Shown here in pieces: positions 1 to 64,000 of a DNA stretch of 64,000 nucleotides (positions are counted from its first letter, which is position 1; each line of letters opens with the position of its first letter). A program made the position numbers and the translations under genes. Source of the stretch: Lingula anatina (Eukaryota; Animalia; Brachiopoda); contig CM120645.1 in assembly GCA_051362555.1 (NCBI GenBank), positions 17,360,001-17,424,000 on the forward strand, in the 5' to 3' direction. The notes under the pieces were generated by a model, which had not been told where the DNA came from, did no database searches, and was given only the letters and a program-made list of their open reading frames with translations.

Positions 1-356
1 AATTTTTTCCTTTTAACTAGCTGGAGAGGACTGTCTACAAAATTCCATCTAGATAATTGAGAACAACCATTACACTTTTTGACACTTTGATGAGAATTTT
101 TCGCAATTTCAGAAAGTAAAAAGTAATGGTAAAAGCCAATCATACCTTTCAATTGACAAAAGACGTAATAATAATAATTATACCTTCTGCGATTTTTTTC
201 TTGGTGAAGATGTAAAATTTGGCCTTTGTGATATTGACAAAATGTCGTGAACAATACACAACTGGACTCTACTGAGAAATTATGATAGTCCAATTAGAAA
301 CACTTTTCCTACTGTAATAACAAACGCATATTAACTTTGAAAAATCTCTATCCTGT

Positions 357-529
357 CCAGGCAATTTCAAAAGGGGGGTTCTTTTTCTGAAAAAGTGGAC
401 CTTTGCCCATAAAAACCTAGATCAGATCAAATACCTAGATCAAATTTTACCCAGAGTGGACCTTTTCCCAGCAAAAGGGGCGGTTCTTTATACCCCCCCC
501 CCCCCGAACCCCCCCTGGCTACGGGCCTG
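357..529. mobile_element. 5'-eroded copy of the 58721-58888 MITE
   Basis: Shares the aaaaagtggacc and ctggctacgggcctg blocks. Confidence 0.7.
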
Positions 530-3500
530 CTGCCCTTGATTTGATTTTCGTAAAACAAACATACTGACGCCTTCCCAGTGCTGACACTATGGGACTGTCA
601 CTGATCAGACACACAGTGGCAAAATACCGAGATCCAAAGTTAGTTTATTCTTAGCATTCGTCACGTCGCAAATTCACACTTTTAGAAAGATCATTCCAAT
701 ACATGTGGGCAATTTTGCAATAACGAGTGCAAATTTTGCAGTTTTATAATGCTGTCATTTTTGAAGTAGTATACTTTGACACAGTATTTTCAGTTATTAA
801 ATAGTATATTAATATTTCGTTCTCTTCTTCAAATGTATTTCCAAAGAGTTCCCTGGGTGCAATTTACGAGATGGAGCCGCGACAAAATTTAATTCTCTTT
901 CCAAAAGTTAACTATAGTAAAATTTACATTTTAATAAAGATGAGCAATCAACCATTTTCAACTGCCGTCGTCTTATTGCAGATTTGTCCACACATAATTT
1001 TACAAGCAAACAAAGAACCAGTCGTACAAGCACAGTGCTCTACCTGGACATAAATTAGTGATAATTTTATAACAATCACTTAATCATTTTCGTTTCCATA
1101 CATCACTCAACTAAAGCACCTTTTTCATCGATATCAATTCTGTTTAAAGGGTACTCCAAAAGTGTTGTTTCCAATTCGAGAATTGATGAAACAAAGAAAT
1201 ATAAAACAAATTACAATGAAAAACATAGTGGGTTGATAGAGTTCTTATGCTACAACTCAGAAACACACACATATATATAGTATAAAACCAGCAACATACA
1301 GGGTTGACGCTTGGACTTGGTTCATATTTTCAGATCAAAGATTCTACGAATAAAAGGTTTGTTACGTGGTGTTCTTTAGCCGATTCACGTTTTGATACAA
1401 GATATTTCAATCCAATTCAAATACTACATTTCATAACAAACGTCAACCCTGCAAATTAAGTAGAAGACAAACTTCGACAAGCGAGACAATCTTGACAGGG
1501 GTGCGGGTGCTGGCGCACACAAATCTGATGCCTTTGATGGGCGTTACTTCCAGTTACCGCCTAAGCCGTAGTTACGAGTTACTGAAATTAAACGAAGAAA
1601 TTTACATTAACAGGAAGACGCCTAAGACTTTGGTAAAGTGATATACAAATAACTGTTGTAGAAATCCACTTCAGTTCTTTATACACGACGACATACTAGT
1701 CTTAAGGCAAATTAATTAGACTATTAAAGCGTATCCCTTCGTGAAGAATCTCGTGATGTTTTCAATGTAACCACACATACCATTGTTAAAACAATAAATA
1801 GAAACCGGTCGTACTAAGCAGTGTGCTTTACACTGAAGGAAATTACAAAAATTTACCGGTGCCCAGATTGCGCAAATGTGTTCAGTAAAATTTGACACAT
1901 GGAAACATTAGGGGGCAGTAAAATTTAATAAATAAATGCATTTGGCAAAACAGCTCTAGTTTACATTCATTTTACAGGATCTAGAAAAACAAAATGATAA
2001 TTTTGAACTTTGCAAAAGGCGAGGATAGCAAAAACAAAAATCGCCTCACTTACAAAGAAAATATTCAACAGCAGACGGGGATAATTTAACTGCAAGAATT
2101 TATATGTAGGGCGCAGGAACGGAGAAACTGGTTTTATCTCCTGTTCTTAATACTGCAATTTTGCAGGCGTAAGGGGAGAGGGGGTTCAGCTTCGAATCCA
2201 AGGATGGGGTACTCGTCCGCTGTGCTCCCCGGGACCGAAAATTAATTATGGACACTTTTCTCTAACACAGTAGACATATCTGTGAATATCTAGTAAAAAA
2301 TCAATCTGTGACTCTGGTAGAGGGTACCCCCACCTACCCCCACCCAGTTACTGTACATGAAAAACGCGGATCGTTACCATGAATGTTCTATGATAAAAGT
2401 CGATAATCTTCATATTCTGATAATACATAAACAATTACGTAAACTGGGCGCTGGCAAGTTCAGATCAAATTTATAACCCAAAGTATTCCTACAAATGTTT
2501 TAATACAGATTAGAAGATTATAGGGACGAAATGTACTTGAAAACATACACACTGAAGGACGTATATATCGCGGCTAGTTCTATGTTGTCAGTTTACTGTA
2601 ATAACAGAATATATTTGAAAATTTTAAAACAAATTGCTGTCGTAAAGAATGAAAAGGAATCTATTTAGGAGCTGTGAATGCAGTTACCTGCCCTGTCGTA
2701 TTTCAGACAGATTTACGTGTTCAGACCTTTGAACAGCTGGAACAATCCCCTCCCTTCTTTATTGTCAAGTGTGCTCCCTCTGGAAAAATAACAGAAAATA
2801 ATTTCTTAAAACTTCAAGCTCACTTTGGACTTCGAAGCATTCACGCCATTAAAATGTACCCAATGGCCATAATGCCTGAAGTGGGAAATGCACCATTTTG
2901 GGAAGGCGTCGTCAACACAAAATACGCAAAGTTATCTTATACATCAATACTGTACTTACAACAGACTTCTGCAGCTTTCAGTGAGAAAAAACTTCGTTCT
3001 TCGTGCGGAATTTGTAGCAGTGTGACATAGACGGTTCCCTTTTCTCTGTCTTCTACCGACCTTGGTCCTTTCTAAACACCTGTCACCAAAATGCTCACCT
3101 GGATTACATAATAATGTGCAGTTGACCACCTTCCGTGTAGAAGCCTCGATTTAAGATTTAGCCTTTTGTTATTGATAGGGGTTGTTGGCTGGGTCGCGGA
3201 CGTACGTTTACCTGTGTGAGAGTAGAGCCTAGTTGTGCACCAAAAATCATTTAAAATAGGTCGTTTTTAAGATCCACCCTGTATATACTTGTAGCATTCG
3301 GTGCTAACGCTGTAAGTCTATGCAGTCAGTCTAAACCCAAGTGGGATGTAATTGAATATGATTTGATGTACTTCAATACCTTTTATATAACAACGTCACT
3401 GACGTACATAGGTTTTCTAAAAGATGGAGTCTTAAATTAAAAATTCAAAAAAAAAAAAAAAAAAAAAAAGAACGGTTAGCGAAAAGAAACGAACAAATTA

Positions 3501-5029
3501 GAGGGGATTCATTAACCGTATCTCTTGGGGTAGGGGTATTCTATCGAACTTTTAAAAATTAATTTTATAATGTCTCTAGACCTACATAAATCGATTATCA
3601 TAAGAGGGACCCATGCGAGGACCTGCCAGCCTGGGATTAATAGAATTCTATTCGTTTGAGCAGATGTCGTACATGGGGAAGATGTCGTACATTACGCTTG
3701 TTACTCTATTCGAATGAATTAATATTAATAATAGCAGATCATTCCATTTTTAAAGACTAAAATCATGTAGCCAGGCACAATTTCATTTCATTTTTAGAGC
3801 TATATTAACGTCGAGTTCAATAAGATAATGGTATTAAGCGCGAACCGTTATGATCGTAATGACATTTATCATAATTGCATCTGATCTGAAAAAGTGTATG
3901 AAAATTTTAATTTTAAATTATTCTTCAAACAGCACACGATAGTAAGAATAAATAAACTGTGCCAGGTAAAAGTAAGAGGTAGAAAGGCTGCCAGGTCGGC
4001 AGGTTTCGGCTGTTCGGATGGTCTACCGCTAATTCCAGTCGTCGCTTTCCAAAAACAACTTTAAATATAAAAAAATGGCTGTCACACCTAATAAAATTCA
4101 TGGATTTTGTTACAAATATTAAAAAAAAATAATGCACAACTGTATCATTGCAGATGCAAATTGTTTTCAGTAGCTAAACACGCAAAATAAAGAACAAACA
4201 CTATTATATTCAACACTTCCAGTGGATTTGATGGGTTTTTCAATATGGTGTTGTGAGTGAGCACTTTTGAATTCGGATTTTAATAAAACAAAAACGCTTA
4301 TTATTCTCCACGGAAGGTAACAATCAATTTCAAAATATCGCATACATTTCCTTATCAAGAATTGTATACAGTTACTCATATCAAGGGTGTGTGTGTCCCC
4401 CACGTGCACGATTAAGGGCCATTACGAGACGGGGCATGCTGTTCACGGAGTCTTCACTAGGACGTCTTTGTTGGTCGATTCTGTTCTACCCTAAATCAGC
4501 CAATCACCGACTGTTATAGTTCAGTGAGAGAAAATTAGTGGGGGGTTTTTTCCATTTTTTTCCTGGCATTTCTTGTGTGTTGCTAGAGTTAATTTTGGTG
4601 TCAACAAGCAGACTAGGGTGTAAACTACTGCCAGTTTTTTTTTTTTCAGGACCAGGCACAGGTGTCGTGCAGGCGTGAGACCTGGCGGAGGGAGCTACTG
4701 ACTGAGCGGTGCAATGGTTTGTTTACAAACAGAGTGGCGCACATGTTCAAGTAATGTTGGTCGGAAAGTTTACTTGATGACAGTAGGCCTATATTTTTGT
4801 GCCATAAGGAGTTATGTCAGTGTGTCTGCTGTCCATGGGGATGGGAAATGTTTCACCCATTTATTTGGTTCATGCAGTTTTGCAGGCATTTCTTAGTATG
4901 GCCGTCAATGGGAAATTATTTGGTGGTTTCTATCCTGAATTATACAATGTGCACTTTCCTCCAGCGCTATAATTGCGTCATGAATTAGCCATGGGCACAT
5001 TTGTGAACATGAAGTGAAAATCAATCCGT

Positions 5030-5285
5030 GACCCTGGTAGAGGGTAATATTGTTCCACTCTTGGGTCAAAACTCATCTCCACGGTTGTTTTTGCTGGGCG
5101 TGGGTTTCAGCTCTCTCAAATTCGTCCCAAAGATGCTCAACCGAGTTAATATCAGGGCTTTTGGCGGGTTGGTCCGTGAACAGTGTGGGGTGACATTGTC
5201 ATGCTGCAAGCGAAAGTTGACCTCGAACATTGCACGTGGAAATGGGATCAAATGATTCCGTAGGATATCCTAGCTGTACGCCATT
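5030..5285 (-). mobile_element. Tc1/mariner transposase fragment (degenerate)
   Basis: QHDNVTPH followed, after a frameshift, by PAKSPDINSVEHLWDEF, matching DD34E motifs. Confidence 0.8.
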
Positions 5286-6308
5286 TTCATAAGACTACCA
5301 GTAGAAGGTTCCTCCCTTCTGCAAATACCATCAGTCATTTTTATATCTCCTGTATCCTAATGTCCCTTCCCATCAATCTTTGTTTCATTGTACTTTGTCA
5401 CTTCAAATTCTTTTTCTAAATGATTACAGAAATTCACCTCATTTTTTTCCTTTCAGTTGGCTCCAGTTGACCAACATTATCTTTTCACAGTTAGGCAACC
5501 TTCGGTCGTTTGATTGGCATTGACAAAACAAAACCAAATAAAAAACAACTCATTAGCATTTCTTTAGAGATTGCAATTTACTTGTATATTGTTTGACAAG
5601 GGTCAAGTGGTGATCCATCACCGTTTCAATGATCTTATAATGCAGAAACAAATTTCTGAGATTACAATTATTGCTTGCCTATTACAAAGATAAATACACA
5701 AAACATTGTTCAAAATATTTTCCTCTAGCCCACAGTGGTTTCTGCCAAATCTCATTAATGACTGTCACGATTATTAAGTAAATATTTGAAACCTAAGTCA
5801 ATGCAATAAAGTGACAAGGCAGTGAAGCTGTCAAATGGGCATGTGCATAAATGGCAAAACTGACAGAGGAAGTGACATTATCAAAATATTATCTGAGAAT
5901 AAAAAACAAGCAATTTGAAAGTGATGAAAGTCCACAAAATGTATTTTGTCATTTTTTTGTTTTTATCCGGAATGCTTAACAGTATACATGCAAAAAATTT
6001 TTTTAATATTGTGCTACTATCAAACCCTTTGCAATTCTAAGTCACGCATTCAAAATGAAAATATGTGAAAAATTGACAAAAACCTTTACCTTCAGAAAAA
6101 CATTCCAATCCATCAGGATTTTAAACTGAATCATTCCAGACCTGTATGTTTTTGTAACATTTATGAGGACACTATTCGGTGACGGTGACGCTAGCGGCAA
6201 TGATTGGTTAGTGTCTAGACACATAGTACTTGTGCAGTCAATAAAAGAAAAATTCTTAAAACATTTTAAAATATAGCAGGCAAGTATATTTTCAAATGTA
6301 TACTGGTA

Positions 6309-6314
6309 TTTATT
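6309..6314 (-). terminator. Candidate polyadenylation signal (AATAAA) for IMPDH
   Basis: First AATAAA I noticed on the minus strand downstream of the stop codon, implying a ~1.15-kb 3' UTR. Confidence 0.35.
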
Positions 6315-7458
6315 GGCAAACAATACACTACCTTTGACATACTGACATTGGACAAACAATGTCTAAATTCATGGGGTGCATTTCTTTTTTTTTTAATATA
6401 TCTGTTCTTCATTTTATCAAATATGTACAGCAGAGATACACGTGTGCTGGAAACTGATGCAGACTGCTTTATATCCTTATCATATCTAAATGACTACCTT
6501 GCTGAAATATTGCATCTGCGCTCAATCTAGAAGTTTTGTTTCAGCCAATATACTGGACATTTTCAGCCCATTATTTTTTCTCTATAACAGTACCCAACTT
6601 ACTGAAACTGATTAAAACTGGCAACTGCTGTATATTCTACATTTGCACATGTTAGACATCACTATACAGATGTCAATTTTCAACTAAAAGGATGCTTCAT
6701 TATTAGAAGGTATGTCCTACCTTAGGTCCTAAGACAAAAATAAATGATAAAGCTTTGTGTTCTTACACTGAGATTCTTCACTTGGACATGAAATATTATT
6801 TAGCACTTCTGTGCACCTGATACAATCTTACAAAATAATGAAACTTACAGTTCAGAAAGAATGGGTCATTAAAAACATTAACAAATTACGCTCTGTGCAC
6901 AGAAATAGATTGTATTACATCCATTGATATAACATCCAAACAGCCAAATATGTAACCATGTAAACGTGTGTTATTCTTTTTAAAAAGTGACAAACTATTA
7001 GATTGCAGAATATTAGTGCAAGGCAACATTTCTACGACTTATTATTGAGATTTAGGTTTGTGCACATGCTAGTGTCTGAGTTCGTTACAGTGAGAAACAT
7101 TACACTAGGCAAAAAAAAAAAATAATAATAATGGAAACAATTCACATCACCTGCCCTTATTGGGAAACCTTGATCCTCTAAACCACAGGAAAAACATGTT
7201 TAATTCCCATACCAAATATCTTTGTGTTTGCTATATTTCTATTCATTCCATTTTTTCATTGTTTCAAAGTCCATAAAACACAGGTCACAGGCAATCACTT
7301 CAGTGGTCAATATCATCAATTAATTGCTTGATATATTTGAATCATTTCTCATTCTTAGAAATCCATCTTCTTGTTCACATTCAGGTGTAGCATCATACAT
7401 ATAATTATGCACTGTATATTGTCTATCAAGTTACTTCTGCTTTCATCTTCTTTTAATG

Positions 7459-7480
7459 CTAAAAGAGTCTCTTCTCATAC
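7459..7480 (-). CDS. IMPDH: IMPDH terminal exon (YEKRLF*)
   Basis: ttgcag|G TAT GAG AAG AGA CTC TTT TAG, the canonical IMPDH C-terminus. Confidence 0.95.
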
Positions 7481-10400
7481 CTGCAACAATGCAAACAAAA
7501 ACTCATCAACATTTCTTTAGAAATCTCAATTAACTTGTATATTGTTTGCAGTTCAATCATCTCCACAAATGAAAAATTAATAAATGTCACCAAATGAAAT
7601 TAGGAAAATAGTTATTTGCAATTCAATATTAACCCAGCAAGGTGGCATACATACAGACATTAAACAAAACATTAAAAGTCACAGATAAAATGGTGCATAG
7701 AGTACATGAATGCTTTCATTTTATTTTAAAATTTTTAAGAAATCTTTCAGCAATTTTCACATCTTTGATACAGATAAAGTCATTGCAAGCTATCGTGGCT
7801 ACCTGACAAGACTGAAAAGATAATAATGATACCAGGAATGCCTCAAATAAACTTCCCTATTATAAGAGGTTTTATGCCTTCAAGGTTTGAATATGAAGTA
7901 TCAGAATATTCCAGAATAAGAATATGACTGTGGGGAATTTTCAACTGCATACAGAGTGCCTCTAACAGTGTAACCCAGTGTCTGCATACAATATAACCAA
8001 ATCAAAGTTATCAACTGAACATCACATGAAGCAATCCATAGTGTTTATGGAGATAGATCAAACAGAACTTTGTTAGAGAAGACATTGGATGAGTTTTGTT
8101 CATAATACAAACAATACATCTAACATGCAAAATATAAGAAAATAACTTAAAGAATGTAGTTTGGAATTAAAGAGTGAAAAACTGCAAAACTTAACAAAAC
8201 CTTCTAAAGGTAGGCAGTTATGGGGAAAACAATACATTCTTGCAGAATTGCACTCAATTAACAGCAGTGGACATATTTTGTAGAAACTTCTTAGTCAGCA
8301 ATAGATCATCTTAGAATTCAAACCAATCAGCTAACACTTCTATAAAATAACATAAAATGTAAAGCTGTAAAGTAGAGGCTCACACAATTGAATCTTAATG
8401 CAAAACACTGAGCCTTTTTAAAAATACTGATCATTATTTAGAAATTTAAGCAGCTGTCAAACAAATTTAGCAAGCATACAGACACTTTAAAGAAGTTTCT
8501 TAAGAATCATGACAACAGAAGTTATGAAATATATTCAATATAGCAAATTATACAATGCTCGGTAATTGTTTTGGTACCTAAGAAAATCCCCCTCCAATCC
8601 AGATATAGATGGTGGTGGTTTGCTAAGGTATCATACAGGTATGGTATTTGTTATTTATGGCTTAATTCTTAAAATGTAATGAGGGCTGTGGAACTGGTGT
8701 GATGTCATGACCACCAGGTTAACACCTGTTTCCCTGGGATTCCGTTAAAAAAGGCTTATTTGATTTTACTAATTTCATAAATTTAATTTTATCCCTGTGA
8801 ATAATTTAATTTCCTGTAATAATCCATATTTCATGCTGAATATCAAGATCCTAGAACAATAAGTCTTAAAGATCAAGCAAATTCAAATTTGGGAACAAGT
8901 GACAGAACAAAGGAGTGACCAACAGGGTGTCCTCTCCTACCAGTGACCTTGGGAGATGTAATGCGCCTTACAATCGAAAGTCATATTAGAAAGAAAATTA
9001 CTTCCAATAACAGAAGTTAAACAAAATAAGATTCCACTCCAAAATACTACAGCCACCTGCACAGCTCCATTCACTGGGTTTAAGAAAACCATTAGTTAGA
9101 TTTTATCAGAATTGGATATATTATGATGGAAAAGACAATAAACAACAGGACTGCAATATACAAGAATGGTCAGACAAAGTTCAACAATATTATGCTGACA
9201 TTGTGCATGGCTGTATATAAAAATGGCATTCATCATAATTTTATGCATGTGCAAAATACAAAGATTCTGCATTGGCCACTGTAGTGATATGCATGCTTTG
9301 TGGAAACTTTAAACAAATTTAAGCTTTTGAAAGACCAATCGAACACCCATTCCCTTCTAGTTAACATTCCAAATCGCATGCATACATCATTTTTCAAGGG
9401 TAGGAATATAAAGGAAAAAGTCAATAAAAAAGGAGAGAAAAAAGTCAGCAGTGCAAAGATAGCTACAACCATGAAAGGTGATACATAAAGAATCAAAGCT
9501 GGCTTTGGAAAGCCTTTATAGGTAAATGATACCTAGACAGTTTGTGTATTTTACCACTTCAAAGTAAGAATTTAAGCAACAATCATTTAAAGAAGTTTTA
9601 TCATAATTTTTTACTTACAGAATCGGGCACCCACATCAGTTTTTTAAACCAAAACTGTGTAAAATATCTATTGACATTGCAAATCAGAAAGGTTACTAGG
9701 TAGAAATTAATTAATGGCATTGATGGGAGGATTTCACAGAGCCAAAAGTGATACAAGGCAGAAAAGCTTCCAAACGTACAGATATAAAGCAGAAAATTAA
9801 GAGGACACTGCATCAATTATAGTTTTTGATAATGCTGATCACCATTTTTTATTATGTACTATTGTTTATGTGGACATTCACAGGTCCTTACACCTACTGA
9901 AAAGTCACAAACTTGAAAAATGCCCAAGAGTGAAAAATGAAAAATTCACATTTACACACACACACACTAAAAACACTCCAGGAAGAAAGAGAGTATAGCT
10001 GTTTTTTCAAACTTGACCTGTATTTAAGTGATATGAATAACTACTGTACCAGTAAGTTTGAAGATAGTGTGTGTTATCCATATATTGCGATAAAAGGGAC
10101 AGCAAGTAAGAAGGTTACAATGACAGACGCAGGTGATGGCTATATATACAGACATGCTGAGACTGTACATAAAATGTCAACAACATAAAAGAAACTGTGG
10201 CAAGCATCTTGTAATTTGAACATACCCATGGTATGTAATAATAGTAAAACTGCAAAATATTTGGAAGATCGAATCAAGCTGATGCCTAACAAATAATGAC
10301 AAGCGAACACAGAGACAGTACAGATGTCCTAGGGCTTCAGACCAAAGTGTATGCCCTGTTCACAACACTTCATTAAATGCCTAAATGCAGCTATCATAAC

Positions 10401-13400
10401 TACAGTGTTTGGCTGGACAAAGACATCAAAATAAATTGCAGTTTTCATTTGTGCATTTGAGAGAAACTAATATAGTAACCAATTAAAAATTAAGAATGGT
10501 TATGTATTGGAAAAGTATTTAGATTCAATTCCTTAATGTTACGTGTTAAAACAGACTTCCACTTTAAGGGTCATTCCTTAGGATTTTCCAGCCAAAATTA
10601 ATTTTACTGGGGTAAGGAGCAATTTTCTGCGGCTCACGAATAATTGGTTGACCCGTCCTTACACTTGGGATCAATGTTTTATTCCATATTAATTGAAGAC
10701 TTTAAACGACTAGCTAATTATTATAAACAACATCTGAAGTCATGTGCATTAAGTCATTTTCCCACATAACAAGAAAATGGCAGGTTGATTTGTTATGCAG
10801 CACTGTACTGTAAATACAGCAATGACTTGATCCTTTCAATGACCACAAATTACAGAGTAGCCTGCTTTTTAATTTTTTTTTTTTTTTTTTTTTTTTTGCT
10901 ACCACTCGAGAAGTGCTATAATTTTAGGAAATTATGACTTAAAAAATACAGTATTTGTAAAATCCCCCCCCCCCCCTTGAATGGATTGAGTAATTATTGT
11001 CATAAAGGCAATGCAAGTTAGTAATGGCTACCTGAGGCTGAAAAGATGACACAAGGGCCACACAAACTTTTATTTAAAGGGTTTTATTGTCATTAGAGTC
11101 TGGATTGGGAAACATAAGAAGCTTTACAGGACATACATATGACTGTGGGGGATTTTCAAACATGTGGAGAGAACCTCAAAGTGGCCCTTTATAACTTAAA
11201 AGTTTGATGTAACATCACTTTCTTATCATCACTGGTTCTCATTATCTGTATTGTTCAGTAATGTACTGCCAAAAAGTCAACTTTGCATCTGACTCATTTC
11301 AATATAAATTTTCAAGAAAAAAATCTTCAGATCTTAAATAATACAGAAATGATACTAATGCACAAATTTTAAAAGGGCTATTAAAATTTATTATGAAAGG
11401 CTATTAAAATTTAATATGAAAGGCTATTAAAACGCAATATGAAAGATTATTGAGAATTGCATAAATTATACATCAATTAACATGGATGCCACTTAGTTAG
11501 GAAAATATTTCCTGTCCTTTCACTGACCAAATCCCGTTTTTCACTAAACAATACCACCTTTTTTCTCAGCCTCCCAACTCCCCTACAGCTGTCCAATCCA
11601 CCAATTTTTTTTCACCAAACTAATTTTTTTTATTTACTAGATAACATACATTCAAATATCAAAATTTAACACATTGTCAGATACTTCTGGAAGACTGCCA
11701 TAGTCACTAAAAATATAAAAATCTTCCTAGAAGACTGTTCTTAAATTAAATTATTCCTAACCAAAATGCCAATTTCCCTGACAATTCACTGACCTAAAAA
11801 ATAATTTCTCTGACTTATCAAGTAAGGTGGCAACCGTGAGTTAATTTAGATTTCAAGATGCTTACCCAACATTACAATGAAAAGGTAGGATTAAGAGACA
11901 ACCAACAAACCCAACTAACCCATCATGAGGCAGGGATTGTTCCATCTTGAAGGTATCTTAATATTGGAAGAAGAAAATATGAGGAACTTCAAAAGCAGGC
12001 TTTATCATGATTAATGCACTATTAACAAACCAGATAAATGAACAAGAACAAGAACAAACAACAACAGAAAGTAAAGCATCCTTTGAATTTATAAGATTTA
12101 ATTTAGACTGTAGGAAGCATCAAATTAATTTTGCGATTTCTTCCTTTCTCACAAATGTCAAACTTTTAGTAAACATTTATTTTCAGTTAATTTATTATGC
12201 TACATATTAACAAATAACAAAGTAAAAATAGAGCATGAAAGCAGTGAATAAGCACATGGGGCCTTTTTTTAAACAAAATTTGAACTCTGCAGTGCAAGAA
12301 AACAGAAAAACTGACCAGCATAGCAACCATTCATATAACAGGCAAAATATAGCTCTGGCTAACCAGACACTGCAGACAGGGAGCATTTAGGAACAAAACA
12401 GTGGAATTATAACAAACTGATATAATTCTTTCAAATTTTCAACGACAGGACGATTAATATCAAGTAAAAGGAAAAAAGAGGTGAATACACTCAAAAAATA
12501 AAAAATAAAACAGTTATTATATAACTCAAATGAAATTCAGGCAAAAAAGTCAGCTAAAGCTGATGTGAACAGACAACCAATATCATTTTAAACATGAAGA
12601 CTGTGAAAATAATATAGCATCATAATTATGCACTTAAATCATATGACAACCCTACCCCATATAAATCTAAATGAAATACATAGTAAGACCAAAAGCACTT
12701 GTCTTTCAAAGAGCTTGAGTTGGGGGGGGGGGGGACGGTAGGTCAAGCAAGCTTTTTTATCAAAATTTACCTTTATTTCATGATGAGTCAGCCCAGTAAG
12801 TTGGGTTTTTTTTCTGGATTGAGGATATTATACGTTATATTTGTACATTGGGAGAAGACAAATTTGAATAGCTTAAAAACAAAATGGTTAGATAAAGGTG
12901 ATTTTCAAACTTAATGTGCACTTAATGTATTAAATTATAGTGGTTGAATTTGAAGTTGAAGCATAATATTGTCAACAACTTTTATCACCATAATATGCTG
13001 GAAAAAAGGATAACTCCAGAAAAATGGGCAAAAGAAAACACTAATATTTGATTTCAGCCTGAACTTTAATATGAAATGGTAAGTTTGAGGTTAAAGTCAC
13101 ATGATAGTTTTCCATTCACTGTGTTAACAATGCTTACATAGAAAATAACACAATGTCATGCTGAATTATTTCAATACACTCAGGATAACCTTTTCATACT
13201 GGTCTCATAAAGTTGATATTTAAATTTGGTCTGTGTTTAAATGCTATGAAATGCACTTGTAGGTTTTAGGACAATAATTTACACCGTTTCCATTTATTGT
13301 GTTAAAAAGGAAACATGGGCTGAAAAAAAATTTAAAGGGTAATTTAAGCAAAAATGGTTCAAAAATGGTCCTATTCCAACTTGATCTGTGTTTTAGTGAT

Positions 13401-14050
13401 ACAAATCTCTCCAGTAAATTTGAGGTAAAGTTAAGTGCACAGCAACAACAACAGAGCAAGTGATATGATATTTTAGTACTATGATTCACTCAGGTAGTGT
13501 TTATCCTTTGGTGTTAAGAAGTAAAAAATCCAGTGCACAGCAACAGCAATGACAGACACAGGTGATGGCTATATATATCCAGACACATAGTGTCTGTCCA
13601 TAAAAAAATTCCAAGAAATGATTGGATCATTCCCAGTTACTATGGTGACAAGTAATACACATAGCTCTGGTTTCGGCCCCAGTGAAGTGGACAAACAGCT
13701 AATGGCATTCTGGAAAGACACTTCTTTGTCTGTACAGAAAATCAGAATACAAAGAAAGACTGAAATTTTAAATAAATAAATAAATAAGTAAATAAATAAA
13801 TAAATAATTGGTCTAAGAGGCCAGTGTATATTCAAATAATTTGGACACGGAAACAATGTGAACATGTTAGATTTATGGAAATAACAACTGTTGCTTGTTA
13901 CACAACAAAGCTGTTAGTTCTTCTTATGGTAGTAGAAGTAAAGTAGTAAAAGTAGTAATAGTAGTAATGGTAGTTATGTGGTAGTATTGGTGGTATTGTG
14001 TAACTGGCAACACTGCAAACATATGGGTCAGCACTCCAGCTTTTACTTAC

Positions 14051-14134
14051 GAATACAGCCCGTGTACACCCCCTTCTCTTTGGGAGGCAGGGGTGCGCCT
14101 TTCAAACTTAATTTCACCAGAATACAGCTTTGCT
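14051..14134 (-). CDS. IMPDH: IMPDH exon 14b, duplicated alternative exon ([28 protein letters not shown])
   Basis: 84 nt, phase 2-2, ttcag acceptor and gtaagt donor; 18/28 aa identical to 14a; no stop codons. Confidence 0.88.
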
Positions 14135-14212
14135 CTGAATTGGGATATAAACAGTAAAATGAAAAGAAATGTACAGACACATCAAAGGTTTCTTACACAT
14201 TCTTTTACTTAC

Positions 14213-14296
14213 GAATGAAGGCCATGAACACCCCCTTCAACTTGTGAAGACACTGTACGCTTTTCTAATTTCAACTCTCCTGAGTACATCATAGAT
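14213..14296 (-). CDS. IMPDH: IMPDH exon 14a ([28 protein letters not shown])
   Basis: 84 nt, phase 2-2, ttag acceptor and gtaagt donor; closest to the vertebrate sequence. Confidence 0.95.
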
Positions 14297-14707
14297 CTAA
14301 GCAAACGGAGAATCAATATAGATTAGGATATGAAATAAACCACTGAAATCAAAACTGTATTTATATTAAATAAAAATCAATAATGTATAATGTGGGATGT
14401 TTCTCAAAATGACTTGAAGGGATAACAACACTTCATTTTGGTGGGAATAGTGCTACGAAATGAATTTTCTAGGGTAAATTACACTCTTACCAAATGTTAA
14501 TGAATCTGTTCCAACATTCAAAGTATGCCGATTGTTTTTTTGTTTTTTTTAATTAAAGTGTGTAATAAGTTTTTAAGAGATAATTATGAAGTGTAGCTGT
14601 CTGTGGAGATCCACATGGTCTGGTGGCAAGCACAGATTTCAGAATAATTGCAATAACCATTGTCTTGGTGGTAAAATGGAATTAATTATACTTCTATACA
14701 ATGTTTT

Positions 14708-15016
14708 CAGGCCTACCCAACTACCAGACTCGGCACCGAATGATCCTGAATTCACCAGTAGATAGGACCACAATACCCATTTTCAAGGTGTGCGTCAGTA
14801 CACCTTTCGCAGTATCATACCCCGGAACAAATTTTGAGATGAGATGCACTACTTTCTTGCCTCACTGAGAATCACCACTATCTCAGCACAAACTAGGCAA
14901 GAGTGATGCTGCGTCTGATACTTCGAGGCGTGTACTGATACACACCTAAAAAACGGGTAGTGTGGTCTGATCTACCGGTGGATTCAGGATCATCCAGTGG
15001 TAGTTGGGTAGGCCTG
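14708..15016. mobile_element. Palindromic MITE flanked by a 38-bp direct repeat
   Basis: CAGGCCTACCCAACTACCA termini with >100-bp imperfect arms. Confidence 0.75.
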
Positions 15017-15912
15017 GTTTTGGTAAAATGGAATTAATTATACTTCTGTACAATGTTTACAATGTATTTATTGTGGATTTTGAATTTAATATAAAGAGCT
15101 GTTATCCTCTCAAGTCATACGTTAAAGACTTCCAAAATTTGTAGCCTGATAAGTGGGGCATTGCCAAGTTTTGAGACTCGCCTCTTGCTTTATTTTTTAT
15201 GCCTTTTAACTAAGCTCATGTGTCAATTATATCTATTGTGGGAGAATTTTACGTAAAAGACTCTAAGACCACTGGTTCAAAATCATATTACTAGATAAAT
15301 CTATTCAATTTAAGCAGTCTAAGCTTAGTCCCAAAACTATGACTTCTTATGAAACAGATCCCAGGAGATGAGAAAATAGTTGACTTTGCAAAAATATGTA
15401 TACAATGTTCAAATTGTCACCAATGCCAATGGACTCAAGCTAGAAAAATAATTAATCACTGATCAGTGAAATAATCAAAATACAAAAAATGTACTGTTTT
15501 TCTATAATTGCTTCTTAATACAAATGTTGTTCAGCTTTGAAGCCAATGCAAAGACCATACTGAAGTTCTTATGGATAAAACTGCCCTAGCATTTATGATA
15601 AAAGCTCTAAATAGACTAGCTTGACTGATAAAGTGCAAATTCAGAATATACTTGACCGAGGCATTGAACTTAAGCAACTTAATATGCTGGTTTAATGAAC
15701 TAAACATTTTTAATTTTTTTAATTAAAAGAGGGACATAAATATGAGGAATGAAATAACTGCAAACTGAACATTTGAACCCTCACACAAAAAACTACACAT
15801 CCTGATTGGATTCTAAAAAAATCAGGAGGAATTTTCTGTTGTTTTACTTCAAAAAGCAGATTATTATTGCAGAAAATGAATTAGAGAACAATTCAAATTT
15901 TTCAAACCATAC

Positions 15913-16056
15913 CTGAGATGAGACAGACTTTTAGCACCTATGTCTTGGCAGCCATGCTGGATTCCTGCGACCAAATATGGCATAAATTTATGGACAGTCC
16001 CCTTGTCCACTATAGTCCCTGTGACACCTTGAGCAACCTTCAATTTCTCACTTTCA
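15913..16056 (-). CDS. IMPDH: IMPDH exon 13 ([47 protein letters not shown])
   Basis: KVAQGV motif; 144 nt. Confidence 0.97.
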
Positions 16057-16357
16057 CTGAAAAACAATAAACACGTTGATAATGTGGAAGAAAAATAGTT
16101 AAGTTTTTTTTCTCCTTTTTTGTCTAAAATAACAGTATATCATCCTTTTTCGAAAACCAGTCTGAGTCTTTCATCTGTCCAGCACTAATATGTGTAATAT
16201 ATCTAATGCATTATCTACTATCTTCATAGTTTTGACTCGAAACAAGTTAAAACTGACACAAGCAGGTAAATGATATTAATATTCATTTTTCAAAAAAAAA
16301 ACAAAAAAACTTTTTCCAGGACTGTGGTTACAGTGTCCAAACTCTATTGTGCCTGAC

Positions 16358-16505
16358 CTAGTATAATATCTCTGCATGCTTCCCCGGTGTGATTCCATTG
16401 CATCCAGGGAGCCCATGCCTCGATATTTCTTAAGTCGAACTCCATCAGCAAAGAAGTATTCCCCTGGAGCTTCTGAAGTTCCCGCAAGCAGTGATCCCAT
16501 CATAA
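16358..16505 (-). CDS. IMPDH: IMPDH exon 12 ([18 protein letters not shown]...[12 protein letters not shown]...RYYT)
   Basis: YRGMGS motif and the flap RY dyad; 148 nt; GTCAGG donor. Confidence 0.96.
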
Positions 16506-18349
16506 CTGAAATAAAGAAGTTAGAACATTTTCTTTAAACTATGATATTCAACAAATAAAGTAAAATATTTTCCATTATAATAGTTTTAATTCCTTGCAAA
16601 AACTTTCATCAGAAAGGAAATATTTGCTCCTGGGCATGTACCACCAGCTGGACTTGACACACACAAAAAAAGGGCTAATAATAACACACATAAATAGCTC
16701 AAAAGAACTACCATAAAATGATCTCAATTTTGACATATAATGCTTGGCTCATCTTGTTTTCGTTATTATTGTTTCAATAAATTCCAGGAAAGTGTACGGC
16801 AACAGTGACGGCAGACACAGGTGATCACGGCTATTCATGTCTGAATACACAGTGTCTGTCCATAAAAAATGGTAATCTAACATTTTTATGTTCCACATAG
16901 AATACCAATTTAACTTAAAGGGACAAAAAATAGGATTAAAAACGCCTTTTTAGTGCATGGATTGCTTCTTATTTAACTTATCTGAGAACAATTGCTATGG
17001 GTAAAGCATAAAATGGCAGGTAAATGGCCTTAATCAATATCGAAAAAAAGAATCATATTCACCGTCCACTTTCGAACCCCGGGCGTCAGCCATCTTGACA
17101 CAGTTTGAAATAACGCGGCATCTCGACTCAGATACGAGATGTAAACAATGCAGACAGCATGTCTCACTCGACTGCGAAGGTGAGCGTGGGCGAGTAGAAG
17201 AGGAATTGTTCACAGAATCTTTGCAGGTAAGCGGGTTATAGTCACTATATGTGCTTTAAAATGGGAAGGTGGCAGGAAATAAAAATATCTAGCAGTGGAA
17301 GTTTAAACGCGTAAATAACTGCTACATTTCCTCGGATAACGCACTCGCAGTCCCCAAACCACTCGCACTGCGTACTTCGTAGTTACATGAAGCGTGGTAG
17401 TGCACTTTGACCCTGAGGTATATAGTTCTGTAAACCAGGAGGAATACCGTTTTCTGCTCAATGTGGTAATCTACCAGTACTTGCAGACGAACCTCACACC
17501 ATATTCCCGCAGGGGAATCCCATGAGATATACAATGTAACTCGAGTACTACATACTAGTTGGGATAGAGCCATTAGAGGGTGTTCTTTGTACAACACGTA
17601 ACTCATTTGTAAATGTATTAATATTGTCAGATAAGATAAGATAAGAGTTTATTTAGCCAATTTTAAAAATCGGAAATCATTTTAATTTTGGAGCAATATA
17701 AAGAGTAAAATAATAGAATAATACAATAAATAAATAAATATGAATATGATTATAAGGAATGAATATGATTATAATATACAAGGACTGAATTTTTTTTTAG
17801 CCTTTCAGAGGAGGAACTGGTTGATACAACCCTTCAAGCACAAAGGAGAGAACAGGTATGTTAATAATTTTAGCAATACACCAGGTAACAGGGGCGGATC
17901 CAGGATTATTTGAAGTGGGGGGGGGGGGAGGGGGGGGTCCGCGGATGCAAAGCCGACCCTCTAGTTGCTGTGGGGTTCTGGGTCCGCTTAAAATTTTTGC
18001 TATTTTAGAGGGCGAACAGTGCCATTTGGTATGGTTTAGTACTATCGATTAGCTTGTCAAAATTCTAATTGCAAATGGGGAATATTAGTGTGATTTTTTT
18101 TTTTACATCAGTTCTTTAAAACCACGTGTGATTATGTTATTTCTTCTTGTGGCCTTTATGATCTAATGCAGCTATAGCTATTTAAATTTAATTATTTTGT
18201 GCCATAATCAGACTATCTTCTTTATCAAAAGCTGGTTATCATGTAGTGATCATGCCCTCTAATTTGTTAATTTTTGTTAAAGAATAGTGCTGTTATGATA
18301 ATATCAATACATTTTTTCTTTGTAACCATTTTATGTAATTTTACTATTA

Positions 18350-18612
18350 CAGTGCCTCAAGTTATATCTGGAAAACTCACACCAGGAAGCACTCCAATCT
18401 TACAATACTGCTTCACTTCAATGTCGGCGTGACAAGTTGTGCAAAAGACTGCTACAAAAAATGTGCACTAATGACCACATAATCCACCACCTTTTACCAA
18501 AACTGAGTGAACAGTTTTATATTATAATGCCCACATATTTTAAGTGCCAAGACTGAGATCACAGAGAGCCTCAAGGACTTTTATTTTCTGGGCATTGTCA
18601 ACTCTTCAATAA
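18350..18612 (+). mobile_element. LINE ORF2 C-terminal fragment
   Basis: Reads HQEAL...LQCRRDKLCKRLLQKM...HHLLPK, typical of the L2/CR1 tail region. Confidence 0.55.
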
Positions 18613-20013
18613 TTTAAGAATTTTGCCAAATACATCCAAAGATTCAATTCTCATGCAATTCTTGAAAACTTTTTTAGAATATATTTTAATGTCGAACATG
18701 TTTTTCTAAGAACTAGGCCTTTAGTAAATTAACAACATGTACTATCCAACTGTTATTATTATTAACATAATGTTATGTACAAAGCATAAGCTGCAGTATC
18801 AATGTAACATTAACTGGGTAGAGATTATGAATGAAATAAAAGTTTAAATATTGAAACATCTTTTATTTATATTTCAAATATTTGGCAAAAATACAAGAAT
18901 AAAGTTTGCTACATAAGTTTGGAATTTGGCCAAATCATCTTTATTATTACCTGTCACATGTAATAAGACATACACAGATTTTGTAAGCTAGAATGCATAA
19001 TTATTTTCGTACTTATTAATGCTTTCTTCATAAATAAGCCTTCCATTCAAGCATTCACAAACTTTCACATTGTGCAGTACACTATAGTATGGTAACATTT
19101 TTGAGAGAGACTTATTAACAGCCGGGCTATCATGTTAAGAGTCTGATGTACATGCAGACCCATGAGGATTGCAGATCAACAAATTATCCCCCTCTCTGTC
19201 AGTGTATTGACTCATGTGAGCTGACACAAAAATCTCCATTCAAAGGGATGTGTCATGAGAAAGGACTAACCCCACTTACACAAACATAAATTGTTTCATC
19301 AGAAGATATTCACACATACTTTTCCAAGATGTGCAGGGAATAAATAGAAAGGTATAAATATTTCTTTAAAAAATACAGGCATGGCTTCCCTGCATGAATT
19401 CTAAATAATGGCTTTGTGGAGAATTGAATACAGGCACAAGTGTTCACTCAAACCATTTTTGTAGGTCTTAAAAGAAATGACATAAAGTCACTTGCAAATA
19501 CAGAATTTTATGCTGGAACAAAGTCACAAAACTGCAACTGGTGATCTTACAAAATCTGACAACACACTGGTTTAAAATCAAGTTGAAGTCACAATATGCC
19601 ACCAGTACCATATTCCATAATACATTTGATGTCATCTATATTTTAGAAGTAAATGCTGGACCAAAATGGTTTATTCTCAATATCAGGCATATGACTTAGT
19701 TTTGGGAGGAAAGACCACCTTGATTTCCAATCTGTCTGCATTATAGCATACATGTCAGTGCTAGATGGTTTGAAGTCAGCAGATTATGCTTTGTCACATT
19801 GGCAAGATGAGTTCACTGAATATATCCTGTAAGCAGCGCTCGAAAGTCAGGAAAAGTCTCTCACTATCCACCTCGTCCCCGCTTTGGACCCTCAAGAAAA
19901 GTTCCTCTTTTTTTGGTGGAGAGCCATGGAGTTCCTCTTCCATGTAAAAAACTCTTCTTCAGGACATCATACTGGCAGTTGTTCATAACCTTAAGGTCTA
20001 AAAAAGCAAATCA

Positions 20014-20555
20014 AAATAATAATAATAATAATAATTTATTAAGATTGCAACCCAGTGGGTTGAAGTTGTACATAGTGTTAAGAAAATTATAATGAAAATA
20101 AAGTGAATATTTGCTTGAATAAAACTGAGTTAAAAGACTGCTAATTGAACTTTAAAATTATTGTACTTAGGATGAAAGACAACATAATACTATTGGAAAT
20201 TTAAAAGTGCATATGGAATAAAAGAGCATCGGAATCTGTCGGTCTTAAATTGTGGCAATTTGTTACTATTGTTTGATCTTAAAAGACGATTGGATTGCTC
20301 AATAAAGATGTGATTCAGTTTGTCAGAGGATTCAGTTATTTTGTAAAAGAAAGTTTTGAACAGATCTCTTCATTTATCTAAAGTACACATATTTGCCAAG
20401 TTCAGGGTTTCATCATAGTGTAGGTCAGGGAAAATAATCTTCAAAGCACGAGTTTGGTCAGTCTCTAAGAGTTTGCATTGCTCTATAGTTAGTCCTGGAT
20501 GCCACACAGGGCAGGCATATTCTAGAATTGAGTGCACAATACTTTGGTAAAGCTT
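20014..20555 (-). mobile_element. LINE (L2/CR1-group) 3' fragment
   Basis: Reads ILEYACPVWHPGLT...KTDRFRCSFIPYAL, followed by AATAAA and a (TTA)n tail. Confidence 0.85.
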
Positions 20556-21857
20556 AGCTCGTTTCAGTTGATGGAAGAAATAGAGTCTTGCATTATGTTT
20601 ACATTATGTGTTGCCAATTTGGAAAAAAAAATTGATAAAAGAGAAATCATGCACCTATAATGCCTAATATATGATAACATAAACATGCAATATCCCCTTT
20701 CTGATTTATTTATTTATTTATTTATTTTTAATGTAAAAAGGAAACTTAATTGCCTTTAGAATATAAAATCAAAATACTATTCAAAGACATTTTCAATTAT
20801 AGTTGACATGCCATTTAAAACTGAGTTAAACTTATATACAATAACAACTTCTGCACATTCATTTTGGGATTAAGATGCCTAAAGAAATAGCATCTTGGTC
20901 ATACGTCTAAATTACTGTGTTTTGTATGCCCAGATGTAAGAGGCACAAGAAATGTGCCCTCGGTAAGTCAACAATTCGCCCCGGCCATGGTAATGTACAT
21001 GTAATGAAACCAGTATCTCCCACCATGTCCATTTCCATTTAAACTTTCTTTGCTGTATAAACTTACCCAAACCCTGTCAGAGTCGACATATGAGCAACAC
21101 TTGTAATTCCTGTTATCGATACCACTCATATCGATTAGTTACAATTTCATGGCATATTTTGACAGACGAGCCTGACAATCGTTAAGAAATACAACGAACA
21201 CACGTAAATAAACATTAATATCTGTGCTTAATAAATATTTTTACTGGTGTCTTATCTCAAACATAATTGTAAATGGTACTCACAAATCCAGTAAATACTT
21301 CGCGGCCAGGCGATCCTTCGTATCCATGGTCATCCATGCAAGCAGGTTAATTTTCATCTGCCTTCTTCCTCGCCGGTGTTTATTCTTTGCCTGTCGTACA
21401 TTTGCTGATACCCTGTTTTACGCGCATTTTATTTTTCTGGTGTTGACCTTTGTAAAGAGTGTTTGATTTTTCTTTTTGTTATCTTTCTTCCCTTCTTCGA
21501 TGGAGTCTCAACTAATTCAGCCTCCTGTTCCATGTGCTTTCCCGGCAGCTTGAACTAGTTTTAACTAGGTCGCAATACGAGAATCTCGCGATATCCGGAA
21601 GTCTAGAGAGCTCAATAATGAAAATGGAGGTGGTTGTTGGTAAACCTCCGCTTAAGCGGAGGTTTTCTTTTTATTGTATTTTCCAAAAATGTTACAGAGC
21701 GATGGCGAGTGCCGGGAATGATAGATTAAAGGTTGGTAAATCGCGGAAAAGTACTGTTAACCTCAGGATAAATCGGGATAAATCAATTTTGGCGCGAAAA
21801 TCCTCTTTTGTGTCCTTTTAAGTTTGTTCAGTATTATGTGTATTAAGACAAGCTTAC

Positions 21858-22001
21858 CTGTAGATGCTCCTAAAGCTAAAGCCTTTAGAATATGGCCCAC
21901 AGACTGTATTCCACCATCTGCTATCACTGGAATGCCAAACCTTCGTGCATACTCTGCAACCTTGTAAACAGCAGTACCTTGGGGACGGCCCACAGCCATC
22001 A
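21858..22001 (-). CDS. IMPDH: IMPDH exon 11 ([47 protein letters not shown])
   Basis: ADGGI motif; 144 nt. Confidence 0.98.
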
Positions 22002-22148
22002 CTGAAATAGTCAGGGTTAATGCATTCCCTGGATCATAATATATATTTGGAATTTAAGTGGAATTTAAAACACCTAAATGGCTTATTTTGTTTCACAGCC
22101 TCAAGATGAATTAATTGAAAGAAACAGATTGTTTACTGTCAAAACTTA

Positions 22149-22292
<144 letters not shown>

Positions 22293-22404
22293 TTAATGAG
22301 TATGTATTAGGTAATGTGGAAATTTCATTAATACTGAAAAAGCAAGTCATCTTTTCCTTTACAGCGGCATACAATCTGAGGGAGGGTGCTATCATAGTTG
22401 TTAA

Positions 22405-25400
22405 GTGTGTGTCCACGAGAAAACCAGACCAAATGTAGAAAATGCGGCAAGGCGGGGGTGAACGGATTTACACCATATTTGGTGGGTTTGAACCTTTATA
22501 TGAACAATATCTGAGGCTGCAATATTTCCTGAAACAAATCCCTACTTACAGAGATATGGCCAGTGAAAATTTGGGGGGTTTATCAACCAAAAATTCATCT
22601 GAAAAACAGGGTTATATTGATTGGCCTTACAGTTTATACAGGTGTCACTAAATGATTTAGTTTGGTGATATATTATAACCTAAAGATATGGGGATTAAAA
22701 TGACATACACTTTTTCACTCTCTTTGTTTCCATGGTAACAAACCAAACGTTTTTCTCAGGGCTACGAACCACATGCTTTGAACACCCCCCTTCTAATTTT
22801 GACAATATCTTCATCTTCACAGGTCTTTGGGGTAAAGAGTGTTCAGGACTAACAGATAACTCATTAATCTAATTATACATGAAATCAAAACTTACTGCTG
22901 TTCTACAACTTGTCCGTTGTAACAGATAGAACATGACCTAATTTCTCAATTTTTCATATTATATCCGGACACATATATCGGTGCACTCAACTTCAGCTAT
23001 CTCTTTCAAGTCAACAAATGGTCTAAAACACTGTAAGTTGACCTTTTTTAGTGTCATTTAACCTATTTTCTCTTTTTTTCTGGTTAAAACAAGCATCTAA
23101 CGCATTTTAAAATCATGTGAAACTAATGTACTAACGTCAGAACAACACAACGTCATTATCTAACATGGCAGAAATCGCAGACTGTTTCTTTGCAAATCTT
23201 CCTCAAGGAAGTCGTATACGGTAATATGCCAAACAATTCGACCAAGATTAATTAATTAATTTCATGGAAATGTCAGTTTGGTCGAATTGATTAAAATACA
23301 GCAATTGGAAACCTTTGATATCGTCGGATTGTTAGGGGCATCTGCCAAAACGTCCATCTTTCCGGAAGCATTGCATTTTACCGGAAGTGTTACGCAAGAT
23401 AAGCCGCAATTTTCGCCTAACACGTATTTCAGGCATGTTTTATCCTTCTTCTGAAATCTTATTTTGCTGTGTACAATACAATGTATGTGCTAACATTACT
23501 TAACATTAAAAAAGACGACAATTATAATTTCTGATTATATATTTCCCTCACCTACGATCATTTTCATGATGCGCTTCACAAGTGGGACGAGTATTTCCCC
23601 GGAGACAGGTGTTGTAAACAAAGGCCGGTCATTTATATTTGAAACCGGTAGCTTTAGTGGACTTAAACTAGTTATGTGATCTACGTACGTCCTATTTGAA
23701 TTTTAATATGACAACTGAAATCAACCGAATTGAATTTTTTTTTACCAGTCTGAGATCAGTTGTTTTCAACCCGCAAGGCTTGCTCAGCGTCGAGGCGTAG
23801 ACGTACGTACTAGTACTTCCGAAGAAAATTCAATCACCCGTATCAAAGAATACCAACTGGTGCTCAAACGAAAATCAGTGTAACTTCAAATTACTTTTAA
23901 GTATTTTATTTAAAAAGCATGTCATATTAAAACATATTGGGAAAAGGCAAAATACGAAGCCTACCTGTGCCGATAGACATACAGTATCTTGCTGGCACTC
24001 TTCCGATTTTCTTACTTATATGCTCTCGCTGTGCACAAACCACGGTGCATATTGAAAACCCCACTGATACAACCCGAACGTAAAAAAGCATTTAATTGCC
24101 ATAATTTTCACAAAACAGGTGCTTTTATAATTTGACGTGAGAATTGAGAACATGCAGAAAAGAAAGACTGGTCTTGTCCGGTCTGATCTAGCATAGCGCA
24201 AACCACATGTTAATGAAGACGGTTCCATTTTGGGGGAGGGGGGGTCACAGGAATGGAGTTTTTCGTGGATTACGCTAAATATTATCAACATTTCATGCAC
24301 CTGGGGAAATAGAAAGTGACTCACAGGTAACGTAAATACCCAGTGGAACTCTCTATGAAGCTCCCATGGAGTTAAGGAAGACGTCATTTTTATTGTTGAC
24401 AAATCAGTTATCCATGTAGGTGAACAGCTACACGTGTTCGTCAGATTTTGACAGCGCGTGGTATTTGGCGCCAAGAAGTCTGGGCGGTCGATCCCGCTGA
24501 TCTTTCGGTCGATTGTAGTAAATGTGAGATCTTGCGGTGTTGACTTCAAGAACGTTTCCCCATCTGCATATATATTTCAATCGAACTTGAAAATAAATTG
24601 CTTATTCTTCCCAAACTTTTTTATTGCCAGCAAACGCTATTATAATACTAGTATATGGTCTTTATGAAGGTGTTTACCACGTATTCTACCCACTGTCGAT
24701 ACTTGGTTTCATCCATAATAGACCTTTTTTTTTAACCCCCCCCCCCTCCCCAGTTACGGGCGTGATGAATCAGTCAGCGAGGGCAAGTCTGCTTAATTAG
24801 CACAATTTGTATGTCTATAAGCACTATTGTTGTCATCGGGGACAAAAGAAATGACAGGTACGTCATGCTTCCAGATTAGATCTTCAATTAATTGTTTCTT
24901 CCTCATTGACGAGAGCTATTGAAAGAACAACAATTGACAAAGGGCCGAGGCATGCAGCATCTATTTCACTAGCTTGAAAATGTACCGAGTCTTGCCGACG
25001 ATGTGGTCGAACAATCGGAACAAGAAAAAAATCCTGTCGCATGATTTTGACTAAATGTTTGAGCCCAGAAAAATTAATTTTATAAAATAATTTTTGTGGT
25101 CGGATTGACTGGGCCCGTCGAAATGCTTGGCACATTACCGTATCATGTGGTTTATACTCTGCCTACAGATATGAAAAAACATGTAGTGTATTGAAAAATT
25201 GCAACAGAGATATCAGCAGTCTTCTTTGTCGCGTTTACGTGAAGCAAAACAGCGTGAGTTACGAAAGCAAACTGATTCTTATCAGATGTGGATTATTTTG
25301 TCTCCGATGACCGAGTTGGACATTTTCAAGTATCTTTGGAAGAAATTAATGAGTTACACCATGTGACCAGCACAGAGATATGGGCTTGGTTTGTGCTGGA

Positions 25401-27985
25401 AACCATCCACACAGGAAAAAACGAGCCTATTACGAAATATGTCATGGGATTAACTCGCAGATGTCAGTGGAGACAAAAAGCCATTTACTGGTGCCACTTG
25501 GTTCAGGTAAGCAACGAGTTTTTGTTTATATTTTAATACAGGCCCAAAGCCAGAAAAAAGTTAACTCAGGAAAGTGATCTAGGTGCAGTTTTTTATGGTA
25601 AACGGTCCTTTTTTTAAAGAAAAATGAACCCTTTCAAATACTTGTAATGAAATTGCAGCCTAAGGACCTGTGATAATTCTATCTTTTAAGCTATATTTGT
25701 GTGGGCATTTATGTAGGTTTAAGGGTATTTGGGTAAAATAAATTTAAGAGTAACAATTGAAATTGGATTGAAGCTAGGGCTGGTCTTGGCAAAATTGCTA
25801 GGCTCATCATAATTTATATTCGAAACCATGTCTTATTTATTAAACATGGACAAATGGGATAATAAATTATGTTTCATCAATGCATCAATTAACTTTGAGA
25901 TAATTAAGTGTTTTCATGTGTCTGTAGTAAGCTATATTTATATTTCAGGCATATTTGAGAAGTGTTATTTGATACAAAGTAATCTTATGGTCAGCAAAAG
26001 AGTCCAAAGCCTTGCAGAAACTGAAAATGTCACTGACCAACTGACTAGTGTGGAAATGACGGATGATGTAGAAAGGCATGTATATGGAAATGAAAGCCAC
26101 AATATAACAAATGCTGAGGAGATGCATGAGGCCCTAGTTTCTGCAGATGGAGTGAAGGGGTGCTCTTTTTCTGCCATTTTTCTCCATCCAGCTAGACAGA
26201 CATCTTCCAAACCTGCGTGGACTGGAGTGTCCAATTACAACAATTTGGCTTTCTTAATTCCTACAACATGAGAAAAGGTGTCTCTCTTCCTTGAGCAGTT
26301 TTAATATAAGTGATACTGATGTTAAAGTTAATTTGGGTTTTCCTGAGGCCACTGTGCCAACTGGGTATATACCGAGCAAGATCACAAACAAAATTTTTTC
26401 TTGTCCCTGAAGTCTGAAGAGTAATTAACAGGTCCTTTTTTTTTTTTAGACCACAGTAATGAAATGTGCCAAAAAACAGCTTTTGATCAAATAAAGGGGC
26501 CAACAAGTGAGCCAACAATCTGACTAAAGACAAACAAGCACATCAGCTCTGAGAAAACTCACAACCTCTTGAATATCTCACTGAGTTACACAATGGTTGA
26601 GTCATCTAAACCTTTGAAACTATATTCAAATAAAGTAAAGGAGTTTTTACTGAAGGAGTTTAGAAAGGCACAAGAAACAGGCCATCTGGGCTGCAATGTT
26701 TGATATAAAACTGCAAAGATGTTTCATAACACCAGGATATATTTTGCAGTTGTGTTAGTTTTGCTTTTTGAATAGAAACTTATCTTCTTTTGCTACATTA
26801 TGATATAGTTTGTAATGATCACAACTAATGTTGCACTGCTTTGCATGTATTGCTGTATCATAATTTTGTGGTATTTTTTGTAATTGTTCATCTGAGACAA
26901 AAATAAACTAATTTGAATAATTTTAGTTACTGTATGCTTATAAATAGTGTGGATGAAAAAAAACTCTTGAAAATTAAAAAGATCCCATCTGGCTTTGCTC
27001 TCATAAATACTATGGCATATTCTGATCTGCTACATGATAAATCTATGATAAATATTGGACCAAAAAGAAATTCGTTATTAAACTATGATTTTAATTTGTA
27101 TTCACCAGATTGATGATATTTTTAAAGACTATGAAAATTATCATGTAAACTCTTAAGTTAATTGCCAGTGCATATCCAAGGTAATAGAATCTAAGATTTA
27201 TTTCCTCTAAACTTTTTCTCCTCAGAAATTAAAAAGTCCATATATGGCAATTTACAAAACTGAAGCCCAGTGACCTTGACCTATGACCCACTGACCTGAT
27301 ATTCATTAGAATACATCCTCTTTCCATGCTCACCAGCCCTATTAATTTAGTAACATCATTGTAGAGCAAAATGGTATATAATAAATTAATCAAACCCATT
27401 GTCTACATAGACTTGAATGAATTCACCACGATTTTTTGCCTTAAAAATGGCCAACTTTGGGGGTATTTTTCAGTACCTGTTTTAATACAGCAGTAACTTT
27501 TGAAACTTGATTTGAAATGATCCATATCTGCCTAAAATATTCATGCAGTTTTAAAGCTGTAAACCCTGTGAAGATGGAGATATATGCAATTAAAGATGGT
27601 AGTGTCAAAATTGGACTTAGGGGGGAGGGGTGTTATAAATGGGTGTGGCTCCCCCAAGCAGGGTCTTATCTGAATTCTACATATATCTGTGGCAAGCCAA
27701 ATAATTGTTTTCAATGTTTGTAAGGTCTAATATTTTTTAGTTTTCTCCATTTTTGTTTAATTTACACAAAATATATCATTATTTTTCCAAGGTAAAAATG
27801 GAGTCTCAAAGAGGCTACATAAGCCACAACCTATAATAGGCTGTAATTCTCCTAAGAAAGGATATATTTGGGATTCCTTCTTAAATCATGAATAACTTCC
27901 CAATATGTCTCCATACAACAAATGTGGTTGAAATCCGCTGACCCCCACCTTGCCACCCTGGGCTGGTTCTCTCGTGGACAAGCTC
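22405..27985 (+). mobile_element. Decayed DNA transposon, Sola3-like, in IMPDH intron 9
   Basis: TTAA on both sides and ~70-bp imperfect TIRs (G.G.TGTCCACGAGA.AACCAG). Broken transposase-like remnants lie at ~25170-25506, 25950-26260 and 26620-26690. Confidence 0.65.
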
Positions 27986-28938
27986 TTAAAATGATATAAG
28001 AGTGGTGTCTAAAATTGTTTATCTTAAATAATCATCACCATTAGATGTGTATATTATTCGTCAAAATGCGATTTTAACTTCGTTTTTTGTGCGTTCTTCG
28101 CATTCAGTTTTATGCTCTGCTGTCTTCGAAAACGCGCGCACTTTTCACTACAAATACTATTAGGGTTTCCTAACCAGCATGGCCATTGCATCATTTGACG
28201 TTGTGTAAGTGCAAGGTTTCCAAATGTTAAACGTCTTATTTACCTCTGTTGAAATGCCACTGCCCTCTCTATTATGATCCTACTTTTATTCATGCTAGTT
28301 TTGTGTCATACTTCCTTCTGCTTTTTATCCCTCTTATGTGCTAAAAAGTTTTTCTTTGCATCTTCCGATGCAGTGACTTGTTAAATTGGGACAGTCACGT
28401 GGTACGCCTGCTAACTCGACCTTCACCGCTGGAAAGTAGGTTGAGCAGTTTTCCCACACTTCTGTTCCATGACAAACAAAAATCACACCACCATACTTAA
28501 TCTATCATTTCACACAATATAAACCAAACTGTTTTATCTTAAAACCAGAGTGTCAGCAAGGTGTACCTGCCTCCTGGGTCTGTACAAACATTTTGACCAA
28601 GCAGATGCATTTTTAGATCAACATTAAATAGAAATCATCAGAGGTAGTCTAAAATGAGGCTGTGGGCAGTGTGATATCATTAATTTATAGAAAATGTGCT
28701 AGAATCCCTATGAGGTTATCCAGCTATCAGTGTGAATCTCAATGCACAGGAAATGTCCCCAAAGAGAGTAATACAAAAGTGACACACAATACATGTTGAA
28801 TTAACACTGTTGTGCAAAAGACTAACCTGACAGAAGTTAAACAATGAGAATATCCATGGATAAACTGAACCTAGATTTCTAGGAAATAAAGCTCCCAGTA
28901 TATTAAACATAACACAAACAAACAAAAAAATAGTTCCT

Positions 28939-30790
28939 AACAAGGCAGCAAAGCTGTCAAATGTACAGACAAAGAACAGAAAATAAAGATGCAAATAAGT
29001 GAAAAATTAAATTTTCACAAAAAACTGTTAAATTGCCAGAAAAATTTACCAAACTGACTGCATTGCCTATTGAAGCTGTATGTTAGACCCATGTTTCTTT
29101 CTTGTAAGTTTGAGAACAGTAAGTGACATGATTTCCCTTAAATGGTCATCATAGGAGCAGTGCCCAAAATAGGGGTTTCTTCAATTTTGATGCAACATTA
29201 CATAATGTTTAACAGCATAATGACAATCAAATGTTATTAATAAAATATTAGTAACATGGACATTCAGAAAATGTGACAAGCAAAAGTCTTCAAGATCATG
29301 GAACTTTAAAGTCACACCTTGAAAATGCCAATATGTGAAAAATTAAATTTTCACAAAAAACTGTTTAACTGCCAAAATAAATAAATAAATAAATAAAAAT
29401 ACCAAACAGACTGCATTGCCTACTGAAGCTGTATTTTAGTCCCATGTTTCTTTCCTGTAAGTTTGAGAACAGTAAGTGACATGATTTTCCTTAAATGGTC
29501 ATCATGGAAGCAGTGCCCAAAATAGGGGTTTCTTCAAATTTTGATGCAATATTACATAATGTTTAACAGCTTAATGACCATCAATTTTTAATTATAAAAT
29601 ATTTGTTTCACAGATATTCAGAAAATGTGACTAGCAAAGGTCTTCAGGCCCATGGAACTTCAAAGTCACGCCTTGAAAATGCCAAAATGTAAACAAGACA
29701 GCACTGTTCTGAAATGGGTTTATTTCCATTTTTAACACTTTTTTAACATAAAACAAAATAAACATTTTACTGCCATTTTATATGACCAACTAAGAAAATT
29801 GATGAGATGGGAAAAGTATCAATAGAACAGTGTTAAATGTCCAATTTCCTCCATTCTGAGATTCTGAACATAGTGGATGATTGAATCTGACAAACTGCAA
29901 TGATATGAGATTATTCCCATTTTTGACACTTTATTACACAATACATGATAACAAGTTTACCATGTTTTTTACATAATCAACTAACAATGTTGTAAAGATG
30001 CAGGAAATATCAAACAAACACTTTTAGGCATCTTATTAGTTAAATAATGAGACTGTTAACATGCCTAATAATTGAATCTGAGGAAATGTGAAAAACAGTA
30101 TAACTTCTAAAATAATGGCCTGATTATGCTTTTTTTGGAACTCAACCTGCGTTTTAGTAAGATTGACCACTCCTGTGAGTATGATTACAATTGGCCAATC
30201 CATTTTTCTTATATTGTGTTATCAGTGTTGTATTTATATTGAAAATAGTGAAAAAACAGCATAAATTCCCTAAAAATGGCCCAATCATGCTGATTTTCGA
30301 ACTTGACCTGCGTATTATGAATATTCATCAGTTCTGTAAGTTTCAAGTCAAAAGGTAAAATGGTTTTCCACTTATCGTGTTATCGGTGCTGCATATATGC
30401 TGAAAAAAGTGAAAAAACAGCATAAATTCCCTAAAAGTGACCCGATCATGCTGATTTTCGAACTTAACCTGCGTATTATGAATATTCATCAGTTCTGTAA
30501 GTTTCAAGGCAAAAGGTAAAATGGTTTTCCACTTATCGTGTTATCGGTGCTGCATATATGCTGAAAAAAGTGAAAAAACAGCATAAATTCCCTAAAAGTG
30601 ACCCGATCATGCTGATTTTCGAACTTGACCTGCGTATTATGAATATTCATCAGTTCTGCAAGTTTCAAGTCAAAAGGTAAAATGGTTTTCCACTTATCGT
30701 GTTATCGGTAAAAGTGCACGGCGACGACGGCGACGACAGACGCAGATGATGGCTATATGTACAGACACATCTGTGTCTGTACATAAAAAA
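28939..30790 (+). mobile_element. Helentron-associated (HINE/DINE-like) element with internal tandem arrays
   Basis: 5' aacaaggcag..gctgtcaaatgtacagac and 3' gacgacagacgcag...agacacatctgtgtctgtacat hairpin; internal ~340-bp x2 and ~160-bp x3-4 repeats. Confidence 0.7.
30249..30708. repeat. ~160-bp tandem repeat (about 3 near-identical units plus 1 diverged upstream)
   Basis: Unit gtgaaaaaacagcataaattccctaaaa... starts at ~30249, ~30409 and ~30570. Confidence 0.9.
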
Positions 30791-31250
30791 CCGGCAGAAA
30801 CAATTTCTACCAAAATTTACATAAATTACCAGAATGAAAATAAAAAACACTCTGACCAGTCCAGAGAAGTAGTTCAAATACTAAACCTGAGGTCTGAATT
30901 GAACATCTCTATGATGACACTGATTTCAAGTTCAATCTATAGTATATGATTCCTGAGACATTTCACATCCAAATTTGAATTTTTATTTGACGAAGTTGTC
31001 TTGCACAATGCCTAAGGCATCTGAAAATGCACTGACAGACCCTTAAACCTCTCAGGGCAAATTGACATTTTGTGGTCTTAAAGAACAAGGAAGAAGTCCA
31101 TCATTTTTAAGGAGTAGCAGTAAGTGCAGGCTAAAACAGGCTAAAACCCAGGTATCTCCAGCACACATGCAGCTGGTACAAATAATCTATAAACAACCCA
31201 AGCACAATTAAACAGGAAACAATAAAATCCTGTGTATCAAAGCATCATAC

Positions 31251-31341
31251 CATTTCCTCCAATGATCTGTAGCTCTGGATAGTTGCCTTTTATGTATCTT
31301 ATCATGTTGATCTGGAATATGGAGTTGCCCTGTGAAGAATC
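31251..31341 (-). CDS. IMPDH: IMPDH exon 9 ([30 protein letters not shown])
   Basis: DSSQGNS NAD-site motif; 91 nt. Confidence 0.97.
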
Positions 31342-31505
31342 CTAGAACACAAAGCAAATTTAATGTAATCATTGGAAACCCAAATACTTATTGATGACCG
31401 TACCATACCAATATAGTGGCTTTTATGGTTATGTCTTTCTTTAAAAAAATATTCATATTGTACTTTATCTATATATACACATAACATGACGTAAGTAAAC
31501 ATCAA

Positions 31506-31774
31506 CCTGGGCCCAGTTTCATCAACACTGGATAGCGCTATCTTATGGATAATAATGTCCACTGTATAAATCTGCTATGCTATGGGCAGTTGTCCTGAAG
31601 AAAGCAGTCATTTTTAACCACTGGATAGCAACATTAGAAACAAAAATATTTGTCTAGCATTAAGGAAATATTACTTTAAACACAGGATAGCAGTCCAGAG
31701 GCTAACAATTTTATCCAATGGATAATGTTGTCCATAGGATAGCGCTATCCAGTGTTGATGAAACTGGACCCAGG
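31506..31774. mobile_element. Palindromic MITE
   Basis: TIR CCTGGG(C/T)CCAGTTTCATCAACACTGGATAGCGCTATC. Confidence 0.8.
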
Positions 31775-32308
31775 ATTTTAAGAGCAATATCCTTTGTAGA
31801 TCATTGCAGATTGACTTCAAATGTAATATGCCTTCTTCAAACCATTTCAAATGAACACACATAAAAATGTCAAATCTGATAGAAGCAGTTACATTAACAC
31901 TACTATACAAACTGTTTCCACATTTTCCTCAGTTTGGGAGATATTTCACATTTAATTTTGAAGCATTCTAACAACATATCCAATCCCACAATCTAACAGG
32001 TGTCCTAATTCCATAACATGAAGGCATGGGTCTTTGTAGTATTTGAAGAAGAGTGATACAGGAGACTAGTTCCCAACATCCAGGTCTTGAGGGGGCTGAA
32101 CAGGGCAGTTCCAGACCAATCCAAAGATCCCCCAGTGGTACAATTATTTGTCAAAATGTCAATGTGATAGCCGTGCTTAATTTTATGTTTTGCCTATCAT
32201 GGTTCAGATTTCACTTGAACATTCTATAAAAAGGTTTTTCATTAAATGTAATTGGAAATCTAGTTGACTTTAAACAAAATAATTTCTGATGGAAATGAAT
32301 CCACTAAC

Positions 32309-32405
32309 CAGCACAACTACGTCAACTCCAGCCTGGACAAGGAGGTCCAGTCGTGTCCTGTCCTCTTCATGAGTACTGATAGCTGCACCGACCAACAACT
32401 GCTTT
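32309..32405 (-). CDS. IMPDH: IMPDH exon 8 ([32 protein letters not shown])
   Basis: Conserved GAAI and AGVDVVVL; 97 nt. Confidence 0.96.
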
Positions 32406-32584
32406 CTGGGGAAAGACAAAAAAGAAAAAAATGTGGTCTTCATAACAGATTACTTTTATTGAAATTCAATTTTGGTTACAATATGATATCAAAACTCTGT
32501 ATGATGTGTAACTACAACCAAGGTTATGGTGACGGAATGACATGGTTATGCCAAAATTAGTGATTTTTGACTTAATATACTTAA

Positions 32585-32921
32585 AGCAATAATAACTCTT
32601 CGTTTCGGCCAAAAAATGAATTTTCCTGGAGTAAACAACAATTTTCCCATGCTTACCAATGGTTAATGAATCCATTTTTACATTCAAAGTTAGTCCCTGG
32701 TTTTTTTCTAAAAAGTTTGGTTTTTTGTTAAAATCTCTTAAGAGATTTTAACAGAGTATAGACATCAATGGAGGTCACGTGGTCTAAAGACAAGTTCAAA
32801 TATCAGAATAAAAGCTATAACTGCTGTTTTTGTGGTAAAACAGAATATATTATATTTCTATGAGTTATTCACAATGTTTTTATTGTGAAATATAGGTCTC
32901 ATACAAAGAGTTATTATGACT
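32585..32921. mobile_element. TTAA-flanked MITE (copy 2)
   Basis: Collinear with 42496-42810; TTAA flanks. Confidence 0.72.
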
Positions 32922-33513
32922 TTAACATATTCACTTTACATCTATAATAGAAAAATTAAAAAAAACTGCACATTATCTATAGATGAAAATATTACCTTCT
33001 TATCAAATAAATCTATCAATGTTTTATGGCAGATTATAAACACTGTTTAACATTATTTTATTGAAAAATTTTATTTTCATCAATGCAGATGGCTCACAGG
33101 TTTGTTTGTCTGAAGATAGTTTAAACCTGATCTGAGGTGTTATCAGGATGTTCAAACAGAGCATCCAGAATTACCTTAGTCAATTTTGTACTATCAAAAC
33201 TTCTACTGATTTTGCTCTTATTTACTAAATTTTAGTTGAGCTTTGCTCACTAACTCAGAGTGTAGGCAGCTCCAGTAGAGACTTAGATATGATTGCTAAG
33301 ATAAAATGAGGTAAGCTGCCTTTTATATTATTTGTGAAACAACTTAGTCACACACAGTCTTTGTAACATAGATGACAAAGATTTAAGCCACAAAACTGAC
33401 TTGAGATTTTTTTTTTTTTTTTGGAAACAGGGGCCATATCTAAATCTGTTACTCTAAATGTGACCACTGCAATGAGAATCTGCATTTACAAAACATCTGT
33501 GCAAACTACTTAC

Positions 33514-33616
33514 TTGTCATCCATGGATGCTACAGGGAATTCTCTCCTCTTTTTTAAATCTGTCCTGGCCATCAGAGCAACCAGTTCACCATTCTCATTT
33601 ACAATGGGGAGCTTGC
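33514..33616 (-). CDS. IMPDH: IMPDH exon 7 ([34 protein letters not shown])
   Basis: KLPIVN and ARTDLKK motifs; 103 nt. Confidence 0.96.
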
Positions 33617-33754
33617 CTTGAATGAAATAAATATTCTGTACAAGTGGAAATGTTAACATGAGTACTCAATCTATACCAGTTATTATTATTATTATTATTA
33701 TTATTTATTAAACTTAAGAAATAATAATTACAATGTACAATACAATGTCAATTC

Positions 33755-33756
<2 letters not shown>

Positions 33757-33811
<55 letters not shown>
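33757..33811. repeat. (CT)n(CA)n microsatellite
   Basis: Direct reading. Confidence 0.9.
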
Positions 33812-34130
33812 TGCCATAAAACTACTGTATATTCAGTATTTTCATGTATGAAAAAAATGCACACATAGAAAAGTACAGTATTATTTTCCAGTAAAGAAAG
33901 CATTCAATGTCCCTGAAGGACAGATGAACTCCATTTTTTTCTCAAGTAGTATTTTATCTGAGAAATAATATTTTTTTCATTGTCTACGAGAATAAAATCA
34001 AATATGAACATTGGCTCCCTTTTCTTCCCTAATCCAGTTTTTGATTTGTTTCCACAAGTTTTTCATGACATCACAGTCTACAAGCAAATGCTTATTTGTT
34101 ATTAATGATTACTATTATTATCAAACTTAC

Positions 34131-34218
34131 CTTTTCTGCTTTCTTGCAGTATTTTGTTGGCCTCTGACAAAGTGACCCCCGCTGTGGCTGTCACCAGGTT
34201 CTCTAGGGAGGTCATGAC
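34131..34218 (-). CDS. IMPDH: IMPDH exon 6 ([29 protein letters not shown])
   Basis: CBS2 sequence; 88 nt; canonical splice sites. Confidence 0.96.
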
Positions 34219-34579
34219 CTGTGGGTGAAAGGTTAAAGGTCACTCATACTGTATGATTAAATAAACCATTCAAATGCTAGTATAATCATGAATTTAAAAA
34301 AAAAAGGTCACAATTTCCTACAAATTTTCGACTGACATTATGACAGGATGTACATTCTCTTTTTCTTTAATAATTTTTCTAAAATAATTTCACACTATAA
34401 TCATGGTGTTTATTTCCATATTGATGGGGCTAAGAATGAAGGTCACAATTACAACATAAATGAAGGCCTATATACAAATTCTGACTTCTCAAAGATAATT
34501 CGAATAAAAAAGGTTAAGTAACACAAGCAGATCATAAAAATCATTTTCTTGAAATATTTTTCTTATCCCACTTTCATAC

Positions 34580-34786
34580 CTCTTTAACAGGTCTGTCATA
34601 CTTTTCTGGGGGGAGGAAGTCAATATCTCTCTGTGTCACCAGTCCTACCAGCCGCCCACCCATTCTGCCGTTTTCTGTAATAGGGAAGCCAGAGAAGCCA
34701 TATTTTTCCTTCTCTTTCCACACATCAGCCACTGTGTTGTCTGGGCCCATCACTACTGGGTCTACTATAAATCCCTGCTTGTATTT
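34580..34786 (-). CDS. IMPDH: IMPDH exon 5 (Bateman/CBS domain, KYKQGFIVDPVV...RDIDFL)
   Basis: Lies within ORF 34574..34801; 207 nt; canonical splice sites. Confidence 0.97.
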
Positions 34787-35167
34787 CTGAAATGTGACCA
34801 AATCATAGAATCAATTCTGCAGGTTTCACCATTCAACTGGGCACAAATTTTCAGTAAATTGATTTCTCAAAATATATAACACTAAAAATATATATAGCAC
34901 AATTACAGTCATTTGACATCAGCATATGTACTTTCATGTATGTCCGACCCAAAAAAATATAATAATCAACAGACTTTGAACATCTGACAATCCTCAATTT
35001 TATCATAAAGAATCTATTTTAACGTGGCCTATATTTTAAAATCAAAATTAGACATCAAATATTGCTCAAACACAGACAAAAATAAAAAACATTAAAAGCA
35101 ACATTTTCCAGGTATGATGGGGGTGAAAAATCTAAATAATTTTATCAATTTTACTTTAAAAATGTTA

Positions 35168-35205
<38 letters not shown>

Positions 35206-35644
35206 CAATGCTCACTGGCAACTTCAAAAGGTTGATTATACAACTAGTCATATAAATGAATACAAGTTGTTAAATGTATTAAATAAAATGAAAAATTGAC
35301 TTGTTGAAATGAATTAAAATAGGAGTCTAACTTTAAAATCATACGAAATGTCCATTAATTTTCAAAAGCATGCAGTGCCCATGGTAGGAACATCTTTGAA
35401 GATCTAAACTTTTTTTCTCAATTTTGGGCCAGTATTGCTTTAAAGAGTACAACAGGAACAAGACATATAGGAAAAGTTTCAAACAAGGTTGAGAAGCTGA
35501 AAGACGCAGTCCCAAAGAAGTATGCTTCACTGTTCCTACTTATCACTTATGACAAGAAAAAGGACACTTTGTGTCCATGCATTATTTCACTTCTGTAACA
35601 GTATCTACCAAAAGTTATAAAAAGCATGTTCCCATTTTACTTAC

Positions 35645-35719
35645 CTTCACTAGTCTAACTTCATTTGCCTGAAATTCTGGAGTGCAATTGTGGTGAATGA
35701 TCCCTACGCCTCCAGTAAG
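35645..35719 (-). CDS. IMPDH: IMPDH exon 4 ([25 protein letters not shown])
   Basis: Conserved [13 protein letters not shown]; 75 nt; canonical splice sites. Confidence 0.97.
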
Positions 35720-36216
35720 CTACAAAGGAAATACGTAACCCAATAAAACTGCAATGACAACACACTACACATCATACACTACAGTATCTGTTATTGTGGA
35801 CATTCAGACCTTTGAACTGGAACAGGATCTGTGCTAAAAACTGAAACCACTGTTTTCTGATTATTTGTATTAAAAATTTAAAATATTAAAATAAATGCAG
35901 CTTGAACCCCATATTTTAACAGAATATCTATATTAATTTATAAGTGGCTAATCCAGCTGATTTTAGCATTCTTCTTTTAAGAAAAAACACATCTTCATTG
36001 CTTTAATTCTATTCATAGTCAATTTTTGTCCAGGTCTCACAACTGTGTCAGTGATGGTATATGTCAGCTGAGAACTTTTTAAATCCATTCTTGTTAAACT
36101 TCGGGTAACAAGTCTGTGAAGGTACCTTTTAACTATTTTTTTTTCTTTTAATCTCACTTTCACTTTTTGATCAGATGTAACAAAGTTACACACGTCAGAT
36201 AAATGAAATTTTTAAG

Positions 36217-36484
36217 GGCTGTGTTCAGAATAGAAGTTACTGTACTAGCAGGATCGATCTATCTCAGCAGAGATTCTCACTAAGGCATAGCTTTATTGTC
36301 TGGTATGTCGCCTTACAAAGCAACATGAACAACATGATGTACCACAAAGTCTACCCGCCTTTCTCCAAGTGCTTTAGAGAGGGCGTGCTACACAATAAAG
36401 CTGATTACAGTGACTCGGTCTTGGTGATATGCCACAGGATAGATCGATCCTGCTAGTATGATAACTTATATTCTGAAAAAAGCC
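36217..36484. mobile_element. Palindromic MITE
   Basis: Inverted arms ttcagaata...actagcaggatcgatctatc. Confidence 0.7.
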
Positions 36485-37019
36485 AAAGATACTACAAGGT
36501 TAGACAAAAACTCCCACATTATTGCCTTAAAATACATGTTTTGATGTCCACTGACTTGATTACTTTTCATTTACACAATGTCATTTTACTGCTGACATGA
36601 CAATTATGATTTGGGGGTAAAAATGCAGAACTGGTTTCTTAAATATCTCCTTTATCTGAGCACCCACAGGCAAAAATGCAAATGTAATGACACTACTGAG
36701 TGCCTTTAAATCCATGCCAGCCATTATACTTATACTCTGAAGTTCTAAATAATCAAGTAAGTAAGAACTTCAAGTAAGCCTTAGTTCATATTTCATTATT
36801 AAAAAGCAAAATAATGCCTTGTTCAATAAAAAACAATTCATCTGTAATTAGGAGTACCAATCTCCCTCAGAAAAACATTTAATCCTTAATGAGGGCACAG
36901 GTTTGTAGATTGTACCCTTCTCCACTCCCATGCCAATATTTTGGTAAAATCTTGCATAGGTAAGAAGTTATATCTTATGCCGAATTCTATCTCACCTCAA
37001 GATAGAAACCTGTTTATTG

Positions 37020-39324
37020 CAGGGCTCGACATTAGCGCCTGTCCGCCTGTCCGGGACAGGTAAAAATTCAGTTCGGACAGGTGAAGTTGCAGGGTTGGCT
37101 GTCCGACGGACAGGTCATGCTTTATGAGAAATTTGGAGCAAAAATCTTTTAAAAATCATTTTTTGTTGCATACTAACGTCTTTTTGCCTCTTCCTAGACG
37201 ACATTGAAAAAGAGTGACCTACTTTTGGCACAAAACACATGCAGTCGCAAAACGAAGTCTGAGCAAACTTACCGCCAAATTATGAAAGTGAACACCCTCC
37301 AGAACTTCAGCAGACAAAATTTATTCACATATCAGGTTCACTACTGAACATTTATTTAGTTAAAAATTTACGTGGTTTAGTAATAAAGACACTTCCATAA
37401 ACAGAATCTACACAAGTACTCACGCTCGGCTGTCACCTTGATTGGATAGTAAACGATTGTCGTAAAATCGCTAAATGATATTAAAACCGGGTGCATAAAC
37501 TTGAAAACCACCTACAACAACCTTGGACTACCACATTAATCCAATACAATGCAAACATAAACTATAACAAGTGGTTAAAGCCTTTAAACCGAATGTCGTA
37601 AAGTCCTCATATACCTCCATAGAGACAATAAAATAGAATGAGCTTCTGAAACAAACCTGATCCAGTTCCAACAGAATAATCGAAATAAAATACTGCCGGG
37701 CATCGGAGCGGCCTAAAACTTGCCACGCTTACCGCTAATACTGCAGGCTACATCATCCCGTCGCTCGTTTGTAAATTCCGTGCATGGCATACGCACAATC
37801 AAACCGTAAAAAACAAATTCTCGGGGTGTCGTTGGCTAGGTCCACGCAACAATCCAATTCAGGAAATGACGTAACCGCAGAGGTCGCATTGTCCAATGGC
37901 ATGGCTTCTTTTTCGTAATGGTAGGTTAGAGTGGACCTGGCCAACGACACCCCGAGAATTTGTTTTTTACGGTTTGATTGTGCGTATGCCATGCACGGAA
38001 TTTACAAACGAGCGACGGAATGATGTAGCCTGCAGTATTAGCGGTAAGCGTGCCAAGTTTTAGGCCGCTCCGATGCCCGGCAGTATTTTATTTCGATTAT
38101 TCTGTTGGAACTGGATCAGGTTTGTTTCAGAAGCTCATTCTATTTTATTGTCTCTATGGAGGTATATGGGGACTTTACGACATTCGGTTTAAAGGCTTTA
38201 ACCACTTGTTATAGTTTATGTTTGCATTGTATTGGATTAATGTGGCAGTCCAAGGTTGTTGTAGGTGGTTTTCAAGTTTATGCACCCGGTTTTAATATCA
38301 TTTAGCGATTTTACGACAATCGTTTACTATCCAATCAAGGTGACAGCCGAGCGTGCAAGTACTGTGCTGGAGCCAGATTGGACTGGATGAACTGGCTATA
38401 TCTAGTTCGTTGTCAAGGCAACAAACTGCCTGTCAATCAAACACGTTGTATGCTATCTGCTCACTATAGAAAGTGAAATCTTTGGGACTGAATATCTTGT
38501 TGAAATGTTGTTTATTTGCCAAAATATAACCTGAAATTTTGTATGATGTTTTTTTTAATGACTCTAGCATCACCTCTGTTATTTACAGTTTAAAATTTAG
38601 TGCTGGAATATGATAAATTAACATTGCTCTCATATACCAGTGTGATATTGATGTAAGGAAGAAATTAGTAATAACAAATATGAGAATTTTAATAAAAAGA
38701 AGGGGAACTTTTTTATACTGATTTTATTTAGTTCATATATGTTTAAAAAATCAAACACGTGATAACCCCTTAAAAAGTTAAATTGTTAACATAAATATAA
38801 GAAAAGTATTATAAAATTTCTTTAATTTTCATTGAAATTTATTCAAATATTATAAATTTTGAATATTTTAATAAAATTAATTTAACAGTACTGTACCCCC
38901 TCCCCACTTCCCACTCAGGGTTTTTTTTTAGCTTTGGTTTAACTTCATGTGAATCTGTTATCAAATTGCAGACTTACAATTAGTAGACCCTGTACCCCAA
39001 ATCCTAGGAGAAGCCCTGATGTGAATTATCAGACTTAAATGCAAGATTAAATCTTCAGGAGTTCACAAGTATGAAAAAAACAAATTTTAATCTGAACATA
39101 GATTCACTTTAAGGTGCATTTTCGGGGCTCATATGATTGAATGTTTTGGTAATATATACATTAATTTAAATGTGTGACCACCAATATAAATTGACAAAGT
39201 TCAAACGTATGAATAGAAAAAAATTATTGGTTTTGTGGACAGGTTGGATTGAAAATCGGACAGGTCAAATTTATGAGCACCTGTCCGAAGGACAGGTGCT
39301 CATAAAAGTTAGTGTCTAGCCCTG
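37020..39324. mobile_element. hAT-like non-autonomous element containing a long internal palindrome
   Basis: TIR CAGGGCT(C/A)GAC with subterminal ctgtcc/ggacag repeats at both ends. Confidence 0.75.
37421..38355. repeat. ~425-bp near-perfect inverted repeat with 85-nt spacer
   Basis: 37421-37845 is the reverse complement of 37931-38355, with about 5 mismatches seen by eye. Confidence 0.95.
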
Positions 39325-39617
39325 ATTATTGGTGATAAATAATCCAAGTTCCTGTTTTTGTTTATAATAGCCACTTACTTAAACTGTTAATAATACATGC
39401 TATTAGTGGTATTAACAGATAACCTTTCTTATCACAGTAATTTGAAACCTTGGGAGTGAAACACTTTAAATTATAAGAAATAATTAGCATTTGATAATTT
39501 GATCACAACTACCTGCTGGCTTTCTTGCATATGCAGGAAAAAAAGACCACAATACCAATCTGTCACACAGAGTATTTTGTGCTAACAATCCCTCTTTATG
39601 TCTTAAACCATAGCTTA

Positions 39618-39794
<177 letters not shown>

Positions 39795-39873
39795 TTATTC
39801 TTTTTAAAAAGTACACTTCTCATTTTTCACACTTAAATTAAATTAAAGTTTCAAATGAAAAATAAATAAATAG

Positions 39874-39916
<43 letters not shown>
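39874..39916. repeat. (AAT)n microsatellite
   Basis: Direct reading; similar tracts at ~35128, ~49491 and ~51285. Confidence 0.9.
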
Positions 39917-39918
<2 letters not shown>

Positions 39919-40244
39919 CAAGGCAGTGAAGCTGTCAAATGTACAGACAAAAAGCTTCTGCCATTACAATTATTCATTGAATTTATTAAATTTGATTAAA
40001 TTTTCTGGGGGGGGGGGGCACAATTCAAGGGCCAAATTTTGTTAAATTTAATATCCAAATGTCACCAGAATGCACCAAATGGCCCCTAAAAATACAAATT
40101 TTCTTGGGGGAGGACCCCCAAACCCCCACCCACAGAAGCGGGGCATATCCCCCATCCCAGTCCCTCCCCCTCTGGCTACGTCTCCGTCCATTGGACCTCA
40201 TTGCTTCTATACTCCCAGATTTTCTAATTACACTCCCAGTCAGT

Positions 40245-41645
40245 CAGGGGTCGAAATGTTGCTTTCCCGCTTTCCCGTGGGAAAGCTATTGCGAGCTCGG
40301 GAAATCTATGTCAAATCTTACTTTCCCGTCCGGTAAATCAATGGAAATGCCCGGGAAATGCAAAAACCTCTCGGGAAACCGCACTTAGAAGTCGCTTTCC
40401 CGAAGAACTGTTACCTATAATGAAATTTATTTCCTGGCACCAAGCCGTCAATTATTTAACCATTTTCCAGAACGCAAGTAAGCTCGACGTAAGTACTCAC
40501 TCTGAAACTAAGGACGCATGCACGTGACTAGCTAGAATTTGTTACGGGGCCTCCATTTGAATTTCAAGAGAGTTGTCAATCAAAATCGTCTCGAGGCATT
40601 TACAGTGGTACATCCGACTCGTTCCCTATCCCATTTACACAATGTTAAACATAGAAAGGATCAAGGCTGCGCAGCTAGCAGGTATAACACAGAGAAGAAC
40701 AAACCTACGCAGCTCACGGAAACAAATTAATGTGCGGGAACAAAGTTAACGCAGCGTCCAAGCCTACACAAATAACGGGCACCAGACAGCGTAGTACGGG
40801 GAACGAATATCGGTCAGCCATTTATGCACGATCAGCTGATGCAAGATTCAGGTTGCGCGCATAAGTCGGGCTCAAGTCTAACGGAGGTTGATGGTCAGAA
40901 AATGAAGTTCCTCAAGTGGTAAATTAATGACGAAAGCAAGGGAAAACCAAGCAAACTCGCTAAACAAGACACATGTAAACTTCAAGACACGATAAAAAAT
41001 GAGGGTGAAGCAGGTGCACATGGCGACGATACAGGTACGTCGTAAATAATAATGTCTAACAAGTTTCATATCTAACGAACTGTAAATTTAATGATAAACA
41101 AGACGTTTTTACTTTTCTGTTACGTAGTAAACATTTTAGGACACTGGATAATGCTGGCTTTAAAACAAACGTGCCAGGCTGAATGGCCTCATTAAAAAAA
41201 AATCCATGCTGGAACTTCATGAAAAGGGCCAGGACATAGTTGCCTTTTTAAGTAGAATGCTGACTGTACTTAAAGACATTTACCCTAATATCCGTGCTCT
41301 CTTGGCCATTGTGATGGTCCTTTCAGTTAGCACTACAGATGCAGCATATGTATTTGGTACTAAGATTTCAGTCACATTAATGTTAACAAATATACCTAGT
41401 TGTTATGAAAAACACTATATATGGATGCCATGTTAGTTTATTTCATATCAATAAACATTCATTTCTCAAAGATATGTTCTTACCTTTATAATTCATCATC
41501 TTATTAAAATAATCTAATTTAATATCAGGGAAATCGGTTTTCATGATTTTGTTGTCAGGGAAAGCTACTTTCTTGCAGGGAAAGTAATGTACAAAATCAC
41601 TTTCCCGGCAGGGAAAGTATGATTTTCTAAACATTTCGACCCCTG
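40245..41645 (+). mobile_element. Non-autonomous hAT-like element
   Basis: TIR CAGGGGTCGAAATGTT, subterminal tttccc repeats, 5-bp TSD tcagt, and a remnant YPNIRALLAIVMVLSVST resembling the hAT dimerisation domain. Confidence 0.8.
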
Positions 41646-41764
41646 TCAGTCCATTCCTGGCTTATTCTCCGATGTGCAGATATATATATTTTTCTTTTTT
41701 AATGCTAGTGACACCACCTAGGGTGTCAAAAGTTACAAAAATTAAACCAGCCAATAAAACAAAC

Positions 41765-41767
41765 AAA

Positions 41768-41813
<46 letters not shown>
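41765..41813. repeat. (AAAT)n microsatellite
   Basis: Direct reading. Confidence 0.9.
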
Positions 41814-41816
<3 letters not shown>

Positions 41817-41831
41817 GTCAACAAAACTCAC

Positions 41832-41880
41832 CACATCATCTGAAGTGAAGTCTATGAAGCCTGGCAGAATGATAAAATCA
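41832..41880 (-). CDS. IMPDH: IMPDH exon 2 (DFIILPGFIDFTSDDV)
   Basis: cag acceptor and gtgagt donor; 49 nt; phase fits neighbouring exons. Confidence 0.96.
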
Positions 41881-42495
41881 CTGAAAAGATAAAACAACTA
41901 GACAGCAAAGTCAACAGATACCAAACAACAAAAGATACTAAAACAATACTGACTAAAATTATGCAAAATAATATATGCTAAGTTCTAAACAGATTCAATT
42001 TCATCATCAACAACATTCTTAAAATCTTATGAAAAAAATTTCCAGTTCAGCAACAGGCATGATTCGTCTAAAAGAAGTAAATTTTTTCACTTTTCACAAG
42101 CTCTTTTGGTTTTCTGACTGATCAACAATACACACTACTATGCCAGCTGCTTTCATAATTTTAATTTCTGTCCACTGAACACAACAGTTCATTTAACACT
42201 GATAATAATCTGTAGGAATAAACCATGAACAAACTTTCATTAAACTTGCATAATTGCTCAACATTAAAAATCAACAAATATGACTAAATTATTAAGTAAA
42301 TTAAAACAAATGATTTTGCGGTTATTTTCATTAGGGTGGACAACAGATGTGTTGGCTTTTGAATGCTGTTAATGCCCGATTGCCGTCCTATCATGGTTAA
42401 CTTTTCTTATGTGAACAGACTACATACCCCCTACTGCAGTCCAGACAAATATGGGTCTATAGCAGTTAACACTAAATCATGGTCAAGACTGTTAA

Positions 42496-42810
42496 AGGGA
42501 TAGTAACTTTTCGTTTTGGCCAAGAAATGAATTTTCCTGGAGGAAACAACAATTTTCCCATACTTACCAATGGTTAATGAATCTATTTTTACATTCAAAG
42601 TAAGTCCCTGTTTTTTTTCTGAAAAGCTTGGAGATTATAACAGAGTATAGCCATCAATGGAGGTCATGTGGTCTGAAGACGAGCTCAGATATCAGAATAA
42701 TAGCTATAACTGCAGTTTTTGTGGTAAAACAGAATATATTATATTTCTATGAGTTGTTCACAATGTTTTTATTGTGAAATATAGATTTCATATAAAGAGT
42801 TATTATCCCT
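42496..42810. mobile_element. TTAA-flanked MITE (copy 1)
   Basis: ttaa|agggata...tatccct|ttaa; highly similar to 32585-32921. Confidence 0.75.
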
Positions 42811-43949
42811 TTAATATTTTGCTGGTTAATTACAGTGTCATGTTTTCTTCTTTCTCTTGGAAATTATATCTATGTATGCATGGTAAGTTTTTTGTGTTGA
42901 TAAGAAAGAAAGAAATTATTTAACATGTTTTTGTAAAAGACAATGAATCTGGAATAACTTTCCATTCATTATGCAGATGCAGCACACTACTTTTATATTT
43001 GAATAAATCATAAATATCACTTAAAAAATAACAAATATATGATTGCACATGATTTTGGATTTTATTTCACCCCCCCCCCCCCCCCCCCACCCCTCAAAAA
43101 ATAATCTAGAACATCATCCAAAACATCAATATTAGTTGTACTGAATACAAACGGTAAAAGGAAAAGTGTTTATGTTAAGCCCTAAACTAAACACGAGATG
43201 GCTAGAACCTCATGCACAAAAGAAAACTGGGTGGTACACTAGGGAGGCCAGGTCAACTTTGAAGCAACATTAATATCAGCCAAACTGGTCAAAATGTCAA
43301 TAGTGCTCAATGTTTTTTTTTTTTTTCAACCTTAAGGCTTCAGAATCAGTGCCCAAAGGCTGCTTTACAATGAAAATGATTCTAAAAGATGCGCCATCAC
43401 TAAAAACAAAAATGGTTTCTAATATATCTGTTGCTACGGAAACTGTCACTATGAAAGTTGTTGCTATGGTAACAGTTTGAATTATTTTTTACACATTATC
43501 ATGAATTTTTAAACTGAATATGAGGTGGGAAACAATCTTGGTGTTCAATATATGAATTTAAGTTGAATAGTAAACAAATACAATGTTACTGTTGCCATTG
43601 TAACCAATATTATTACTGTACGATTTTAAGGTTTAACTAGTATAAAATGCCAGAATACACGATGAAAATAAGTAATATCTGATTTTGGTAAGTTATCATT
43701 TTGCCAAATAAATTTGAATTGATATTGGACATCACAACAGCTAAGTAATACAAAACCAGTGAGATTTTTTGGAGAGACTGCCATAACAAAATGGCAGTTT
43801 TAGGAATTTCCATTTCTTTTTTTTGTTAAGAAAAAAAAAATAGAGGATCACCGCCTCCTGATATTGTACCACCAGCTGGAGTCAGCATGGAAAACAAAAA
43901 AAAAAAGGGACAGCACCTACATTATTGTGCTTGATGCAACTAGGGACAA

Positions 43950-44270
43950 CACTGGGCATATCTCTGCCAGTTTTCGAAATATAAGGGATAGAAAATTTGC
44001 AAAGTTCAGTTCATGGTGAAAATTAGGTCAAAGGTCAATTTACCGAACATAGTTAGATTGCCAGTATATGACTTCCTATTCAAGTTCAATAGTAACTATG
44101 GACGTGTCTTTGCCAATTTTGGAGATATAAAGATCAGAAAACTTGCAAAGTGCAGTTCATTATGAAAAGTAGGCCAAAGGTCAATTTCAAGGTCACAGTT
44201 AGATTACCAGTATATGACTTCCTATTCAAGTTCAATAGTAACTATGGGCATATCTCTGCTAATTTTGGAG
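43950..44270. repeat. Diverged ~145-bp tandem repeat, probably the core of another Helentron-like element
   Basis: ccagtatatgacttcctattcaagttcaatagtaactatgg occurs twice. Confidence 0.65.
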
Positions 44271-46032
44271 TAATTCACATTTTATTTATACCACTGAATA
44301 TTGCGACATTGCACTTTTTTTATCTTTTGTTTTTTTTTTTAAACCGTATCGAAACCAAAAAAGTGGACACCACCTCCAGTATTGTGCTTGACAAGTTCTA
44401 CAAAATGCAAAAATTATAAGGTTTCTAGCATTTACAATTACAGAATTAGAGAGAGTTTTCAGTTTCGGTACGTCTAATGGCTGCTTCTCCCATGAAAAAG
44501 CACCGATTGACCCCAAACTCCCAAAGATGAAAGGAGTCCATGACTGTTACCCCTCGCCATAATATGAAGGCTTAGGTCTGTGTAGTTTCTGAAAATTGGT
44601 AAAAATATTTTTTTTTGTAGAAAATTCCCATTTTTAGGAAATTTTGGCCTGTTTGACCTTGAAATAAAGGTTGAAAGTCAAATCTAAGGGCATATTTGGA
44701 ATCTCAACATATGACTTTCGGTCAGACTTCTGCAGTAATTTTTCCTATTATTCCTTCAGTTTGGGAGATATTTAGCATTGAATTTTCAAAAATTTTGACA
44801 AGGGTGCATTTCAACAAATGTCACACCCAGGCTAATGCACGGATTGAGAGAAAAATACCAGGGGGTTCAAGTTGATATTATATGTGACCTAATTCCAAGA
44901 GAAGGGGACACAGGTCCTTGTGGTCTAGGAGAAGCAGTAACGGCGACTTGTATCCCACAACACCCTGTGAAGCCAAGGGCGCTGGCAAGGTCAACGGAGC
45001 CGGCCGAGTCGTATGAGACGGGTCGGGACTTAAACTATGAGTACCATGGTCTGCTTGACAGCAATCAAGAGAGTTAATTGCTCTGACCTTAATTACTTGC
45101 TCTTCTGTGACAGATAAAAATAGCCCCCTATAAATAGCTTGTTGCTACAGAGTGAGGTTAACTGAGGAACCCCCTGTAGTAGTTGTAGAGGTAATACTGG
45201 TGCAGTAAATAATTTTATAATAAGTACTTTTAAAGTAAACAAATGGAAGAGTCAATGCATCACTGATAATGATATTATGAAATCAAACTGATGTTGTACC
45301 ATGACCGTACGTAGAACGTCGAAGCTGCTCTTTGTAGTCCTACTACCCGCGAACACCTATCTTTAGCATATCATAACTGCAGTAGACGTTTTACCAGGAG
45401 TCCGAAAGAAGTACTCTGAAGTGCCGAAAAATAGTGCTGGCACGATTATTTTTTTCCGGAAATTTTCCACCTGACACTATATTATTACCCGGCACGGGTC
45501 TATTAAATGGAGAAATGATACATTGTTACACATGTTGTTAGAAAGCCCATTCAATGTACTTTTTAAATATATTTTCATATTTATCACTGGGCCCAAATCT
45601 TGGAAGTTATGATGGAAAACAAACAGCGAGACGTTTTTTCCTGTTTTGGACCATGTGAGTGGTATGACCTGACATCCCTAGGTACACAGTTAACTGTTCA
45701 TGTTTCATTTAAAGTTGCCTTACATATATTAAACTATTATGATTAACATTAGAATATAAAAGAGTAATATTGAAAAATAAATGAAAATGCCTCTGAAGAT
45801 AATCTGAAAGTTAATACATTGGCTGAATATATAAGGAAGAAGGGGGGGCGTAACCATAAAAAAAAACCCAAAAAAATCTGACATGCTAGTGAAAAACTTA
45901 CTAGTACTAGTAAGTCATTGTTTGAATACATAGCATAAATTTTGCTGACCATGTAAAAGATTCAAATCAAAGGTTGGTCCTTTAAATTTTCACTTTCAGC
46001 CTTTCCCAGATCGTACAAAACCTTGTCTATAA

Positions 46033-46277
46033 GGCTTCGTTCACATGCAATGTCTATTTTCTATTTTCTATTTTCGGTATGTCTTATGATCACGGTCTGT
46101 GCACTGAATATCCCGCCGCGTAATTACTGGCAGCGCGAGCCAGTTACTTATAGTAACTTATAGTAACTGGCTCGCGCTGCCAGTAATTACGCGGCGGGAT
46201 ATTCAGTGCACAGACCGTGATCATAAGACATACCGAAAATAGAAAATAGAAAATAGACATTGCATGTGAACGAAGCC
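46033..46277. mobile_element. Perfectly palindromic PIF/Harbinger-like MITE
   Basis: 116-bp perfect arms beginning GGCTTCGTTCACATG; TAA on both flanks. Confidence 0.85.
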
Positions 46278-46722
46278 TAAGTGGTGGTACTGATATATTT
46301 GGGCATATATGTCCCAACAGAGGTCAATCAGTTCCCAGTGAAGGAGTTACTGAGTGGCATGCAATGTAAAGATGGAAAAAGATTTTCTGATACGCTTGGG
46401 ACGCTTTTTATGCAAGTTTTAGTAAACAACCTGGGTCAGGGTCACCTATTATCGTCTATATAGTGCTCCATAATAGTAAATAGACGTACATATACCTACG
46501 ATCAACAACTTTGTCCGTGTCGTGTCCTTAGTGCGGTGAATACCAATTAGTTTACCCTGTAAGCTTTAATTGAAGACATGGATTGATTTAATTCTAAAAT
46601 TTCTTCTCTGAGTTTAAAGAGAAGACTTTTGGTATTCTTAAAAAAATATGAGGTTACTAAGTACACCAAACTAGGATAGGTCAGGCATAAACAGCGTGGT
46701 AGAAATGAATTTTATAACTTAC

Positions 46723-46820
46723 TTGTAAGTAAGCCCCTCCCCGTTCGCAAAAAGCTGAGCCCCAGTAAGCCCATCGTCGGGGACATATCCTGTCCCTCCG
46801 GTAATCAAATAATCAGCCAT
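46723..46820 (-). CDS. IMPDH: IMPDH coding exon 1 ([33 protein letters not shown])
   Basis: Manual translation matches the animal IMPDH N-terminus; 98 nt; GTAAGT donor. Confidence 0.97.
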
Positions 46821-46893
46821 ACTGAAAAGAAAAAAATGTTCAAATAAAATATCACAAAGAACACCTGTCTGCGATCACGCTTTTGTTGTTTTC

Positions 46894-46905
46894 CAACATG
46901 GCGGC
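46894..46905 (+). promoter_or_regulatory. YY1-like motif CAACATGGCGGC near IMPDH exon 1 (proximal promoter candidate)
   Basis: Close match to the AANATGGCGG motif ~75 nt upstream of the ATG; an AP-1-like TGACTCA lies at 46933-46939. Confidence 0.4.
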
Positions 46906-47365
46906 CAGCCTCATGGTGAAATGAGGTCAGTATGACTCACCTGCAGGGGATTCCCCGCCTAATATAGATCTACTATCAAATTCCATTTACGACCTTTTTC
47001 TCGGTGGTTTAAAGTACGGAAGGATTACTTTGATTTGTCTCAAGTTATCCAGACCATTCAAACTGAGTAAAAACGGCTTCCAATATGATAGAGAAAGAGA
47101 GAGAGACGACACACTTTCTTCGTTGAAAAACCATAATTATTTCGTGTTAGGTGTCAACACGCACGCCTCGCTTTCCAGTATAACGTAACTTCTTAGCGTA
47201 CCGAACGCAACCTCTTCTGACAGGCTCTACTAAAGGAATGTAGGATCTAAATTTGAGTGACGGTTCTACTTTATCCATTAGCATGAATTAAGACAAATGC
47301 AGAGAAGGCATACATGTATAAGATAGTATAAGATAGCAGAAAACTAAATTATCACATTTGCCTAC

Positions 47366-47649
47366 CTTGCAGCAGAAATTCCCAGTTTTTGCATGCTTGT
47401 CACCCTCCGTGTCTCTGCTGTCGTGAAGCCTGAGCTATGAGTCGTAACCGGAAGGGGCTGTTGTGCACTGTAGGCATAGCAACTGAAGTGCTTGAGTGTG
47501 TCTTCTACCTGACCACTGGAGGGACAGGTAGCGCCGAAGTTACCTTGAGCAGGTGTTTCTGACGGAGAAGGAGAGACGGCATGTTCAAACATATGCCCCT
47601 TAGGATTAGGTATCTGGTCGGATTCTGAATCTCCAGATCTTTCTGACAT
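47366..47649 (-). CDS. IMPDH: Putative alternative upstream coding exon of IMPDH (95-aa N-terminal extension)
   Basis: ATG at 47649, open for 284 nt to donor AG|GTAGGC. Joined to the acceptor ttttcttttcag|T at 46821 it reads ...ISAA-S-MADYL in frame. Confidence 0.6.
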
Positions 47650-48366
47650 GGTATGACCAGTGGATGTCTTGTGTGTTATAGGCCTACAGCTGATGGATCG
47701 GATTCTTCACTCGTATTCAGATCCTCTCAGTATCAGAAAACAGAAAAGAACAGAAAAACTATCCAGTGCACAACCTATGAAATGTGACAGGAATGGTAGT
47801 TCTAGGAATGGTGTACAAGTGCATGTATATGGTTTGAATGTCTGCACAAAGTAACGGGGTGCGGTCAACGGTTCCTAGCGGACTACCACTCCTCTCACGC
47901 CGGCATTGGTACATGTAGGCCCTACAACACTGTTTATTCAAATACTCGCTATAGCGGTTAGACAGGGTCGTTAACAATAAGACTTTTTTTTTAAATGCTT
48001 TATTTAATTTAGAGAAAACCCATATTTACCAGATTTCTCGTCACCCATTTGGGAGGGAGGAAAAAATAACACCGTTATTAAAAAAACTATTTTGATTGGG
48101 TTGTTTTCATTAGATGTTTGAGTATTAATTGAGTAAGTTTACTGCTCGGACAAACTCACCATTCCCCCGTACTTATTCTTTTAAACCCAAAAATCTATTT
48201 GGGCAATCTGACATTAATTGACTTTTGATGTGCTTGGTGCATTTTCTTATATCAGTCATCATGTAGTCTATCTACACGGTGCGACCCCAAACAAAGGTTA
48301 AGAGCACACTGTTGAATATGGAAGTCTATATGCGTGTTATAACTGATACTAAAAATATAACGATAG

Positions 48367-48604
48367 CAGGGCTGTAGCCTCCGGGGGGGCAGGGGGGGCA
48401 GCTGCCCCCCCTGGGATTTGAGGTGCAAAAAAAATAATCCCAAAGGTGGAAAAAAAAATTGCAAAGTTGATATCAATTCTGTGAGAAAATGCACTCATGG
48501 CCACTAGACAATCATCCACCTCCCACACCCTCCCCCACCGGGGGCTTCGCCCCCTCGTGTCCGCTTACTGCCCCCCCTGGCATTTTGCTCAGGCTACGGC
48601 CCTG
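48367..48604. mobile_element. MITE with CAGGGC.GTAGCC TIRs and 5-bp TSD
   Basis: gatag|cagggctgtagcc ... ggctacggccctg|gatag. Confidence 0.8.
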
Positions 48605-49490
48605 GATAGAAGCATAATAACGCTATGCTGGCATGTATTTTGAAAGCTGACATTAGTGATTCAATATGAAAGCTAAGATCTATGGGATTATTTGATACTA
48701 TACATACTCAATGCTTTGTTTTGCCATGAAAATTACTGTTAAAATCCCACCTTTAGGCCAAACAAGTCAGTTGTTGCGTGTCATGTTAAGAACCCTGTCT
48801 GCGGTACGAGTATATTTCCCCTCGTCTGGCACAGATAAAAATAACGTTTTGGCAAGTAATTTGCTAAACAAACATGTGTCCATATGACACATCTGCAGTA
48901 AACTTATATGGCCCAGTAAATCCGATTTGCAGGACCGATTCAACAAGAGTACAGCAAACAATTTGAATTTGTGACAGAGCTTTTGCTACACATATTTCCG
49001 AGAACTACATGTACTGTCACCAAGTGGAAGGATAATAGTAGATATATACTGCTTTCACTGTGCCTCGTCAGTCTCACCTGTACACTACTACATCAGTGTG
49101 TGATACACATGCATTCTTACTCTCCGCAGGTCACTGTCGGTCTGCTTCTAAAGACAGAGCAATCGACATTCTTTGGCCAGGCAGTCTTATTACAAAACTG
49201 AATACGTCAACAGACACAGGTCAAAGAATGCCTGTCGTGCATCCTTTAACTAGATAACCATAACACGCATGCGCCGACTAGCTGCATCCTTTCCAGCTAT
49301 AATTTATCGCAGACACATAATAGGCTATAAGATGACTGTCTCTCGTAGCTGAATACCACACGGAGCCATGGAGACAGGAAATCGAAATAAGAAAATCACA
49401 GTGCCTGTTCACTATCTATCACTGTTCTGTTGTTGCAGTAATTTAGAAACTACACCTGATTTTATTTTTTCAGGTAAGCCTTATATTTGC

Positions 49491-49522
<32 letters not shown>

Positions 49523-49843
49523 AGGTAAAAAGGTGGGACCGTTTTTACCAGTATTTTGGCCAGCGTAAGAATGATTACGGTAATGATTGAGAAAATGAGT
49601 CATGACTGTAAATTAAAGGGAAAACAACTCTCCATCGTAAACAATTCATAGAAATGTAATCTATTTTATTTTATCATCAAAGCGGCGATTATCGCAATTA
49701 TTCAGAAATCTGCACTTGTCATCGGACCACGTCACCTATTAGATGGCTACCCTCTCGAGTCTGTAATAATGTCTTGAGTTATTTTTCAAAAAACTAAATA
49801 AACTTAAAAAATAGGTACTTATTTTGATTGTCGGAACGGATTT

Positions 49844-50231
49844 ATCACCTCCGCCAAGGAGGTTATGTTTTCACCCCTGTTTGTTTGTCCGTCTGTCATC
49901 AATATAACTCAAAAAGTTATGGACCGATTTTGATGAAATTTTCAGGAACTGTCAGAAGTGGGCCAAGGAAGAGATGATTAGTTTTTGGTGGTGATCCGGA
50001 ATACAAAATCAATAATCAATAATAAAAAAAATTAAGTTATGGACCGATTTTGATGAAATTTTTTCATGAACTGTCAGAAGTGGGCCAAGGAACAGATGAT
50101 AAGTTTTTGGTGGTGATCCGGATCAAAAATCAATCAATAATAAAAAATATCGAAAATTTAGGGGTGAAACGACATTGGATGGAGACCTTGCTGCCTTGGC
50201 GGAGGTCTGCGCTCTCTGAGTGCTTTTCTAG
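49844..50231 (+). mobile_element. Helentron/DINE-like element (acctccgccaagg family)
   Basis: Subterminal inverted repeat acctccgccaagg / ccttggcggaggt, (TGTC)-like microsatellite, 2 internal repeats and a ctagt end. Confidence 0.75.
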
Positions 50232-52093
50232 TTAACTAGTGGAACGTATGGGAAAATTGTCAAGTCGATATTTGAAGTTCGCAAAGATGACTTGCAAAAA
50301 CGCTCGCAATGAAAAAGAAAGAAGAAAGCGTACAAAATACCAAGGCCTGTCGGTTATTACCACCACTGAATTACAAGTTTTATGCCCTGGAGTGCCTTAC
50401 ACCTTTAGCGTACTAAAAGCTGCAGGCAAATTACAGCAAATGAGTTTAGTTTAATTAACAGTAAATAGCCAGTAGCAAGACCCAAGACGACTAAAATAAA
50501 CCAATAATGGAAATGAATCCATCTGATTGATGATTAATCCCTGCATGTTACATGTCAAGGGTTGCAATGCAGGGGGTAACAGCACGCGATTGTCATATTC
50601 TTAATGCAATTTTGTCCTAACATACTGTATATGCTGTCACTTAAGTGGGATATGGGGTAGAGCGGTAAGAAAAGATATACATATGAATCCTCGTGATAGG
50701 AATCTTCATCTGAACGAACTTTTCAGAGCTGACTTAACTTGATTTTTATCTTTTGATAAAAGAATTTAATCGTCAAATCGATTTCCCCTGAACAAATAAT
50801 AATTGCCTACTACTCAAGAATCATTGGTCGATCTGTCCCTATATAGTTGTATTTGATGTTGTATATAATTTCAATTGAAATGATTTATTCTAAATGATCT
50901 GCACTCAGCATCAACGTGAGCGATAAAAAATGTTTGATTCCCTGTCACGATTCTTTGGTCTATCAGGCACTGATGATGATAGCAAAATAATACAAATTCT
51001 CAATCCACAGTGTCGTGCAAGTGCATCAGCATTGGCCAAGTATATACAGTCAGTTATGCCTAAGTAGCAAATGCATATTGTACAAAATACTATATCCAGT
51101 ATTATTATATTGTGTCTTACTATTGTGAACTATATGTATGAAGTAGTTAGCTAATTATATGTATTTTGGTAATTGAATGATCTAAAGTAGTTATACTTAT
51201 TTAAGCTTATGTGCACAATTTATGTAAAACTGTAGTTTAGAGAGCTTGTAAAATGTAACTGTACACATTTTAATGCTCAATAAATTATTATTATTATTAT
51301 TATTATAAATGACGGTACATTTCCAATTGCGTCAGGTACTTTTACACGAGGGGGTTTATCATTTTAAGGTCTGGATGGGAAATGTAATTAGATTTCAGGA
51401 CATGTTAAATATGATTTGGGAAAACTTTGAAACGCGCACAGTATACTCTTTACCCCCCCCCCCCCCCAAAAAAAAAAAAAAAAAAAAAAAAAAACAATAA
51501 TAATAAAAAATAAATAAATAAAAATAAAAAAATTGGGGCGTCAGTAGTATTCGGCTGTAAAAGGCCATTTAATACTAATTTAAGTTAAAGTTTCTATATC
51601 CCAAGCCTACATTCATCTGTAACTCTGCAGAGAATGATACCTATAACAAGAAGTGAGTGGGAATTCACACGGTAAAGACATTAATCGTATTCTTATACCA
51701 GTATAGGGGTTCACATAAATGACTTACATGGTACCCCCGGTTCTTTTCACTCTTTGGAAAAAAGTAACGAATAGGCCGTCTTAGTATTTGGCAAAAAGAA
51801 GACGCAACAAACATTTCCCTCGTGTAATCCTTTATTGATTGTTGTAACACTGTGTAAGCCAAAGAATTGTGCACGTATGAATTTTTCCTTTGAAATGGTA
51901 GTTTTATTAAAATAGAATTCTTTTTATCAAAATAGAATTCTTGAGTTGTCCCATTGTCTTTACCTTATGGTAACAAAAAGGAAAAAAACACAAATTTAGA
52001 AATAAATTTTTCGTCAAAGCACCAAAAAATGAACCGAGAAAAGATATCGCCTATTGATATCAAGCATGTTACGAACATTCCTGCACCGGTAGG

Positions 52094-52739
52094 TTAGGCC
52101 TGTCCGTTATTTATTTGTTTGACAAGATCATCAAGTGTATTGTGTTCAGGCGACGCCGGGGACATCTTCTTGATACGCTCAAGTACAACGTCTCTTGACT
52201 GAATCTTCGCCGGTAGTCGATCAAGCTCGTTTTTGCTCCTTTCCGCGGGACCAGCACGCGTGTCGCCAATCACCTCTTTCGCTGGCTGCATATTTGCTGA
52301 CATGACGTGTTTGTCATCCCTTTCAACTTCAACCCTCCCTTCCTCCATCTCCTGAAACTGGCCGCAGCCGGTCTTTCCAACCCAGCCCTCTACCGTAGCT
52401 CTCCTTAAGCTACAACGGTCCACTAGTTTGGCGATGACTTCACATATCGCTAACTGGATGCTGTACCAGTTACTTGGGGCTTGGGCCGCAGCATACGCAC
52501 AAAGGGCTGTAAACCGGTTTGCCTCTGCCAGCCCACCCTGCGCCATCAGACAATCGGATAAGAGATTCCTAATAACGTCGGAACAAATGGACCATGGATT
52601 ATTCTGCTGAAAGACGGGCTGATTTGAGAACGACCCCAAAGATCGTCCAGTGCCAGCGGTCCTTTTATCCACCGACGCTGTTGGACCAACGCCGTCGCCG
52701 AAACTCCATAGGCTACGCCGGGAAGCTTGGGTTGCACAA
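52094..52739 (-). CDS. VWD-protein terminal exon: degenerate C8-like cysteine domain plus charged tail
   Basis: ttgcag acceptor in phase 2, open to TAA at 52094; CEVIAKLVDRC...W..KTGC resembles a C8 domain. Confidence 0.8.
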
Positions 52740-53594
52740 CTGCAATGGAATGTGTCTCAAGGTTAAAAGACTGAATGTGTTATAACATATATATTAGTTT
52801 TACCTCTAATGAATAAACCACCTTGCAATGTAGACAATTTAACTCAGAGTAAGACTGCAAGGTAAACATGCTGAACATCACAAAAATATATCAGGTTATA
52901 CGGCATAATTCGTCATAGCAAAACCTTTTATTGTTATCATTAAACTTAAAATTGCAGTATTGTAAAACAAGGAAAAAGCTAGATAAAAATGTAACGAAAG
53001 TAGCTTTTTATTTATATCGAGTTATATCATGTCGGATGGCTACAGCATGTTTAAGTTATAATGAGAATATACTTCCATATAACTTTTTTCAAGTAACTAG
53101 CTCGTATATTACCTGGTATCGCACTCACTCAAACTAAATCTATATGCAATAGACCTACGATTGAGTCCTGACTTCATTAAAAGAAATGATACTTCAAATT
53201 GGTTTCCATATGCATATGACGCAGTAGCAAAGTTGAGAGAAGACAACACCAAGAATATTTTTCATATAAAAATAATTATTTAATGAGGCGGAGGATCACG
53301 CATGACCTGTCTCAGACCCAAAAATTAAGAGCAAATAGAAGTTTCCGTTATTTAAGATATTGTTTTTTAAGAAAAAAATCTAAACGGCAACCATCACAGA
53401 AGTCGGAGAGCTTGTAAGATGGCCCAAGCTCCTCGGCAGTGTGGCGGGTTTTTAATTTAGCGTCTTCATGTTAAGAAACAGGAAATTCAGTTTGGCACCC
53501 CTAACATTTGAATATTCTTACGCATAGTCACCATGCAACAATATTCACACTGAAACTAAATGCCATAAATCTATCCTTTTCTCATAATACTCAC

Positions 53595-53920
53595 CTTGCT
53601 TTTTCACCCTCGACATGTACCTGCCAGGATTCTCCAAACGCTTTATGTGCCGGCCAGGGGTCGCTCTCGTCCACGTGAAGCAGTTCCCCGCTTTGAAGCC
53701 TCAGTTCATCATTCGGGTCCCTGTTGAAATCACCACACAGACCACAAAGCATCCTCTGATATTCACTAGGAACATCAACGCTGATTCGATGTTTCCCTGT
53801 GTTGTAGGCTCTGACTATAAGACCAAAGGCCGTAACGAGAGCTATGCGACCGTTTTGTTCAAGAAGTGTGAAGTGTCCTCGTCTATGGGGCACCGTCAAG
53901 TATACTCGAACACCGTCGAC
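53595..53920 (-). CDS. VWD-protein exon: VWD2 C-half (VDG...LCGLCGDFNRDPNDEL...FGESWQV)
   Basis: CGLCG and FG.SW motifs; 326 nt, phase 0-2. Confidence 0.93.
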
Positions 53921-54583
53921 CTGAAAGATACAAAGTACCAGATCACTTCTGAATAGATACACAAACCACTCAGCATTTCCTAATGCCTTCCATTAAGTTT
54001 ATTTTACACTTAAAAGGTAAAGGGAATTTGCCCTGAACCATTATTTACTGTGCTTGGGCCTGAGTCGTTTGAAAAAAAAAGTGAGTGGGGACGGGGAGGG
54101 GGGAGGCGACTTAGTTCCCCTATCCCCGGGCTACTAAGCGATTACTATAGATTTTGATGCTGCTCTTCTTCTCTCTTTTTCTCTAAAATAAATAAAAATA
54201 CAGTTTTTGATTTTTTGTACCCTCAATGATGAGTGTAATACACTTATATTGTTTAAATTCACTTAGATTTGGACATGAGTCTCGAATGCCAATCTGGAGA
54301 AATTAGATACACACACACACACTGTAAACACACACGCGTGGGCGCACGCGCATACACACACAGAGAGAGAGAGAGAGAGAGGGAGAGAATGGCAGATCCA
54401 AACATGGAATGGAATATTTTTGTCCCTTGCCCCTGGGTTCCAATGGCCAGTGTGGATGTTTTTATGCGTGTGTGTGCACATGTGTGTTGGTGCGCGCACG
54501 CGAGCGTGTGATAATAAGTGGTAATATTCAATTTAGGAAAATGATTCAAAGCCACCAAATCCTCTGACTAAATATGAACTTAC

Positions 54584-54855
54584 ATCAGCATAGTCTACTC
54601 CTTGTAACGTATACATATCAACTGTAGTCTCTACACCGTTGATATTAAACGTCGTAGACACCTTTTTAGTGAACGTGACGTCATTGTTTGTAGTAGGATG
54701 GGCATTGGTCACCAGGACCTCAAATTGTGGGAGGTCATCCTGACTATAGTAACAGGTTCCCGTTAATAAATAAGTGCAGTCTCCATGAAATTTCAATGTG
54801 TATCCGTCGTAGGTTTGATATATTGGATCCCCACGTGCTGTGCAGCGACCCCAAT
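54584..54855 (-). CDS. VWD-protein exon: VWD2 N-half (WGRCTARGDPIYQTYDGYTLKFHGDCTYLL...)
   Basis: VWD motif; 272 nt, phase 1-0. Confidence 0.93.
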
Positions 54856-54907
54856 CTGAAAAAAAAGAACGTGTTAGAAATACAGGGTTACTACTTAATA
54901 TTATGTA

Positions 54908-55131
54908 CGAGAGCGCAGACCTCCGCCAAGGCGGCGATTTTTGATTATTATTGGTTATTGATTGATTATTGATCCGGATCACCACCAAAAACTATTCATC
55001 TGTTCATTGGCCCACTTCTGACAGTTCTCAAAAGTTGCATCAAAATCGGTCCATAACTTTTTGAGTTATGTTGATGACAGACAGACAGACAGACAAACAA
55101 ACAAACAGGGGTGAAAACATAACCTCCTTGG
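54908..55131 (-). mobile_element. Inverted copy of the 49844-50231 element
   Basis: Reverse-complement match including gagcgcagacctccgccaagg and (GACA)n. Confidence 0.75.
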
Positions 55132-56779
55132 TTATGTCACAGAGTATCATATGGAGCAGACATACTAGTAATACATGTAAAGGCAAAATCGTTGATAAAT
55201 CAGGTCAAAATGATGACAAATTATATCTAAACAGAAATCTGCTACCAATAAAGATTATAGATGCAGTGAAGGTGTAACAACAAGATGCGGTAAAGATGTA
55301 CTGTAACAGTTTAAGGATAGGTGTTAGGAATGTACATGGGCTTAGCAAAAAGATAAGGAACTTGTAAACAAATAAATATAATATAGGTTTAGCAGAATCT
55401 TAGAGCTCAGTAAATTTAAATCAACCATTACATTACCAGACAGTCAATATGCACACTTTCATCAAGTGAGAAACCGTAGGAAAAATGAAAAATATACCAT
55501 CGGGATGTACTGTTCTGTATTAGAAAAATGTGAAAAAAGACATTGCCATGTTCAAAAGTAATAATAAAGCCATTTTCTTTCAAAAAGATCACTTTTCCCC
55601 TCAACTGAAAATTCGGACACTCAAAAAAATAATAAATAAATAAAAAAAATAAGGGATCGACAGAAACGTATTATCTTTTATTTAAACTGTTACTTTAGAC
55701 ACATAAACAGAAATATCCAAAAGATTAAATTAACCTTCCCCGTTGATAATAATACATCCATGTTTTAATTATTTTACTTGCTGTCAGAAATATCAAACGT
55801 AAAACACGCACATAAAATTTCCGCACACAACCCACGTTTTCACCCGAAGCAGACGTTTTTGTGCAGTTCCCGCATCCAGCAATAGGGCATATATTCATGA
55901 CACATATTAGGCAACTTCCCGTAGATTGTTTCTAGAGTACGGTCAGTAATGAGCGAACGAACTTGACGAGAGAACTTAGCGACTGATTAAGATAGAACGG
56001 TAGCTAGATCTACATGTTCAATCGTTCGTTTTTTTTCAGTTTTTTAGTTTAAAGAGACACCCAAATACATTAAAATTTTGACCAAAAAAAATTGAAGGTC
56101 ACCGACCAAATAGGTGAACTAGGTCCAAGTAGTTACCCATTAAGTATCAGACTTGTGCCAATTCAAATCAATGGGTAAATTGGTGTTGTTGTTTTTTTTA
56201 ATAAATCATTATTTTTATAATGTTCTAACGTACGAAATTTAAAAATTCGTATGAAGAAACATCCAAGTACATTAATAATTCTTTTTAAAAATTGGAGGTT
56301 CCCGATCAAATAAGAGAATTTGAAGTGTGCAACACCCTGCTTGACGCACTAATGCCCATTCAAATCAATGGGAAAAGGGGTGGTTTTTTTACTAAATTGT
56401 TCTTTTTTTTATTATGTTCTTTCGAATTGGAAAATTCTATGAAGAGATATCAAAGTTCATTCAAATTTGCAAAACAAAAATCAGAGGTTACGATCAGATA
56501 AGAAAACTAATCCAAGATGAACCGTTGTTGAACGCGTCATCGGCAAAATGAAAAGTTATGTATTTCTGAACTCAACGACAAGTAAACTGGAAAATTTATG
56601 GGTCATATTGGGGGGGGGGGGGCTATTGTTATTTAGAAAATGCAGAAAAGCCTTTCTGTAAGCTACACGTGCAAAGTACATGTATGATGAAGACAAATTG
56701 GATAATAAAAGTTATCTAACAATGTATTTGTAAAGTAATACAAATATGCTCAGTATTAAAGTACGGATTTTTTTAACTA

Positions 56780-57356
56780 GAGAGTTTTGGCAAGGCCTTC
56801 CGTATGACGTGTAACGTGTAGTTCAATACGTAATACGTTTTACGTACGCGAGAAAGCTAGCAGTGGTTTTGGCAGGTCTCACTCCGTATGCGGTTTTTTC
56901 ATATTATTTTTATTTATATTATATATAAATATTATAATATTTGGATTCTTTTTAGATAGATGAATAATTAAGATGTTGAATGGAATGTGTTATTTACGTC
57001 AATTGATACCGCAGATCCCGTTGTTTATGAAAAAAAATCAACTTAAATTGAATTTGATACTACTACGGACAACTGATTGACTGGCTGTTTTTCCAGCTGT
57101 TTTCACAGAGTATTTCTACCGACAGCGTCTAAAAGTGATTCAGTGGAATCTTAACACCCTATATATTCCTCTGCAGTATGTTAAACTTGAAAGAAATAAG
57201 CGTAAATCTATTAAATTCGATACGTTTCTTACCTACGTGTAATCACCGATTCATACGTAGTGCCGTATGACTTATGACTTGTCCTTGAGAAAAACTACGC
57301 ACAAAGTGATGACGTCGCACGTTATACGTCGTACGGAAGGCCTTGCCAAAACTCTC
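56780..57356. mobile_element. Harbinger-like MITE
   Basis: ~38-bp TIRs GAGAGTTTTGGCAAGGCCTTCCGTA...; CTA and TAA flanks. Confidence 0.75.
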
Positions 57357-58118
57357 TAATGTCTTAAATACGTTGAAAAGTATGAAATGTATGGAAATTA
57401 CGGGGAATTTCATGTTAGAAAGCAATACAAAAGTGACACCCAAAATCATGGCGAATCCGTATTGTTGTGCCATAGACAGTTATTTTACTTATTAGTAAAC
57501 AACAAGAAAAATATTTGTAGATAAATTCTCTCAGCTTTATTCGTTGCAGCACCGCACTCGCAAGTCTGTATTATTTCTGACCCCACTCTCCTCCAACTTT
57601 CATGAAATTTTGCTTGATTTCACGTTTATTGCAAGATTTTGGGCTATCTCTGATTCCCATTCAAAATATCTCATTGCACTTTTATACAAAAACGTTCTAC
57701 TCTATTATCAGAATGATTCAAAGCTTAATAAAAACGAAGTGTTGATAGCAGGAGACATTGCAAGGGAATGGTTGGAAAATGGAAATACATGACGTTTTGA
57801 AATTCTCTTTCCATGTCTTGATCGCCAATTACGAAACCTCCAAAACGAGACGGCGTGTCTAATTCTCGAAGGGGTGTTCGAAAAAGGGCAACGTCCTCTC
57901 GTTCACTTAAATCTTATGCCAAGGTTCTTTCATAGCACATATTAAATATAAATTGATGAAAACCATTTAACAGACCTCGTGGTGTGCATTTTACCCCTCA
58001 CCAACCACAGGCAGTATACGTAACGCAAGAGCAAAATTTTTCCTGCGTACTCGAGTCAATAACAAATTGTATCGTCTTATCACAATCAACTTTACTAGTA
58101 CCATTATTTGTATATTAC

Positions 58119-58186
58119 CATTTTCTCTTTCCTCTTCATCGTTCTCATCATTACGGCAGCCTGGTACCAAAGGCTGACTTCGACAC
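58119..58186 (-). CDS. VWD-protein linker exon (CRSQPLVPGCRNDENDEEEREN)
   Basis: ttttag acceptor and gtaata donor; 68 nt, phase 2-1, exactly bridging the flanking exons. Confidence 0.7.
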
Positions 58187-58720
58187 CTAAAATAAAAAAA
58201 AAATACAGGTTGTAGAGATCTTAGGTCCCAGCAAACATCTAGCGTTTTACAACGCTACCTTAACGTTTCCATATTATTTTGGTTGCTATGGTAACTTTAT
58301 AATAACAATCTGTGTTTGCTGGGTTCTGAGTAAGCAAGGACAGTCACCTCTATGTTCTATGCAGTTCAGATGGCATTCTTGATTGCATCTCAGGTGCTTT
58401 TTATTTCTATCCAAATTTAATTTTGTGGAGTTTCCATCCCGTTTGAAAATTATTTACCACCAATGTAGATACATTATTTTTCGTGGAAATATTTATTTAC
58501 CACAGCGGTGGCAATTATTTCTTCGATGATAATAATAATTTATCACATCGGTAAGGTAACGTTTTCACACAGATTCAAAGGAAACGCTTTGGTCACTATA
58601 AACCCGTACCAAAACTTTTAAGTTGCAAGCAACAGTGTAATTTCTCATAGCCAAATTTGTCCATGTTCAATCTGCGGTTTAAAGTAGTAGCAAAATATTT
58701 TCAGATTTATTCAGTTAAAG

Positions 58721-58888
58721 CAGGCCCGTAGCCAGCAATTTCAAAAGGGCGGTTCTTTTTCTGAAAAAGTGGACCTTTTCTCATAAAAACTCCATGTACC
58801 TAGTTCAAATTTAACCCAGAGTGGACCTTTCTCAGCAAAAGGGGCGGTTCTTTCGAACCCCCCGAACCCCCCCCTGGCTACGGGCCTG
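58721..58888. mobile_element. MITE with CAGGCCCGTAGCCAG TIRs and 5-bp TSD
   Basis: taaag|caggcccgtagcc ... ggctacgggcctg|taaag; a second copy lies at 357-529. Confidence 0.8.
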
Positions 58889-59688
58889 TAAAGCCTTTAT
58901 AAATTTTACCAAAAGCCGAATCTAAGTGAAGAGAGGGATAGATAAATGATTCGCGAGTGCGAGAAAATTGCTTATTTTCCCCGGGAAAATTTAATTTTTG
59001 TGGGTAAACCCTATGAAGTGTACCTTTATTAAGCGTGCGTTTTTCCGCCATTATACGTGCACCGACTTCCGGGTTGCGTTTAGTTCAAAACTAAGTGGAT
59101 ATGAATATGGAATATGGCGGCGAGGTTCGTCGGGGTGTGAAAAAAATAGATTACTTTTGTCAACATAATTTCATGGCATTTTTATGTTTAAAATGATCAA
59201 ATGTACTTCTTGCCTTCCAATAGGTTCAACTTGAAGTGGTATATGTATGTGTGTTTGAAGTTTTGACTTTGTCAACGAACATGTCTCGTAAACGTTTCTT
59301 AACTGCAAAACAAATGTTTTTTTAACATGTGCCCAACACTGTTACAGCAAGTATAGGTTTTGCTGTTTGTATATCCTTCACTGTTCCACTTATCAGCTAA
59401 TTACAATAAAGTAAGTAGTCTGCATCTAGGCACAACACAACAGATTTAGTGTGATCCTACGCTGGGGATTATTCCAGGGCGAATAAATGAAAGGGAATTC
59501 ATTTCTAGGAGAATCCCATGTAATGGTACGATTGGTTTGGAAGCATCTTAATGGGCCTAAGAGAGGTGCAATCATGGAATCACCCGGTGGTGTCTACTAG
59601 TTTTTACGTTAGTATTTACGAACTACCCACTGTAGGTAATACAAAGAAGGGTTGTTCTGTCTTCGATGTAAGCAGCTGCTATACTTAC

Positions 59689-60017
59689 TCATCATCATCG
59701 TCCGGATCAGCGATTCTATGACTATTTCCCACCAGATTATTTTTATCTGAGTGATCTCCGACGAATGTTCCGTTTGCAGTGGTGAAATCATCATCCATGT
59801 TCCCATTAAAGTTCCCACATAAGCCACAGAGTTTGTCCCGGTAGGCATTCGGAATTACCACGCCTACTCGGTGTTTGCCGCTATTTGTGGCGAAGACCAT
59901 TAATCCTGTATCCGCCATAGTGAACCGCATACGCACATTTTCTGACGGCCCGTTTTTAATTTGAATGATAGTGAATAGTTCGGTTTGATAAGGAAGGAGC
60001 TCTCTTCTTCCGTCGAC
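59689..60017 (-). CDS. VWD-protein exon: VWD1 C-half (VDG...LCGLCGNFNGNMDDDF)
   Basis: CGLCGNFNG motif; 329 nt, phase 0-2. Confidence 0.93.
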
Positions 60018-60548
60018 CTGTAAATCAAAGTGTAAGTAAGAATTTGGGTTTTCAATTTGTGAAAGTAAAAATCTTTCCTGTAAGGCAATGTATTGTGACC
60101 TTAGATAACAAAGACAGAGGTGTAAATTTGCCAAATCTACCATTAGGTTTTCAAAGCTAAATAATCTGTAATACTTGCATATATATTTGCAAATCAGTTA
60201 TCAGGATGAATTTAATTAATTTGTTAAAACACTGCCCTCGGCTTCTAGCATTACATGTCCTGCCTTTCCCTCTGTCCTTGCCATGTAGTACATGTATGTA
60301 CGCCCCAGTCACTGGCGTTTGCAGTGAGAATTCAAATTTCAAATTTTTATATTCCCAGTTGTGCGGAGGGGCGCAAACAGAAGGACTGTACTGTCCCTTG
60401 GGATTAGAACAGGAAATTATAATGAAACATTAATGATCAAGTAGAATGATGCATTTTTTCTTAGTTGCGCCTTATCAAAATCATAGATGTTATATACTGT
60501 TGAAATATTTCATCATTTTAGCAAGAGTGCAGAATAACAGATCTTTAC

Positions 60549-60832
60549 CGTCACATCAGATTTTCCTTCGGTAGTGGACATATCAATGGTATGTCCGGCC
60601 ACAGTTATTCTCACTGTCTTGGTGTAAGTCTTGATAGGTGAAAAGGAGGACTTGGTATTTTTCACCGCAATGTGGAACGGGAGCACGCCTTCTGGAAGTT
60701 CCGTACTGTTGGTAACTAAGGTATAGGTACACTCCCCTTGGAAATTAATAGAAGCCCCGTCACAGGTCTCATAGGTAGGATCGCCTCTTGCAAAGCATTG
60801 ACAGTAACTTGAATTTATTTGACGTTTCTGAT
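60549..60832 (-). CDS. VWD-protein exon: VWD1 N-half (CQCFARGDPTYETCDGASINFQGECTYTLV...)
   Basis: Manual translation gives the VWD motif C.A.GDP.Y.T.DG..F.G.C.Y.L; 284 nt, phase 1-0. Confidence 0.92.
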
Positions 60833-61884
60833 CTGAAAAAAGGGTTAAGATTCACGTATGAGAGCATTATATTTTAATAATGACACTGTTACAGCATGTA
60901 GACCAACATGGACCTTTCAAAGGATCATCTTCATGTGCTTTTTAAAATCTCAAGGCATGGGGGAAAATAAATGGCAGGAAATATTACTGAAACTGTTTAT
61001 TACGCACTCTAGATACCTAATTCATTCACACAAAACATTGCACCTACGTCATTTTATATCTAGATCATATGTTAAAACTGTGGGCAAGACGACAAATGAC
61101 GACCTCTTGCCATTTAGGCCCGCGTGCTTCATCTCGGATATCGGTGTTGAAATTAAAGCAATGTTTATCCATAAGTAAAATTAAACGTTCCAAATGATTA
61201 GCTTCCTGTGCCTTTAAAAATCTATATCTATTTACAAGATAAAGATTAAATATGAAGAACTATGCAAATTTTTTGAAAATATTGCTTTTGTGATAGTAAT
61301 AAATAATTTATTCCCTTTGACACTTGTATAAATAAAAATCAGACAGACCAAAGGAGCTAATAATGACAGCAGTCTGTATGGAATACGTTAGGAGTGAAAA
61401 AAAATATAGATCAAAACTGCTCTGAAAATGTGTTGAATACAGTGTTTTGAGTGGATATTGTGCGACAAGGAGGAAATGCCGAAAATACAAATATTAAATT
61501 TTTTATAGGGGAAAGGAAGCCTATTTCGTTTAAACTGTATGTTTTGAATAGCAAGGAAGTGAGAGAGAAAGAAAGAAATGGAATGTGTGTTGTTTGGAAT
61601 TCCATTGAGAATATACTATATAATTATGCTTTTGTTAATCTAACACCTTCATCAAAATCAGAAAATGCAACATAAAGGCACCGGCCAATTTAGAGCGACA
61701 TCAAGAACTGAAGACATAAACATTATAGGAAAAAAGATTAAGAAGAGGGAGAAAAAAATGACAGACATACCATAAAATATTCAACTGTCTAATGAAGCAC
61801 CAATGACATCTAGATAGATTTTACCGAATATTTGAAAAAAAAAAAAAGAATACGGCAGTTCGAAAAAATAAACTTTCGTCCTAC

Positions 61885-62301
61885 CTTCATGGACCTGTCT
61901 TACTACTGCTACATCGGACTGGTCAGCGCTGCTAGAGGCAATAAGTTGCAATTGCTTCGGGACTTCTTGTTCAATCGGGACGAATACCGGCACATGTTCT
62001 GGCACTGAAGGTGCTGTTGGCGGTTGAGACGTGGTCGTAAGCTTGGGTGGTATAGACCGACAGGTTTCTCGCCATAAACTCATTAGACCAACCTGCTGCA
62101 TCGGGTCGGAAATGAAACGCGGACTTTTTGCGTTGGCAAAGTCATGAAATTCACGGTGTGTGACAATACATGTTTGCTGCTCATGGTCAAAGTTCATTCC
62201 AATGGGGCATTCTCTCTTGTCTAAGCCAAACTCACTACAGAACCAATAATCACAGGCCGTCTCGGCATCGGGTGTCACTTCATTCAGAGGAGAACAAGGC
62301 A
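61885..62301 (-). CDS. VWD-protein exon: chitin-binding type-2 (peritrophin-A-like) domain plus Pro/Thr linker
   Basis: C..YWFC.......CPIGMNFD....TC cysteine spacing; ttttag acceptor and gtagga donor; phase 1-1. Confidence 0.8.
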
Positions 62302-63530
62302 CTAAAACGAAAATTGAACAAAACGTAAAATGACAGGGTTTTTTAGTTCAATCATTCACAAAATGTAACAAATACCTTCTGATATTTAAATTTTTAAGGG
62401 CAAACCGGCATGCTTACAATTATTACAAAACAACCCTGTTACTTGACTACTCGGCGTTTAAAAACGTCGGCCTCTTTTTATCTTATTTTTATCGCACTGA
62501 GAGGTCACCCTCTTAGTCCTTTGGACGAATCATTGGGGAATAAACTTTTTTCATACCTCAAAGATATGATTATATAGTGAAAGGGGTTAAACTCCAAAGA
62601 TGGAAGTCGGCTGAGTAGATTGGCAATCTGACATTGTCTCGTTTACACACACGAAACTTAAATCTTAGCTTTCTATGGGGCCATTCAGAATGAGAACGGC
62701 CGAGTGCTAGTTGGTCCACGGCCTAAATATGGCGCACCTACATGAAGACCGCTTAATCCTGTAATGGTCTCTTCGCCTCTTTCACGCCTCCCCACGCGTC
62801 GTCCCTCGACCGGTCTAATTGAGCCGAGATTTAATTACTGTGCCCCTGCAGGGACGACGCGTGGGGAGACGTATTTAATTTTTACAGCGTAATCTATCAT
62901 GTCATGTTTAACCTTTATAATTGGTTTCATTTTTCTTGGGGTTGATTAAGGTGGACTGATTGAATATTTGAGAGGGTCGAGGCAGCATAATATTAATACA
63001 GGCTACTACGTAAGTAAACCACACGAAATGGCAGTAATGGACAGGGGCTGAAGAAGTCTTAGATACGGAACTGAAGCATACCTTGACCTGGTGCCCGGAA
63101 CATTCTCGTTCAACACTTTCTTACGGTCGAACAAGTTAATAGGCAAAAAGCATTTCGATTCATTCTTAAACATGTTGTTTTAGTTGATCACCGTAGACTG
63201 TTAGCCCGGTGACCAAGGTGACCTGTTGTGGTTTTCTTGTCCTATTGTTTTTTAATGACCATTACCATCAAGTATTAAGTGGTTCACCATGATATGCTTC
63301 AGTGCCCTAACATGAGAACGTCAAATATGAGTCTATACTGCAAGAATGTTTAAAAAGGCGCAGTCACCATTTATATCATAAGGTCGACCAGTAAAATAAC
63401 CTGGAGTGATATTACTGGTAGCAAATTATTCTGTAAACACCAGTTGTCCTGTGAACCTTGAGAAATCTGACAGTTTCCGTTTCGATTAGGCCTGCTTCTA
63501 GTATATAAACGTTCATGTAGTGTTTCTTAC

Positions 63531-63623
63531 CTGTGTCAATGGATGGGGATTGATTTTTACAACAGTTTGTGGTATGTTATCGAAGTGTTTGCATTTATAC
63601 GGCTTTTGTGGATAGATTATTTT
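63531..63623 (-). CDS. Possible upstream exon of the VWD gene (KIIYPQKPYKCKHFDNIPQTVVKINPHPLTQ)
   Basis: ttcag acceptor and CAG|gtaag donor with one open frame; I could not resolve the phase link to the 62301 exon. Confidence 0.35.
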
Positions 63624-64000
63624 CTGAATTGATATATTCATTGAAATAATATAATTTCCCAACAAACAGTTTACAAATAACTATTCTTAACGGTTTTGCA
63701 AGTTAAAAACGTCTTTATAATTAGTGACCTGATGTCGCCTAAATCATTGCTCGACCCTTTCTTGTTTATTTTCAAAAACGCAACCCTCCTACGCCACCTA
63801 CGAGTGAATGGATCTTATTCTGCGTCAATTTAAGGCGCAAGGAAAAGCACACCAAATCACGTATTTTTCCTTTACCGCAAGGGAGCAAGCGAACGATACG
63901 AATCTAAGAAAAACAGCTCTACATAGCTGCAGAATCTATACTCTGAATTTAAATTATTCATGATATGTGAGAGTGTTAATCATTTAGCTTATACCAGCAT

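What the first reader, a model, noticed from the sequence alone, without database searches (positions are those of the whole stretch)
14051..14296. Tandem duplicated, probably mutually exclusive penultimate exons give two IMPDH C-terminal variants from one gene
Seen: two 84-nt, phase 2-2 exons 78 nt apart, both with intact AG and GTAAGT sites, encode [28 protein letters not shown] and [28 protein letters not shown] (18/28 identical). Of the 17 fully exon-encoded conserved residues, 12 use different synonymous codons, which suggests an old duplication with purifying selection on both copies rather than a dead copy. Established: in vertebrate IMPDH this segment carries the EGG K+-binding carbonyls and lies next to the helix that receives the N-terminal tail in filament (rods-and-rings) assembly. 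Inference: splicing may switch K+ activation, GTP sensitivity or polymerisation, doing by exon choice what vertebrates do with the IMPDH1/IMPDH2 paralogs. I do not recall mutually exclusive exons being described for IMPDH.
Basis: partly seen in the sequence, partly recalled or inferred. Interest (0 to 1): 0.88.

Follow-up and report, generated by a model that had tools for sequence, protein, structure and literature searches.

The report
Either-or twin exons in brachiopod IMPDH
A brachiopod gene for IMP dehydrogenase, the enzyme that sets guanine-nucleotide supply, carries two old copies of one exon and RNA reads show it splices in one or the other, so it makes two messenger versions whose enzymes likely differ in regulation rather than in basic chemistry.

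Summary
Confirmed. Two 84-nt, phase 2-2 exons (a 14296-14213, b 14134-14051, minus strand) encode human-equivalent IMPDH residues 480-508 in a Lingula anatina gene. In 8 RNA runs, 201 entry-junction reads use a and 18 use b. No a-to-b or skip-both junction was listed. b is 13 of 31 reads in one study and 5 of 188 in the other two; tissues are unknown. Silent sites are saturated (pS 0.77, pN 0.22) and b scores like natural IMPDH segments. RefSeq already models both forms (XP_013422151.1, XP_013422152.1); five literature searches showed no description. New here: a few reads join b to a 37-nt exon (11956-11920) that replaces the last six residues, echoing retinal IMPDH1(546). The named filament contacts and the EGG motif are identical in a and b, so a K+ switch or IMPDH1/IMPDH2 mimicry is unsupported; three changes lie inside the filament-groove helix. 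No b counterpart was found in other animals, but no other brachiopod was identifiable in the data. This is a new member of a known class (PKM, KHK, OGDH-type exon swaps); functional effect untested. The scan had not noted it on other DNA.

The parts
14213..14296 (-). Exon a (84 nt, phase 2-2): major form, IMPDH residues 480-508 in human numbering
   Evidence: 201 entry and 131 exit junction reads in 8 runs; RefSeq X1 and X3
14051..14134 (-). Exon b (84 nt, phase 2-2): minor form, 10 residue changes against a
   Evidence: 18 entry reads in 6 of 8 runs; 7 exit reads to the last exon in 3 of the 4 runs; RefSeq X2 XP_013422152.1
14135..14212 (-). 78-nt spacer intron, the shortest of the gene; only yTRAy branch-like motif has its A at nt 31 from the donor of a; 55-nt AG-free stretch
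   Evidence: motif scan only; branch point not mapped
15913..16056 (-). Upstream constitutive exon; its donor is joined to a or to b
11920..11956 (-). Exon c (37 nt, AG..GT): rare extra exon seen after b; carries a stop and replaces the last six residues by ten others
   Evidence: 14051>11956: 3 reads, 3 starts, run X8; 11920>7480: 4 reads, 2 starts, run X4; translation
7459..7480 (-). Coding part of the last exon (six residues and stop)
16358..47649 (-). Remaining 13 coding exons of the IMPDH gene (47649-47366 N-terminal extension exon; 46821-46723 with the canonical start; through 16505-16358)
   Evidence: tblastn and exon model against RefSeq X1

Best explanation
This IMPDH gene holds two tandem copies of its penultimate coding exon and splices in either copy a (the usual one) or copy b (rare in most samples, about 40% in one study), giving two equal-length reading frames whose enzymes are predicted to be active and likely differ in regulation. 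SHOWN: both exons are joined to the same upstream and downstream exons; joined a+b and skip-both forms were not listed; both copies carry the signature of purifying selection; b is sometimes followed by a 37-nt exon c that changes the C-terminus. INFERRED, origin: an old duplication inside the brachiopod lineage (silent sites saturated; both copies share the rare S497; no b counterpart elsewhere). INFERRED, exclusion: a+b and skip-both would both be in frame, so nonsense-mediated decay cannot enforce the choice; the likeliest cause is steric, with a branch point about 31 nt from the donor of a, below the ~50-nt limit described for OGDH (about 55% likely). INFERRED, effect: catalytic and named contact residues are unchanged, so b would tune the enzyme, most likely through S481A/M482K/M483L in the helix that lines the filament groove and through V495P/S496A/V499R just before the cation-binding turn (about 50% likely that a measurable difference in filament assembly, GTP feedback or cation/inhibitor kinetics exists). 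The b+c form would lose E510 and R512, the loss proposed to weaken GTP inhibition in retinal IMPDH1(546).
For: Junction reads in 8 runs, 3 studies (tallied in 36): upstream>a 201, upstream>b 18; a>last 131; b>last 7; no a>b, no skip. b share 13 of 31 in study P2 against 4 of 146 (P1) and 1 of 42 (P3); Fisher p 4e-9 on reads, 1.5e-6 on distinct read starts. RefSeq X2 differs from X1 only at the 10 a/b positions. pS 0.77, pN 0.22, p 1.4e-5. b scores above 31 of 81 natural segments; 0 of 20,000 decayed copies reach it. AlphaFold2 models of both forms give the same helix-strand-helix and confidence over the swapped part. Helix 476-485 and R480 form the filament groove (PMC7018514); E487/K489 form the second interface (bioRxiv 2021.08.03.454821 section 7); swapping the last 30 residues between fungal IMPDH-A and -B changes mycophenolate resistance 7-fold and that segment holds half the cation site (bioRxiv 2026.01.19.700455). 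Y12, C331, R356 and R480 are kept.
Against: No assay and no protein-level evidence. b is only 2-3% of entry junctions in two of three studies. The b-rich study has an unspecified library selection and low counts (31 reads), one of its runs (X6) has reads along the long intron, and tissues are not given, so regulation by tissue is not shown. Joints under 3 reads per run are not listed and 4 listed-level joints were hidden, so rare co-inclusion is not excluded. R480, E487, K489 and E500-G502 are identical in a and b. Each b residue also occurs in ordinary single-copy IMPDHs (P495 18 of 77, A496 21, Y507 28, R499 3, K482 3, L483 3), which fits tolerated drift. No b counterpart in other species. 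Filaments were reported only in vertebrates as of the 2020 paper. The 55-nt AG-free stretch is matched by 1 other of 17 introns and two weaker branch motifs lie at nt 53 and 58.
Confidence: 0.72

Rival explanations
1. Both exons are real and mutually exclusive but biochemically equivalent: b is kept intact only because it is used often enough in some cells that a broken copy would cost enzyme, and its 10 changes are tolerated drift.
For: All named contact residues are identical; every b residue occurs in natural single-copy IMPDHs; the two models fold alike; no conservation of b-specific residues across species was found.
Against: K482 and L483 are rare (3 of 77 each) and 482-483 is MM in human IMPDH1 and IMPDH2; a swap of this segment alters kinetics in fungal IMPDH; b use differs strongly between studies.
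Confidence: 0.2
2. b is a leaky or decaying copy, and its high share in study P2 reflects library type (nascent or unstable RNA) rather than regulation.
For: b is 5 of 188 entry reads in the poly(A)/oligo-dT studies; P2 selection is unspecified; X6 has reads in 24 of 30 bins and b>last was below the listing threshold.
Against: X4 shows fully spliced b at parity with a (b>last 4, a>last 4); in X6 a>last is also low (2 against 8 entry reads); silent sites are saturated while the frame and all but one of 13 near-invariant residues match the family; RefSeq models b.
Confidence: 0.05
3. The exons are independent cassettes, not strictly exclusive: a+b or neither are also made.
For: Both combinations are in frame; 78 nt is long enough to be an intron; listing thresholds hide rare joints.
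Against: No a>b or skip joint among all joints listed or those shown, against 131 a>last reads.
Confidence: 0.02
4. Assembly artefact: two alleles or paralogs placed side by side.
For: An identical partial IMPDH (residues about 84-303) occurs in a chimeric RefSeq model on another scaffold (P0005), so this assembly has redundant pieces.
Against: a and b are only 55 of 84 nt identical; reads from three studies with different alleles join the same flanking exons to both copies.
Confidence: 0.01

Closest known systems
Tandem duplicated exon substitutions in metabolic enzymes: OGDH exons 4a/4b (PMC7969005, passages); PKM and KHK (rows in the supplement of PMC8373072)
   Same: Two homologous, equal-frame internal exons used one at a time; core residues kept; for OGDH a branch point 25-41 nt from the upstream donor enforces exclusion, as inferred here (nt 31).
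   Different: IMPDH has 0 hits in the human catalogue supplement. Those events are conserved across vertebrates or bilaterians and OGDH has a measured functional difference; this one was found in one species and has none.
RefSeq Lingula anatina IMPDH isoforms X1 (XP_013422151.1), X2 (XP_013422152.1), X3 (XP_013422153.1)
   Same: The same gene and the same a/b pair; X2 is the b form.
   Different: Automatic models only; no paper found; exon c is in none of the three sequences.
Human retinal IMPDH1(546)/(595) splice variants (bioRxiv 2021.08.03.454821 passages and section 7; PMC9022972 passages)
   Same: Splicing changes the IMPDH C-terminus right after this segment; b+c would lose E510 and R512 as IMPDH1(546) does; the RefSeq X1/X2 models also carry an N-terminal extension.
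   Different: The human variants add or replace tails, 37 new residues, and do not swap duplicated exons; exon c gives ten unrelated residues and rests on 7 reads; no homology between the tails was tested beyond inspection.
Penicillium IMPDH-A / IMPDH-B paralogs (bioRxiv 2026.01.19.700455, passages)
   Same: Divergence of the last ~30 residues, which hold half the monovalent-cation site, changes kinetics (7-fold mycophenolate resistance on swapping).
   Different: Gene duplication in fungi under antibiotic selection, not exon choice.
Vertebrate IMPDH1 / IMPDH2 paralogs (PDB 7RER, 1B3O)
   Same: a has S481 like IMPDH1, b has A481 like IMPDH2.
   Different: The paralogs differ at only 4 positions in this exon; the other 9 a/b changes do not follow the paralog split.

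Membership tests
Tandem duplicated exon substitution (mutually exclusive homologous exons) | Two adjacent homologous exons of equal phase and compatible length | tested here: met
   84/84 nt, phase 2-2, 55 of 84 nt identical
Tandem duplicated exon substitution (mutually exclusive homologous exons) | Each exon is spliced to the same flanking exons in RNA | tested here: met
   all four junctions read
Tandem duplicated exon substitution (mutually exclusive homologous exons) | Co-inclusion and double skipping are absent or rare | tested here: met
   neither joint listed in 8 runs; limit 3 reads per run, 4 joints hidden
Tandem duplicated exon substitution (mutually exclusive homologous exons) | Purifying selection on both copies | tested here: met
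   pS 0.77, pN 0.22, p 1.4e-5; profile test
Tandem duplicated exon substitution (mutually exclusive homologous exons) | Tissue- or stage-specific choice | tested here: inconclusive
   b share differs between studies but tissues are not given and library type differs
Tandem duplicated exon substitution (mutually exclusive homologous exons) | Both copies conserved in related species | tested here: inconclusive
   no b counterpart; no second brachiopod or phoronid identifiable among the named records
Sterically enforced exclusion (OGDH type) | Branch point of the second exon within ~50 nt of the first exon's donor | tested here: inconclusive
   only yTRAy motif at nt 31, weaker motifs at 53 and 58; lariat not mapped
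Eukaryotic IMP dehydrogenase | Full-length catalytic barrel plus CBS pair, catalytic Cys331 loop | tested here: met
   E 1e-269 to human IMPDH2 over 1-515; b model matches IMPDH structures
Filament-forming IMPDH (vertebrate type) | Y12, R356, R480 and the N-terminal 12 residues | tested here: met
   10 of 12 N-terminal residues identical to IMPDH2; Y12, R356, R480 kept
Filament-forming IMPDH (vertebrate type) | Actual polymerisation and its effect on GTP inhibition | not testable with these tools
   needs purified protein or imaging
IMPDH1/IMPDH2-like regulatory split | a/b differences coincide with paralog-specific residues | tested here: not met
   1 of 10 a/b changes (481) mirrors the paralogs

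The most novel reading that the evidence does not exclude
The brachiopod has independently built, by splicing alone, a tissue-restricted high-output IMPDH: exon b reshapes the filament-groove helix and, with exon c, removes the E510/R512 contacts that stabilise the GTP-compressed state, paralleling the retinal IMPDH1 variants. With the duplicated CBS1 exon seen in annelid sequences and the alternative tails in octopus and bivalve models, this would make splicing a recurrent, undescribed way of tuning guanine-nucleotide feedback in invertebrates.
Probability: 0.2. Interest if true: 0.75.

Novelty: new member of a known kind. Interest (0 to 1): 0.5.

Why it matters
IMPDH is the rate-limiting, feedback-controlled step of GTP synthesis and a drug target, and the swapped 28 residues carry both filament interfaces and half the cation site. 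Two natural variants on an identical background are a clean test of how this segment tunes filament assembly, GTP feedback and K+ activation, and of whether an invertebrate IMPDH with the vertebrate-type N-terminus polymerises. A splicing specialist would not be surprised by the mechanism; an IMPDH specialist would find the case new and easy to test. Its weight is limited by apparent restriction to one lineage, low b use in most samples, and the lack of any functional data.

Tried and rejected
No genome is held for this window, so gene copy number and repeat status of exon c outside the window were not tested. Run search: no RNA holder listed by shared words; nine raw-read runs were added by species label and 8 of the 9 were laid (X9 not). 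A homologue search with exon b plus 13 in-frame intron residues found nothing. Search for a b counterpart: 77 proteins by the b-form C-terminal 40 residues plus cluster members; among 143 segments scored, the best non-Lingula match shared 6 of the 10 b residues and the two residues K482+L483 never occurred together; 40 hits among 50%-cluster representatives, all single-stretch, at most 5 of 10. These sets hold cluster representatives and at most 15 listed members per cluster, so they are weak evidence of absence. Metagenome scan for the exon end plus donor: 26 loci, none with a second copy; two extra weak places (L008, L015) lacked splice sites; several loci have under 200 nt on one side. RNA-pairing (docking/selector) exclusion: no convincing inverted repeat at either exon; the best were 25 nt at 72% and 14 nt at 86%. 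AlphaFold2 monomer models do not distinguish a from b, and residues past about 500 (human numbering) are low-confidence. The human/hamster K+ ligand numbers E500-G502 are recalled; the search for them failed; passages read give only the bacterial equivalent and the general statement. A search of PMC10849882 for helix residues found none. No complex prediction was run: a tetramer or filament interface exceeds the size limit. Earlier scan notes held nothing on this locus.

Full report
Observation. On the minus strand, 14296-14213 (a) and 14134-14051 (b) are 84-nt exons with AG acceptors and GTAAGTAAAA donors, 78 nt apart. They are 55 of 84 nt identical; 17 fully exon-encoded residues are shared and 12 of them use different codons. 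Both align with residues 480-507 of human IMPDH1 and IMPDH2.

The gene. An exon from this gene matched Lingula anatina IMPDH records at 100%. A 16-exon model from 47649 to 7459 with exon a reproduces RefSeq X1 (610 residues) with 2 mismatches. RefSeq X2 differs from X1 at exactly the 10 a/b positions, so both forms are already in automatic annotation. No third copy, and no duplicate of any other exon, is in the window.

Splicing. Eight of nine listed raw-read RNA runs were laid (about 6% or 25% of each run). Upstream exon to a, by run X1, X2, X3, X4, X5, X6, X7, X8: 57, 40, 45, 6, 4, 8, 21, 20 (201; X7 and X8 include an allele-shifted row). Upstream exon to b: 3, 0, 1, 3, 2, 8, 0, 1 (18). a to last exon: 131 in all. 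b to last exon: 0, 4, 1, 2, and below the listing threshold. No a-to-b joint and no skip of both was listed; the threshold is 3 reads from 2 starts in a run, and 4 joints were hidden (none). By study, b is 4 of 146 (P1), 13 of 31 (P2) and 1 of 42 (P3); Fisher p 4e-9 on reads and 1.5e-6 on distinct starts. Mates may be counted twice, tissues are not given, P2 has an unspecified library selection and X6 has reads along the long intron, so the difference shows variable use, not proven tissue regulation. In X4 fully spliced b equals a (4 and 4).

A third element. Three reads in X8 join b to an acceptor at 11956 and four reads in X4 join a donor at 11920 to the last exon. This 37-nt exon c has AG and GT ends, carries a stop, and replaces the last six residues by ten others. 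No a-to-c joint was listed although a dominates in X8. No read was shown to span both joints, and seven reads is thin. If real, b+c loses E510 and R512, whose loss is proposed to explain the lower GTP sensitivity of retinal IMPDH1(546) (bioRxiv 2021.08.03.454821, passage).

Selection and age. Between a and b, pS is 0.77 (saturated) and pN 0.22 (p 1.4e-5). Against a profile of 81 homologous segments b scores 81.7 and a 83.5, with a natural median of 86; 0 of 20,000 neutrally decayed copies of a reached b's score at either divergence level (the segment set was partly retrieved with b and filtered by a motif, which favours this result). Both copies share S497 where 73 of 77 homologous segments have Ala, a weak sign that the duplication followed a lineage-specific change. 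No b counterpart or second copy turned up in 143 scored protein segments, 40 representative hits or 26 metagenome loci. None of the named records was another brachiopod or a phoronid, so conservation is open.

How exclusion probably works (inferred). a+b and skip-both are in frame, so decay cannot enforce the choice. The spacer is the shortest of 17 introns. Its only yTRAy motif has the A at nt 31 from the donor of a and is followed by an AG-free stretch of 55 nt, tied for the longest in the gene; weaker motifs lie at nt 53 and 58. OGDH exons 4a/4b are held exclusive by branch points 25-41 nt from the donor, under a ~50-nt steric limit (PMC7969005, passages). No convincing pairing elements were seen.

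What the swap may do (inferred). The exon encodes the second half of helix 476-485, which lines the groove that takes the N-terminus of the opposite tetramer, with R480 bonding to I6 (PMC7018514, passages); E487 and K489, the contacts of the inhibited IMPDH1 filament (section 7 of the bioRxiv paper); and the C-terminal part that supplies three main-chain carbonyls to K+ (PMC4594927 and PMC4342496, passages; the human numbers E500-G502 are recalled). All these named residues are the same in a and b. The changes are S481A, M482K, M483L in the helix, L488I, L490F, K492R in the strand, V495P, S496A, V499R before the EGG turn, and H507Y. Swapping the last 30 residues between fungal IMPDH-A and -B changes mycophenolate resistance 7-fold (bioRxiv 2026.01.19.700455, passage), so the segment can tune kinetics. 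Against this, each b residue occurs in ordinary IMPDHs, and AlphaFold2 gives the same local fold for both forms (b model matches IMPDH structures). The protein keeps Y12, C331, R356 and 10 of 12 N-terminal residues of IMPDH2, so filaments are plausible, though the 2020 paper says they were reported only in vertebrates. Human IMPDH1 and IMPDH2 differ at 4 positions of this exon and only position 481 is mirrored, so the paralog analogy is not supported.

Comparison with what is known. This is a tandem duplicated exon substitution, a described class that is often tissue-specific and keeps core residues (PMC9741552, passages). PKM, KHK and OGDH are in the human catalogue and IMPDH is not (PMC8373072, passage and supplement search). 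IMPDH splicing in print concerns the retinal tails (PMC9022972, passages; PMC10849882, listing only). Searches for IMPDH with mutually exclusive exons, Lingula splicing, invertebrate exon duplication and IMP dehydrogenase with brachiopod (0 papers) showed no description; I saw listings only, the library lacks most subscription papers, and bioRxiv supplements were closed. MetazExp (PMC8728262, listing only) mentions Lingula and may tabulate the event. Earlier scan notes held nothing on it.

Verdict. The exon pair is real, expressed and mutually exclusive to the depth examined (about 0.93). A functional difference is likely but unshown (about 0.5). It is a new member of a known kind, apparently undescribed for IMPDH, already present as unremarked RefSeq isoforms, and so far confined to one species. 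Interest 0.5.

Noticed in passing
window 11920-11956 (-): Rare 37-nt exon joined from exon b (3 reads, X8) and to the last exon (4 reads, X4); gives a different C-terminus; no a>c joint was listed.
   Followed up: partly
P0002 (Paralvinella palmiformis KAK2168313.1), P0006-P0008 (unnamed): Two tandem, diverged copies of the 69-residue CBS1 exon of IMPDH: probably a second, separate mutually exclusive pair, in the regulatory domain, in annelids. The window has one copy only.
   Followed up: partly
Octopus and bivalve IMPDH models (P0137-P0146, P0033-P0041, P0021, P0046): Alternative C-termini begin exactly after this exon in several molluscan gene models, one four-residue tail recurring in three bivalve genera.
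   Followed up: no
window 47366-47649 (-): Upstream coding exon adds a 95-residue N-terminal extension in RefSeq X1/X2; molluscan and annelid models also have extensions. Not checked in RNA.
   Followed up: no
window 14213-14296, codon 490: The major exon a, not b, has the unusual residue here: Leu where 76 of 77 homologous segments have Phe.
   Followed up: partly
window 14708-15016: MITE-like element with 19-nt perfect terminal inverted repeats, flanked by a 41-nt direct repeat (14669-14709, 15021-15061), in the intron upstream of exon a.
   Followed up: no
P0005 (XP_023933184.1): Chimeric RefSeq model: PP4R1-like protein fused to a piece of this IMPDH on another scaffold; likely an assembly duplicate.
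   Followed up: no
window about 53600-55000 (-) and 59700-60850 (+): Open frames that look like von Willebrand D-domain exons on both strands (recognised from recall, not scanned).
   Followed up: no
window 10122-10154: A short stretch draws hundreds of reads that run on into GGCATC/GGCGAC-type repeats: an expressed dispersed repeat, not part of the gene.
   Followed up: no
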